Part shown: in pieces, positions 1-64,000 of the stretch
Layout of the letters: every line of letters starts with the position of its first letter
How positions within the stretch are numbered: the first letter of the stretch is position 1
Source: Tricharina praecox
Lineage: Eukaryota
Length of the DNA: 64,000 bases
Assembly (NCBI RefSeq): GCF_024521635.1
Contig: NW_026250416.1
Location: 744,001 to 808,000 of the forward strand
Direction of reading: 5' to 3'
Notes under the pieces: generated by a model
Databases searched by the model: none
What the model saw: only the letters and a program-made list of their open reading frames with translations
Told to the model about the DNA's origin: nothing
Translations under genes and position numbers: made by a program

Positions 1-1518
1 GGTGGATGGTGGCGTGGTTCGCGATGGCGATAGCGATGGCGTAGGTGGAGGATGTAGGTGGAGGTGTGCATGATAGACGCGTGGGAGTAGACCGGAGCGT
101 GCCGTAGCTGGGACTGATGAGTAATCATTAGAGTGCATGCTTTACCGGTAATACTCCAACTAGCGGAAGCTGCCGGGGAGGCTTCCGGGGTCACGGTGGT
201 TGGCGGATTATCTGCCCGTCCTCGACTCCTCGAGGCTCAGCTGCACGATTGAGATCTGGATAACCATGATACATCTACATACGGTACTAGAGTATGCTCT
301 ATATCCGTGCTGTAACCGGAGAGGCGTGTCCCGTAACCGCTACGGTAGAAACGCGGATATATCTGTACCAGGCGATATCACTCGATTCTGCAGCGGACAA
401 TGGGCATTTGGTGGATTCGCGATCGCAACCGGTGGATACATGGATACATGCTTGACCCCCTCGCATCCAATTCGCTTCACCTTCCCAGGTAATACCGACT
501 GCCGACTGCCGAATGCCCACTGCTGCCCTGAAGGCTGAACCTAGGTATTTACTCTACCGTAACCGTGTGTATGATGTATCTCGGTCTTCCCAACTACATA
601 TGCGCGAGTACTGCACCTCCTCCTCCTCCGCCGCCGCCATCCGAAATCTCCGGCGCAGCCAGAGCCCGCCCTTGCACTTATACTTGCACGCATCCTGCTC
701 CGACTCCGGCTCCGAGCACTGTAACGCAGCCACGCGGGAGGCCGCGCAGACCGAGTATGTAAATAGGTCTAAGTCTCATCGCCGGTTCTGCGGGCTGGCG
801 CGATGCCGCCGAACGGAAGTGCAGGTCGCGCCGGTTCCGGAATCGAAGCGGAGTGCAAGTTTTCTAGTGCTAGGTACTAGATAGTAACTGGTTCTTTAGT
901 TCTCCCGATCCGTCGTGTACTTTCGTGTGACGGTGTGAGTGCGACGGTGCGACTGCTCCTGCATGTTCCCAACTAGTGAGTCATTTCCGCGGGATTCCGA
1001 AGTGGCTGTGGCTGTGGAGGTGGATCTGTATATCTAGTTACCTCTCGCGCGAAAGAAAGAGGTGCAACTTCCGAAACCTCCTGCTCCGATGGGATGGAGG
1101 GGGGAGTACACTGTACATCTCTCACCCCTCATCTCGCATCTCGCAAGAGACCAGCGTGTGTGTGCCGACACCCCCTGAATATCATTCCGGCGGGGGAGGC
1201 CGGCAGCCTGCGAGCCTGCGACTCGTCACTCGTGTGACGCTGAATGCTGAGTATTGGCTTTCTGCCCCGCGGGGTATCGTTACCGTTATTAGGCAGTAGG
1301 TACCGTATCAAAGTGGGGTTGGTAGCCGGTAGGTAGCGATGCGTTGGAGGGGTCGGTAGATATCCGAGTGCTCGAAAAGGATAGGTAAACCGAAAAGGGC
1401 GCCAGAAACGTAGTGGTTTGGGGTGTCTAGGTATTTCAACGAAACATTAGCAATCGCCTTGAGCCATGGTACTCGCGAGAGGGCGTTGTGAAACGAGCAT
1501 TGGTGCATGGCTTTAACC

Positions 1519-1602
1519 TAACTCGGAGCCGAAGGTCGGACGAATTGTAACATACGGATTTAACTCGGAGCCGAAGGTCGGACGAATTGTAACATACGGA
1601 TT
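1519..1602. repeat. Perfect 2x42-bp tandem duplication
   Basis: TAACTCGGAGCCGAAGGTCGGACGAATTGTAACATACGGATT at 1519-1560 and 1561-1602. Confidence 0.95.
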
Positions 1603-2665
1603 GCCTCACCGACGACCGGTCGCCTAAGTGCAAGTTTCCGTGCAAGCTGTTCGCAGCAGATCCAGACCCAACCTCCCCAAGCCCCCGGAATCCCCCAGCC
1701 CCGACCCCGAAACCGGCCCGCGGGACTCTCAGGGCTCGAGCGCGCGAACGACGAGAGAATCACCACGGGTTCGGAATGGCCGTAGTTCACCGGTGCTCGA
1801 ATCGCGGTAGAGTAATCCCAATCCTTCTGCCCAACTTAGTTTCTTTACCCGGTGTCCGTCCTCTTGATTCGACTCCATAATTTGTTCGTGCAAGCACTCC
1901 AACGCTTGAGTGAGATGTCACGATGTCTGTATGGAGAATGTAGGGCGGGAGAGAAGCGTATGGGTTGTAGACCGCATCATAGTTGTAGGTCTCGCCACTC
2001 GGTTCGGTGGAGGTCGCGACATCGCTGAACTTCTCTGCCTCCATACTCCGTTCTTGCAAGGCACTGCGGCTCTCGAATGACACGTCGCGATGTCCGTATA
2101 TCGATGTAGGGCAGTGGAGGAGTATATGGGTTGTGGGCTGCGACGAAATTGTAGGTTCAGTCACTCGGTTCGGTGGAGGTCGGGGATGATTGCTGAATTT
2201 CTCTATCAATAGTCAGTGCGGATTCAAAGTCTAAACTCGAGCGGATTGATTGGACGCACCCCGTACTTCCTGCTTCTCCGTAGGGAACGACTTGGGAACT
2301 CGAACAATCCCGTGATGCTATTATTCTCCTGATACTGGCTCGATAACAGGAATCTCTTCGCTCGTGGGGGTGGGCATCGATATTACTGTAGAGTTGCACA
2401 CATTAGAAGGAAGACGTGAGGGACAGAACGGAAGCTCACCAAAAACCATTCCTGATGGATTGTAAACACACGGACAATCGTATGTCATCAATGATATCCA
2501 CACTTCCCCCGTGAAAAAGAAAAAAACTTCCGACAACAAAAGAAGTTTGTATTCGCAAGTCTGGTAGGAGATATGGAAGTATATGCTTCGCAGTTCGACC
2601 ACTACTGACAAACATCCCCCTCCTCAATCGCGAGCTGGATCCATCCGTCCATCCCCAAATACCTC

Positions 2666-3183
2666 TCATCCGTCACAACCGCTGCCCCCTTTCAATACGC
2701 GCATCAACCTGAGCCTCTCCTCACACACTGCTCCGTCGATCTTCTCCTGCAGCGCCGACGCAACTTCCCTATCGCCATCGAGATGCCCGACCATTTCCTT
2801 CGCGGCACGTATCTTCTCGACGAAGCCCATGTCCTCCCATCTCTTCCCTGCGACCGACTCACCCGGCAGTCCAAACACCTCCTGGACCGCAGAAAACAAC
2901 TGGCTCTCGTCGCTGAGGGCGTCGACGACTTCGCTGTCGTGGTAGTTCGGGCTGGTCCACCACTTGGTCAGGACGACATATCGATGGACGGCTTCGTGGT
3001 CGCGCTGCGGGACGGTACGTAGTTCGGGGGGTATGTTCGTGTCGAGAACGAGAATGGTGGCGAGGGAGTTGTCCGAGAGGCTGACAGTGAAGATGTTAGA
3101 ACGGCAGTAATAAAAGGACACAGTGAGTACCTATGATCTGCTGGCTGGACTGGCGGCCGTTGCGGGGTGTTAGGGGTGCTCAT
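2666..3183 (-). CDS. Two-exon hypothetical protein (~155 aa)
   Basis: ATG at 3183 (MSTPNTPQ...). Intron 3081-3130 (GTACTC...CTAAC...CAG) splices in frame into ORF 2666..3121 (SLSDNSLA...). Confidence 0.7.
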
Positions 3184-5161
3184 GAGACGCCAGGGGTGCT
3201 CACTGCTCGGGATAAAGGTGCAGAGTGTGGGATAGGGGGCAACAGTACCGGTGGTGTAGGTTCGTTGTGTGCCGTTGGTTTCTGGCGGGGGCAGCGGCGG
3301 TGGTGGTTACTGTGGATTGGTCATGAGATAGGCCAGTTCTGGAAGCGGTATTTGAGCGGTGTTCGTAGATGACGATGCCTGTGGCGGGCGCGAGGGCGGA
3401 GGAGTGTAATGGGGGGGCAACCGTGTATGCCCGCCCGCCTCGGACAAATAAGGTTATCGCCTAACTCAACATGACGTAACAGTTTCACACGCGATTCCAC
3501 GAAAAGCGTATCTTCAATGACCACCGTATAGGTGATTGTGTGTGGCCCATTCCAGTGGAGCCGGTAGAAGTGAGGAGTTTGCGTAAGCGGAACTGAACTG
3601 GGCTGAAGATAGCTTACTACCGGGACTCATCGCAATCCCTCAGATCGCCAAAATATTTTCACCGCAACGGGGGGCGAGTGGGGGACACAGGGGGTAGTCC
3701 GAATATGGTTACTAGCAAGTAACCGCCCATAAGCCGGCCGAATAAGACTGGCTTTTGGTGCGGGCATAGGTGATGCGGTGGCAGCGATGGATCTCTTAGT
3801 CAGCCGCACAGTCGCCTCACCATACCTCTTGATATCAGCCCGACATCATAACCTACACACTAATTGCCTTCACCCACCTGTCTCTCCACCCCCCGTGCCG
3901 TAGCTCGACTCCGTGGAAACAATCAAAGGGATACAGAGAGATTCCTGGTTTCAAAATCTCGTCGAGAGTCCTTATAACTCCGAGCTCGTCGTCGATAAGC
4001 GAGTAGGCTGGCCCGCTTACTTATGCGTCCTTCGGCCTATCCTGTCTCTCCAGGATAATGTCACCGTCATTACCAATTATTGTCCTCTGTCCTCGTTCCA
4101 GGACTCATCGGAAGCGTTTGAATATTCTTTGCATGGGTAACGACGGCACGAGACGTTATTATCAACGGACATCCACGTGACTTTGTGAACTGCACGTGCC
4201 AGCCCAAAACCGAGTGATGCGTGAGAGGTCTCCCTACCGAGTCAGAATTTGTGACTCCAACCCACGTTGCAGGCCGGGTATCAATCGTATGGATAGGATC
4301 GGTGTGCTTTAGCTCTGCTCTTGGACTCTGCTCTTTAGACCTGCTGTGTACACAGTGTAATTGCAGAATCTATACCGTTCAGAACATCTCGATCGGGTGC
4401 ATTGCGGCTCCGGCCTACTCCGACCCGCTCCTACATGACCGATGCGTAGGACTAGAATCTCGTACAGACGAATCCCAACCGTTTCACAGCCCATCAAAGC
4501 TCAGAAGAGATTCCTGTACAGTACACATACCTATGAAGCTTCGTCGTTGTGGAACCCTGAAACGGTAGCTTACAAGGCGGCTGAGAAATCAGCCCACACC
4601 GCTCGGGGGGTCTACTGAACTGCAAGACTGGTGTAAACCTGTTTTTGGCCCGCACCCACTAACCTGAGCCACCTCCAGCATAGGAAACGAAGTTTCGATT
4701 TCGATACCACCCACCCACCCTCTCTACTCTTCACATCTCGCAACCCCACAGCAAACTCGTCAGAATCACAACTCTCAGCAACCCATCCTGTTACCAGTTT
4801 AAGAAGATAGAGAATAGGTATGTCCACCCTTCCGAAGCGACTGATCGTAAAATATCGGTCGGTTTCGGTGGGTTCGAGGGAGCATCATTCATGGTGCCCG
4901 CTGTTGAGGACCGGGCGGCTGACGACTATCAGTGTCTGACAGTGCACTCGAGACATTCTCAAAGAAAGAAGAGACACAAGACACAAGCACGCAGCATCAA
5001 ACACCCGTTGCCAAGCAAAGGTATTATACCGAGACTGAGAAGGTACGCTCATGCCTTCGTTTCTCCCGCTGGCCCACGACTCTCTAACTGTAAGGCATAA
5101 AGGCCCTCAGTAAAGAAAGGAAGAAGAAGAATATACCAAGAGTGCGAAGAGAGAAACAACG

Positions 5162-8100
5162 ATGACAAAGGTATGTTGCGATCGCTGCTTCCGGTGTCTA
5201 GTTGGTATTCTGACCTTCATATTAGAAATCGGACAAAGGCAAGGGGCGTAAGGTGTCCGACGAAATCAGTGCTTTGGGATTTTTGACTGAGCTTGGTCCT
5301 GCCAATGCTGGCTCTCACATTTATCCTAGCTTGATCAGAAGTGGCGTAACGGACGTGACACCGGTGGTCCCAAGAGGTGCTCACAACGAAGGCCCTTCTC
5401 GATACGACAGCATAATGCGGGAGCTCGGTCCACCGTCAGCAAACTCACACGTCTATCCGCCGTCGCCAATAGCCGATCAGGTCCCCTTTTCTCCAATGGC
5501 GACGACAGCGAGAGAACCTTATCCAAGACAATTCAATCCAGCTCCTCGAACGACGAGAGCGGTAACGTCTGCGGGCGAGATGGGACATCAGCACCAGATG
5601 GCGCAATATGGGCGGGATGTTGCTTTCGGTGACCCCAGGCAGGAAGATCATTATTCTGATGATGGGTAAACACAAATCGAACTCATGGATCCGGCTGTGA
5701 TTGTGCTAACTATGATGCAGACGGCTTCCGCAAGTTGGTCCAAGGGGTATTCGTGCCATCACATCCGCAGGAGAGATGCGAACCGTATATGCGAGGGGTG
5801 CTCCGATGCCTCATCCACCGCCTCCTCCTCCGCCTCACATCCTACACGTTCCCAGAGTGCGTCCTGGGGGTAGTACTCCAGTCGACCCTCAGTTCCAGAT
5901 TGATGTGCGTACAAGTGAGGAGATTCGGAGTGACCACCAAATCCCAAGGATGGATACCAGACACGAGACGGGCTATCCACCTCACTCAGCCATGCACTTT
6001 CAAGAAGGATACCCGAGCCAGAATAGTCCGCCACAGCCTCACGCTGCAAGGGAACCACGCGGACGTTACCCACACCAAAATGAGAACTACCCACCTCTTC
6101 CTCGTAAGATCGAACAATCAAGAATACCCATGGGATTCCCGGGGAGACCGTATGGTGATACCCACGAAGGGAGAGTCGAACACTATCCGTCGCAAGAAGA
6201 ACTTCGACATGGCGAGACGCCGCAACGGCCACATCCTTATCAGACAGGAGACCCCCATGGAGGAAGAGTCGAACAGTATCCATCACAAGAAGAACCTCGA
6301 CGGGGTGGGGCGCCGCAATGGAAACATCCTTATCAGACAGGAGACACTAATGGAGGGAGGGTCGAACACTATCCGTCACAAGAAGAGCCTCGACGGGGCA
6401 GGACGTCGCAGCGGCCTCATCCTTATCAGACAGGAGACAACAATTATCCGACCGAGTACCATGAAGGAGATAATAATGGCAGGGCCGTTGATTCTCGTTC
6501 ACCCCAAGAGGACTTGCGTCATGGTGGAATAACCCGTCGCCCTGATTATGCCATTCCTAGTGATGAGCGCCGCCCCTCTATGGAACACTATCGAGACAGT
6601 AACCAGAATGAGGGCGTAAGATCTCGACCTTCACACGAAGGGCTGCGAGATCGTGGAGTTGTGCGTGGTCCCCACCATACCCCTCCAGTCGCCGGTCGTC
6701 GCTCTCCGCTGCCGCATCAGGGTGGTTCTATACAAGCAAGAGGCTTTACAGTCCGACCGTCGCAAGAACATCTACGTCCTCACGGAATATCACAGCCTTT
6801 TCATCATCATCATACAGGAGACGGTAGACACCCAGACGAGCATCCCGAAGGCGGTTATCCTGAGGATTTCTTACCTCGTCCATCTCAAGAAGACAGACGT
6901 CGCAATGCGATGCCCCATCCGACATATTTTCCTCCCTCCGATGGCGAGTTTTATCCTCCGACCGGGCACCAAGACGGCAACATACAAGGTGGGATTGCAA
7001 GACCTCGTCCGTCACATGAAGACCTGCATGATCGTAGAGTTATGCATCGCCCTCACCTTCCCACACCAGTCGACGGGCATCGCTCTCCGCTTGGACATCA
7101 GGGAGGCTCTATACCAGCAGGGGGCTTTACAGTCCGGCCATCGCAAGAAAATCTACGTCCTCACGGCATTTCACAGCCTTTTCATCACCATCATACAGGA
7201 GACGGTAGACACCCATACGAGCATTCAGATAGTGTTTATCCTGAGGATTTACAACCTCATTCATCCCCAGAAGACAGACGTCGAGATGCAATACCCCGTC
7301 CGCAATATTATCCTCCCTCCGATGGAGAGTTTAATCCTCCGATCGGGCAGCAAGGCGGCAACGTCGAAGATGGGATTGCAAGACTCCGCCCCTCACATGA
7401 AGACCTGCAGGATCGTGGAATACAGCGTCCTCCTTTCCAGCCACCTCCTCATGGCGAGTATCGTTCTCCGCGCAGCCAACAGGGTGATCGTGTCCAAGGA
7501 GACGCCTTTCGAAATCAGCCGTCACAGGAACATTGGCGCCCTCACGGAGCATCACCGCATCTGCATCAACAGGCTGAAGACGTCCACTATCCGATCGAGC
7601 GTCACGATGATGGTGTTTATGGCCGGGATCTTCGACCTCGCCCTTCCCAGGTGCAACTTAGTTCTCATGGGGTATCGCAACCGCCTGTTTCTCATCCGGA
7701 TGAACATCATTTCATGGAGCGAGAAGGTGGTCCTGAGGTTGGCGCTTATCGTCAGCAGATGTCTCTTTCAGATTATCGAATGCTGCTGAATGACGATGCT
7801 CCTATGGTACATCCTGATCATGGACGAGACTTCGCAACTCCTGAGAGATATGATCCATCACATCTGGCACCACGGTTCGGTGGCCTGCAAGTTGACGATC
7901 ATGATACTCACACCGACCCGAGACTGGCGGCGGGGCGGGAACGGCAAGTTGAAGAGAGGCAAGTGAGACACCAAGGATCTCCTCCGGATTTGCAGAGATT
8001 AAACGTTCCTACGCAGAGATTGGAGCGTGAAGGAAGATCGACGCCCTTGGGATTATCTCGTGAGAGGGGGGTGGTTACAGATTCTTCGGTGGAAAGATAC

Positions 8101-8862
8101 CCCGCGATTTCAGTTCAAGGATCTGGGAGCGAGTTTCGGCAGCCATCTCAACTACCGACTGATGTGGAAGGATCCCGAGATCTCCGCTTGCCATCCGATC
8201 CTGTCGTTAGCGTCGATGGTGACTTTTCCGGCACGCCGTCACTCGACGTATCACGTGTTGCACCTAGGGCACGACCCCTTTCGCCAGGGGGTGCTGTGAC
8301 TGCTGTGACTGCCCCACTACCAGAACCCACGCACACAAACGATGGTGGATCGTCCGTCTACAACCGAGCGAGCTGTTTGTCTTCTTCTTCCAACAACAAC
8401 AACCAAAACGGCAACGATCTCACCAGGGACGATGATATCCACCATCGAACACACCCGTGTGGTGACGGGGGAGAGGTAAGTGGGGAGGGAGCGGTGGAGG
8501 GCGACACGATCGCCGGGGTGTGGCTGGCAGGGGTTCCGGCGGAGAGGAGTCGATCGCCGTTGTTCGATCATCGCGCATACGCGTTGCGGGTTTTGGAGGG
8601 GGAGGTGGATCCAACAGCTCGTGACGCGTATGCGAGCTCAGTAAACGAAAGTCTACTGGAGCGGCCGGTGATCGGCGACACAGAAGATGGTTTGGGTGCG
8701 GACCATCGAATCGACTCCGGCACAGGTGCGGAAGGCGAGGGGGAGGAGTCCAGTGTTACAGATAACGCTGATGAGCCCGACCATACTCCGGAGCAGAGAC
8801 GCAACGTGTCTACCCGTTCGCCATGGGCTGGCGAACGGCTCGGGGGATTTAAGTTCCCGTAG
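5162..8862 (+). CDS. Large His/Pro/Arg-rich disordered repeat protein (~1196 aa, 3 exons)
   Basis: Exons 5162-5170, 5226-5665 and 5721-8862. Introns GTATGT..CTGAC..TAG and GTAAAC..CTAAC..CAG keep frame and join ORFs 5253..5669 and 5776..8862. Confidence 0.8.
6154..6441 (+). repeat. Coding tandem repeat, 93-bp (31-aa) unit x3
   Basis: GDxxxGRVExYPSQEExRxGxxxQxxHPYQT units start at 6154, 6247 and 6340 (partial at 6433). Confidence 0.9.
6619..7700 (+). repeat. Coding higher-order repeat, ~381-bp (127-aa) period x~2.8
   Basis: 6781 aligns with 7162, 6841 with 7222, 7001 with 7382. Each period holds three ~42-aa RPS(Q/H)E subunits. Confidence 0.85.
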
Positions 8863-10245
8863 ACTACTTGCGGCTTTGTCTCAGGTGGTGGTCGTCGTGG
8901 CTAGTGGTGTTTATCGTGTTGCATGGACTTGCGACCCCGCTTCCAACTGCTTTCCTGGTAAGACAGACCCCGGGAGTGTGTGATTTGCTTTCTGTGGTGC
9001 GGCTGATCTCATGCAGAAGCTTTCATTCAACTTTCGGGTTTTGTGTTGTCAGCGAGAGCAGGCTGTGTTGAGCACCGAAGGTTTTGATCCGCAGGGGGCG
9101 GGCTTCCTTCATATGGGAGTTTTTTCAGGATTTGTCTTGTGTGTTGGTTTCATCGCGCAATACAGTCACTGTTTTCTTCCACTACTGGGGTTCTTTTACT
9201 CGTGACGTGATACTGTGCTGTAGTTATGTGACCTCTTCGTTCCTCTTCCATTTCCTCGTAGACACCGTGTAGATAGTATTCTTCAGGGATACGGGTAGTA
9301 AGTAAACAAGGTGGCGATGCCATCTGTAGGGAGGGTAAGGAGCTAAACATCTTGGCGCATAGCAGAAAGCTAGATCGGGGTTCTCGTAGCTAACGGCTGC
9401 TGGTGCTCAGCGAAAGAATAGAAGGCGGAAGAGCTCTAGAATCCATGCGCATGTTAATTCTTTACGAACGAAGCACCGTCACGGCGAAAGTAGTCTGGAT
9501 AACCGATCGACCAGTCCCCGCACGTGATGAAGGGGCATCATGATGTGCCGGGAGTCATTGAAAACTGCGATGGGATAGTGGGATAACCGAATGAGAAGCG
9601 CTGCATGTATGTGGCAGTGCGCTCTTCGTGACGTCACGTGCTCTATGGCGGGCTTCGACCCCTTCTCCCTAGGTACTTGCGGGCAGGCTGGCGAGGGACC
9701 CCGACGGAGAACAGCGTGGCGGAGTGGATTCATAACAGTGCCAGTATGTAGCTGTTCAGCTCGAGATTTATATGATACTCCAGATCGAGCGCGTGAAGTT
9801 GCAAGACTCTACTGATAGTATCAAGCAGGATCACTCTGCACTCTGCATACGCGATCACTCGATATGCATCACCATTTCGAATATGTTGAAAGTGACGATC
9901 GTAATGCGCAAATTTGGAGGTTCGAAAGAGTTTTAAACTTTGTGATAATAGAAAACCTGCTGGCTCTGCTTCTATTTGGCAAACCTGGTGTGTGCTGCAC
10001 GGCATGTGGTTTGAGGGGGTCCAGCGAGATATCTACCTAGTGGTTTATAGCCCTACGATTCCAAGCCCACACCGAAAAAACACCCCACTGTGAGGTTGAC
10101 CTTTTTCTTCTCTCCGCTTTCTCCTCCTCTTCCTCTTCTTCTTCACATACACACACACACGATCGTCCACGACTTTCAGCACCAACCGAAATCACGATCA
10201 CACTACTTCTGTCTTTCCTCTCGCTATTTTCGCCCCACCTAGAAA

Positions 10246-11423
10246 ATGACGAGACGCACCACTTCCACCATGTCCGATACCTCTCGTCGCGTTACCCCAG
10301 CCACGCGGCCGAGCATACCAGAGCTCCTCGCGCAAAGCCGCCACCTGAGCGCTGCCTCGATCAGGACGATCACAGAGGTAATGTCTCGCAAGCGCCTCAA
10401 TCCTTTCGGTGAGGAGGACACCGACGGAGGCCCTCCGGCCAGAAATCTTCGGACTACCCGGAGCAGCAGCTCTGTCCAAGGACAGGCCGTTGATAGAGCC
10501 AGTAATGGCAAGGTAAGTGCTTCGACCCCAGTGAAGCCAACTATTACTGACTTAAGTCAGAGGTACCGTGATGCGACAGCACCGGACCTCGTAGGGGAGC
10601 GCAGCTCCGCCTTGAACCGTCTTCCTGCCAGTGGCCGTGATGACGAGTCCGCTCGTCGGAGCCCTTTGAAGCGGCCAGCAGACGACGACCTCAAGCTTCC
10701 GAGTGCCAAGCGCCTCACTTTTCCCTTCCCGCGCCTCGCTCCAACCTTCCCGCGCAGGTCTCTTTACGGCCCGTTTGGACCTCGAGTCCATCGTTCATGG
10801 GGGCTGCAGAACGCTCCGAAGAAAGAGGAAGACCTCGAGGAAGCGCATCTTGTGGCGCTTGCCTTGGAGGCAAATCTGCTCGCTGAAGCAGATGGAAGCA
10901 GACCGTTGGATGGGGGGATGAAGACCTCGACGACCGAGGCGGAAGAGAATGGCAAGGATGGGAATCCTTCAATTGCCGTGAGCATTGTCGGTACTCCCTC
11001 CGCGCCAAGCTCGTCAGGAAAGGGGCCACGAAAGGCCGCCATCTCCTCCCGTATCGCCCGCCGATTTGCTCCCTACAGTCTGCGGAGGCAGCGAGTCCAC
11101 GGGCGCGAGATCGAGCATGCAGACATGAGGGAGAACGACCTTCTCGCCGCCCACGATAGGGTTTGACCCTCGAGCGACAGCTCCAGAAAGAGATCGTGCC
11201 CGTGCGCTTTGCGGATGAGGACGAGATCTTGGAAGAGCCGGGAATGAGGCAAGCGGCGGAAGATCCGGAGGAAGGATTCCTGGCCGAAGCGCAGCCGAGG
11301 CGGGACATGGAGGAGGGGGTCGCTGGCGAAGAGGCACTCCAGATGAGAACTTACTGGCCCGTGATAGCCAGTATGGTTGTCACGATTCTCCTTTTGCTAT
11401 CGGCGGCCGAAAGGCAAATTTAG
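10246..11423 (+). CDS. Hypothetical protein with C-terminal hydrophobic helix; apparent 1-bp frameshift near 11160
   Basis: ORF 10246..11166 with likely in-frame intron 10513-10560 (GTAAGT..CTGAC..CAG). Continues in the next frame 11163..11423, ending WPVIASMVVTILLLLSAA. Confidence 0.55.
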
Positions 11424-13066
11424 ACCTTTTGCTGGTGCAGGGGAAGTGGTTTCGGGTATGAAGCGGACAGCGCTTGCTGGTGCGAATGAGGATTCATTTT
11501 TCTTTCTTTTTCTGTTTGGTATACTCTTTCTCATAGCCACGGTTTTCCTTCTGCTCGAAGGTGTTTTACGTGGCCATGAGTTTTAAATTTTAATGAGGTA
11601 CCAAGGTTTTATGGGTCTTCGATACATGGGTTTTGCTTATGGGATTCCAAACGAAGGGAAGTGTTGTGGTTTAGACGTCCGGAAGCGGTTGATGACGGTC
11701 GCAGCATTACTGGCAGACAAAGTCTGAGCGTGCATCCTCATGATCTATGAGAGGGGCCCGAGATTCTGTAGATATAGAGAAGCTCTGGTCTGGAGAATTT
11801 GCGCAGTAATTGAACATTATAAACATTGAGATCCTTTTATCTGAAAGAATAGAATGGATCGTTTTTATTATACCTCGGGTTTGATCTACCTACCGCAAAC
11901 AATATTGACGGCTACAGAGCAATAAGCACGAGCAGGAGAGCATGAGATTTTAGATGCTAGTTCATGAGCTCGTGATCGTGCAGATGACTAACTCCATCTG
12001 TTAAAGTTTGACGTCCAGAGATGAAATGTGGCGATGATGACCTGTATAATCGAGGGACGTACCTGTTGTTGCCTGCCAAGCAAATGTCTCCGTTTAAACA
12101 CTGGCCGGCTTCTCGGCCAAGAGACTGGTTATGCGAGTTCTAGACTCCCTTCACGGGATGTCACCCTTTGGGGACGACGCAAGTGCATGACCTGTCACCC
12201 GTACAACTGCATGTGCTGTCACTCGCTCGCAGGCACAGCCTGTCGCTCGTGTTGCACACGGATAGCTGTATCGTGCGAGCAGAGTATATAGTCTCCGTCA
12301 GTAGCTAGCGAATACATGATCTTTCTCATCATTCACATTTCGTTCGGTTGACTTCGTCAACACAGCACGGGATCTACGACCGTCTAAGCCTCCGGGCTAC
12401 TTCGGGAAAATTAGGGTCTAGGCGCGATATGTGGGATCACTGTATTGACTTGGCAAGTTAGACTGATGCGCAGAGACATGGCCAAAGTTCGGGCGGTTGT
12501 GCTCTTGGCATTCGTTTTGCTGGCTACATCAACTGAAGGTTTATTTGAGTCGATCTGGGTTTCCAACTGTGACGGACACCCATAAGACGTTCTATGAAAA
12601 CGTCAAGAATGAGCTACCAGGTACTAGTTTTAGTTCGGGGAGCGAGCGGAAGTCTTAAATAGTGACGAGAGAGAGTGAGAGATGCTGAGTGAGAGAGTGC
12701 GACTGAAGAGAGAGAGGAAAGAACACGGGAGAAATGCGAGTGTTTATACTAAAAAAAATAGAGATGCACATATATTAGTATCTCAGTGAAGTTCCCGCGA
12801 CCATACATCAGTACTTGGTAGAATTCCTCCCGCGCGCCGTCCACATCACCTACATAACCCATATCACCCATATTACCCAACCAACAAAAGAAAGAAGAAA
12901 ACATAGGTGTGGTGACGATTATTTCAACACTAGGCACATTATATGCGCACCTGGAAACTTCCGTTGAGGAGATATCCCTGAAGAGATACGCGTCAATATT
13001 GTGACTCCTTTCTTGTACCTACTATTAGTAATCTGCTTCCAGAACGCAAAAAGAAAAAAACTGCAT

Positions 13067-14467
13067 TTAGATCAGCGATTGTTCACAAGTAAAATTTAGT
13101 GAGTGCTCAGACTGCATACCTAGAAATTCGCCCCTGCCCCAATCGGTCTGTCCAGCAATCGTTTGACCTCGCCACAGGTTACTAGTGGTACGAGTCGCCT
13201 CCATCCAGGTGGTCTGCCGCTTGACCAGTGTTTTCCAAATCATGTCGAAGCCGGAGGAACTCTGAGAGATCTGCATCTTCGATGTCGTACTCTTCCTCGG
13301 TGGTTTCATTGACCGGCGCTTCCTGCGTTTTCATCACCCCGAGTACAAATTCGATAATCCAATCGACGTTTTCGTTATGACATCGATGACCTCGTCGCTT
13401 CCCATGACGTCGTTCCCACTAGCAGATATTTTCTCACGCGCTCGGAATCTCGCACGACCTCCTTCGAAACTGTGACCAGCCACAACAACCCTGAATGGAT
13501 CATCGCGTGAGCGGCTTCGCGAGCGGCGGTCTCCATTGCCTTTATGGATCTGACGATCTTCGCGCGCGGGGTGCCGATCTGCATTCTGTAATACGGAGCA
13601 TCATGCTTGCTGGCGCTGAGGCGCTGATACTGCGGATTGCCCTTGAAGCCCCTCAGGCGCTTGTAGTGATGGCATCCCTTGAACACCTTGCGCAGCTGCT
13701 GGCGACGATGATGCACTGAGTCCCTGTCGTGCTGGTATGAAGGATCACGCTTGAGGCCCCTGTGGCGCCGGCTGTGATGCCATCCCTTGGATACCTTGCG
13801 CGGCTGCTGGTGACGATGATGCGTTGAGTCCCTGTCGTGCTGGTATGAAGGATGACGAATCAGGTCCCTGTGGCGCCGGTACTTGTGATGATGTCCCTTG
13901 GAGTCCAAGCGGCGCTCCATGTGAATGCTACCCTGGATGCTCCTGTGGCGCTGGTACTGATGGTGTCCCTTGGACTCCTTGTGGTGGTTGAATGGGTTGC
14001 CGGCTTTGCCGCCTAGCTTAGAAGTTTCCAGTTCTCGTTACATATTCAACTCTGTTGATCACTTGTACAATAACAAGATCGCAGTAACGCATTGCCCCTG
14101 CGAAGGACAACGGAAACGAACGCTGCAGATCCCGAGCCTCACGGATGAGGATGTTGACGATCCTGCGGTGCGCGTCTACTGCAACCGTCGAGAATCGGAC
14201 GGAGAAGTTGAAATGGTTGCTATAGATGTGAGTTAGCGTTGCTCAGTTCGGGCGACATTTACTTGTCTGTATGTACCTCACGTTGTCGAGCATCGCCCGG
14301 TATGCTGCCTGCGTCGCGGTACTCTGCCCATCGATGCAGTGATGGACCCAGGGGACGTTCATATGGTTGGTCAGGACGTAGTCGTAGAGCTGCTGTGCGA
14401 GCGATGGCTGACTAGGCTGCGTCCCTGGTGGTACCAGATTATAAGCGTACCAGAGGCTTGCCGACAT
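13067..14467 (-). pseudogene. Degenerate spliced gene with 108-bp internal repeats
   Basis: ATG 14467 (MSASLWY), intron 14220-14276 with CTAAC. Downstream Q/G/P-rich frame (QGPQ.., RSRSRSR) is interrupted by stops. Repeat offset 108 bp (13718 vs 13826). Confidence 0.4.
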
Positions 14468-15501
14468 CCTCTCTGGTTTTCGTGGGTGGAGGTGGTGGTA
14501 AGAACGGAAGGCGAAGACGAGAAGTAGAACTTGGGGTAACGTGTGTGGTTGTGAGTTACCAAGTACTAGGTCGTTGCATAGGTCTTCGGACGGGCTGAAA
14601 ACAGTCCTACCCTCGTTCAAAGCTCTGACCTTTTCTGCCACCTCTCCTTTCTCCGTCTTGGTTCTCCTATTCCTTAGACACGTGAATGATGGAGCCAGTT
14701 GCAGGTGTAACCCCGCTGACACAATGCATAGACTTTAAAACCTCAGTGTCCGATTGGTTTTTTTGGCATACGAATAGTATTCTTACTGTAACCAAGAGAC
14801 CGGATCATCATCATTGGTGATAGTCACAGCAGCCGTCTGACATCGCTCTCTAACCCAGGAATTGAGCGGCTCCACCTTCTTCTACCAATTAGCATTGGAG
14901 TAGGTTTCGTTTGGGTCGGAGACACCAAGATATCGTTTGATTGCAACGAACCGGCTCCTGGACATGGCAGGGGTCAATTTGTGGTCGTTGGAAATTTAGT
15001 GTTATAAGGTTATTCCGGTTTGTCGTCCTCTATTGGCCCCGAGTCGATATTTCGGCTTCTTCCGCCACAAGTCTTGAAACATCCGTACTCAGTAGATTCC
15101 GAGCACAAGTAGTCGGGTGCGCCGCTCTCGCTGTAGTAGCCGTGTCCGCCGCTCTCGCTCTAGTCGTATCCGCCGGTGGTACGTCTGCCACAGGACCGTC
15201 TGTTTCCGACTCGGATTGTGGCACCATAACCTCCGTAATAGCCCCATTGCTCATTGTATCTGGTAACATCCTCTCATGCTTTCACGTTCTCATATGGGAT
15301 ATCGACCCTATGTTGCTGTTAGTCTTTGTAAAGTCTCCTAATATTATCCCCGCTCAATAGAATCTTACCTTTCGTATTTTCCCCCACGTCTTCCATCCGT
15401 ACGGTCCCCGAACTTCCTCACCGCCTGAGAACAATCCGAATAAAAATCTAGCTGGCGTGACGATTGAAATCGTTTTAAACAACAATGCGATGGGCATCGT
15501 C

Positions 15502-16407
15502 TTAAAGAACGATGCTATGCGCATTCTGGAGATGGTGCCGGACGGAGCCGGTGCTACTCTTGAAGGTGCTGTGCTTGGGGAGGCAGTGCTTACACGTCCA
15601 GTAACGTTCAGTCCCCACCCTGGACGATTCCCCATGCTGCCAGATCACAGAGGTCAGCTTTTGTCGGTTTTCGGTCTGCGCAGGTGCCGGTTTATTTGTC
15701 GCGGATGGAACGACGGGTACCCGTGCTCTGCCTTGACTCTTGAGGCGTTTGCTTCTCCGCAGAGGCTGAGCATCTGGGATCCTGTAGGTCACCAGCTTAG
15801 TCTCGACGAGGTTGGGAACAACACTTGACGACAGCTCCAACTGAAAGGTTGCATGCTCCCAATTTCTTGGTAGTGAGGGGTCCTCGAGCAGGCCGTCCTC
15901 GCCCACGACCAAGACTCGCGGAAAGAATCTGTCCGGCTCCTCAGGGCTTGACCAGAGGATGATGTCAAAGACCGACCAGTCAAGCGTTGCGACGGTCCCC
16001 TCGACCTTCACGAGCTTGACTTTGCAAGTCTCCATGTTCGCCGGGAGCTTCGTGATGATGGCGGGGAGCTCGGCGGTAATCTTGCCGGCCTTCCAGTCCC
16101 AACCGTCGTCAGACCTACAGCGCGCGATTAGCGAAACGAAGAGCTGTAAGTACTTGTGCGTCCGAAACAACTTACATGGTTGTGATTGTGAGTTTCTGCT
16201 TGTTGCGAAGCCACGCAAAGATTGGTGGAGTGGGAAAGGGAATTGAAGGACAGAAGGGTACGGTGTGAGTAGGGTTGGGTATGAGTAAGGTTCAGCGCTG
16301 TGGGTTCTGGGGTTGTTGCTGCGAGTTCTAAGTTGCTTGCGAAGCCAAGCAGAGAAGGGTGGAGTGGAGAGGGGGATTGAAGTGTTGAAGGGTAGGGTGC
16401 GAGACAT
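15502..16407 (-). CDS. Protein with C-terminal BED-type zinc finger (possible hAT relic); start uncertain
   Basis: TSVIWQHG-x-YWTCKHC-x-SSTGSVRHHLQNAH matches the zf-BED pattern S.vW.hF...CxxC...T..l..HL...H. Confidence 0.6.
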   Translation of the reverse strand: MSRTLPFNTSIPLSTPPFSAWLRKQLRTRSNNPRTHSAEPYSYPTLLTPYPSVLQFPFPLHQSLRGFATSRNSQSQPCKLFRTHKYLQLFVSLIARCRSDDGWDWKAGKITAELPAIITKLPANMETCKVKLVKVEGTVATLDWSVFDIILWSSPEEPDRFFPRVLVVGEDGLLEDPSLPRNWEHATFQLELSSSVVPNLVETKLVTYRIPDAQPLRRSKRLKSQGRARVPVVPSATNKPAPAQTENRQKLTSVIWQHGESSRVGTERYWTCKHCLPKHSTFKSSTGSVRHHLQNAHSIVL

Positions 16408-19280
16408 TTTGAAGGGTAGGGCGCGCGTAGGGCTGAGTGTGAGTAGTAGGCCTTCCCGTAACGAGAGGCTGAAGGTGAGTCCAGTAGTGGTATCTTGCTA
16501 CGCTGAGTATTGGCCGACGCAAACCCCACTACTTTCAATTACTGTTCTGCTGCTTCTGCGCCTACCTCCCCGACTCAAGGTTGCTCATCTTCCCACTCGA
16601 AGCGACCACGAAGTGCATCGTCGGTCCAGCTCAGACGTTTGTCATTGGCGGGTGGCAGTTTGATTCCCGTGGCTTAGCTCCCCACCCGTGCTGTCCTGCG
16701 TCTTCTCCTATCCGGACCAGGCTCACTCCATGTCTCGGAAGCCGACGGCTGCGTAAGGCGGTTTTCTATCTAAGGGCGGATGGTGGGACGGCGACAATTT
16801 CATGGAATTCGCGAGCCGGAGACTTCGCAACCATACTGCAACTCCTCTTCCTTTTCCTCTGCTTGCTCGGTAACATCGTCTCCTTGCAACCGTGGCTCCT
16901 GTGTAGAAACTATGGTACAACCAGCAGCGGAGACATCTGCGGTGTTCGAGCGCTCTCTCTCGGCGGTAGGTGATTTTTATTCGGTGATTCCCCGAAACTT
17001 TGGACCGACTATCCTATTACTGTAGTCTCCCTCATAAACGTCACGGTTTGGTGTGCGTATCCATAACGCACCTGGCTCGATGCTCAGCAAGCTCAGGTAG
17101 CGGGCGGAACGGCGGGAACGAAAACGGCGATGGTTTAGTGTGTTGACACGATTTGTATGCAGTGATTATATTCAAAGATTTGCAGTACATCGCTTCCCAT
17201 TTTGCCGAACATGCAATTGACAGGCATATTCGAGCTGAAAAGTTAATTTACCAGCACTCCGCCTGCTTCAAAGGTGGACTAATGGATAATCGCCTGGAAA
17301 AATAGGCGATACAATACCGCAAGTAAACAAACGAACTTGCCGTCATGTATATGAGCGGGGCGAGTCTTGGTTCTTGTGTGGAGTATGCGATGCGTTCAAG
17401 AGAGCGAGAATCAGGATTAATCACTCGTTTCTACACGAGTGTCATGCGGTGAGTACCTGCTCGGCATCGTTTGTCTCCGGTGCTTTATAGTCGGATAACT
17501 AACCGTATGAAGGGCTATATCTTGCTTTTGATCGACTGTAGCACTGCTGTACAGAACGGAAAAAAGATCATGCCATCTCACTCATCGATACTTGACGAGC
17601 GATATCTTGTGATGCACATTCGGGAGCTGGATGGTTCGTTATTTACGTGGTGGGAAGGACTGAAAAGCGCATAAAATCAGTAATTGTTACTTATGGATTG
17701 CTATTTGTATTACTACAGGTTGCTCTTCCCCATAGACGTAGCCAGTTCAAGAGTATTGTTCTCATTGATTAGCTTGACTGGGGCGCACAGGAAGTGAGGA
17801 AACAAATTAACGAGCACGAGAGAAACAAAGAAAATCATAGCCACCGTTAGTTTATGAAGTCCCCCATCCAGCAGAGAAGAATTCCATTCAACATATTATG
17901 GGCATCACCTTTCGTGGCCCCGATTCCTTCTGACCGACTCTGCATCGTCTACCTGCTTTCCGCATATATCTTTACCTCTGTTAGAATATTCCCCCGAAAC
18001 CCATTGCCGTTTCTTCTTTTGAAATGGTAAAAAGAGACATTCTTTACTCGATTATTGCAACCCTCCACCTGTCGGGACGTTTCCCGTGCACATTTCTCCC
18101 CCACTGCGCCTCCGCAAAAATATAACGGACTACCCCCACCCTGCGCCGGACCCAAAGGCGTGTTGTTCTTGCAGTTTGTGCTAGCAGCGGGGCCGTTGAA
18201 CGTGGAGTTCAGGGAGACTTCGGCGATGAACCTTTTCATGGTACTTATCCCAGTGCCTCGCCAGTGGATCACTCTGAAGGACTTCACTGGTCGGCGGTTC
18301 CCGTTTCAAGTAGTAAGCCCATAGCGATCACCTCGAAGTGATCAAATGCAACCTACGCGCACCAGAGAGGAGATCCACGCGTAGAACTTCACTGTTTCTT
18401 AAACGTGCTGGCATGTCATTCGTACGCCGCCCGGGCTGCTAACGGACTCGGTGGTAGCTGACGGTCAGCGGCAGGCGTAGACGTACCGGCGGAATAATCC
18501 ATTAGTGGATTGTCGAAGTAGCTGGTATGTCGTGGGCGTGCTGATGCGAACAAGCTCGGAGGCGGTTTGCCACCGGGAATATTGACGTACTGGCGGAGCA
18601 GGGTTCGCGATGAATGTGAAGACATCGAGATGAGCGGTGGGGATTTTAGCGGTAGGGACGGGCTCGTGCGGGCGGCGGGATGCTGCAGGAGCTATTTGCG
18701 AGGCGAGGAGGGAAATCGGTCGAGGGCGTACTGTGACGCGGGTAATGGTTAGTAATCATGCTGCAGAATGAGTGTCGCTGTGGGGTGGGTCACGCGGAAG
18801 CAGCTCAGATCCGGTTGTCCCCGGATGCCGCCTTGCGAGCCTTCTTCTAGTCTGTATTCCGACCCGCCGCGGCGTTTCGTTCGTCGCTCGAAGTTTTATC
18901 GTTTCGTCGGTCATGCTGGCTTGGGGTACATTGAAGATGGGCGGGGAGTGAGTTGTCAGTGGTGGTAGACATGGTTCGACTTGGCTACATGCGACTGAAA
19001 TCGTCCACTGCAGTACAAGTACCTCAGGGAGGCTCTGGTTCAGAAAAACGCACATCACCACCACCGAGGAAAAGATTCATTCGGAAGGTAGGAAAGTTCT
19101 TGATATCATGGAGTACCTGAAACCATCGAGTTCCAAGCGGCAATTATTAACGCACGGTCATCATGAACTGCGCTTCTACTGTGAAATAAGGACTCAAGTT
19201 GAAAATAATGAAATTAACAGCGAGTAGTACTAGGTACATGGCCATTCTTCCCCATTCTGCAACCAACCACAAATTCGTCT

Positions 19281-19880
19281 TTATCTACCAAGCCCAGACG
19301 ACCTATCATTTTCCATCTTCGTGATCCACTTGTCCATGCATAGGTCGCACGCCGCTCTTGTATCCGACACAAACTTCAGGTGCAGTGGATTCATCTCTCC
19401 GCAGATGGCACACGGCGGGTAGCCCCTGATTTCTCCCCACCCCGGATGCTGTGTCGCTATTGAGGTCCGGATCGATCCGGACCTTGAAGCGGCTGGTACA
19501 GGTGGTGGAGGTCCTCTGGTACCAGGGCCAAAGCTACCTCTCTCGCGAAGCTCACGAGCATGCATCTCATGTTCCTCCGCCAATTCGGCAGAAAGTACGG
19601 CAATGCGGGCAGCTCGTGGGCCAGAATCCACAGCTATTATCTCCGCTTCGGACGGACTTGGGTGTGGTTCAAATGTCGCCGCGAGTTCTCGCTGGGTCTC
19701 TTCGCGGGCCTCTTCCCGGGCCACTGCAAGTATAGCCTTGAGCTTCTCCTCTTTTTTTTCGCGGGCGGCGATCATAGGGTGGAGTAAAGAGTGGATACGG
19801 GAACGACGAGTAGAAGTTTCGGAGGAACTGTCGCTTGGTGGTCGCAGAGACCGTGGAGTGCGCGGGGGGCTTCGAGGCAT
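19281..19880 (-). CDS. Hypothetical protein with coiled-coil and C-terminal CxxC...CxxC motif
   Basis: 199-aa ORF from ATG; CAIC-x17-CDLC near the C-terminus. Confidence 0.6.
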   Translation of the reverse strand: MPRSPPRTPRSLRPPSDSSSETSTRRSRIHSLLHPMIAAREKKEEKLKAILAVAREEAREETQRELAATFEPHPSPSEAEIIAVDSGPRAARIAVLSAELAEEHEMHARELRERGSFGPGTRGPPPPVPAASRSGSIRTSIATQHPGWGEIRGYPPCAICGEMNPLHLKFVSDTRAACDLCMDKWITKMENDRSSGLGR

Positions 19881-20777
19881 GATGGAGCTTCTCCGTCTCT
19901 GTTAGCCAAGAGGTGTGACGTAAGGAAGACTGATTGGGTGATTAATTCTAAAGTGTAAGCGGGAAAGAGACAGTGGCAGAGGTGCCACGGACGGCATATG
20001 AGGGCGAGCTTGAGTTTATATTGAGCGGAAACAGGAGGTTGCGTGCGGGTTCGAGATGATAAAGGTAACTATCCAAGTTGACTCGGTGTTAGTTGAGAAC
20101 AGTGAAACAGAAGTGTTTGGAATCAGCGGTTAACAAACAAACGTGGGTGCAGAGAGAGGGAGGGATCTCCGATGGTGAGTGATTGGAAAGTTACTACTCA
20201 CAATTTTGTCAGGAGATTAGAACCCAAGCGACGAGGAGTTTCAATAATTCGTAACGTGCGCAAACCCGAAGCAGCAACGTCCCTACATGTATAGTGTCCA
20301 TCCGTCTCAGGGACCCATGATCATCATAGCACCATGTCGAACATCGTAGCATCTACCAGAAATATCGCTTCTCACCCTCCGGTCTCATCGACATTCGGTG
20401 AACGGGAGGAGTCATGGATGAAGCGGTAGCCTGTGAGCCGAGTATTACTCGAATGTGCTGAATATAGGAATCGACCGGTCCAGCTAGAAGGATTGCGGGA
20501 GTGTGAAGGAAAAAAACTGTCAGGAGTGGAATACCCAAGGTCGCAGTAGTTATTGCTGAAGGGAATGGGTTCCAGAAGATATGCGAGTGTAAGTATCGTG
20601 ACAAAACGGGGGATAGGTGTGGCACGCAGCGTAGAAAAGACCACATCGATAGAAGGACGTCAAGGGGATGGGAAATATTGTGTTGATAAATGCTAAACGA
20701 TCTCGCCGTCAACCTTTCCGTCGTAGCGTCAATGCGCGCATTTCCCATCTGTTCCTTGAAGTTCCCGCCACCGCTCC

Positions 20778-21167
20778 TTATCCCCTCATGACGAATCCAT
20801 CGCCAACCCTTTCCTCAGACGCCACTGCCACCGGCACTCCACCACCACCACCACCACCAACAACAACACCGAACCTATCTCCAACACCGCAGAACGAGTT
20901 CAACCTCGGCCGAATCTTCTGCACCCGGCATGGAATCTCGGCGACGACGACGGCGAGCTCCTGCTTCTCCTTGATATCGCAGCAGGCCGGCGGCGGGGCT
21001 TGATGTTCGTGGAGGGGGAGGACGGTTTTCGCATTCGCTCTCTTGGCGCGGCTGCGGACGCGGAGGCGGATGCCGAGGATGATGGCGGCGACGATGATAG
21101 CAAATGGTCCACAGACGATATGGAAGAGAGGCATCTGTAGACATGTGTTCCAGGTTAGCGGAGGCAT
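20778..21167 (-). CDS. Small single-pass membrane protein (hypothetical)
   Basis: 129 aa; hydrophobic FHIVCGPFAIIVAAIILGI followed by basic RLRVRSRAKR. Confidence 0.55.
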   Translation of the reverse strand: MPPLTWNTCLQMPLFHIVCGPFAIIVAAIILGIRLRVRSRAKRANAKTVLPLHEHQAPPPACCDIKEKQELAVVVAEIPCRVQKIRPRLNSFCGVGDRFGVVVGGGGGGGVPVAVASEERVGDGFVMRG

Positions 21168-21865
21168 GGCGACGCAATGTCGACGACTTGATGAGGGAAA
21201 GTGGGTTGGAACGCACGATGTGTGTGTGCGCTGCTGAGATCGCCGGATTCAATACTGATACAGTGAGCTGGCGATGATGAAGGAAGTGTTCGGCTGAGTA
21301 AAAATCCACGGTAGACGACTGCGGGGTATGAGGTATGACCGTATGATGTCCGGGGTCTGAGGTACAGCTGTTGGACTAGCGGCAGATACGTTAGCTACTG
21401 CTGCATAGGAAATGATTCGGCCTGGCCGCGAACAAGCGCGCTTTCTTTGTGTAACCTGCGAAACCCACCTGGTTGAATTTTGAGCATGGCTGCACTCGTG
21501 ATTCCAACCGCACGTACAGAAGTTATACCGTTCAACTCTACTCAGGACCTACTGCGTGATCTCGGCGAATGACATGCTTCAAGGTGATCTCACGCAACCG
21601 GAGGTGTAACCGTGTAAGGTGATTGATAGGAGATCTTACGGTAGGAAAAAAGAATCATCTTGCTTCTGGAACCGGTAACTCGTTCATTGATTCCCGTCTC
21701 ATCGTCAGACCGTCAACAGGTCCATCGTTCGAATACACGTCTTTCCACCCATCATTAGGCAATCAAAACTCGACACGTAGTAACACCAGCTCACGTACAC
21801 TACACGCCTCTCATCACCGTGCTCAGGATCTCACAACTCTCCTCTTCACCAACCTCGGCGCCTGT

Positions 21866-24562
21866 TTAATCTTCCGCACTCTCCGCAATAGTCGGCATCA
21901 CCTCCACATTGAATGCCAAAGACCTCTCCTGAACGATAGCTGTCATCTGCATTAGTGCATCTCTCAATCTCCGCTGCCTAGCCTTTTTCTCCGATTCCTT
22001 CGCCTTGCCCCGCAGTGTATCGACGTACTCGTTCTGTTGCCGTACCATGTCCCCATAGAAGATCCTGAACTGACGCTGAATATTCCTCCTTAGACGGTCG
22101 CATGCGGCAGCAATTGGGCCGTCGTGAGCCAAGGGCGGTGTCCACCCAGATATAATCTCGAGGCCACCGGGGAGCTCGGAGATCAGGATTCTGCTCTGTT
22201 TGATGTTCATGTGGTATCGGAAGCCTTCACACGCCCAACACGAGGTGCTGGAGTATCCGATGGGACACCAGCGACGGATTGCGGGAATTCTCTCGTTGGC
22301 TAAGCCATCCAGCTCGGAGCGTCGGACGAGCTCGCAGATTAGTGTTACCTCGGCATGTTGCCAACAGCGGACTCTGGTGCGGTTTCCTCGTCTTGTTGGT
22401 GCCTCGATTGCGATCACGGGTTTGCCTCCGGGATTCAACCTGGGGGGATTGTAGAGTGCGGGGTCGTCGCCTAGGGTAAGGTCATCGAGGGTTATGCCGG
22501 GAAACGTGTTTAGGAGACCCTCAACGGTGAGACGGGTGCAGGTTTCATCGACTGTAGCCTTTTTTTCGAGGATGCTCATGACACTGGGAAACTTCACGAA
22601 GTTTGGAGGCGCAGGCGCCAGAATCTGCCATGCGTTAGTAGCGCTCAAGAATCGGAAAGTAGACTCCGCACCTCCGTTATTGTAAGTCGTGATGGAGGCC
22701 CCCGCGTAATCATTCTCATCATCCACTTAATCGCCTGAAAGTATCTCGACAGTTGGTAGATCCTAAGATTTATCTCTGTATCTTTTATCAAATAGCCAGT
22801 AAAATAGGAAAAGCACCAGCATTCCTGAAGGAAGAACTTCGGCACTGCATTCTCGTATGCTATCTCGTTGAGCCAGGCTATACAGCTCTCCTCCATAGTC
22901 ATGAAAGGTGCCGCTCGTTGTCTGGTCTAACCAATCCATCAGCAGCTATTAGTCGGGAACAGTGGTTAGGCTCACATATTCAATTAATCTCGACCGTAGC
23001 ATCAGCGATTGGTCTTCAGACAGCTTCAGCACGATCTGTTGTATCGAACTGAGTCGCCGTAACGCCCTTTTCAGATCTCGATACATGACGTGTATCCTCG
23101 GCTGACAGTTTTTGAGAACCAAGCTGAGCATATTCTCCCGTACCGTCTCCTCATTGTACCGATTCATACTCATGAGCTCCCCTGCCATATCATTATAATA
23201 TGCTTTCTCCTTATCGGTTGCAGGTCGGTCCTTGGCATAAACAACCTCTATAGCATACCCGCTCCGTTTGCCGGCTTCCACCGTCTTGCGATGTTCTTCG
23301 GCGGTACCCGGTAGAGTGAGGCTAATCCAAACAGCCGCTTCATCCTCGAAAGCATCGGTAACGAATAAGCTCGCAATGCGGTCGTACATACGCAGCTGTG
23401 AGTGGCGATTGCTGGTTTTACCCGCATCCGAGAAGCGACACAGCATTGCGAGGGCGTGAAGACACTCAGATCCCGTCACTTCGTGGTCATTCACTGCTAA
23501 TGGGGCCACCATTGAGGTTTGCGGCTCCTCGGATTCCGTAAACCGGACTGCTTTGGGCCTGGGCGAGGCCGCACGCGCTGCCTGTGGAACTCTCGTTTTA
23601 ACCCTCGTCAAAGGCGGGAAATCTTCCAATTCATCTAGCATCTCCCCACTTGCGTCACCGAGGGCATCCTTATCCGCTCCTGGATTGCTGATCGCCGCAC
23701 GCGGTTCCTGTGGAACTCTGGTTTTAACCCTCGTCAAAGGCGGGAAACCATCCAATTCATCTAGCATCTCCCCACTTGCGTCACGGAGGGGATCGTCATC
23801 CGCTCCTGGACTACTGACACTTGTGATCGGTGATAGAATGTCAGGATCCCCTGAGTTCTGCGAGGTGAGATCGCTATCCGAAAATCCCGATTCAAACTCC
23901 GGCGATGAGGGTCCAGCATACTCCACATGTTGTACCGATCCCTCCGGGCTGATGTCCGGGCTTTGCAGTGCGGCGTCTTCTCGGGTGGTGTTGGCGTCGT
24001 CAGACACTGGAGATAGTTCACTGACGTGAATCGTGCCTGGCGGTGTCCGGGGGGCCTCGGGCTCTCGGTCGGGAGCTTGGCCGTCATCGTCAGCCTCTGA
24101 GAGGACTTCAGTAACTTGAACTGTGACTGGCTGTGCCCCAGGAGGGAGGTCAGCGGCTCGCATCGTGACTGCCGGTGTCCGTGGGGTCTCGGGCTCTGGG
24201 CCCGCCTCGTGTGCCCACTCTCGACTGTCATCGTCAGACTCCGGGGACAGTTCGGTGACTTGGATCATGAATGGCGCTGGTAGTGGAGCTTCGGGCTCTT
24301 GGTCAAGCTCTTGACTGTCATCATTAGACTCTAGGGAGAGTTCGGTGACTTTGACAGTGACTGGCGGTGTCTGTGGGGTGTCGGGCTTTCGGTCGGGCTC
24401 AGAACTGTTATCTTCGGACTCTGAGGTGATTTCAGTGACTTCAACCGTGACTAGGCTTCTCCGTGCGGACTCGAGCTCTCGATCGCGATACCGGTAGTAC
24501 TTTCCACCGAAGCGTTCATGAAAGCCCTTCTGATGCTGTGATCTCGGAGGGGCGCGTGGCAT
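21866..24562 (-). CDS. OTT_1508-like nucleic acid/nucleotide deaminase (cytidine-deaminase fold), ~866 aa, 3 exons, acidic repeat N-terminus
   Basis: Exons 24562-22976, 22926-22672 and 22624-21866, joined by phase-0 introns (49 and 47 nt). Catalytic motifs HAE (WQHAEVTLI) and IGYSSTSCWAC. Confidence 0.75.
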
Positions 24563-25419
24563 AGTGAGGAGAAAAATAAGAGATAAACCGCGGCAAGATA
24601 ATGATGTAGTAAGATGCAGATAAATATGCGGTGCTGGCTGAGGTGACGATGTGGAGATGTGGAAATGGGAGCGAGCCAACCGACTGGGTACTGGGTGTAT
24701 GGGTGTATTGCATGGGTGTATGGTTACACTCGATCTATGTACGTACTTCTATGCGTGCCTCCTACCTTTCTTCCCTTCCATAGACAGCAAGAACGAAAGC
24801 GCGCTCCCTCACGTTTCTCACACGCCTCATCCGAAATGTTTGCTGCTGCATTCTGACACTTGGGGTTTTTCGAATAGCACGTGCACACGCCGTACTTGGT
24901 CTCACGGCAAAGAAGACTTGGCGGCAAGTCGTGGCGGCCGGATTATTCGAGAACATAATAGGATTGTATCCGTATGGCTATAATTCCCACCACGGTTGCA
25001 TAGGTTATGGACAAGATCATGTTGACCGGGTGGAAGGGATGCCTTATGCGAGTATCAGGAACAGGATGAACCTGTCGGGAGTGTTCCAAAACCGTGCTCT
25101 TTCCCGCTGAGAAGTTCATTGCCGCAATTCCGCCAGAACAATTGTGCAGATCAGGGCTACAGCCTACGGTAGTGGTCATGATGCTTTGCTCACCACCCAT
25201 CAATATCCCTCTCGCACACTGCTTACCGAAACATAGGAACATACACAATGCTACGATGATATGTGTCGCCTCGCCTCAACTGGTTCCTCCGTCAATAGCA
25301 ACTGTCAAACGACCGGTCTGCTCAACTTGAAGACGCACGGACAACCTATATGTTTCCATTTCATCCCCTGTATTCGATGCCGCATAATCCACAAGAAAGC
25401 TGTGCATACAGCTGAAACA

Positions 25420-26695
25420 ATGAGTGGACCAAGAAAGGCCAGCATACCTGTCGCGTCTGGGGGCAGGACACCCCCGCGAACTCCCGACCGCAAACCCCCA
25501 ATCCCTCGGACTCCAGCACGTACTGCCACGCCAACGCCAAAGAAGGATGACAAAGACAAGCCAGATGAGAAGGCGGGCCAGAAGGATGGCAAGAAGGTTG
25601 ATAAAAAGCAAACACCTACGCCCGCACAACTCGGTCAAGTCAAGAAGGTCACCCAAGCAATCCTACATCCAAATAAGGCACTTACGCATAAAATCGAGCG
25701 AGTTGTTGACGATAAACTGAAGAACCTGGCCGAGAACAAAGGCGAGGAAGGAGGGATACTGAGTCAACTGGTGCGAACCAAGATAACGCGTTGCGAGCTT
25801 TGCAATATTGTTTATTTTGTGGAACCGTCAATGTCTGGGGTATCGAAGAGCTATATCTACTGGTGCGATAAGTGCAGAGACCACCTCCGCCAACAGATTC
25901 GGGAGGGCGACGAGAGGACTCTACCTCCTCCACACGTGATGGTGGAGAGAGCGGGTCCCGGGATTGCTGCTAGGTTGGTAAATTCGGGGTTGTCGAAGTC
26001 GAAATCTTTTGGTATGTGTTCTTCCCATCCGAGGCGATTATATGCTGATTATACTAGACGATCTCAGTATGATAGCTGTGGATGTGGATGGGCGAAGGCC
26101 GCCTCCTACTCCCCTTCGCCCTTTCCTTAACCCTTACGGGTACCGTTTCAAACGTGTCATCATGATCGCCTCTCAAGTTGACGTATACGGAGCAAAGCGA
26201 GAAGTACTTACAACCGCTATCCCCGGTCTCCCGAAAATCTTCCCAGAGCAGTGGACCATCCCAAACGGCCCTAGTATCTTCAGCCTCCAGTTCGTTGCAC
26301 GTAAGATGTACGTGGTGGACGGAAAGTTTCACATGTTCGAGGAACGCACCCAGCGACTTGTGAACGTGTTCATGGTATTGTACGATATGCAGCCGACCAT
26401 GAGACAGATCAACGGGCTTTTTGGCTTTACGGATGTTCACGAAATCCTTCGGAATACCTTCATCTGGATCGCGATGCCTTCCCCGGATTACCGAACGGAT
26501 AGGATGGGGATCCAGGATGTGAAGAGGATGGTTGTAGCTTTCTGGGAGAATTCCATGGTTGTCGACTTTGCGTATCCACCGATCGGAAGCGAGTGGCCGT
26601 GGCCGGAATATTCGACGGATACGGAATTGCCTCCGCCAGAACAGAAGTGGGGGAGCGAGACGGCGCGGCCGCTGAGAATGAAAAAGATTCAATAG
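25420..26695 (+). CDS. Two-exon hypothetical protein: P/K-rich N-terminus, CxxC..CxxC ribbon, globular C-terminal domain
   Basis: ATG 25420; intron 26012-26057 (GTATGT..CTGAT..TAG) joins ORFs 25261..26130 and 26009..26695 in frame; CELC...WCDKC. Confidence 0.75.
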
Positions 26696-29600
26696 GGCGG
26701 GCAGGTACATCAGGTAACAGCCACATATGGGGATTCTGCCGAGTGTGAGATTGTGATGTTTTTTTTTTGTTACAGCGGATATGGGCGAGTAAGACAAAAA
26801 GAAGTAATGGCTTAGATATAAAAGAGAATGAAAATGAGCAGGCGACAGAGAGACTATTGAAAGAAAAACCAAATCCTGTCGAATTCATTCCCCCAAGGTC
26901 ATACTATGATATTTCTCCTCATGATATCAATTCTTCCGAGGTCATTCGTCAACTTCGCCTATGGATGCCCGAGACATTCACCCGCATTTCTTCACCGACA
27001 TGTTTCAGTGCGTGCAGTATTCTGAAGCAGGTGCCGTCAGGATAATAATCGACCGAAGTGACATCTCAATACAAACCGCACGGGGGATGCAGATAATTCT
27101 CCGTTTCCGACAGGTCGGGTATCCTCATGAGCTTATAACGGGAAATCCATTAACCAGTTATGTCTCCGCAAAATCCAAAACATCCGGCACTCCATATCAT
27201 TAGGTAAATAACATTTACGACCATGGAATCCCCTAATTTGTCTTCGCCTGCCACCCTTTCTCCATAAGAAGGCCTTCTACTAGCCGGACCCCCGCAGCGT
27301 TGGGGTGTGGTGAGCAATGCGCCGACGACTGCCCGATGAGTGGTATGTAGGAAGGTATACGGTGATGAAGGAGAGGTTTTGGCGGTGCTTTCGGCAGGAT
27401 CGGTTGCGTTGTTCGTGTCATCACCTGTACAAGAATGGTCAGCATTTAAATCGCAGCCGTACGCGAGTCTGCCAGTACCCCAAGCAAGCCGTCTCCGCCA
27501 TTATTCGTCGTGACAGTGCAGCGCTGATTAGATGATTGTGCCGGCACAGCACGCGAGAGAATTCGCCCGATGTTCTGCGAGCATGCGATGATACGAGGCG
27601 AGGGGCGGTGGCATAGGCGTACGGGTAGTGTGGAGATGCGTATGGCCCGCTGGTAGTTTCGGGTAGAAGGTTGTTGATTCGCGTGAATATCCTCACGACT
27701 GAGTGGCGGGGCATGTTTAGAACTTTGGATTTCTTCAGCCTTCGGGGTGTAGACGGTGGTGACACTGTACACAACTGGCGTTTAGATTCGCTTAATCAGT
27801 GTATGACTAAACATGCAAGGCTCTACGTCATTGCGTGAAGCTAAAAGCAACGAAACCTCCCACCGGAATCTGTATGGTTGCCAGTTGGGGGCTTCAAGCG
27901 ACACTTTTGAGAACCGATTTGCTTCCCGGCGGTTCTCAACCACAAAAACAGCTTCATTGGGGAGCCTGTCAGGCGGAAGTGGAGCAGCCCTCAAAGTTGG
28001 TCTCCCCAGTCCCCCCCAAAAAATATCGGTTGTGATTATGTAACTACAGCGCTCGGGTCGGCTGAGAGCTGAAAAGTGAGGATATGGGAGGGAGGGATGC
28101 AGCGCTGAGAGTTCAGCCTTTAGGTCAAATTATCCGACTTTTCTGGGCGATGGATTCTGTGGTAATTCAGGAAACGGGTCATCGCATCGCACTGCGTAAG
28201 TACCATTCTATTCCTCCGAACGCATACATTCTTCGTATCAAGGTGTTCCTGACTTAATACCATAGGTAGGTTACAGATTCGTGTCGTCGAGGTTCGAACT
28301 CCATCCCGTTTTCGACACCGTTTCATTCATCATTCGAGTTCCCTCCTCCAATTGTCCTTCTCTCACTGTAACATGGGAGCACGCCTTCAATGGTCACATC
28401 AGCACTGATTCTCCCTCCAATCGCAAACACTACTGCCAGGCTCCAGCCCCCAGCGGCGGGACGGCGATCGTATCTGCCGTTCAGGGCTAATCTCTACTAC
28501 AGGGCAGAGATATCGGATATCCGCCGATTCGAAGACCCCGACGATCACTGATACCTTCGAACTACCCTAGATACACCATCTACACCTGGAACTGCTGTGG
28601 CGCAGCTATAGCGGATCTATCGGCGGGAGTATCCGGATGTGGTCAGTAGCGGTGGGCATCAACGTTGGCGGGCATGGCGGGGTCGTCTTCTTCTTCTTGT
28701 CTCATGGTCATCATCTACAGAGCACTAGGTAGTCGACTAGCCACTATCCCCTCTTCTGCTTGAGTGTCATCCTGCTCTCGACCGGCCGCGGCGCCGCTTT
28801 CCGGCCTGGAGAGGCATTGGCGAAAGAGCCCTCGAAAAGCAGCCATTTCGGGACCGGCACGGCTAGAACCGGTGGCCACTGACTATTCCACTTGATTCCG
28901 TGGTTCGAGCTTGCAAGCTTTTCTCCAATTGCTGCAACCGTGTCCGGCTCTACGAGTACGATAACTAGTGAATATTCAAAACGATATATCCCCGGCGCGC
29001 CAGGGGTTGAGATATTGAGGTCTTTGGTGGGGTGTGGATTGCCCAGTGTTGTGAAAGTAGTTGTTACCGGTACTCAGATCCAGCGATAGTTAGCTGGTAA
29101 CAATGGTAGCGCTGGTTAAAACAGTTCAGTTCTGGCTGGTTTTGATGCGAGTTCAGTTCAGTGGGAAAACAGACGGTTTCAAGTTACAGCTGGGTTATGT
29201 AAGGAGATGCCAGTAAATCCGATGGGTGAGCCGCCAGCAGCCTGCGGGTGCATCCAAGGGGGTTTTGTGAGGATGAGGCGGGTCACGGCACTGTTGGATA
29301 GTCACGGAAGGAGTGATAGCGATAGTAGATGGGTACAGCAGTTTTAGAAAATAAGTACAGTAGTTATAACAGCAAACGTCTATCTAGAATGCCATAGTTC
29401 TCGACGCTGGCTGGTGACGGGTATATCAGCATCTATCCTTCAAGCACGGTCCATTCAAATTAACAGGAGACAGGAGAGATACTTACTGTGGCTGTCAGGA
29501 TCTCGACCCACACCATGTTGGTGCGACGTCGGTTGGTGGACCGGCTAGTGCGCTGCTGCTGGTACATTTCAAACAGAAACTTGAGAAAAACATGCTGTAG

Positions 29601-31630
29601 AAGTAGCAAGTGACCCCAGTACACCCGCAGGGGCCGGGTATGGGTGTCGAGTGGTGCGATGCGAGAAGCCGTCATGCGGTTCGCCGCCCATTCCTTCATC
29701 TCGGCCCAGCGGATCAGGGTCTTCGATGCATTCTGCGCGGCATTGTAGCGGAAATCGAAGTCAGCATTGTGGGCGGCGGGAAGCGAAAGATGCTCCTTCT
29801 CGAGAATCTAACGCTGCTCTTCCCATTCTGTTGGCGTATTAGCGTTGTTTGTTCATGATGTATGAGGTGGTCCGGGGGGAGCTTACTGGCTTTCAACATC
29901 TTGACCTCGTCATTGCAGGCTTGAACCTGCCATTGTGCCAAATATCAATCAAGGCCCTAGTGATGGACCAAACTTCGTCGCTATCAGCCAGCCTGAAATG
30001 CTAATTAGTGTGGACAAGAGTAGCGGGAGAGGGTGACACACAGTGAATTAGGTATTGTTTGTTGAGCTATTAAGATGTTCGTTGGAAGATTGTAATGTTG
30101 ATGGTGGTAAGGTGTGGGGAGAAGGGGAGGGAAGGGAGGTGCTTTTATAGGTCGAGCAGCGCCAGATTTGGCCGACAACCTTGGCACACAAACTATCGTC
30201 AAATTGTGCTAGCGGCTTTTGAATTTTGCCGGCGAAACTTCATAAACAATTGTCCTCCAGGTAAATACTGTGGAACGCAGCTGCAACTGACGTCTTGGAG
30301 GCACTTTTCGACCCTTGGCTGCGGACCTTGGGAGGATTTGTTGCCAAGATGTTGGGACCGGCTGTCGTACCTGAGGCTGCAGGGGGGCCTGTTTCTGTTT
30401 TGATCGTCGATTCTGTTTTATTTTGATCGCTCGTGTTCTTCTTGACGGTTGTAAGACAATCCGGCAGCGGCTAACCATAGCCACTACCGTCAATTAGTCA
30501 CTCATAATGAATGTCGCGAGGTGTTATTGAAACTCAGAGCGACACCAACACCAGCGACTAAATGTGGGCTAGTGCCCTGGAAACGGGTCACTGGCGAAAG
30601 CTGGTTCGCCCAGGCTGCCAGGCGTCAGCTCCACTGAGCCGCCTGACTTAGCGGGTCGACCACAATGAGGTCCATTGCTCTCGGTGACCGCTACGACCCC
30701 GGCAGTCTCGAGAGAGGCCTCGTCCGCGTCTTCGTCGTCATCGTTGACGGCGGCGCGCGAGGCGCTGCCCTGGCGGCTTTTCCGCGACTTGATCCCGTGT
30801 TAGTGTACGTCATCAGTCAGAAGCCATTGTGATCCGTCTGCCCACAGTGTCAGCAGTGGAGGAAAGGGAAGCCAGTCGAAAATTATGTCTTGGCTTTGGC
30901 TGCACCGCTCGTCTGCAAAGAGGTCCGGGATTTTGAAGCAGTCTTTGAAGCGAAGCGGTCTTTGCCCCTCCTTGTCTGCTTCCTGAATCCGGACTTCTGC
31001 CCACCCATACCTAGTGTCTTTCGCCGACGTTTCCGTTCAGGGAATTAGCTGAAGAGGTGTGAGAATTCCCGGGTCGGAGTTTTGTACCGCCGTAGCGGCA
31101 CCAGGGCGGCATTCGATAAAGCCCGAATATAGTAACTGGAGCTCGGTGGGTCAATTTGTACGGACGACGCCGGTATGGACATTGATAGTTTCGACCAGGA
31201 ACCCACACCCCATAACCGATCAGAAAGGTAGATACTACGGCGCGTTTGTCGCAATTACGCTTTATTGATTTTGCCTGGTTCCACCTTCTTTTTAGCGTCC
31301 TCCGACGGGATTAACTGGTCGAGTAAACAGCTGCATTGTAAAGTAACAGGCAAAAGCTGTTGTCTAGTGGCCATTTCTCTCCCAAAAAGCAAAAATTCAA
31401 GAAACGTAAATCTGGCATCCACCTGGCCGAAAACAAAAACAGTATCCCTCTCAAAGAAGCCTCATAGTACGTAAAGCGAGTTTTCAAATGTCATCACATC
31501 AACGGTTCGTCCAGTGGCCCAATGTCTGACTGGTGTCTCTTCGATCGAGTAATGATGCGCTGCACGTGGTTTCCATTAGGCAGGGGACAACGATGGAAGA
31601 AGGATCGTGGATGCACTTACCGCTGTTCGC

Positions 31631-32491
31631 TCACGGTCCGGCATGGTATCTCAGTTTGACGGCCTTAGCCTCCTCGACCAGCTCGTCGGCGGATCTCATC
31701 TTTCCGGGTTTCCACGGGTTCCACGGAATGAGTCCGCACGCGACAGCCATTTCTTTGGTGAAGCCCGGCCGCGCCGCAGCCATGACTTCCTTTTCCCTCG
31801 CCTTGATGTGCTCGGCGCACTTGACCGGATCCGCGTAGAACGGCGGGAGGAAACCCGCATCCACGGCGTCTTGAATGGTGCGCTGAGGCAAAGTCGACAT
31901 TAGATAGTCGTGGTCGGGCTGGCTTGCCCAGAGGTTCGACATCTGCGTCTTGATCAGACTCCAATCCTGGAACTGATTGAAGTAGAGGTAATCGCCGTCG
32001 ATGTACTCTTGCTGGCAGACCTTAGGGAGCCGCAACGTCAAAGCTGCGCATTCCGCTTCGCTGTAGTGGTGGCTCCAGCACGCACGGCACTCGGCGCCCA
32101 CGACTTTCCAGTTGATGGTGGCCAGCGTCTTTGGCGACAGGTCGTTTCTCCCCCGCTTTACCGCGATTGGGTTCAGCTGTGGTGGCAGACTCTGACCGTG
32201 TCTGGTTTCAGTCGCGGGCAACCTCTGGAAGGGCATCGGGTCCGCGGCCGGATTTGCGACACTACTGGTCTGGAGGTGTCCTTTCTTGTTGAGTTCCTTG
32301 CGGACGGTGAGATCACGAATCAGAAGCTCTATCGGATGGGGCTCATGAGGCCGAACGTTAAACTGTACAGTATCAGCTATCGCAAGACCGGTGGTGGGGA
32401 TGGAAGCGGATCCTACCAGAGGTGTTGGATTGCAGTTTCGAGGGGGGCCTCCTGCATCTCTCTCCGGCTGCTTTCCTGTGCCCTGCTGCAT
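31631..32491 (-). CDS. Hypothetical protein (286 aa) with CxxC-x3-H-x5-C motif
   Basis: Uninterrupted ORF, GC3-biased in the 3' half; CRACWSHHYSEAEC. Confidence 0.65.
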   Translation of the reverse strand: MQQGTGKQPERDAGGPPRNCNPTPLVGSASIPTTGLAIADTVQFNVRPHEPHPIELLIRDLTVRKELNKKGHLQTSSVANPAADPMPFQRLPATETRHGQSLPPQLNPIAVKRGRNDLSPKTLATINWKVVGAECRACWSHHYSEAECAALTLRLPKVCQQEYIDGDYLYFNQFQDWSLIKTQMSNLWASQPDHDYLMSTLPQRTIQDAVDAGFLPPFYADPVKCAEHIKAREKEVMAAARPGFTKEMAVACGLIPWNPWKPGKMRSADELVEEAKAVKLRYHAGP

Positions 32492-32690
32492 GGCGTCGTC
32501 GTCGTGCTGTGGTTGATAGGTGCTTGCAAATGGGTAGGTGGTTGTAAAATGTGCAGGTGGTGTAGATGTGCAGGTGGTTACAGAGGAAAAGGCGGAAGGT
32601 GGTGGTGGGGGAAAGGAAAACGGAACCGAAGGGGAGTGGTGGAGGGAACATGATTTATGTGGGGCGATGGGTGCGAAGCATTCAATTAGG

Positions 32691-32834
32691 AGAGAGATGT
32701 TCCTTTGTATTTTGCATGCAGCCTCTCTAAACTATGGCAAACCATCGGGCAACTTTTCTTGCCCGCCCTGGCCAGTCGAGGTGAAAGCCCAGTACTAACC
32801 AGTACGATGCGGCGCCCCACTTCCCCTGCCCTGA
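32691..32834 (-). mobile_element. 144-bp non-LTR retroposon (5'-truncated LINE 3' end or SINE) with (TC)n tail
   Basis: 11-bp TSD ATTCAATTAGG at 32680-32690 and 32835-32845; terminal ~60 bp resemble the LINE end at 52117-52180. Confidence 0.8.
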
Positions 32835-32889
32835 ATTCAATTAGGTAGGGTGGTTTTTGTGTGTGGCGAGAGGGTGCGAGTGACAGGGC

Positions 32890-33585
32890 TGTCAACCATC
32901 CGGACTATAGTCCACTAGTGGACTGTAGTCCCGTTCCGTCCGGGGCAGGCTTTTGCTATGTAGATGGCCTCCAGGCTCGCCCTGGAGGCGGGCTGCTCGT
33001 AGACACTATCACGCTCAGGGCACCAAACATGACGTGGACGCCGAAGCTCCGGTCACCAGTCGTCCGGCACCAAATATGACTCGGAAGCCTGTGTGCCGCG
33101 TCACCATCGCAGACCGGGTCATGAACGATCACTCGCTATGGCGAGACACTTCCGTTATCCGTTCTCACACGGAGGTGACGAGCGGTGGCGTGAGGCCTCT
33201 ATCCGCCGCATCCCCGAGCCTTCCTGTATATATACCTTTCTTTCTGCCGTGTCTGGTACTCAATACACTATCTTGCGATACCACTTTTCTGGACAGGCTA
33301 TGAGCCCGGGTCAGCGCTTACAAAAACTACATTAAAAAATCTATTTATCTATCGTCCTCGTCCAGAATCCACGGCCAGAACCCTCGTTCAATAATTAGAA
33401 TCCACTCACTGAACACAATGTCCAATTCCACCTCCAACTATAACTTGAAGTACTACTCCTCAAGCTTCAGAAACGTTGAGAAGCTTGTAAGATCGCTCAA
33501 CTACAACACATGGAAGAGCTATATCCTGCTTGTGCTTGAAGGCATATAGGCCGATGGAATTATCAACCGCACCGAAATTTACCCC
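32890..33585 (+). mobile_element. Ty1/Copia 5' remnant: LTR 32890-33295, PBS, gag N-terminus
   Basis: TGTCAACC...GGACA LTR with TATATA (~33225). PBS GGCTATGAGCCCGG at 33296. From ATG 33418: ..EKLVRSLNYNTWKSYILLVLEGI*ADGIINRTE (Copia gag N-terminal motif). Confidence 0.8.
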
Positions 33586-34636
33586 TGAAATCGCCCCGCA
33601 CCCTCGAAGTTATTGACGGACGTCCCATCGAGTCAGGCGACATCACACATGTTACCACCACCACCCTGTCCATACAGAAACAGCATCAAGAAATTTCTAT
33701 GTTTGTCACCAAAGTAGGCCACTACCCCGTTGTACTGGGAATCCCCTGGATGGACCTCCACGATGGGGCCATCCGGTTCAGCTCCCGGACGCTAACCTTC
33801 GGCTCGCAATACTATAGGGCTAACAGCAATGAGTTGCGCATAGAATCACCACCGACCCGCCCTGCCTATCAACCTATGCTCTCACGTCAAAAGCAGCTGT
33901 GGAGGAGCCAAGGGTAAGCGCGGGGGGCGCCAACATTGTGGCCCACTGCATTACGTTGCCCCCAAGGAAGAATAACCCAGAATGGGCTAACCTTGCAAGG
34001 GAAAGCACTGTCATCATCTGCGCCCTACAGATGGACTCATTCCAAGAACTAGCCAACAAGGAGAGCCTTACGATTTGCAACAGCACGCTTGCCGAGGTCA
34101 ACATTGCGCTAGAAGGAAAGAAGGACCCCACGGCACATATCCCTCAGGAATACCACAAGTTCCTAGCACTGTTCTCTGAAGCCCTTGCCAACAACCTGTC
34201 CCCGCACCGGCACTACGACCATAATATTACACTGAAGTAGAGGTTTATGCCCCCATATGGACCATTGTACTCACTATCGAAAACGCAGCTCATTGCACTG
34301 AAAGAATGGCTGGAAAACAACCTCAGCAAAGGTTTCATCCATGCCTCTTCCTCTCCAGCAGCATTGCCAATTCTGTTTGTCAGGAAACACTGGACAGCTC
34401 CCTACGCCGGTGTGCGTATTACAGGGGCCTGAATGAAGAAACCATCAAGAACAGGTACCCACCCCCACTCCTCCAAGAAACCCTGATGCGGCTATCCCGG
34501 GCGAAATACTTCACCACCCTGGATCTCTGCGGCAGCTACAACCTGGTACGTATGGCGGAAGGAGAACAGTGGAAAACAGCGTTCTGGAGACGCTATGGCC
34601 TGTTCGAATCTCTCGTCATGACATCTATGCTCATAC
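33580..34636 (+). mobile_element. Older degenerate Gypsy copy B, 5' part (protease to RT, internal deletion to integrase)
   Basis: Homologous to 37980-39028 with stops and frameshifts; the last ~15 bp match integrase sequence at 40681-40695. Confidence 0.85.
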
Positions 34637-35920
34637 TGTCACGGCTCGCGACGGAATGACGAAGGGAGGGTCAGCACAAGGATCGGGAGAGTTGGGGGGC
34701 AGTGCAGAGGCAGTGCACCGGCAGTGCAAGTATGAGCCGCAGAGGATTGGGGGCTGTGTGCAGGGAGCAGGGATAGCGCAGTAATGAGCCGCAGGGGATT
34801 GGGGCTGTGTGCAGGAAGCAGGGGTGGTGCGGCTGCGCAGCGTATGAGTCACGGAAGCGGGGGTACTGGCAAGGTGGATTTCTCAGGGCCTGGCACACGC
34901 CCACGGTCATTGTCAGGTTGCGGGAACAAGTGGAGGATTTCCTATATAAACGGGCCGTTGCCTCTCTGAATTTCGTTCTTCACGCAACAACTTGTTAATT
35001 CAATCACTGTTACCTCTGTCCTTGCCTCGGCTGCCGTCTGCGCCGTAGTCCTTGTCCCTGCCTCTGTTCTCAGTTGCCGTCTGCACTGAGCCCTGCCTTA
35101 CCTTGTCCTCTGAACCCGTCTTGCCTCTGCCGAAGGCAGAACCCGATCCCCAGCCCGGCTTCGCTACCTGGAGCCTTGCCCGACCGTGCCGTTACACTTT
35201 GTTGCGTCCCATATCTCTCCACCTAGCGTACTACCACGGCCACCAACACTCAGGTACCCGACGTCCCCCAGCAGGACGAAGTACCAGTGGCACCCCCCTT
35301 CTACCGAGAAATTCGCGCCGCCATCTACGAACAACTCAATATCATCGTCAATCATGATGCACCCGCCGATGATGCAACCCTGATGGGGTTGTAGAACGAA
35401 TTCAGAATCCTCGCCCGCGCAATCACCCTGTCCCCAATAGCCATACTCACCTGGCGATTCGACGACCTCGAAGAACAACTTGCTGACGGCCGCCGCATCG
35501 CCAACCGCCTCGCCACCGTCGAAACCCAACCTAAAACCCGCGCTGAGCGTGTCCCAGAGCCAGCCATGTTCGACGATACACGCGAGAAACTGGAAGGGCT
35601 CGTGGCGCAACTTTGACCCAAGCTGTACAGCGGCCCAGCCCGTTTCCCAACTCCAGCACTCCGAATGGCGTATGCCTTCAACCGCTTGGAAGGCCGCGCC
35701 CAAGCCCAGATCCTGCCGTACATCGAAAATCACAACATCACCCTCACCGACGCTGATGCGATTATCACACTCCTGAACAACGCATTTGGTGACCCTGACC
35801 CAGCGGCCACCGCTCGAGCCAAGCTACACCACCTGAAACAAGGCAATAAGGAGTTCACCTCCTACTTTGCGAAATTCCAGATGCTTGTCTCCAAGCTCAA
35901 TTGGGACAAGCATGCGAAAC
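34637..35920 (+). mobile_element. Gypsy copy A: LTR (34637-35196) plus truncated gag
   Basis: TGTCACGG...CCGTTACA 560-bp LTR; gag homologous to 36519-37203, start mutated to ACG, one in-frame TAG, cut at HAK. Confidence 0.92.
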
Positions 35921-36518
35921 TGTCACGGCTCACGACGGAATGACGAAGGGAGGGTCGGCACAAGGATCGGGAGAATTGGGGGGCAGTGCAGAGGCAGTGC
36001 ACCGGCAGTGCAAGGATGAGTCGCAGAGGATTTGGGGCTGTGTGCAGGGAGCAGGGATAGCGCAGTAATGAGTCGCAGGATATTGGGGCTGTGTGCAGGA
36101 AGCAGGGGTAGTGCGGCTGCGCAGGGTGTGAGTCACGGAAGTGGGGTACTGGCAAGGTGGATTACTCAGGGTCTGGCACACGCCCACGGTCATTGTCAGG
36201 TTGCGGGAAGAAGTGGAGGATTTTCTATATAAACGGGCCGTTGCCCCTCTGTATTTAGTTCTTCACGCAACAACTTGTTAATTCAATCACTGTTACCTCT
36301 GTCCTTGCCTCGGCTGCCGTCTGCGCCGTAGTCCTTGTCCCTGCCTCTGTTCTCAGTTGCCGTCTGCACTGAGCCCTGCCTCACCTTGTCTCCTGTACCC
36401 GTCTTGCCTCTACCGAACCCAGAACCCGATCCCCAGCCCGGCTTCGCTACCTGGAGCCTTGCCCGACCGTGCCGTTACACTTTGTTGCGTCCCCCATCTC
36501 TCCACCTAGCGAACTACC

Positions 36519-37715
36519 ATGGCCACCAACACTCAGGTACCCGACGTCCCCCAGCAGGACGAAGTACCGGTGGCTCCCCCCTTCTACCGAGAAATTCCCG
36601 CCGCCATCTACGAACAACTCGAAATCATCGTCAATCACGATGCACCCGCCGACGATGCAACCCTGATGGGGTTGTACAACGAATTCAGAATCCTTGCCCG
36701 CGCAATCACCCTGTCCCCGACAGCGATACCAACCTGGCGATTCGACGACCTCGAAGAACAACTTGCCGATGCCCGCCGGATCGCCAACCGCCTCGCCACC
36801 GTCGAAGCCCACCCTCAAAGCCGCGCTGAGCGTGTCCCAGAACCCGCCATGTTCGACGGAACACGCGACAAACTGGAAGGGTTCGTTGCGCAACTTCGAC
36901 TCAAGCTATACAGCGACCCAGCCCGTTTCCCCACTCCAGCACTCCGAATGGCCTACGCCTTCAACCGCTTGGAAGGCCGCGCCCAAGCCCAGATCCTGCC
37001 ATACATCGAGAATCACAACATCACCCTCACTGATGCTGATGCGATAATCACACTCCTGAACAATGCGTTTGGTGACCCCGACCCAGCGGCCACCGCTCGA
37101 GCCAAGCTGCACCACCTGACACAAGGCAATAAGGAGTTCACCTCCTACTTTGCGGAATTCCAGATGCTCGTCTCCAAGCTCAATTGGGACGAGCATGCGA
37201 AACTTGACGCACTGCGAGAAGGAGTATCCATCGAACTCCACCGGCAACTTGTGGGCCGTACTCAGGGTCTCAACTACGACGGGTTTGTGGCCCTCTGCCA
37301 ACGCCTCGACTCCGAGCTGCGTGCCCTCCAACTTCGTGAGGGACGCCGTACCATCAACCCCCCTCGGCAGAGTAGCGCCCCACAACCCACGGCGCCGCTC
37401 AGGCACACCACCCAGAACACCATGCCCGTGACGACCACTGCCACAGGAACGGCCCCCGGAGCTATGGACTTGAGTGCCAACAGCCGCAGGATCTCAGATC
37501 AAGAGCGTGCCGCTCGACTCCGCGAAGGCCGCTGTCTGTACTGTGGAGGAAGTGGCCACATGGCGAGGCACTGCCCCAACAAGAACCGAAATCCGTTCCG
37601 AGCAGCCGTTGCCCGGCTGGAGACAACTCAGCCGACCAACACCACCCCGGCTCACACCTATCACAACTGCAACCAGGATTGCGGCGAGACCTCCCAGCAG
37701 TCGGGAAAAGCCTAG
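36519..37715 (+). CDS. gag: Gag with CCHC zinc knuckle (398 aa, intact)
   Basis: PEPAMFDGTRDKLEGF, LTQGNKEFTSYFAEF, AMDLSA, CLYCGGSGHMARHC. Confidence 0.95.
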   Translation: MATNTQVPDVPQQDEVPVAPPFYREIPAAIYEQLEIIVNHDAPADDATLMGLYNEFRILARAITLSPTAIPTWRFDDLEEQLADARRIANRLATVEAHPQSRAERVPEPAMFDGTRDKLEGFVAQLRLKLYSDPARFPTPALRMAYAFNRLEGRAQAQILPYIENHNITLTDADAIITLLNNAFGDPDPAATARAKLHHLTQGNKEFTSYFAEFQMLVSKLNWDEHAKLDALREGVSIELHRQLVGRTQGLNYDGFVALCQRLDSELRALQLREGRRTINPPRQSSAPQPTAPLRHTTQNTMPVTTTATGTAPGAMDLSANSRRISDQERAARLREGRCLYCGGSGHMARHCPNKNRNPFRAAVARLETTQPTNTTPAHTYHNCNQDCGETSQQSGKA

Positions 37716-37748
37716 ACCAACAACCGCTTGATGGCACTGTTGTTGGTC
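37703..37748 (+). promoter_or_regulatory. -1 ribosomal frameshift signal (slippery heptamer plus stem-loop)
   Basis: G GGA AAA at 37703-37709; 5-nt spacer; perfect 10-bp stem GACCAACAAC/GTTGTTGGTC (37715-24/37739-48); pol lies in the -1 frame. Confidence 0.85.
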
Positions 37749-40700
37749 GTACCCGGGATAAGTCTTTGTCTCCTATGTCCCCTATTTTTCGTTTGTCTAG
37801 TCTCTCAGTGTCAGGAATGGTTGTGGAGGAATCATCAATGGAAGGAAAACATCTTGTTGTATTGTGTAACCTTTCGTTTGGTGACAAAACCATTGCCACG
37901 CATGCGCTGATCGACTGTGGGGCAACCGGAATTGCATTTGTAGACAAAGACTTCGCCCGCCATCACCACCTACCCCTCGTACCCCTGAAATCCCCGCGCA
38001 CCCTCGAAGTCATCGATGGCCGTCCCATCGAGTCAGGCGACATCACACATGTTGCCACCACCACCCTGTCCATACAGGAACACCACGAAGAAATCCCTAT
38101 GTTTGTCACCAAACTAGGCCACTACCCGGTTGTACTCGGAATCCCCTGGATGGACCTCCACGATGTGGCCATCCGGTTCAGCTCCCGAACCCTCACCTTT
38201 GGCTCCCAATACTGTACAGCCAACTGCAATGCGGTGCCCACAGTTGCACATGGAATCACCACCGACCCACCTGACGTATCTACCTATGCTCTCGCGTCAA
38301 AAGCAGCTCAGCAAGAGCCAGCGGTAAGCGCGGGGGCCGGCGACATCGTGGCCCGCTGCATTACGTCTCCCCCAAGGATGAATCACCAAGAATGCACTAA
38401 CCTTTCAAGGGAAACCACAGTCAGAATCTCAGCCTTACGGATGGAGTCATTCCAAGAACTGGTCAGCAAGGAAAGCCTTACGATTTTCAACACCACTCTT
38501 GCTGAAGTCAACGGCGCACTGGAAGGAAACAAGGACCCCACGGCACATATCCCTCACGAATATCACGAGTTCCTACCGCTGTTCTCTGAAGCCCTCGCCC
38601 AGAACTTGCCACCGCACCGACACTACGACCATAAGATCCCACTCAAGGAGGGATTTACGCCCCCATACGGACCACTGTACTCACTTTCGAAAACGGAGCT
38701 TGTCGCACTGAAGGAATGGCTTGACGACAACCTCAGCAAAGGTTTCATCCGTGCATCTTCCTCTCCAGCAGCATCGCCAATCCTGTTTGTCAAGAAATCG
38801 CATGGCTCCCTACGCCTGTGTGTGGATTACAGGGGCCTGAACGAAGGAACAATCAAGAACAGGTACCCACTCCCACTTCTCCAAGAAACTCTGATGCGGC
38901 TATCCGGGGCAAAATACTTCACCACCCTGGATATCTGCGGTGCCTACAACCTTGTGCGGATGGCGGAAGGACAAGGGTGGAAAACTGCCTTTCAGACACG
39001 CTATGGGTTCTTCGAATCCCTCGTCATGCCCTTCGGCCTCACCAACGCCCCTGCCGACTTCAAAGCTCTGTTCAACGATGTGCTACGTCCGTTCCTCGAC
39101 GACTTCTGTACCGCATTCATCGATGACGTCTTCATTTACAGCGGATCCTTAGATGAACAGCGGAAACATGTCAGGAAAGTACTTCAGGCCTTATCAGCAG
39201 CCGGTCTACATCTCAAACCCGAAAAATGTCATTTCCACTAGACGGAAGTTAAGTATTTGGGACTGATCATTACAACAAACGGGATCAAGATGGACCCAGC
39301 GAAAGTCTCCTGCATACTGGAATGGGAGGAGCCGAGTACCGTCACCGATGTGCAATGCTTTCTGGGATTTGCGAACTTCTACCGGCGATTCATCCAAGAC
39401 TATTCCAAGGTGTTATCCCCACTGACAGCATTGACCAAGAAGGAGGATGGAAAGTATGTTCCCTTCGTGTGGGGACCGGAACAGCAGATAGCATTCGACG
39501 AACTAAAAACAGCATTCACCTCGGCCCCGATCCTCCGGCACTTCGACTACGATCGGCAGATAGTAGTGGAAACTGACGCCTCCGACTACGTCTCTGCCGG
39601 AGTCCTATCTCAGTACGGCGACGAGGGAATCCTGCACCCAGTGGCATTCTATTCCAAGAAACACTCCCCGGCAGAATGCAACTACGTGATCTATGACAAA
39701 GAACTCCTCGCAATCGTCCGCGCCTTTGAGGAGTGGAGACCACATCTGGAGGGCGCTCCTCACCCCATCCAAGTCCTAAGCGACCACAAGAATCTGGAGT
39801 ATTTCATGACAACGAAACTACTCAACCGACGACAAGCGCGATGGTCAGAGTTCCTTTCCCGTTTCCATTTCAAGATTGTCTACCGACCAGGCAAAGCGGG
39901 AGGAAAACCGGATGCACTGACCAGGAGGTCAGGAGACCTCCCTAAAGAAGGGGATGAAAGACTGCTCGCCAACCAGCAGGCAGTCCTGAAACCGGACAAC
40001 CTACCGGAAGAACTCCGGTTGGCAGCAACCAACACACCCGAACAAGACCGTCCCCTCCTCACGTCACTGATAACAGAAGGCTACGACATAGACCCCGTCC
40101 CAAATCGAATCCTCGAGCTACTCCGAAATGGTACACGCCACTCGAAGGAGATCTCCTTGGCCGAATGCCGCGAAGTCAACGGGCGACTGATCTACCGAGA
40201 CTGCCTCTATGTTCCAGAGTACGACCGACTCCGACTACGACTGATCCAGGACCACCACGGCCCACCGACCATGGGGCACCCAGGGAGCGCCAAAACCCTG
40301 GAACTACTTGCTCGGAGGTACTACTGGCCACAGATGCGAAAGGACGTTGATCAGTTTGTCCGAAACTGCCACACCTGCCGGCGAACTAAGGCCACCCGGC
40401 ACACACCCTATGGTGTCCTGCGCCCCCTCCCAGTACCCGAGAAGCCATGGCAACACATCTCAGTCGACTTTGTCACTGGCTTACCGGCCTCAAAGGGGTT
40501 TGACGCTATCTGTGTTTTTGTTGACCGACTGACCAAGCAACGCCATTTCCTACCATGTACCACGACCATCACCTCGGAAGGACTGGCCGAGCTGTTCTGC
40601 GACCGGATATTCAGGTACCACCGGTTGCCAGAAACCATCGTCTCGGATAGGGACCCCAGTTTGCCTCGAGATTCTGGAAACACCTATGCTCATGCCTCAA

Positions 40701-41700
40701 GATCGAGCCACGCCTGTCAACTGCCTTCCACCCCCAGACCGACGGCCAAACCGAACGGATGAACGCCGTCATGGAACAGCACCTCCGCGCGTACGTCAGC
40801 TACCTCCAGGATGACTGGGTCGACTACCTCTTCTTGGCCGAATTCGCTGGCAACAACCAGGTCTCCGACACGACTACCCTGTCCCCATTCTTCGCTAACC
40901 TAGGATACCACCCACGGTGTGACTTTGAGCTGGATATCCGTGTCGACACCAAGGAGGAACATCAAGCTCAGAGTGCAGCGGAACGGTTGCATCAAATCCA
41001 CGACGCCGCCGGCAGCCGGACGCAGTATGCCCAGGCACGGCAACAGGACACCTCCGACTGACACCGAACCCCTGCGCCAGCGTTCCAACCAGGCGACATG
41101 GTATGGGTGGATGGTCGGAACTGGCGCACCGAGAGACCCAGTCGCAAGCTGGAAAACTAACACCATGGTCCCTACCGTGTGATTCGGACAATCGGAACCC
41201 ACGCGTACGGATTGGACATCCCGGACACCGTACAGAAGCACCGAACATTTCCTGTATCCCTCCTTCACGCCTCCGCTGACGATGCCTTCCCTGGACATAT
41301 TCCACCACCACCACTTCCGGTAATCGTGGACGACCAAGAAGAATGGGAGGTTGAAGAGGTCCTCGACAGCCGGAACTTCAGGGGCAAACTCCAGTACCTG
41401 GTGAAATGGAGAGGCTACGCGGCACCAACATGGGAACCAGAGGAGAACCTTACCGAGGTACAAGCTGTGGACGACTTCCATCGACGATACCACATGCAGC
41501 CTGGACCAGTCGAACTTGCTCTCGTGGGAACTCGAGCCTTAGGAGGGACTACTGTCACGGCTCGCGATGGAATGACCAAGGGAGGGTCAGCACAAGGATC
41601 GGGAGAGTTGGGGGGCAGTGCAGAGGCAGTGCACCGGCAGTGCAAGGATGAGCCGCAGAGGATTTGGGGCTGTGTGCAGGGAGCAGGGATAGCGCAGTAA
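37703..41700 (+). pseudogene. pol: Pol (protease, RT, RNase H, integrase, chromodomain) with 3 stops and one frameshift
   Basis: ALIDCGATG; LCVDYRGLN, MPFGLTNAP, FIDD; ETDASD, YDKELLAIV; HHCC zinc region, ISVDFV, FHPQTDGQTER; WEVEEVLDSR..YLVKWRGY..TWEP. Stops at 39239, 41059, 41158; frameshift ~40652. Confidence 0.95.
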
Positions 41701-42111
41701 TGAGCCGCAGGAGATTGGGGCTGTGTGCAGGAAGCAGGGGTAGTGCGGCTGCGCAGGGTATGAGCCACGGAAGTGAGGTACTGGCAAGGTGGATTTCTCA
41801 GGGTCTGGCACACGCCCACGGTCATTGTCAGGTTGCGGGAAGAAGTGGAGGATTTTCTATATAAACGGGCCGTTGCCCCTCTGTATTTAGTTCTTCACGC
41901 AACAACTTGTTAATTCAATCACTGTTACCTCTGTCCTTGCCTCGGCTGTCGCCTGCGCCGTAGTCCTTGTCCCTGCCTCTGTTCTCAGTTGCCGTCTGCA
42001 CTAAGTCCTGCCTCACCTTGTCCCCTGAACCCGTCTTGCCTCTACCGAACCCAGAACCCGATCCCCAGCCCGGCTTCGCTACCTGGAGCCTTGCCCGACC
42101 GTGCTGTTACA

Positions 42112-43484
42112 TCGAGACACGACTATTTACTGCCTTCCACCCCCAGAAGGACGGCCAAACGGAACGAATGAATACAGTCATGGAATCACACCTCCGAGCG
42201 GACGTGAGCTACCCCCAAGACGACTGGGTGGATTACCTATTCTTGGCAAAGTTCGCTGGCAACAACCTAACATCCGACACTACCACCCTGTCTCCGTCCT
42301 TTACTAACCTAGGCTACCACCCCCGTTGCGGCTTCGAGCTCGATTTTCGAACTGACACGAATGAGGAACGACAGGCACAAACCCCAGCAGAACGGCTGCA
42401 GCAGATCCACGGCGTTGCCCGCAGTGAAATGCTTTACGCCCAAGCACGTCAACAGGACAACACCGACCTGCACTGGACTCCTGCCCCAGCCTTCCAGCCA
42501 GGAGATATGGTATGGGTGGACGGCCGAAACTGGCGAACGGAGCGATTGAGCCAGAAACCAGAGAATAAGCACCACAGACCTTACCAAATCACCCGGGCCA
42601 TCGGAACCCACGCATACGAGCTGGACATCCTGAATACCGTCCAGAACCACCGCATATTCCCTGTATCACTTCTTCATGCATCAGCCGACGTCCCTTTCCC
42701 CGGCCAGATCCTCCGGCCACCACTGCCGGAAACCGTGAACGACCAAGAAGAATCGACAGTCAACGAAGTGCTGGACAGCCGACTGCTCAGGGGAAAACTT
42801 CAGTACCAGGTCAAATGAAGGGGTTTCGCGTCGCCGACGTGGGAACTAGACGAACACCTGGTGGAGGTGCAAGCCGTGGACGGCTTTTTTTAACAATACC
42901 CAATGAAGCCGGGCCCAATCCAACTTGCTCTCGTCAAAACTAGATCCTTAGGAGGGTCTACTATCATGGCTCACCTTGGAACGTTCGAGTAGAAGTTGGA
43001 GCAGGGGTCTGAAGGCAGTGCGGAGGCAGCGCGGGGGTAGCACAAGGGGCAGCGCGGTCAGCGATGCAGGAATGGGTCATACGGGATTGGGGCTGTGTGC
43101 CGGTAACAGGGGTAGCGCGGCTGCGCAGGGTGTCAGTCACCGTAGCGGTGTATTGGCGAGGAGGATTTCTCAGGGTCTAGCACACGCCCACAATCATCGT
43201 CTGGTTCCAGGAAGAAATGGAGGATTTCCTATATAAACAGGCCGGCGCCCCTCTATAATTAGCTCTTCACGCAACAACTTGTTAATACAACAACTGTTAC
43301 CTCTGTCCTTGCCTTGGCTGCCGTCTGCGCTGTAGTCTCTGTCTCTGTCCCTGTTTCTCAGTTGCCGTCTGCACTGAGCTCTGCCTTGCCTTGTCCTCTG
43401 AACCCGTCTTACCCCCGCTGCATCCAGTACACGATCCCAGGCCCGACTTTGCGGCTTGGAGCCTTGCTCGACCGTGCCGTTACA
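42112..43484 (+). mobile_element. Older Gypsy copy B, 3' part (integrase C-half, chromodomain, PPT, diverged LTR 42962-43484)
   Basis: TAFHPQKDGQTERMN...EVLDSRLLRGKLQY; PPT TTAGGAGGG; LTR TATCATGG...CCGTTACA. Confidence 0.9.
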
Positions 43485-43635
43485 GAAACATAGTGTGACA
43501 CCCTGGTGTTCTCATGGGTAGTCAGAGCAAACACAGTGCGTTCAGAAGTGATCAGAACCCTGGAATAGGTAGTCATAGAATAAATAAGAGTTGGATAGAA
43601 GTAAGCAGACGGGATTCAGAGTCTGGACAGCAATC

Positions 43636-44718
43636 TGCAACGGCACGGTCCAGCAAGACTCCAGGTAGTGAAGCCGGGCGGGTGATCAGATACTGCGTCC
43701 GGCAGAGGCAAGACAGGTTCGGAGAACAAGGCAATGCAGGGCTCAGTGCCGACGGCAACTGGGAACAGAGGCGGGGACAAGGACTACAGCGCAGACGGCA
43801 GCCTGGGCAAGGCCAGAGGTAACAGTTGTTGGATCAACAAGTTGTTGCGTGAAGAACTAAATACAGAGGGGCAACGGCCCGTTTATATGGGAAATCCTCC
43901 ACTTCTTCTGTAACGGCACGGTCGGGCAAGGCTCTAGGTAGCGAAGTCGGGCTGGGGATCGGGTTCTGCCTTCGGTAGAGGCAAGACGGGTTCAGAGGAC
44001 AAGGTAAGGCAGGGCTCAGTGCAGACGGCAACTCAGAACAGAGGCAGGGACAAGGACTACGGCGCAGACGGCAGCCGAGGCAAGGACAGAGGTAACAGTG
44101 ATTCAGTTAACAAGTTGTTGCGTGAAGAACTAAATACAGACAGGCGGCGGCCCGTTTATATAGAAAATCCTCCACTTCTTCCCGCAACCTGACAATGACC
44201 GTGGGCGTGTGCCAGACCCTGAGAAATCCACCTTGCCAGTACCCCACTTCCGTGACTCATACCCTGTGCAGCCGCACTACCCCTGCTTCCTGCACACAGC
44301 CCCAATCCCCTGCGGCTCATTACTGCGCTATCCCTGCTCCCTGCACACAGCCCCCAATCCTCTGCGACTCATCCTTGCACTGCAGGTGCACTGCCTGTGC
44401 ACTGCCTCCCAACTCTCCCAATCCTTGCGCCGACCCTCCCTTCGTCATTCCGTCGCGAGACGTAACATCTTCCTGCAACCTGACAATGACCCTGGGTGTG
44501 TGCCTGACCCTGAGACATCCAGCTTGCCAGTACCCCGCTTCGGTGACTCATACCCTGCGCAGCCGCACTATCCATGCTCCCCGCACACAGCCCCCAATCT
44601 TCTACGACTCATCCTTGCACTGCCAGTGCACTGCCTGTGCACTGCCTGCTAACTCTTCTAATTCTTGCGCCAGCTCTTCCTTCGTCATTCCTTCGTCATT
44701 CTGTCGGGAGCCGTGATA
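43636..44718 (-). mobile_element. Gypsy LTR (43636-43908 + 44473-44718) interrupted by a solo LTR
   Basis: Reverse complement of the same LTR family; halves are contiguous once the insert is removed. Confidence 0.88.
43909..44467 (-). mobile_element. Solo Gypsy LTR with 5-bp TSD
   Basis: 559 bp TG..CA; TCTTC at 43904-43908 and 44468-44472. Confidence 0.95.
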
Positions 44719-45825
44719 ATATTAGAAACTGTACAAAAGCACAAAACGTTTCCAGTATCCCTCCTTGATGCCTCCCTCAAACACCCACTCGCCGGGCCAA
44801 TCCCACCGCCACCAGCTTCAGTAGTTAGGGACGGCCATAAGGAATGCGAGGATGAAGAGTGCTTAACAGCCGTAACCTCAGGGCAAACTCTGGTAGCTGG
44901 TGAATTGGAGGGGCTACGCAACACCCCCCGGAAACCCGAAGAAACCCTTACAGAGCTGCAAGCCCGGTGTCGTAAAAAAAAACCCTGGGAAAGTACTATA
45001 CCAATTGGCCAAAAGGTATTTTGATGAGTGATGGTGATTATCCCAGTAGCTATTAAGGCAAGGATTTGTAAACCGTGACAGTATCCCCTCTCTAGGGGCT
45101 TCCTCCATGCAGCCTTCAAGTAGTTAACCCCAATGAGTGATATTGCATGATAAGAATCATAATACACCACTCAGTGTAAGCCATGCTATTCCTGAATTAC
45201 CCCGCAGCGGGGGAAAATAACCACTCGCCGTGAGAATTGAATTCATGACCTTATAGCAGCCATCAAACTGTGATAAAGAATGCTGGGAAAGTATTACATC
45301 ACTCGCCCAAAAGGTATTTCGATGGCTGAAGGCCATCATCCCAGTAGCTACTTAAGGCAAGGATTTCTGAACCGTGACACCGTTGACGACTTCCACCATC
45401 GTTACCCCATGCAGTCTGGACCAGTTCAACTTGCTCTTGTGGGGACTCAGGCCTTAGGGGGAACTACTGTGACGGCCGGCGACAGGGCAACCGAGAAAGG
45501 GCCGGGACAGCGATCGGACGACTCGGGAGGAAGCGATTAGGCAGCGCAGGAATGAGTTGCACAGGATTGGGGCTGTGCATGTAAGAGCAGAGGTTGAACG
45601 GCTGCGCAGGTGTGAGTTGGAAAGCGGGCACTGCAGCGAAGGATTCCTCAGGGTCTAGCACACGCCCACTGTCATTATCGGGTTGCAGGAAGAAGTGGAG
45701 GATTTCCTATATAAATTGGCCGTTGCCCCTCTGTAATTAGTTCCTCACGCAACAAGTTGTTAATTCCACAACTGTTAACTCTGTCCTTGTCTCCACTACC
45801 GTCTCCACCGTAGTCTTTGTCTTGT
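44719..45825 (+). mobile_element. Degenerate Gypsy 3' end (integrase tail/chromodomain, PPT, truncated LTR from 45468), split by the TRIM
   Basis: LETVQKHKTFPVSLL..PIPPPP..; resumes VDDFHHRYPMQSGPVQLALVG at 45380; TTAGGGGG PPT then TGTGACGG. Confidence 0.85.
44968..45379 (-). mobile_element. TRIM-like miniature LTR retrotransposon (412 bp)
   Basis: ~112-bp TG..CA direct repeats at 44968-45080 and 45269-45379; 188-bp non-coding core; minus-strand PPT AGAGAGGGG adjacent to the 3' repeat; clean insertion into chromodomain sequence. Confidence 0.85.
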
Positions 45826-48800
45826 GCCTCCGCCACGCAGCTGCTTGGTCTTGAAGACCCACTAAGAGCTTATGGGTGTAATCCCAGTCGGAACGTCTTC
45901 CCACCGGATAAAATCCCATGTCGAGTTCTCGGCCAGCGACCGGAGTTTCTCGTCAACAGTACCAACCCACTTTGAGCCGAGCCCCGGGTGAGCAACTGCT
46001 TCCCGGTAGAACACCAGAGATGCACGATCCACTGGTTCCTCTTCCACACTAGATCTGGTGGGTGTCCGCTCGCGCCCTTTTTTGGAGATTATATCTTTCC
46101 GGAAAAGGTACCCGTGCCACAGATATGCTGTTGGTAATGACTGGTCACCAGGCGTAGCCGGGACACCTGGTGTGATGTCCCCAATCTGAAATTTATGCAT
46201 GCCTTCGCTTGCAGTGATGCCGCGCTCACTATCACCGGATTCGTCGCAGGTAACGTTGGATGCCTGTACCGCCTGCCGGCTTGCGGGGTCCCAGAGACGC
46301 AAGATTGTAGTACTGACGTGTACGTAGCCAACAAGGTAGTGCATCTCAGCTCGTGAGCCAAACTTCGTCCGCTGACTGGCTGGTACAGCTCGATAAGTGC
46401 GGCAGCCGAAGCTGCGGAGATGCGCCACAGCTGGCTCTGTCCCGTGCAGTTTCTCGTTAGGTGTCATGCCCTTATTCGCTGCGGTAGGGCTTCTCGCGTG
46501 CAGGTAGTTCGCCGCATACACCGCCTTGGCCCACATGCTTGTAGGTATGTGGCCGTCGATCATCATGGCGCGAGCTTTGGAGTTGTGCGTCTGAATCATC
46601 CTTTCCGACACACCATTCTTGTGCTGTGTGTAGGGCGGAGACGGCTCATAGGAGATGACGCACTGGGTAAGGATCCACCGGAAGGAATCGTTGTTGTATT
46701 CTCCTTAAACTCTTGGAATATCGCGCATATCTCCGCAGACGTCTTAGATCGCAGGAAGAACACCCAACTCTGCGGGCTATAGTGGTCGATGTAAAGCATA
46801 TAGTAGGGGCAGCCGGATTGGGATGGTGGCGTTATCGGTCCGCACAGGTCCGATTGAATAATCTCGGGAGCTCTGTCCGCGCTGCGGGACAGAGTCTGGC
46901 GTTGATACTGCTCCTTTGCTTTGGCCTTCATGCACACGGAGCTGATGGACTTCGCAGGTTGCTTTACGTAGCAGTCTTTCGGAAGTAGGACGCGGAGATC
47001 GGCGAGATTGAGGTGCACAAACAGTCGGTGCCAGGTGTCCAGGTCTGTCGTGTCTGCCGACGGGGTGAGGGCGCTGCTGCTTCCCATGGATGTACTGGCA
47101 AACGTGAAGTTCGCCGTAGCCGTGCCTGTTGCGGTGCCCGCAGCGTAGTTTGCTTGCGCATCCAGTATGACACCCCCGAGCAGAGTGCACACGCGTGGAC
47201 CGGATCGCCGTTCTCTCGATCTCTGTTGCCCAATGGCTCGTGACCGCAGAAGGCAATGACCGAGTTGAAAAACAACCTCACAGCCTGCCTCTTCCAGGCG
47301 GTCCACCGAGATCAGCGACACTCAAAAGTCTGGTACATATAGTACGTTCATTGTCAGCAGTATCGCGCAGTCAAGATGGAAGTGAACGCTTCCCATTTCG
47401 ATGGCCATGCACACAGCTCCATTGGCGACCTTGACCAGTAGTGGTGTAGCCAGAGCGCGGAGCTCTCGGAAGATTTCACGGTTGCCATACAGATGGTGGA
47501 AAGCACCCGAGTCTATGATCCATGCGGCGAGCGCCGCTGCAATACTTACAACCGCGGTGGAGAGACCATGAACCTCATTGCCGTAGTGGGAAGAAGCTGT
47601 CGTCGCATTCTGCTGTATGGCCTTCTTCTTGGTGAAGCCATCTTGCTCTCAGTGACCTTTCTTCCCACAGTGCCAACACTCGCCATCGAAGTTGGTCGCC
47701 TTGCGACTATTATACGGTTTCCGATTCTCCCCCTGACCGCCAGCGTCGTTACCGCGACTGCCACGCTTGCTTGAACGTTGCCTGCCTGTGCCGGTCTGTG
47801 TTTGGAATTACGAGAGACCTCCGGGTTGGTGACGGTGGCTGCGATGAGGGCATATCTGGTAGTGTTGGCGGTGTTGGTGGTTCCACCGGTTTGTTCGTTG
47901 CGCGTCCTCTCAGCGTTTTCGTATTCGATGAGTACATTTCTGACCGAATCAAGGGTTTCGTCTTCCTCGGGCCGGAGGCTGACCATGTCAACCGCATTCT
48001 TGAACGCTGCCGGGAGGGTTCTGAGAAGATGGGACATGATTGTTGCATTCGGAATTTCCTCAACTGTTCCATCCACCTGCCGTTGCAGATTCGTCATCGT
48101 GGCGATGTAGTCGGCCACCTTCTCGCTGTGTCGCATGATCATCTTCCAAAAGCGCTGCGCCATAGGAAGTCGCCCAGTCCGTGACGAAGCGGTGTCCAAC
48201 TTCTCCGCGAGGACCGCCCAAACCCCAGCTGGTTCTCTATCGGGTAGCTTGTTCAGCATAGCTCAAATACTCATCTCTACCGACGAATACAGCATGCCAG
48301 TGGCAAACCCGTATCGTTTCAGATAGGTCTCCCGAGCCTGGAAGCCTTGGCCTGCCGGTGCAGGCTCATTCCCCAGCACTATCAGGAGTGCGTTTTCAGA
48401 GGTGAGGAACATCGTGATGTCTGCTTTCCAGGTGTAGTAATTGCTTGCATTGAGCAGAGGGGTTGATCCGTGCTTACACATGTAGATAAACATGGTGATT
48501 GTCTATACGAGGTTTCGGAGGAGGTATACGTGCGACGACGAAGGTATGCGAGCGACGAGCGGCGAGTGACGAGCGAAGTTATGCGAACGGGAGGGGTAGA
48601 TTCTCAAGAGACGGTGAGTGATAAACTTCGAGAGAGCGATAAACTTCGAGAGAGAGATGTGCCGGGAGGCAATCCACCAGGATGGTGAAAGATAGAATAT
48701 TTCTCAAGTAAGTGATATTTTTCAGCGTCAAACCCGGCTCATAACCTGTCAAATATAGGAGTATAAAATCTTGATTATCGTCTGTCTTCTGCAGCGGCAG

Positions 48801-49164
48801 AGGGTCCTCTATACAAATGTGCTTTGTAGGCCTCCAGGTTCGTCCTGGAGGCGGGCTGCTCGTAGGCCCCATCACGCTCAGGACACCGAACATGACCTGG
48901 ACGCCTAAGCTCCGGTCACCAGTCGTCCGGAACCAGATATGATTCGGGCGAAATAGAGCTGCCCAGCCACGCATCCTCACACCGGCCCCACTGCGTGGCG
49001 CCACGCCGCCAGCAGTGTCCTAGTGTCTCAGGGCATTCCGGGCGCTGTAGGGTATCCGTCCTCATTTCTCCAGCCCGGAAGCCTTTAGTCCTCAGTCTCC
49101 TCAGCCTGACCTATTGCGTTCCCGACTGGGCAACCTCAAAGACGGACGGGATGGACGGTTGACA
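45826..49164 (-). mobile_element. Degenerate Ty1/Copia element: 5' LTR 48747-49164, PBS, gag-PR-IN-start of RT
   Basis: PBS GGTTATGAGCCGG next to the LTR; LNASNYYTWK gag; CWHCGKKGH; WIIDSGA; TWHRLFVHLN; SDLCGP; SERMIQT..WAKAV; WVFKTK; many stops and frameshifts. Confidence 0.92.
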
Positions 49165-49740
49165 GCACTGGCAAGTGATATTACAAAGGGCGGTGATATT
49201 CAGTATTCACGAGTCACAGTACTACCTTCTATGCCACGTTACGGTAGGACCGCAACTAACAGTCCAGTCACGACTCACGATATGGAAGTACTTCGCCGGC
49301 TATCACGAACCTATTTATGAATACCGCGGCCTAAGAAGGGAGGAAGGGCTGTTGTCGAAGCCCATCTTTCAATGCAGGCAGCGGTGAAGCGGTAAATCTC
49401 TTGGCGTTCTGCACGAGTGATTATCGACGCTGGGTGTGAAGTGAATATAAATCAGGGGTTCGACGTTACCTTTACTGGTTTTCTTAAGGGAGATATCGGA
49501 GGAATCCGCCAATGTTCCCTCTAGCCACGGGTGAGATGGCTTCAGTGATGAGCACAGTCAAGGTGAAATGAAACACTTGCACCCGTACAATGAAGATGCC
49601 CATTCGCACCCTCGCTTTTTCGTCGTATTCAACATTCCCTGGGCGTAAAGACACTTCACACCGGCACTCCTAGCACTCCAAAAGGCTCGTATCGTCATGG
49701 CATATTCCTGGCACCTGGGAAATGAGACACAGACAAACAT

Positions 49741-49812
49741 AAAAAGAATCCGAAAGAAAAAAAGAATCCGAAAGAAAAAAAGAATCCGAAAGAAAAAAAG
49801 AATCCGAAAGAA
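49741..49812. repeat. 18-bp minisatellite x4
   Basis: AAAAAGAATCCGAAAGAA, four perfect copies. Confidence 0.95.
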
Positions 49813-49964
49813 ATACAGGACATGGGAGCAGTTAGAAAGATCATCCGACAAAACTGGAACCCCAAGACTAATATGAAACCCATGGCAACCTTCTCGCTAC
49901 TACGACAGTCGAGAGAAGTGTAAGAAAAACCATGAGCCATAGTTTGACACTCTATCCTTCGGGA

Positions 49965-51422
49965 TTAAACTGGGTATTTGGTGAGGATATCATGGAGAGC
50001 CTGCATCTGCTCATCGATGAGCATGAGATGTCCCTTCGAGGTGCTGATATCGTGGAGCATGGCATCTTGCAGATCGCTCTTCCCGTTGACGCCAGCGGTA
50101 GATTTCTGCTCGGCCGCAAGAATGCGATTGAGAAGGTCCTGACGCTCGGCAGCGTGCTGAGCACGCTCAGCAGTCGCCATATCCGTAGCGATAGCAAGGC
50201 GGTTGATGAGCTCGTGACGCTCGGCCATCCAATCCAGCTCTGCCTTCGCCTGAGCACGATCCTTGAGGTCAATCAGTTCCTTGTAGTGCTGATTCATTTC
50301 TTTCTGCTGAGCGAACATTGACTTGTAATCGGCAAAAGGCTCCGTGACTCCAGTAACAGCGGTGACGACCGTGGCAGTATCCTGTATTTCGATCTGATCA
50401 TCCGAATCAGACTGCTCCTGGACGTCCCTAGGCTATGTTAGTTGTATCGTAAATCGATAGGAACTCGGACAAACATACTGCTTTTGGATCTGCGACTTCT
50501 GCTCGAGCGGAACCGCATCGTTCTTCTCAACGGAAGGGCACTTCTTGTCTTGATTCTTGCCGAATATAGCGTAGTGAGGCTGTTTGTGGCGAAATGGTGT
50601 AAACTCGGGAAGACAAGGCACAGGTCTTTCAGGACGGCCGACCGAAGAGGTCGAGCGTATATGAAACGCATCATTGTAGGACCACTTCTTGCCATTACGA
50701 CTCACAGCCCAGTTGGCGGGAAAGCCGTGATCTCGCTCGAAGTTCTCAACGCAATTGGTAGCGTCGACCATGTCGAAATAGTCGGCGAACGCTTGGCCAG
50801 TCCTCTTATGAAGACGAAGACCTTTGACCTTTCCGTACGTCTCGAGTAGGCGCCACAGCATCGGACGAGTGATATCGGTGGGGATCGGAGAGACGAAGAC
50901 GCTCTCAACTTTCTGGTACTCTTTCGCGAAGGCTCTGACCGAAGACATGACGGTGGTCTTCACGGTGGTCGCTCTGGCAGTCGACATCGGGATGGTAGGA
51001 ATGGGCGGCGAAGGCTGCTGACTGGTTGGAGACGACTTCAGTTTGGGCGACGAACCCGGGGTCTTGATGTACCTCCTGAAGGTATCGCCGTGAAAGCCAG
51101 GCGCAACAGGTCCGCGAAATCCACCACCGTTAGGACTTCCATTGGGCGAAGAATCCGCGACACCGGGGCTTGCGGACGAATGGGTAGACGTCCCGAATCC
51201 GGTAGGCGACCACTGTGCGGTATACCCCTTCTTGTTGAGGAACTTGATGGCCTCGATGCCGTGCAGGTTGTGATCGAACTGGATGTAGACAAGCTCCTTG
51301 ACCGGATCGAAAGTGATGCGATGAATTGGCCACCTCTCGCGCTTAGGGAAAAGAATGCGCTTGACATCGTCTTCATTGGAGCCGACAGGCATACCAGCAA
51401 CAGCTACGATGCGATATCCCAT
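49965..51422 (-). CDS. RNA-binding protein with two RRM-like domains and C-terminal coiled coil (2 exons)
   Basis: RIVAVAGMP..LVYIQFD; SVFVSPIP..LETYGKV..GQAFADY. Intron 50428-50478 (GTATGT..CTAAC..TAG) joins in frame to ORF 49965..50318. Confidence 0.75.
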
Positions 51423-52116
51423 CCTGTATCTCTTGGTGTTTAGGGGAACGGTGACAGAATATTGGATTGAGAGGGTTGGCGACGGATGAGGGCGGAAAAC
51501 AGGAGAAATGAAAGCGGTGGAAGAAAGGATAGATGACAGCGGTGGATGATGATGAAGGTAGGGGTGGGGGTTGAAACGAGGATGTGAGGATGCGTGGGGA
51601 GAGGATGAAATTCGGAAGTTGTTTTTGCGAGGTTGGCTGGGTTGAGTGATTGTTGGACCCTTGGGGATATTGGTGGGGCTCTCCGGCAGCGTGGGCTTAA
51701 GAAGGGCTAGCGCAGCAAGCACTAGTGCGGACGAATAAAAACACTTGGCTATGGGCTCACACTCACACTCCCATTCACATTCACACTCCATGGATGGGTA
51801 AGGGTTCTTGATCTCCAATCGAGAAAAGATGACGTCATCACGTGTCTCGATCGTCAGAACAACTCTTCTGAAGTCCACTACAGGATCCGAACCAATCACA
51901 TGACTCACAGGAGTGTGGTGAATTGACAAGTCATTCGTCGCTGTCTTGCCAGTCACTCTTCGGCGGTTTTCATGATTTTTCTTCGAGAGTACCGACTCTG
52001 AATATTCAGCTTAGTTGGCTACCGTATTACGGAGCTGATACGGGTAGCCCTACACGGTGTTATGATGGAGTGTGTGAGATAAATCTTCAGTTTATTTCGC
52101 ATGCTACGGTGATATG

Positions 52117-52563
52117 AGAGAGAGAGAGAGATGTTCCTGTTTTATTTCGCATGCAGCCTATCTAGACTATGGCGAACTGTAGCACTGCTATCCTCCTCAT
52201 CCTCCTCCGCCAGGTCTAGCAGAGCTATTTTCCCCACATCCGTCGTTCTTAAAAACTCTTGGATTGCCTCGCTGCACCGCTCGTCGGCGAACAACTTCGC
52301 TATCGACCTACTCTCTTTCCTTCTCTCCGTCTCCTTCCCGAACTTCGCCTACAAGCCATTCCGTTGACTTCTCCACCGTGAGAAGTTTTTGAATAGGTCC
52401 TCGCGGGACTGCTTGGTAGGCCTGTTGCACCACCAGCAATGGTCATCATCCCGCTTCTTATTCCACTTCAGGTAGATCGCCGTGATGGCGTGTCCTGCCT
52501 TGAGCTGGTAGAAGCGAGCGGCCAGCTTCCTTGTTGCTTTGGCGGGGAGCAGATCGCGGGGGG
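52117..52563 (-). mobile_element. 5'-truncated non-LTR (Tad/I-like LINE) insertion
   Basis: ARFYQLKAGHA..CWWC..QSREDLF..EFLRTTDVG (C-terminal zinc-knuckle region); (TC)n tail; 12-bp TSD TACGGTGATATG at 52105-52116 and 52564-52575. Confidence 0.9.
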
Positions 52564-53274
52564 TACGGTGATATGTGAAGGCTACAGGATGTGATCGCTC
52601 ACTGCATATCACTCGGCTCTCTGTTTACGTGCGTCATCTATCACGTGCCTACTAATACTTGTAATCACCTTGAAAACGATTCTGACATTCCTTTTGACAA
52701 TTTTCAGCGTGGCTGACAGGTGTCAATGTTGAAAACCTGACGAAGTGTCGCTGCAAAGTCCAGATACTCCGCCGCCGGAGTGGAGCCGAATCATTTATTG
52801 CTGGAGCAGCGTCACGCTCATGTACACGATATAATGTCCGGCAATTAATAAAAAGCAGTAGAAGCATCTGTCATCGCCGCTCTAACTTGTGACTTCATGG
52901 GATAGCGAGATCAGTAAGGATGATCAGCACGTGATCAGCAAATGAAATATACATGGCGACCACGTTGAAACGTTAAAGAGGCACATGGCAGACGTGTGAC
53001 AGACTGGTCCGAATTTCGGACCAGTGTTTTTTTCGGAAAGTGTAATTTTACGTGAGCATCAAACGGTCCTTTCAACTCGTTGGTTAGAGGGGAGAAATTT
53101 TCCATATGACGCCTTCTTTGGCAGGGGTACCCAATCGAGCTGTAAGTACGTAACATATCGACGTCACATGACTCAGCAAACCCGAACGTCTTCGATATCC
53201 AATCCCGAGTGACGGAGTGGTACACCATCTGGACGCATCACCACCACCGGCAGCTGCCACATATCAATATCTCA

Positions 53275-54120
53275 ATGTCTATCGCCCCGCCGCCGCCGTA
53301 CGCCAAGCACCGTTCCGAGACACTCTTTCAAATCCCGTTTCTTGCGCCCACGGGCATTGAACTCAACGATGTCCTATCCCGATCACTCAGTAGGCTCTCG
53401 TTGCGGTTCCCGTCCACGCCCACCGGTGCCGGTATCATTACCGCCAAGCTATGCGAGCCGGAAGAACGCGAACGATGGATGCTATGGGTGCGCACGTGGG
53501 ATCCTGTCTGTGCTATCCACATCAGACGGGCGATGACGGAAGTGGGCTTGCACGTTGTTTGGATCGAGACCAAGTTCAGGGGCTACGATAGGACGCACTT
53601 CTATGGCCTGATGGATGAGACGAGTTTTTTGTTCTACATGTGGGAGGAGTATGTGTGGCAAATGCGGGGGACGGATCTAAATGTCACGATGAAGGCAGAG
53701 GATTGCATGATTGCGGGAAGCTTGCCGGGTCAGCTGAAGAGGTTGGATATTCCGTGTCCAAGTAATGGAAAAGTTCGCAAAGTTCGCAAGCTCGTGGAGA
53801 AAGCGAAGAAGGTCGTGCGAAGAGTCCACAAAGTTATGACGCCGGCGAGGGAAGAAAGGGCGAACGATTCGGTAGAGACGAGCGAATCGGAATGGACGAG
53901 CGAGTCGGAATGGACGAGCGAATCGGAAGGGACGAGCGACTCGGAAGGAACGAGGGATTCGGAAGGAACGAGGGATTCGGAAGATGCTGAAATCGTGCAT
54001 GGGCAGAGTGATCTGAAAGACGCCTGGAAAAAACATGTGATGGAGAATCAGCCAAATCATGAGGAAGACGAAGATGTGGTATCTGATGTTTCGTCATTGA
54101 GCTTGTACTCTCCGTGGTAA
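53275..54120 (+). CDS. Hypothetical protein with 18-bp (TSESEW/TRDSEG) tandem repeats
   Basis: Open frame from ATG 53275; six 6-aa units at 53878-53985. Confidence 0.65.
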   Translation: MSIAPPPPYAKHRSETLFQIPFLAPTGIELNDVLSRSLSRLSLRFPSTPTGAGIITAKLCEPEERERWMLWVRTWDPVCAIHIRRAMTEVGLHVVWIETKFRGYDRTHFYGLMDETSFLFYMWEEYVWQMRGTDLNVTMKAEDCMIAGSLPGQLKRLDIPCPSNGKVRKVRKLVEKAKKVVRRVHKVMTPAREERANDSVETSESEWTSESEWTSESEGTSDSEGTRDSEGTRDSEDAEIVHGQSDLKDAWKKHVMENQPNHEEDEDVVSDVSSLSLYSPW

Positions 54121-54361
54121 AAGGAGACGATGCATTTTGGCTGTGACGGTGCCGGATTGCTTGAACCGGGCATGTATGTGTAAATTCGATTGAAAGATGC
54201 GAGCGATAGGTCTCGCAACCTCGAGCTTACCCAGGCGCCACGCTAATGAAGCGATTGCGAACTTGGATCAATTCGAAGATTACATTCTGACCGCGAGCGA
54301 TCATGTCGAACACACAATCATGATACATCTTCAATCGATCACATCGATCATTAGGTGCTCC

Positions 54362-57300
54362 ATGAACCAGTTTCCATCCCCGTTTGATACCAAAAAGTAC
54401 GCAATGCGTGCGCCCATACCCGATCCCAGTGTAGATGAACAACCCGAGAGTCCTAACCGTCTGCCCTCAGATCTCAACCAAAACGTCGTAGACTTATTCC
54501 CAAAGGACTGGATACTGGACCAAAGGACTAGATCTTTGGGAAGCGCACCGGAAGCACCACCGCAGTTCGTCGACTCGCCCAGTACCGATTTGGGTATCGA
54601 CTGTAGTTCCGCATCACCCATCCGAACCGCAACCGAACCGCCAGAGCCATCTCACCCACCGCCCACGCGTCAAAACTTCATAGATGTCGTCTCGAGGGGC
54701 TGGGCACTTGCCTGTTGTACTGCATCCGTGGTAACGTCACCAGACTTACTGGCTGAGGCCGCTGAATGGTACGGTGCCGATCGCGTCCTCAACTATAATT
54801 CCGAGACACCTATCGGAACTGTAACCGAACCACAAAATAATGCCGATTCAGCGCACGTGGAGCCCGCAGCTACGCTGAGCGAAGCTGTCGCCATCGTCGC
54901 GAGTCCAATGCCGCCGTCAAACACTTCCTTTGAGACGTCGGATAGTAACAGACCTGAATTAGCGACGGACGAGAAACCTGTTTCCCCCAGCAAGCCGGCT
55001 GCTAGTCCGGACACCAAGGAGGTTCCAAAGACACCGGATATGAGGGAACATGCTGGTCGGCGAGCCCTGGAATGGCTGTCACCATATGATCCTCTCCTCG
55101 TGCTTGCAGAAACTCCTGGATCCGCGTTCGCCGGAGAAACCTCTGGTGGAACGACCGAGAATGTTCAAGATCCGAAAAACCCCGAGATTCTCTCAGTCCG
55201 GAAGATAACCCCCAACCTTAAAAGGAGCAACGCCGTACGCAGACCATCGCGGCATTCGACAAGCCCTTTCGCGAGTCCCCTCACGCCGTCGAACATGTCG
55301 TTCGATACGTCGGAACGGAAGGCACCAGAATCATCGGCGGACATTACCGCAGATGCCCCCAGCAAGCCTGCCCGTGGTCATGACACCTTAAAGGTTCCGG
55401 AGTCGCCAGGCACGCAGGAACATCCTGCTCAGCAGGCCGAGGAAAACGTCTCCCCATCTGAATGTCCACCCGGACCGGATTATCATCCTCGAAAAGTGCT
55501 TGGTGGTCCTGACACCAAGAACGTTCCAGAGCCACCGGGCACACCGGTACTTGCTGCCCAGAAATCCGAGGAGTCTCCTTCACCATATCAACCTCTCTCC
55601 TTACTTTCTCCTAGGACACCCGGCGTACCACCCAGACCACCCCCAAGGTCACCTGCGTCGGCCCCAATACCACCTCTGGCATCCCCCGTACTTGCCAGTC
55701 ATCCGGGAGAAGCGTCTGTTGGTCCTGACATTAAGGGGGTTATAGAGCCACCGGCAACGGAGGAATATGCTGAAGAGCAGGACGAGGGCCCTCCTTCACC
55801 ATATGAACCACCCGCCGTACTTGCAAAACATCCTAAGCCTCCCACCGTACCGCCCCGGCCACCCCCAAGGCCACCTGCACCACTTTCCTTACCACCCATG
55901 GCATCCCTCGTACCTGTCAATCTTCCTGGAGAGGCATCTGACCGTCCGGACACCAAGGGCGTTCCAGAGCCACTGGGCACGGCGGAGAATGTTGGCCAGG
56001 AGGTGCAGAGATGGCCGTCACCATATGAACATCCCACCGTACTTGCCAGTCATCCTGGAGAAGCTTCTCTTGGTTCTGTCATTAAGGTGGTTCCAGAGCC
56101 ACCGGCCACGGAGGAACATCCTGCAGAGCATGACGAAGGCCCTCCTTCACCGTATGAACCATCCGCCGTACTTGCAAAACATCCTGAGCCACCCCCCTTG
56201 CCACCCAGGCCACCACCTAAAGCACCTAGGACACCACTCATACCACCTGCGCCACTTCCCTTACCACCCAGGCCAGACCCGTTTCCACCCAGGGCACCAA
56301 CGGGACGATCCGTGTTAATTCCGGGGAGTAATGCGCCTCAAACCACCAGCACCACACAACAAACGGATCCAGAAGAGTTAACCGTCGAGTCGCGCCCACC
56401 CCCACTACCACCTAGGCCACCAATCAGACGGCCCGGGTTAGTTCCGGAGAAGAATGCGCCTCCACACGCTTCGACAACTGCGCAGGTGCGCAACCAAAAC
56501 ACAGTCCCGAAGAACACCACCCAGCTGAGACGAAGGGGTGCCGTACGGATCACGGGTCGGGAGACGAGCGTAACAATACCACGAAACGCAGGGCCGAGGG
56601 GTACTGCTGTGGTTTCAAACGCCACATCACGTGTGGGAAAAGTAGATGCGCCGAGGAAGGAGCCGGCGCCCAAGAACCCAGCAAGAACCACGACTGGCGG
56701 AGCCCCTGCAAAAACGGTGACTTTTGGAGCCCCCCCAGAAATACCACTGGAGGAGCCCCTCCAAGAAATGTGACTAGTGGCGCCACTCCCAGGAGCACCA
56801 CTGGCGGAGTTCCTCCAAGAGGCACCATTGGCGGAGGCCCTCCACAAACGCCAGTCGCTCCAAGAACGGCCACTGCTGAGGCTAAGGCAGAGAAACAGGC
56901 GCCGTACATGTCGAACTTCACGGAGAACCTCAATATATTCGTCGATACTGCTGCCACAAATGCTGAGGCCAAGAAGGAGGGTGTGTTGGCAAAGGGCTTG
57001 TTGATGGTTACAAACTCCCTGATGGGACTAAGCCTAACTTCGTCAGCGGAAGGTGCGAAGACCTTGCAAACTGCGATGTTCAGCTCGTCGAAGATGTTCA
57101 TAACCCCACCTTTGCTGGGAGCAAAGCCGACGGTATTTCCGCCAGTGCGTCGAGCAGATCCAGCAAAGCCCACCACGACATCCGCTGCCGGACCAAATGC
57201 GAACGCACGTCCGGGAGTTCCTTCGAAGCCGCCGCAGTTAGTAGGAGCAAGTACAATGCCCGAGAGGCCACCTAAACCCCCACCCCCAAGCGGCACAATG

Positions 57301-57591
57301 CCTCCTGGTTTGTCTGCGACACCTCTCGCAGATGACAGGATGTCTTTGCGCACTGCGCTCCAAAATACCGGACCTTCGAAGCAACAGCTGGAGAAAGAAA
57401 AGCTGGACTACCACAAACGTCGAGCCTTCTTCCATAAAGATCTCGACAAGTGTTTAGCTGCCGTCGCCAGTGCCATCGACAACCAGCGGGCTCGAGCGAT
57501 CCACACCAGCCGTGACACAAACACCAAGGCGCTTGGCATGCTGAACAAACAGATGAAGGATGCTCTGAGGTGGTGGGACGCAACAGAATAA
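54362..57591 (+). CDS. Large proline-rich repeat protein (many PxxPxR motifs); apparent 1-bp frameshift at C7 run 56730-56736; start uncertain
   Basis: ORFs 54197..56773 and 56770..57591; the xTTGGAPPR repeat series continues across the frame change; internal duplication 55688/56039. Confidence 0.7.
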
Positions 57592-58529
57592 CGGGTTGAA
57601 GCTTGTGATCCAGATAGGAAGGGGATTCGTAGTAGAATGTGATTATTTGTGCCGTATGTACGGTGCCTGCGGTATAGAAAGGCATAGTGGCTTTTAGCTC
57701 TTGACCCGGAACGTTTCCATGGCAACAGCCAGCCCCACATAAAAAAAAGATTACCTGACAACTCTCGAATTGCAACTTCACTACTCGGCGATGACTGGTA
57801 GACCCCGTTCATTTCCACTATGAGGATCAATCACTACCTGTGGTTGATTATGCATCACCTGGGACAGCGGTTATCAGCTGGCGAACTCTGGATGGCGGCC
57901 GATAATTCGGAAATTCGGATGGCGGCCCGTATTTTGGATGGTAGTTGAACAGCTGAGTGCCGGGACCGAAAAGTTCTCCAAACCTTTAAGTCCGTACTCC
58001 AACCGAGTACATGTGACCACTGGATTTGGCTTTAGAGTGAAAATCGTTTGCTATGACGTGGGGGTTCAGTGTACACGAGGATTATTTCAATACAAAACTC
58101 GGTGCTTCATGATGTAAAAGGACTTCACCGATTCACACCAACATCGGTCCAGGAATCCGTATCCATAGGAAGGTACATGACCTGTGACTTTTGCACACGA
58201 TGGGTTTCATATTTGCTGCCGGCTGCTAGCTGGCTTGAAATAGGAACCGCAAAAAGATTGGTCACCAAAACCGCAGGCACCATAGTTTATTCTGAGGTAC
58301 TATTTCGGCTCCACTCCCGTGTAGTACTGCGTACAGCTCCGGCAGATACATGCTCCCGGCGACATACCCGCCACAATCCAGCGGAGGTGCGGGAGAAACG
58401 TCTCCGTACTGCCGAAACGCTTGTCGATACCGAGCGGGTGACCGTAGAGAAAGAGGAGTTCAGCTCCCATGGATCGTCCGTACTAGCCAGCAATCAGCAT
58501 CAAGTAGAACACCCATTGAGAGTAGTAGA

Positions 58530-58907
58530 TCATACATTGTACTCCTTCTCCACCATGAGCGAGTAGCCATCAGGCAGGTCCCACAGCTGAGCGGGTATGC
58601 CGTTCTGGGCCTGGTAGAAAGCCGTCAACCCAGCCGCGAGTTTTTTGCGCCATTGGATGTGCCTTGGATCAGAGCGCGGGAGCTGGCGGTATTGATGGGC
58701 AGTCCTGTAGCAATGCTGGATTTGTCCTGGGGATACCGCGACGCCGTCGGAGGCCGTGACCGTCAGGATCTGGTTGGTTTGCGGCGGCAGGAAAGGGTTA
58801 TTATTGAGCTGTTGTTTAAGCCAGACCAGCAGATTCGTCTTTCGCTGCGCCGCGGCTGCGACGGCTAGCTGCGAAGCATCCGCGTCGTGTTGTCGATTGC
58901 GTGCCAT
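58530..58907 (-). CDS. Hypothetical protein (125 aa)
   Basis: ATG in ACAATGG context, protein-like composition; no recognisable domain. Confidence 0.5.
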   Translation of the reverse strand: MARNRQHDADASQLAVAAAAQRKTNLLVWLKQQLNNNPFLPPQTNQILTVTASDGVAVSPGQIQHCYRTAHQYRQLPRSDPRHIQWRKKLAAGLTAFYQAQNGIPAQLWDLPDGYSLMVEKEYNV

Positions 58908-59593
58908 TGTGGTGTTGGTGGTGGTTGTAATCTGGGGGACCGAACAATGGTGATAGCGTTGATTGCTGTTGAAGTGTGAGGGACTGCACGTCGTTGATGG
59001 TGGTGATGGCGGTCTCCTGTATGACTAGCTGGGTGTTTCGTGGAAGTACCATCGATTGGTCTCGCTTGGTTCGTGCCGCCTGCCCGGCTCGTATTGATGG
59101 GGGCGTATCCGTCCGATTGTTATTCTTGTAGTGTAGGGCCTGTGAGGACGACGAAAATCCTGCAAGTTTGCCTCACCGATACGACGAAAGCGAGACCCCG
59201 CTGTTCCGAGAAACAGTACGGAGGAAAACGATTTCTCATTGAAGACAATCCAGTACATGCAAGCAAACAGAAGGTGCATTCCAGCGAAGCGCATCATCCC
59301 ATCCCCAATCTCGATATCTCCCAGTAACCCCATGCGCGAAAGAGAAAAATGCAACACCATTCCGAGTACACAACTAGAAAGCAAACCCAATCCCACCAAA
59401 CCTATTACCCATCTCCGCCCAAGTCAATGCAACAATGAAAGGAAAATGATTTTCTCTTGATGAGCAAACCGTGTTTCGTGTTATCCCCCGGCGGCTTCAT
59501 ATGTGGTCAGTTGCCATCGCTTGTGACATTTAGGAGAGTTAGTTACTTACCATGATCCCTTAACAACCACGCCCCGCCATCGCCTTGCGGTGA

Positions 59594-59908
59594 TTACTTC
59601 CAGTTGATGCCGATCTGATTGACAGCGGTATACTGTCCGGTGACGGACGAGAAGACGTAGAGCGGGCGAGCCTCGCGGATATCCGGAAGCTGGGACTGGC
59701 AGGTCGTTGCAGGGTAGAATTTCCAATGGTCCATGGGGTGCTCGACGGTCGGGGAGCAGCGGTAAACAAAGTACTCGATTCCGGACGCGGGGACTTGGAT
59801 CGCCGGGGGCTGCGCGGCAGCAGCGACGGCGACGGAGACCGTGCCGGGGTGGTAGGTCAGGGTGTAGGGTCCATGGTTTAACTCGACGACGTAGTTGCAG
59901 CCGCTCAT
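59594..59908 (-). CDS. Small hypothetical protein (104 aa)
   Basis: Strong C/G third-position bias, CAACATG start context, pyrimidine-rich leader. Confidence 0.65.
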   Translation of the reverse strand: MSGCNYVVELNHGPYTLTYHPGTVSVAVAAAAQPPAIQVPASGIEYFVYRCSPTVEHPMDHWKFYPATTCQSQLPDIREARPLYVFSSVTGQYTAVNQIGINWK

Positions 59909-62900
59909 GTTGATGATGTGGAATGTGATTGTAGTGGGGATGAGATTATGACTTTAGGTGGTGTGGGAGAGCAGAAACGCGAACGTGAAGGGGAATAGAG
60001 AGTGCGAGACTACGATGGTAGGGAGGAGTGGAGATGAGAGAACCGAGACGATGAAGGAGGATGCAGAGTGCAAGACTGAGGCCGTGATAAGAAGGAGGAG
60101 GATGAGAACCCCTGCTAGCTAGATGGTATTGTGTGCCCTACGTAACGTCTACCCCGCCGCATTGAGCTTCTCCCACTGTGACTGCCATTGCCGCATGGAG
60201 GCAGCGTCAGCTCGGCCGTCCAGATATGAACGAAATTTGACGGCGTGTGCAATCCGTAGATGGGTAGTCAATAGTCGATTCATGAGTGTTAGATGATCGG
60301 AAGACAGTATTTGTTGGATGGTCTTCCAGCGGGTGGTTGGCTGTGCTCGGTGTTGATGGTTTGTGATGTCATCACCCTCTATTCCCGAGCCGCAACTGGC
60401 TGGGGTGACTCAGCGCTCTGGGTGCGACAACGCTGTGTGACGTACATTCGAAGGGGGTAGAAAGCAAAGGTATGAAACGATTCTCCGTTGTAGATGACAG
60501 GCAGACAGTTTGGAACCCGAGATATCCGAACTGGAGTCCTTCCGACGGTGGTACATGGAGCCTGATCAGTTTCCGCATAACGCCTCCCGTACTGACGCTT
60601 GCTCCAGCCCTCGTCTACAAATAGAACCCCTTCAAATTCGCCTAAAAGAATATCAATCCCGCTTTGAACTTAATCAGCCTATGAAGGGAGGATTATTGCT
60701 ATCCATTCGAGAATGATTGGTGTGGTGGCACGGTCGTCCAGTCCGAGGCCACGTGGTGAGGACGACACAGAGCTCACGGAGTTCGGTATCTGTAGCCGAC
60801 CGTAGTGAGGATTCCTCCATCAAACCCGGGGGTTTCGGACTTCGAATCTTTCGATCGGCTGTTGAGGGCGGGTGCTAGGAGTTTGCCCATAGCCATGGCT
60901 TTCTTCTGCTAGAAATGTCTGCAGAGATAAAATCAACTGGATCAATGATAGCATACCTTTACCGGTTCGCGCCTTTCGGACGTGCGATAATCGATATCAG
61001 CGTCCGAGAACTGCTGCTGGTAGAGTATACTGTATGCCCATATCGAGAGCTCCATGTCTCCGCTGCCTGTACTGACCACACAGATGAAGCCAAATCGATG
61101 ATTGATAGCATTCCCCCCGGAGATCCACGCGGTTTGGACGTAGGATAATCGATATCGGCGACCGAGGACATCTGCCAAGGGAGCATGCTCATAGCCTTAG
61201 TTCCATCTATCTTCAGCTAACACTGACCGCGGAGCCGACCCACCCCGATGTGTGATATCCTTGAGTGTTGCACGCTGCTTCAACTCATGGTTCCTCGCTC
61301 CAGGCTCCGCTATGATATGCTCAGTATCGCGCGTTGCATATTCAAGATGTGGGTAGTGCGGTATCTTCCCTATTGCTGACCAGCATTGGGAGCAGTATCG
61401 GTTGCTAAAGAGGACGGAGTCATGGGCGCAAACGACTCGGATCATGGACCTCAGTGTATTCCGTCTGAAAGCTGACAGCTGGAGAACATGATTTGGCTTG
61501 AGGACGGCTGCCGACTGGAGAACGGGAGCCGGCTTGAAGATGGCAGTTGGCTGGAGAACAAGCATTGATTATCCATCGAAGGAGACCCTGAATGTGGAGC
61601 CTGATAACTGCAGTCGAGAGCCAGTAGACGGTGGTGTGTGTGAGAGTTTCCCGAGATGGAATTCGGAAACAAGGCACAGCTGGAATGCAGGAGGAAGTTG
61701 AGTCACGCAGTGATCCGAAGTACTTTCTGGGCCTACAGGAGTACAGTGGCCAACAGAAGATACAGACTGCCGGTGTCGGAGACTCGGAGTATGTATCGCC
61801 TGCTCGATAGACAAGTTGTTCGCACCCTGGTTCAGCAGGTAAGTCCGAGGACCTAAGGGTGCCATGTTGGTTTCAATACACATACCATGCAATCGACCAC
61901 GCCTCCGATCTTTTTTATTAGACCATACCCAGTGACCCAGCGGTATCTGTTGCAGAGACTAAAGTGCATACCACCACTCGACGTCGATGGAGACGCGATT
62001 GAACTATCCGGCAAGCGGCGCTGCTAGAAAGATGATGCAACAATCACCGAGTAGACCCAGATGGCGTCGAGCTGTGAGGGCGACGATATGTACCGAATAG
62101 CTTTGGTGAACATCAGTAACGACCTTCTAGTCACAATTTCGGAACGCACAGCTCCTGGTTACTTTACCGCTAAAAGGTCCGCATGCTCTATGGAACTCAT
62201 AACATCCTTAATCCATACCTCTGGCTTTCTGTGATGATCGCACCGCTACTATCGTATTCCTCAAGGTTGGAGATGGTATTTATTCCTGCAGGTCCGACAA
62301 AAACACACTCCAGCGGCTTCTTCAAAGCAGTTGGCGTAGTAGTCATCGGTAGCGCCACCTAAACATTATTTCCTCCGCCCGAAAGCGCACATGAATTAGC
62401 TACAAAGAGTGAGAGTGCTCGTCGCATGTAGCACAACAGAATTGAAGCGAAGCATCGCGTTCGTGCGATTCTATGTTGGTGTCATTCAGCGCATGACTTA
62501 AGGCCGTTAACATCCTACACCTCTGCATCTAACATTCCCGAGAGGAAAGAAAATGTCACTGAGGATTACCGCCGTGGTTCGGATTTACGTATTGCCATCG
62601 AGCAGTGGAATCATCACTTGAGTAGAGGCAACTGTTCGTGCGATACTATTTTGGTCGCCGCAGAAGGCAGATCCTAGTGATGAGGCGTAGCACAAAGCGC
62701 AATTCATATTCAACTTTAGGCACCGCTATTATCATAGCTCTTGTGGTCTAGCGGAAAGGTGCCTCAGAATTCATGGGGAAATCCGCGGTTCGAATCTGCG
62801 CTTGAGCTTTTTATGTTTTCGCTTGTCACTCGATTAAATTTTCACTCCTTGAGCCAAAAAGCAAAGGTGGTCATCGAAGCCTTATTATTTACAGGTTGTC

Positions 62901-63384
62901 CAACGTATCACCCTACAAGGAGAGAGCCCTTGATGTACCACTTTAACGCTCATTCGGCCCCTATGCACCGTAATCGAACAGTCGTGATGATACTAGTCGT
63001 CATAGGGCCCCCTTCGTTGCACGATATCTATCTCGAATTATTACCAACAGTTGTCAATTACCATGATTCAAGAACTTCCGAATGTCCCAGCTCGCCGAAC
63101 AGACTACACGAACCGATTAACCACAGAAAAAGACAGCAAATGAGAGCAAATGACAGAAGACGCCACATATGAGCTACCAAATATGACCGAAGTAAATGAC
63201 CTCAATCACCCAATCGCACATCCGAAAAATCAACCTCTTCCTTTATCGCACGGCTGCCAAATCAAACGCAAGTCTTCGTTCACAACATTACCATGATGAT
63301 GACACATGTAATCTCCCGTCAAACGCGAATTTCGACAGCTTGATTACAATCCCGCACCTCGTGACAGGTGAACTCAACCCGAGT

Positions 63385-63647
63385 CTACCTCTTTTTAAGC
63401 TTCCGCAAGCGCGGAACGGGCTTGCCAGCCAGGTAGGACTTGACGATGGCGACGAATTCCGCTCTTCGCCAATCCCTCTTGAGGCCGATATCGTGCTCCC
63501 TGCAGAATGACCGGATCTCATCGAGAGTGGCCTTATCGGGATCGAACGGTTCAGACTTTGGGATTGGTGCTGTGTTTTTGCGCTTTGCAGCTGACTTACG
63601 CTTGGGCTTCGCCTTAGAAGTGTTCTGACGCTTTTTTGATGGCGTCG
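63385..63647 (-). CDS. Terminal exon encoding a basic NLS-like tract plus HeH/LEM(SAP)-like domain; upstream part degenerate or beyond the window
   Basis: After intron 63648-63701 (GTAAGC..CTGAT..CAG): ATPSKKRQ..KPKRK..FDPDKATLDEIRSFCREHDIGLKRDWRRAEFVAIVKSYL..*; not in the ORF track. Confidence 0.55.
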
Positions 63648-64000
63648 CTGTAATGCACGAATCAGCACCGAAACATCTACCAGAAGATATTGATCGCTTA
63701 CCTGTGACAGGCTACGACTCCTCGCAGTTGGAGTTGGCCGGTCCCTGCTCACCTGACTGCGTTGATGACGAGTGCAACTGCGTGGAGGCGTTGGTGTCCT
63801 CTAATTTGTTAAGCTCCTCCAAAGACACTCTGTCGGGGTTGGTATCGACAGCCATAACAGAGTCGTATTTCTGGTACCTCTCGGGGGACTCTACTCAATT
63901 TCTGGCCATTCGACAACGGGCTGATTGATGCTGTTCGCAGCAACACCACCATAAAGAGACGATGGTGGGTTGTCGTGGACACCTTGATGCTTCTGTTCAT

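Follow-up and report, generated by a model that had tools for sequence, protein, structure and literature searches.

Gene structure and genomic context

The Tricharina praecox locus comprises three minus-strand open reading frames (22949..24748, 22645..22926 and 21866..22726 in the ORF listing), the first of which encodes 537 aa counted from the ATG at 24562. Joined over two introns (Table 1), they give a coding sequence of 2601 nt with 0 internal stops, encoding 866 aa plus a stop codon. The product matches KAI5850779.1 / XP_051338993.1 in 100% of its letters ('hypothetical protein BZA05DRAFT_445609 [Tricharina praecox]'). The first-pass annotation had proposed that the three frames form one protein of about 866 aa, and its boundaries are exact: 24562 is the ATG and 21866 the final base of the stop. 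The identity with the NCBI record and the coinciding introns of an orthologue bear the proposal out. The gene had also been called hidden. Because the joined protein equals an existing NCBI record, XP_051338993.1, it is annotated instead. The locus is a real, intact, annotated three-exon gene of a cup fungus (Pezizomycetes, Pyronemataceae).

Table 1. Features of the T. praecox gene. Positions refer to the window, amino acids to the 866-aa product.
Feature	Position	Strand	Basis or detail
Exon 1, aa 1-529	22976..24562	-	ATG at 24562; matches NCBI protein
Intron 1, 49 nt, phase 0	22927..22975	-	GTGAGC..TAG, CTAAC branch box
Exon 2, aa 530-614, 85 codons	22672..22926	-	Joined CDS; 85 codons in orthologue too
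Intron 2, 47 nt, phase 0	22625..22671	-	GTGCGG..CAG, TACTAAC at 22638
Exon 3, aa 615-866 + stop TAA (21868-21866)	21866..22624	-	Joined CDS
Acidic tract rich in Pro and Ser, predicted disordered, aa 31-340, net charge -42	23543..24472	-	Composition; charge-hydropathy on the disordered side
Five VTELSxESDD-type repeats, aa 42-189, period ~30 aa	23996..24439	-	Motif scan
Duplicated 42-aa block, core DASGEMLDEL..PPLTRVKTRVPQ, aa 261 and 303	23568..23817	-	Tandem Repeats Finder, 126 nt x 2.0, 91%
Middle domain, predicted to fold, aa 355-614, interrupted by intron 1	22672..23500	-	Probably like the domain at the N-terminus of fungal OTT_1508 proteins
Predicted deaminase core in the PF14441 match, aa 704-778	22133..22357	-	H704-A-E706, C743/C746, W775-T-P-P778
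Charged helical C-terminal tail, aa 811-866, basic ARxRR and PTIxE	21869..22036	-	Both motifs common to orthologue

From 33.5 kb onward, the window (the whole 64-kb stretch of DNA analysed) contains Ty3 and copia elements. The transposon-derived repeat closest to the gene begins at 33580, a distance of 9 kb from the ATG, and the earlier description of the gene as lying near a retroelement nest does not hold. The accompanying remark that such proximity may be incidental fits the data: the gene lies inside a four-gene block that is collinear with an orthologous contig. Because of this conserved syntenic block, a specific link between the gene and the transposable elements is not drawn. The neighbouring genes bear CxxC..CxxC motifs of an unassigned family. 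The two genes with such motifs were considered as paralogues of each other and this was rejected, the similarity being not significant. A paralogue of the deaminase gene was not found within the window.

Orthologue and sequence conservation

Among 1.84 billion representatives, one true relative was found, the orthologue P0002 on metagenome contig L001. The full-length T. praecox protein does not itself show up in the candidate-based homologue searches, since an 88-aa fragment stands for its 90% cluster. A two-sequence profile search scored 8000 candidates and returned P0002 as its 1 match. Searches at longer lengths (2805 candidates, none scored) and with aa 335-537 (2100 candidates) gave no homologue. 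Two of the four phmmer matches, P0003 and P0004, were rejected as repeat-driven; they are internally repetitive, and their matches are broken up into 5 and 8 short segments.

Both introns keep their position and phase in the orthologue, where they measure 48 nt (intron 1) and 44 nt (intron 2), each with GTGAGT..CAG ends. RNA evidence for the gene was not found; three soil metatranscriptome runs of a single study gave 0 contigs. The two proteins are 42-48% identical over aa 239-866, and the middle domain 42-44%. The gene pair shows a dN of 0.45-0.53 and a dS of 1.1-1.4; the dN of neighbour gene A is lower, 0.25-0.40. Invariant in both orthologues are the H, A and E of the first motif, both cysteines, and the W..P of the loop that links strand 4 to helix 4. 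Intron positions, collinearity and the aligned sequences suggest a vertically inherited gene.

Motifs and family assignment

Members of the cytidine-deaminase-like superfamily are marked by an [H/C/D]xE motif and, about 25-40 residues further on, a (P)CxxC motif. Both had been reported as intact at first pass, and they are: HAE is found at aa 704, IGYSSTSCWAC at aa 736. The spacing from HAE to CxxC amounts to 39 residues (H704-A-E706, C743-W-A-C746), and all four residues of HxE and CxxC are invariant in the orthologue.

The T. praecox protein and the orthologue alike match a single Pfam family, OTT_1508_deam (PF14441). The scores are 21.8 bits for ORF3 (E 1.9e-4), 19.7 bits for the full T. 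praecox protein (E 8.4e-4) and 23.1 bits for P0002 (E 7.2e-5), all below the curated gathering cut-off of 27 bits. The alignment covers profile positions 2-63 of 64, from HAE through the WxxP loop, and in it HAE and CxxC coincide with the motifs of the family. A signature of the OTT_1508 clade is GxxK right before CxxC (Iyer et al., 2011, Table 1, PMC3239186). Here the stretch reads G737-Y-S-S740; the glycine is retained and the lysine is replaced by serine, and the orthologue has GYSS too. The aromatic-x-x-P element is present as W775-T-P-P778, with W-L-G-P in the orthologue and W and P invariant.

For the C-terminal part, PF14441 clusters make up 29 of the 30 feature neighbours in the ESM Atlas, with a score of 0.93 and 201 of 256 shared features (guide value 170, which is exceeded); shuffled proteins reach scores of 0.9 in 4-10% of cases and all-ten agreement in one third. 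The first structural neighbour of this C-terminal part is a 91% PF14441 cluster with a TM score of 0.45, which is <0.5. For the middle domain, which matches no Pfam model, the best structural neighbour is an ascomycete cluster of 515 aa, 96% PF14441, with a TM score of 0.61 across 209 aa. This value holds by the query and drops to 0.35 by the 515-aa target, and both sides are predicted models. Fungal OTT_1508 members carry an 'N-terminal alpha+beta domain' (Iyer et al., 2011, PMC3239186), and the structural match of the middle domain would fit it.

Other resources gave no assignment. Searches of the PDB returned 0 matches by sequence at E<=5 and 0 by profile at E<=10, and NCBIfam and PADLOC returned 0 at E<=1. 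An hhalign comparison with a 16-sequence TadA-like profile placed HAE and CxxC in register at P = 0.1, which is not significant; one more comparison with TadA-like sequences gave P 0.12, likewise not significant. The first-pass placement in the OTT_1508 family, and the profile comparison suggested for it, come out divided. PF14441 is the single family matched, the Atlas neighbours agree and the zinc residues are invariant; the bit scores stay under 27 and the GxxK lysine is a serine. On these comparisons, the protein is most likely a fungal OTT_1508-type zinc deaminase, and a very divergent one.

Predicted structure

The superfamily fold is a three-layer alpha/beta/alpha arrangement in which each motif sits at the N-terminus of a helix and the two surround a single zinc. 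AlphaFold2 models of the full-length protein (866 aa, alignment of 4 rows, mean pLDDT 34.9) and of exon 3 (2 rows, mean pLDDT 37.2) are too low in confidence to count. In the full-length model, helix 704-719 opens at HAE and C743 lies just before helix 744-751. The exon-3 model has a helix at 87-105, whose start lies three residues ahead of H90, and another at 130-138, directly preceded by the first cysteine (residue 129). The C-terminal tail is helical in both of these low-confidence models. Its invariant columns, in exon 3 numbering, are A215, R216, R218, R219, P244, T245, I246 and E248. The deaminase part is mildly basic, with a net charge of +5 across 252 aa.

The acidic N-terminal tract

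Five VTELSxESDD-type motifs, at aa 42, 72, 102, 150 and 180, and a DASGEMLDEL block duplicated at aa 261 and 303 agree with what had been read from this region at first pass. Tandem Repeats Finder reports the VTELS region as 90 nt x 2.5 copies with 75% matches (24224-24452). The two copies of the 42-aa block differ by 3 changed codons in the 25-codon core and by 10 in the 17 flank codons. The core is present as a single copy in the orthologue, and the VTELS array was not found there. The N-terminus of the orthologue is shorter and likewise acidic, net -13 across 150 aa. Elsewhere in the window there are further ORFs that are long, disordered and rich in repeats, and they point to a general propensity of coding repeats to expand.

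Several functional readings of the tract were considered. CK2 sites in the acidic repeats were rejected, since the 9 occurrences of [ST]xx[DE] compare with a mean of 12.2 in shuffled sequences, and 1826 of 2000 shuffles have at least 9. [ST]P sites are mildly enriched, with 13 against 7.6 expected (reached by 44 of 2000 shuffles). A home-made regular expression for SUMO-interacting motifs has 4 matches; as a lead, and going by the consensus of such motifs and by PMC12751080, the VTELS repeats may resemble them. A predicted complex of aa 345-866 with aa 250-344, the stretch of the duplicated block, scored 0.00 with the partner at pLDDT <50 and counts neither way.

The acidic tract would have arisen by lineage-specific tandem duplications around one short conserved linear motif. 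Most likely it forms a disordered appendage that can expand and that carries docking or regulatory motifs, and it probably stands outside the catalytic mechanism.

Relation to known deaminases

With the fungal OTT_1508-like deaminases (Iyer et al., 2011, PMC3239186), the T. praecox protein shares HxE...CxxC, the aromatic-x-x-P after strand 4, a filamentous-fungus host and extreme sequence divergence. It differs from them in its sub-cut-off score, in the serine at the GxxK lysine, in the 310-aa acidic repeat tract in front, and in having one detectable relative in 1.84 billion representatives. A literature search found nothing on the T. praecox gene or on Pezizomycete OTT_1508 members.

The nearest studied relatives are the OLD deaminases of Neurospora. 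The OTT_1508-like OLD-1 and OLD-2 are A-to-I mRNA editors, according to a commentary (PMC12754623), and the earlier statement that substrates of the clade are largely uncharacterised is outdated in this respect. What they edit is the mRNA of neighbouring C2H2 'zao' genes (work of Honda, Yokoyama and Suzuki, 2025, as presented in the commentaries PMC12754623 and PMC13327615). In these commentaries, the OLD-ZAO module is defined by an adjacent C2H2 factor gene, an in-frame UAG that is corrected, and virus-induced A-to-I editing. The occurrences listed in one of them (PMC12754623) belong to Eurotiomycetes, to Sordariomycetes and to a single basidiomycete, and Pezizomycetes are not on that list. 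The likeness of the T. praecox protein to OLD-1/OLD-2 is one of family and description.

Unlike the Neurospora crassa genes, the T. praecox gene has neither an adjacent C2H2 gene nor an in-frame TAG in its neighbours. A six-frame pattern scan of the 64 kb gave 2 isolated C2H2 matches (1924 and 41165), none within 16 kb. No Pfam finger domain occurs in 76 of the 93 ORFs of at least 70 aa between 16.5 and 31.5 kb, the other 17 lying on the gene itself; five weak Pfam matches in these neighbour ORFs (E 0.02-0.04) are all far below the cut-offs. Neighbour A (25420-26695, two exons) and gene C (19284-19880) are free of internal stops, in-frame TAG included, in both species.

The OTT_1508 clade falls in the same Helix-4 division as TadA/ADAT2 (Iyer et al., PMC3239186). 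HAE and (P/S)CxxC align in register with these tRNA adenosine deaminases, but only at the P = 0.1 given above. The T. praecox protein is much larger, with extra domains. A housekeeping role as a tRNA enzyme is not assigned to it, because just two known sequences make up the family.

Orientia OTT_1508 and the bacterial polymorphic-toxin deaminases belong to the Pfam family that is the best match here, and a common origin of bacterial toxin and fungal members is presumed (Iyer et al., 2011, PMC3239186). The T. praecox gene differs from the toxins in having spliceosomal introns and synteny with another fungal contig, and in lacking both a domain for secretion or delivery and an immunity gene. The comparison is made without a bacterial member, as 0 of 404 bacterial genomes (3 + 401, one counted twice) gave a PF14441 match. 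The six-frame profile search covered 401 of them at E<=1e-4 and another search 3 at E<=0.01, in which 2 of 14 controls gave matches, none above the cut-off. A tblastn search against plasmids returned 3 matches at E 1-10, which were rejected; the overlap with 'tadA_2' is spurious, lying on the opposite strand.

Proposed function and alternatives

The gene is probably an intact, inherited one for a divergent OTT_1508-type zinc deaminase with a middle domain, an acidic tract and a tail, likely acting as an A-to-I RNA editor. The protein would consist of four parts: a disordered acidic region (aa 31-340), a folded domain (355-614), the deaminase (615-810) and a charged helical tail (811-866). H704, C743 and C746 would hold a zinc-bound water, and E706 would serve as proton shuttle for the hydrolytic deamination of a base in nucleic acid. 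By analogy, the substrate is most likely adenosine in RNA rather than cytosine in DNA. The proposal follows OLD-1 and OLD-2, since these only studied fungal relatives edit A-to-I. The enzyme would work without an adjacent C2H2 'zao' target gene.

Iyer et al. (2011, PMC3239186) instead predicted cytosine deamination for the OTT_1508 clade. The protein could then deaminate cytosine in DNA (or RNA) and so mutate selfish elements or hypervariable genes in a RIP-like or APOBEC-like manner. The same authors group the clade with AID/APOBEC by its extended strand-4/helix-4 loop, suggest that such clades 'might all deaminate cytosine', and for the fungal proteins put forward mutagenesis of selfish-element DNA (PMC3239186). 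The aromatic-x-x-P of this loop is present, and the window contains Ty3 and copia elements. The only fungal members studied experimentally nevertheless edit adenosine in mRNA (PMC12754623). The transposable elements lie at least 9 kb away from a gene in a conserved syntenic block, and a chromatin-type domain was not found in the 866-aa protein by Pfam scan. A cytosine mutator appears unlikely. The editor reading is compatible with another proposal, which concerns the N-terminus alone: the first-pass annotation had suggested that the acidic tract mimics nucleic acid and inhibits the enzyme. The strong negative charge, the acidic N-terminus of the orthologue and a conserved block core that could dock on the folded part would suit such a role. 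Since the orthologue lacks the VTELSxESDD array, this array is not a conserved part of the mechanism, other ORFs of the window are similarly repeat-rich and disordered, and the deaminase part is just slightly basic. Autoinhibition by mimicry is unsupported and seems rather improbable.

Doubts about catalysis lead to two further readings. The protein might be a weak or dead deaminase-like binder or regulator, with the repeat N-terminus as its functional part, e.g. in multivalent docking. Both orthologues have lost the GxxK lysine, the PF14441 scores fall under the family cut-off, dN is fairly high beside that of neighbour gene A, and the short motif in the disordered tract is both conserved and duplicated. 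However, the four zinc-site and catalytic residues are invariant despite about 55% divergence, which would be unexpected in a dead enzyme, and the fungal clade as a whole diverges extremely yet retains its motifs (PMC3239186). We regard an inactive protein as quite improbable. It is more doubtful still that the protein is not a deaminase at all, with HAE and CxxC occurring by chance or in another zinc fold and the Pfam and Atlas signals being spurious. Sub-threshold Pfam matches, the rates at which shuffled proteins attain Atlas scores of 0.9 and all-ten agreement, the empty PDB searches, the hhalign P value and the low model confidence would allow for it. Against this reading, two orthologues match one and the same family, and the shared Atlas features exceed the guide value. 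Two separate domains have best structural neighbours that bear PF14441. The motifs stand in register in the Pfam match and in the TadA-like hhalign comparison, lie at or near helix starts in both low-confidence models, and are spaced by 39 residues.

Significance

The gene is a candidate nucleic-acid editor and opens no new category of system. A function has been assigned to fungal OTT_1508-like deaminases recently, in the antiviral editing of zao mRNA in Neurospora, and most of this fast-evolving expansion is unstudied. The two-domain core appears to persist here in an early-diverging ascomycete lineage, in a form so divergent that the annotation reads hypothetical. The T. praecox gene is distinctive in the lack of a zao neighbour, the loss of the GxxK lysine and a lineage-specific acidic repeat extension.

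A-to-I mRNA editing arose independently in Pezizomycetes, e.g. in Pyronema confluens, and its machinery is given as unresolved in the same accounts (PMC11087585, PMC5381528). It would be a long shot to see in the gene a Pyronemataceae-restricted, stand-alone OLD-type RNA editor with no zao partner, controlled from its N-terminus by five repeats of a hydrophobic strand plus acidic residues, similar to SUMO-interacting motifs, and by a docking motif that is conserved and duplicated. If true, such an editor could contribute to Pezizomycete A-to-I mRNA editing. The gene is a reasonable test case for a role of the OLD-type core apart from a zao gene, for the requirement of the GxxK lysine, and for the regulation of editors by disordered appendages.

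Gene structure and family assignment

The candidate deaminase gene is composed of three ORFs, which occupy two frames between 24562 and 21866 on the minus strand in the ORF listing. Removal of two short introns brings them into a single frame, and the joined CDS of 2601 nt encodes 866 amino acids. Intron 2 carries a perfect TACTAAC box at 22638. The translation is identical in every letter to the protein P0005, deposited as KAI5850779.1 / XP_051338993.1 ('hypothetical protein BZA05DRAFT_445609') from Tricharina praecox (Pezizomycetes, Pyronemataceae). The three-exon model of the first-pass annotation was exactly right. Its description of the gene as hidden was mistaken, because the NCBI protein equals the joined CDS: the gene is already annotated in public databases, with no function assigned.

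Coordinates of features in the window and on the metagenome contig L001
Feature	Sequence	Position	Strand	Description
Deaminase intron 1	window	donor 22975, acceptor end 22927	-	GTGAGC..TAG, 49 nt, phase 0, CTAAC box
Deaminase intron 2	window	donor 22671, acceptor end 22625	-	GTGCGG..CAG, 47 nt, phase 0
Gene A	window	25420-26695	+	head to head with deaminase gene; two exons, ~409 aa
Short ORF	window	20856-21155	-	hydrophobic, membrane-like stretch; syntenic with L001; no Pfam family
Gene C	window	19284-19880	-	~199 aa, ends in CxxC-x17-CxxC; syntenic with L001
Retroelement nest	window	33580-48262		begins with Ty3 fragments at 33580
Older Ty3 fragment	window	33580-34620
LTR-like repeats	window	34634-35159, 35918-36442, 41550-42074		94-96% identical
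Ty3-type gag, RT, RNase H, integrase ORFs	window	36510-42818
Copia-type fragments	window	45862-48262	-
Deaminase exon 1	L001	2511-3539		343 aa
Deaminase exon 2	L001	3588-3842		85 aa, equal in length to T. praecox exon 2
Deaminase exon 3	L001	3887-4771		295 aa; total protein 723 aa

The motifs of the predicted zinc site, HAE (aa 704) and IGYSSTSCWAC (aa 736, with cysteines 743 and 746), were found as the first-pass annotation had claimed (HAE, IGxSxxxCxxC), together with the VTELS repeats and the duplicated DASGEMLDEL block. OTT_1508_deam (PF14441) was the only Pfam family detected. It matched the third ORF (E 1.9e-4, 21.8 bits; aa 704-778 on profile positions 2 to 63/64), the whole protein (E 8.4e-4, 19.7 bits) and the orthologue P0002 (E 7.2e-5, 23.1 bits), all three scores falling short of the 27 bits set as curated cut-off. 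As a rough control for a promiscuous model, the profile was run in six frames on 401 bacterial genomes and gave 0 matches at E ≤ 1e-4. The ESM Atlas contains the exact protein sequence. For aa 615-866, PF14441 clusters formed 29 of the 30 feature neighbours (best 0.93, 201/256 features), and the first structural neighbour was 91% PF14441 (TM 0.45). The first structural neighbour of aa 355-614 was a 515-aa ascomycete cluster, 96% PF14441, with TM 0.61 over 209 residues. Passages of Iyer et al. (2011; PMC3239186) describe a distinct alpha+beta domain preceding the deaminase domain in fungal OTT_1508 members, which this neighbour matches. The core of P0005 is probably the usual two-domain unit of the family.

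The T. praecox protein carries the signature of the clade, as listed in Table 1 of the same paper, only in part. The aromatic-x-x-P element is present (WTPP, aa 775-778) and invariant in both orthologues, whereas the lysine of GxxK is replaced by serine in both. Sequence and profile searches of the PDB gave no match, nor did searches of NCBIfam and PADLOC. An hhalign comparison with a 16-sequence TadA-like profile placed HAE on HAE and SCxxC on PCxxC, yet only at P = 0.1. The earlier assignment to the OTT_1508-like deaminases is supported in part by the sole Pfam family and the agreeing ESM Atlas neighbours, while the scores below 27 bits and the serine in place of the GxxK lysine speak against it.

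AlphaFold2 models reached a mean pLDDT of 34.9 and pTM of 0.21 for the full length (4-row alignment), and of 37.2 and 0.22 for exon 3 (2-row alignment), values too low to count as evidence. Both low-confidence models place HAE at a helix start or one residue after it, and a helix directly after C743 (full-length) or the first cysteine (exon 3). Strands before, between and after the motifs occur in the low-confidence full-length model only; its order of elements is that expected for a deaminase, which at pLDDT 34.9 has no evidential weight.

Orthologue and genomic neighbourhood

When the 286-aa third ORF was searched by HMMER against 1.84 billion representatives, four matches at E ≤ 0.001 emerged. 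One is an 88-aa fragment of the T. praecox protein itself, and two are internally repetitive proteins with many short matched stretches, which were discounted. The fourth is a true relative, P0002 (280 aa, 45% identity), encoded on L001 (43,990 nt). Word-indexed searches added no further relative. In tblastn against L001, P0005 matched with aa 295-623 (41%, E 1e-68) and aa 608-814 (46%, E 9e-49), and the frame changes coincide exactly with the intron sites of the window. The L001 introns, 48 and 44 nt, each read GTGAGT..CAG. These shared positions are comparative support for splicing of both predicted introns, and at that level speak against unspliced introns, one of the refuting conditions set in the first-pass annotation. 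The C-terminal PTIxE-containing segment is duplicated in the L001 orthologue. Nei-Gojobori comparison of exons 1-3 gave dN 0.45-0.53 and dS 1.1-1.4 (near saturation), against dN 0.25-0.40 for gene A and 0.40 for gene C. On these rates the deaminase gene is under purifying selection and changes somewhat faster than gene A.

Four blocks of the window (26631-25593, 23482-22025, 21155-20782 and 19917-19302) are collinear with L001, and the deaminase gene therefore lies in an inherited syntenic block. Gene A has an intron (26012-26057, GTATGT..TAG) at the same position in L001 and a conserved CxxC-x20-CxxC; its C-terminal domain shares 66% identity with that of the L001 counterpart, and no Pfam family or PDB match was found. 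Gene C has no Pfam family. Both share a conserved CxxC..CxxC motif, with no significant similarity between them. Because synteny spans four genes, adjacency to genes A and C does not specifically point to a functional pairing. The shared divergent promoter contains a short conserved non-coding stretch (window ~24804-24845, L001 ~2091-2174), some 250 bp before the deaminase ATG, which is a candidate for a common regulatory element. None of 76 ORFs scanned with Pfam in 16500-31500 had a match at E<0.02, so that this part of the window looks like an orphan-rich region.

The retroelement ORFs come from a domain scan of 19 of the 30 window ORFs of 200 aa or more. The nest lies at least 9 kb from the deaminase gene, with other genes between. 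Nearness of the retroelements is read as incidental, as had been allowed, given this distance and the gene's own syntenic block; the description 'near' a nest did not hold. At 62736-62809 (+), ARAGORN reported a tRNA-Asn (anticodon ATT) with A, not U, at position 33. No tRNA reached the Rfam gathering score there, and the fold did not stand out from those of shuffled sequences (z -0.33); the stretch is probably a degenerate sequence resembling a tRNA.

The acidic tract

Residues 1-30 are basic. They are followed by an acidic tract (aa 31-340; 33 D and 33 E, net charge -42) with many P and S. In a charge-hydropathy plot this tract falls on the disordered side, and aa 345-614 and 615-810 on the folded side. 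Five VTELSxESDD-type motifs (aa 42, 72, 102, 150, 180) correspond to 90-nt DNA units with 75% matches. A 126-nt tandem duplication (23568-23817, 91% identity) gave two copies of a 42-aa block. Between the copies, 3 codons have changed in the 25-codon core (DASGEMLDEL..PPLTRVKTRVPQ) and 10 in the 17 flanking codons. The orthologue has a shorter, likewise acidic N-terminus (net -13 over 150 aa) with no VTELS repeats and a single block core. This core, kept in the orthologue and between both copies, is the sole tract element with signs of constraint.

The most fitting reading of the tract is a disordered extension, specific to the lineage and enlarged by in-frame tandem duplication. Autoinhibition by nucleic-acid mimicry, as earlier proposed, is possible but unsupported. 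An array of CK2 sites was rejected on a shuffle test. The VTELS repeats resemble SUMO-interacting motifs (a hydrophobic strand, then acidic and serine residues), a lead only, backed by passages of reviews. Two further repeat-built frames lacking a Pfam family occur on the plus strand: 1048 aa at 5716-8862, in whose imperfect repeats H, P, Q, R, E and G abound, and a proline-rich 859 aa at 54194-56773 with repeated PPRPPP-type units. To judge from these two, disordered ORFs built from repeats are frequent in the region.

Putative function

The first-pass statement on OTT_1508 substrates, that most are uncharacterised, has been superseded. According to a commentary (PMC12754623) and passages of PMC13327615, the OTT_1508-like deaminases OLD-1 and OLD-2 of Neurospora crassa edit the mRNAs of adjacent 'zao' genes, changing UAG to UIG, with a preference for hairpin loops and for U at -1. 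The 'zao' products are zinc-finger transcription factors, and the editing belongs to an antiviral response. In a passage of PMC11169179, the Fusarium homologue CHE1 (310 aa) has three C-terminal C2H2 fingers beyond the edited stop.

The T. praecox gene stands outside the OLD-ZAO module as defined in those passages, having neither a nearby C2H2 gene nor internal stops in its neighbours. A six-frame C2H2 pattern scan of the 64 kb found two isolated matches only, 0 within 16 kb of the gene. No finger domain was detected by Pfam in the 76 flanking ORFs, and genes A and C have no internal stop in either species. A gene on L001 at 11002-12120 (+), located 6 kb downstream from the deaminase orthologue, encodes three C2H2 fingers near its N-terminus; the window yielded no counterpart of it. 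This gene has no internal stop and is not zao-like.

P0005 is, on balance, probably a nucleic-acid deaminase that depends on zinc and belongs to the fungal OTT_1508 type. By analogy with OLD-1 and OLD-2, adenosine in RNA is tentatively favoured as substrate over cytosine, and the T. praecox protein may work as an OLD enzyme does. Cytosine in DNA or RNA, the main alternative following passages of Iyer et al. (PMC3239186), seems unlikely. The first-pass observation is confirmed and its interpretation supported in part. The gene, on record as a hypothetical protein, represents a variant of a known family, very divergent and of narrow distribution.

Follow-up and report, generated by a model that had tools for sequence, protein, structure and literature searches.

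A 412-bp unit at 44968-45379 of the analysed window (the whole stretch of DNA, 64,000 nucleotides in length) is probably an old, inactive copy of a multi-copy, non-coding family of TRIM size that is mobilised in trans and depends on self-priming of the Tf1 type. The unit, hereafter the mini-element, consists of two direct repeats that flank a 188-bp non-coding internal part. Read on the minus strand, it has the following features.

45269-45379, minus strand: 5' LTR of the mini-element, 111 bp, TGTCACGG...TATCACA
44968-45080, minus strand: 3' LTR of the mini-element, 113 bp, TGTCACGG...TACGACA
45081-45268, minus strand: internal domain of the mini-element, 188 bp, without a long ORF
45081-45093, minus strand: polypurine tract AGAGAGGGGA (45084-45093) plus TAC, adjoining the 3' LTR
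45268, minus strand: spacer of 1 nt (G) between the 5' LTR and the primer-binding site
45257-45267, minus strand: putative primer-binding site TTTGATGGCTG, complementary to LTR positions 52-62
45318-45328, minus strand: putative self-primer CAGCCATCGAA, LTR positions 52-62
45349-45355, minus strand: weak TATA-like motif TTAAGTA, read from the sequence, with a putative role

The two repeats, both of which have TG..CA ends, are identical in 91 of 114 alignment columns (80%), the remaining columns comprising 11 transitions, 8 transversions and 4 gaps. Stop-to-stop frames located wholly within the mini-element are all 64 aa or shorter. An initial sequence-only reading of the window had described a 412-bp non-coding unit with TG..CA repeats of about 112 bp and a polypurine tract; this description is borne out, the repeats measuring 113 and 111 bp and the frames remaining short. 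The TATA-like motif precedes the putative primer by 27 nt, and the other LTR reads TTAATAG instead. A scan for promoters and terminators of the bacterial type, a method not suited to a eukaryote, returned nothing.

The mini-element splits the remains of an older retroelement, and short sequences at its two borders appear to be what is left of a target duplication.

44692-45467, plus strand: host of the insertion, an old chromovirus copy whose decayed integrase C-terminus and chromodomain are interrupted by the unit
44963-44967: CCCGG, putative remnant of a 5-bp target duplication on the left side, with exactly 5 extra bases against two empty paralogues
45380-45384: CCGTT, putative remnant of the same duplication on the right side

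The flanks of the unit, 44725-44963 and 45382-45579, match a single contiguous stretch, 41224-41678. When the unit was deleted in silico, the joined flanks aligned to 41341-41567 (77.6% over 232 nt) and to 42767-42970 (65.1% over 209 nt), and the only gap in each of these empty-site alignments is 5 nt long and falls precisely at the junction. The five extra bases imply that 412 + 5 bases were added, as expected if the integrase duplicates 5 bp of target; at the target site, the empty paralogues read CTGTG and CCGTG. Judged from these alignments, the mini-element is a true insertion into the chromodomain region of a chromovirus copy, the own LTR of which begins TGTGACGG at 45468. The intact paralogue of this region (41161-41559) matches the Pfam families Chromo (1.6e-12) and SH3_Tf2-1 (4.9e-08). 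The copy in the window is old and dead, judging by the decay of its target duplication and by the identity of only 80% between its repeats. RIP was considered as the source of the LTR divergence and ruled out because 11 transitions stand against 8 transversions.

The surroundings of the host copy, 42111-45830, form a nest of chromovirus debris. Within this nest, 42111-43484 is related to 40702-42111 at 74.7%, the stretch 43909-44467 is a copy of the LTR in inverted orientation with 94% identity to the intact one, and two inverted LTR fragments, 44049-44251 and 45619-45821 (203 nt, 81%), bracket the host copy of the mini-element. Beside the nest, at 45862-48262 on the minus strand, three separate frames contain Copia-type fragments matching Retrotran_gag_2 (2.3e-10) and SH3_retrovirus (1e-14), together with a weak gag_pre-integrs match below its cutoff, so that this region looks like a broken Ty1/Copia element.

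Evidence for further copies of the mini-element comes from contigs of four soil-metagenome runs (X1-X4), which were compared with positions 44600-45700 of the window, the differences being taken from the rows listed. Loose contig ends with dissimilar flanks fall exactly at the border 45379 (11 in X1, with an agreement of 0.43; four in X2; one in X3), and five in X1 fall at 44972 (agreement 0.5). Across the LTR, depths in X1 add up to as much as 2747, compared to 6.6-8.8 for the window's own contigs; because organisms are pooled in it, this sum is no measure of copy number. The depth in X1 is 17 at 45192-45228, in the middle of the internal part, thin cover that is not counted as proof of absence.

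Three contigs carry the internal part itself. Record 27 of X4 (328 nt, depth 69) covers 45053-45358, in the order LTR, polypurine tract, internal part, primer-binding site and LTR, and differs from the window by 36 other letters and 3 gaps, that is, it represents a copy diverged by 12%. Record 4 of X1 spans 45136-45379 and then runs into a flank that differs from that of the window, which places it at another locus, and record 12 of X2 covers the internal part at 45114-45252. Ten of the listed differences, all within 45197-45255, are common to X1 record 4 and X4 record 27. These two contigs indicate that the short form is present at no fewer than one second locus, and, on the evidence of the contigs, the mini-element is a member of a multi-copy family.

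These observations bear on the explanation that the unit is a one-off deletion derivative, whereby a full-length chromovirus inserted, lost nearly all of its internal sequence and left a short form that never moved. The matching contigs would then come either from the LTRs of full-length relatives or from related strains with the insertion at this same locus. We consider this unlikely. TRIMs are generally believed to arise by deletion from full-length elements, self-comparison of the 64-kb window finds the mini-element in one copy only, and the large excess of LTR depth over mid-internal depth in X1 would mean that most LTRs of the family are joined to something else. However, in X1 record 4 the internal part, the primer-binding site and the LTR are joined to a different flank, the complete short internal part is present in X4 record 27 at 12% divergence, and the two contigs have the ten listed differences in common, so that the short form exists at a second locus.

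Searches for further relatives were conducted in two additional collections. A 23-base LTR pattern had no matches in metagenome_contigs; an 18-base pattern matched at least 117 stretches there, and none of these 117 resembles the unit beyond 22-29 nt around the motif. In viral_contigs, three DNA patterns matched 0, 8 and 4 stretches, none of which is related to the mini-element. No autonomous element with the LTR of the mini-element was found in the window, in metagenome_contigs or in viral_contigs.

The case for self-priming starts from a base pairing between the leader and the LTR. The minus-strand pairing of 11 bp, with one G-U pair, that had been claimed for a site 1 nt past the 5' repeat was reproduced: TTTGATGGCTG pairs with CAGCCATCGAA exactly in this manner, and the 3' repeat reads CACTCATCAAA at the primer position. 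The frequency of such pairings by chance was estimated for helices beginning 0-4 nt after a 111-nt stretch, and helices of at least 11 bp, with G-U allowed, occurred at 202 of 20000 random places in the window (1.0%); shuffling of the repeat gave such a helix in 506 of 20000 trials (2.5%). With G-U allowed, the pairing in the window copy is therefore only mildly above chance, which is suggestive but not compelling. At 3 of the 11 primer positions the repeats disagree, and in each case one of them complements the site; when the letter of either repeat was allowed and only Watson-Crick pairs were counted, 4 of 20000 column shuffles reached 11. The best comparable pairing in the plus-strand reading is 5 bp, so the minus orientation is the right one.

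An RNA that starts at LTR position 52 and extends past the site is predicted to fold such that nucleotides 1-11 pair with the site around a hairpin, in both the MFE and the centroid structure. With a predicted energy of -22.6 kcal/mol (z -1.77), this fold is only modestly better than those of shuffled sequences, 10 of 200 of which do equally well; as the 5' end was taken from the hypothesis, the fold shows consistency and is no test. Among the listed variants of the family, 45294, 45297 and 45299 are located in the loop of the predicted hairpin, and 45306 C>A would disrupt one of its pairs.

The contigs are informative on the primer as well. At 45320, C>T accounts for a depth of 1230 out of 1236 in X1 (26 contigs) and is present in all covering contigs of X2 (five), X3 (one) and X4 (three), for a total of 35 contigs over the four runs. 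The family majority has A where the primer of the window copy has G. This substitution turns the G-U pair into A-U, so that the family repeat is a perfect 11-nt complement of the site in the window, and a perfect match of an 11-mer was seen at 5 of 40000 random places. None of the differences listed for X1 record 4 and X4 record 27 falls inside the 11-nt site, and the primer-binding site is probably conserved in these two other copies that span it. Both copies differ from the window at 45253-45255, 2-4 nt beyond the 11-mer, and this change argues against a longer tRNA site.

A further comparison is provided by a neighbouring element.

35921-42111, plus strand: neighbouring chromovirus, coding for gag, PR, RT, RNase H, IN and a chromodomain

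The Pfam domains detected in this chromovirus are Retrotrans_gag, RVT_1, RNase H, Integrase_H2C2, SH3_Tf2-1 and Chromo, and its LTRs, 35921-36479 and 41553-42111, are 559-561 bp long. The sequence-only reading had noted that the repeats of the mini-element start like the local Gypsy LTR. Indeed, the start TGTCACGG is identical, and the polypurine tract together with the LTR start, GAGGGGATACTGTCACGG in the mini-element and GAGGGACTACTGTCACGG in the chromovirus, is alike in 16 of 18 positions; beyond this segment, no similarity between the two elements was detected. The chromovirus has a fold-back match of its own, in which the 9-nt TTGTTGCGT (36482-36490) complements ACGCAACAA (36265-36273) within the LTR. 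TTGTTGCGT occurs 2 nt past each of the two 5' LTR copies of this element, and ACGCAACAA lies 39 nt downstream of a TATA box, TATATAAA (36226-36233). A match of a 9-mer in a 560-nt LTR arises by chance at 63 of 5000 random places, and the RNA folded from ACGCAACAA onward is predicted to pair its 5' end with the site. Because the neighbouring chromovirus has the same layout, the fold-back signal of the mini-element is inherited from its lineage rather than newly invented.

It is improbable in our assessment that the mini-element is a genuine non-autonomous LTR element primed by a tRNA, a tRNA fragment or another molecule, with the 11-nt inverted repeat reflecting chance or a different RNA structure, such as one for packaging or dimerisation. 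Such a reading draws on the chance expectation of 1.0-2.5% for the helix of the window copy and on a TGG found at +7 from the LTR. Against it are the absence of TGG from the first 5 nt after the LTR, the perfect 11-mer of the family majority with its far lower chance expectation, the position of the site only 1 nt past the LTR, the shared layout of the related chromovirus and the variability directly past the 11-mer in the two other copies. Furthermore, Rfam at gathering score yielded no family, and no tRNA, in the whole window. At 62736-62809 on the plus strand, ARAGORN called a tRNA-Asn whose anticodon, ATT, is unusual and which precedes a T run. The Rfam tRNA model scores below gathering there, and the locus may represent a tRNA gene with an intron, a pseudogene of a tRNA or a repeat derived from one.

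A local, non-mobile tandem duplication of 298-299 bp in about 1.4 copies, a reading that fits the start-to-start spacing of the repeats (298-299 nt) and the loss of a clean target duplication, is highly improbable and already contradicted by the empty-site alignments, with exactly 5 extra bases relative to both paralogues, and by the many contigs that stop precisely at 45379 with dissimilar flanks, as well as being at odds with the TG..CA ends of the repeats and with the match of the polypurine tract and LTR start to the chromovirus.

The interpretation that we favour, a TRIM-sized family mobilised in trans with self-priming of the Tf1 type, retains the core of the sequence-only reading, namely a non-autonomous self-priming parasite of chromoviruses, which is supported by the 5-bp insertion signature, by a family with a perfect complement and by the chromovirus-like polypurine tract and LTR start. 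Under this interpretation, transcription would start at about LTR position 52, as in Tf1, and the 5' end of the mini-element RNA would fold back onto the primer-binding site. The RNase H of the partner would cut just after the duplex and thereby free the 11-mer, which would prime minus-strand synthesis, whereas the polypurine tract would prime the plus strand. Finally, integrase would insert the 412-bp DNA and produce the 5-bp target duplication. Gag, RT/RNase H and integrase would be supplied in trans by a chromovirus of the lineage next to the mini-element. Within this scheme, the start of transcription, cleavage by RNase H, the priming step, movement in trans and the choice of partner are inferred.

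The chromovirus at 35921-42111 is a candidate for the lineage that supplies the trans-acting proteins. The sequence-only reading had argued that the different primer of the mini-element could point to another partner family. This argument fails: in self-priming, primer and site sit on the same RNA and need only match each other, so a primer unlike that of the local Gypsy element is no indication of another partner family.

Among the 120 listed of 5928 database matches, the chromovirus pol shows 60-70% identity to Morchella sextelata proteins and 67% identity, over half the query, to an Aspergillus fumigatus protein. These relatives fit an ascomycete host, the soil fungus that carries the mini-element being probably of this group, and the earlier attribution of the DNA to a fungus is consistent with them, although in both cases the basis is a neighbouring mobile element. 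A search of viral_contigs with the pol protein recovered 9 chromovirus contigs with 35-46% identity; their use as a positive control for fold-back priming was dropped, as only terminal overlaps of 45-116 nt were present and the LTR borders were undefined.

The chromovirus itself has a complex structure. No target duplication was found at its flanks, which mismatch (CATAC or GAAAC versus TCGAG), so the element offers no local standard for the length of the duplication. Its start is present in tandem, with the LTR and about 725 bp of leader and gag (34635-35921) occurring again at 35919-37204 (93.7% over 1287 nt), and the resulting order from 34635 onward is LTR, partial internal region, LTR, full element. 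The tandem start and the mismatched outer flanks suggest recombination or nested truncation rather than one clean insertion.

Elsewhere in the window, a weak match to an OTT_1508-like deaminase was detected at 21866-22726 on the minus strand (E 1.9e-4, 21.8 bits, cutoff 27). Three long open frames, 5716-8862 (1048 aa), 22949-24748 (599 aa) and 54194-56773 (859 aa), have no Pfam match and overlap tandem DNA repeats, for example, 6618-7038 with 6999-7419 (83%), and 55483-56247. These frames may encode repeat-rich proteins or represent non-coding repeats.

A broader proposition, which we put forward tentatively as quite possible but somewhat short of probable, is that the mini-element belongs to the first recognised self-priming TRIM family, a high-copy, 412-bp parasite of fungal chromoviruses that carries its own LTR-derived primer and escapes tRNA as well as coding constraints. 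The approximately 300 distinct bases of the mini-element would then be a minimal cis set for reverse transcription and integration of the Tf1 type, and many copies in soil fungi would conserve the first ~80 nt of the LTR, primer included. Our literature search found no described self-priming TRIM or other non-coding self-priming LTR element, although supplementary TE libraries of fungi may contain some.

If true, fold-back priming extends beyond autonomous elements of the Tf1/sushi type to their miniature parasites, and a natural element of 412 bp shows how little cis sequence replication of this type requires. The evolutionary step would be small, given that a deletion derivative of a self-priming chromovirus that retains the LTR and the leader also retains the signal. 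With primer and site on one molecule, such parasites would be free to alter the primer, and a shared primer would be a poor guide to the pairing of parasites with helpers. Annotation pipelines that rely on a tRNA-type primer site to validate small LTR elements would under-call such elements in fungi.

The mini-element resembles TRIMs in its size, its short TG..CA repeats, its short non-coding internal domain with a primer-binding site and a polypurine tract, and its presumed reliance on autonomous elements. Its repeats of 113 and 111 bp fall in the TRIM range of ~100-250 bp, and the total of 412 bp is well below 1 kb. Described (plant) TRIMs are said to carry a tRNA-type primer site, and the mini-element differs from them in having a fold-back match in place of a TGG-type site next to the LTR. 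Gypsy- and Copia-related TRIMs have been annotated in fungi, with 2 and 7, respectively, in Cochliobolus heterostrophus, and the passages on these TRIMs do not address priming (PMC4112212). In a paper on bivalve TRIMs, self-priming figures only as a known alternative, and no mechanism is proposed (PMC6934838). Cassandra, Helenus and Ajax are presented as TRIM-like elements with small-RNA genes (PMC10886601). Like the mini-element, they are short non-autonomous LTR elements; in the mini-element, by contrast, a search for Rfam families had zero matches in 44000-46500 at E up to 1.

Elements of the Tf1 type share with the mini-element a site by the 5' LTR that complements about 11 nt of their own LTR rather than a tRNA, as well as the polypurine tract, the TG..CA LTRs and, probably, the 5-bp duplication. 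Tf1 makes a 5-bp target duplication, and self-priming is known in many fungal chromoviruses and has been proposed for Tcn1 and Tj1. A 5-bp target duplication has been reported for a Tcn1-like chromovirus (PMC2864245). Unlike Tf1-type elements, the mini-element lacks gag and pol, measures 412 bp in total and has LTRs of 111 bp, so that the likeness, read from sequence, is confined to cis signals; without Gag, Pol and a chromodomain integrase, it is of the Tf1 type in cis only and not an autonomous member of the group. A counterpart of the U5-IR-like stem-loop of the Tf1 type may be the hairpin predicted in the loop of the mini-element, with three family variants in the loop of this hairpin and one, at 45306, breaking a pair.

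The neighbouring chromovirus shares with the mini-element the identical LTR start TGTCACGG, the fold-back layout and a short spacer after the LTR. It differs in the length of the LTR (559-561 bp versus 111 bp), in the remaining LTR sequence and in the primer pair, which is ACGCAACAA/TTGTTGCGT in the chromovirus and CAGCCATCAAA/TTTGATGGCTG in the mini-element, and these differences indicate that it is not the direct parent. The combination proposed here is that of TRIM architecture with the priming mode of the chromovirus lineage to which the element is related.
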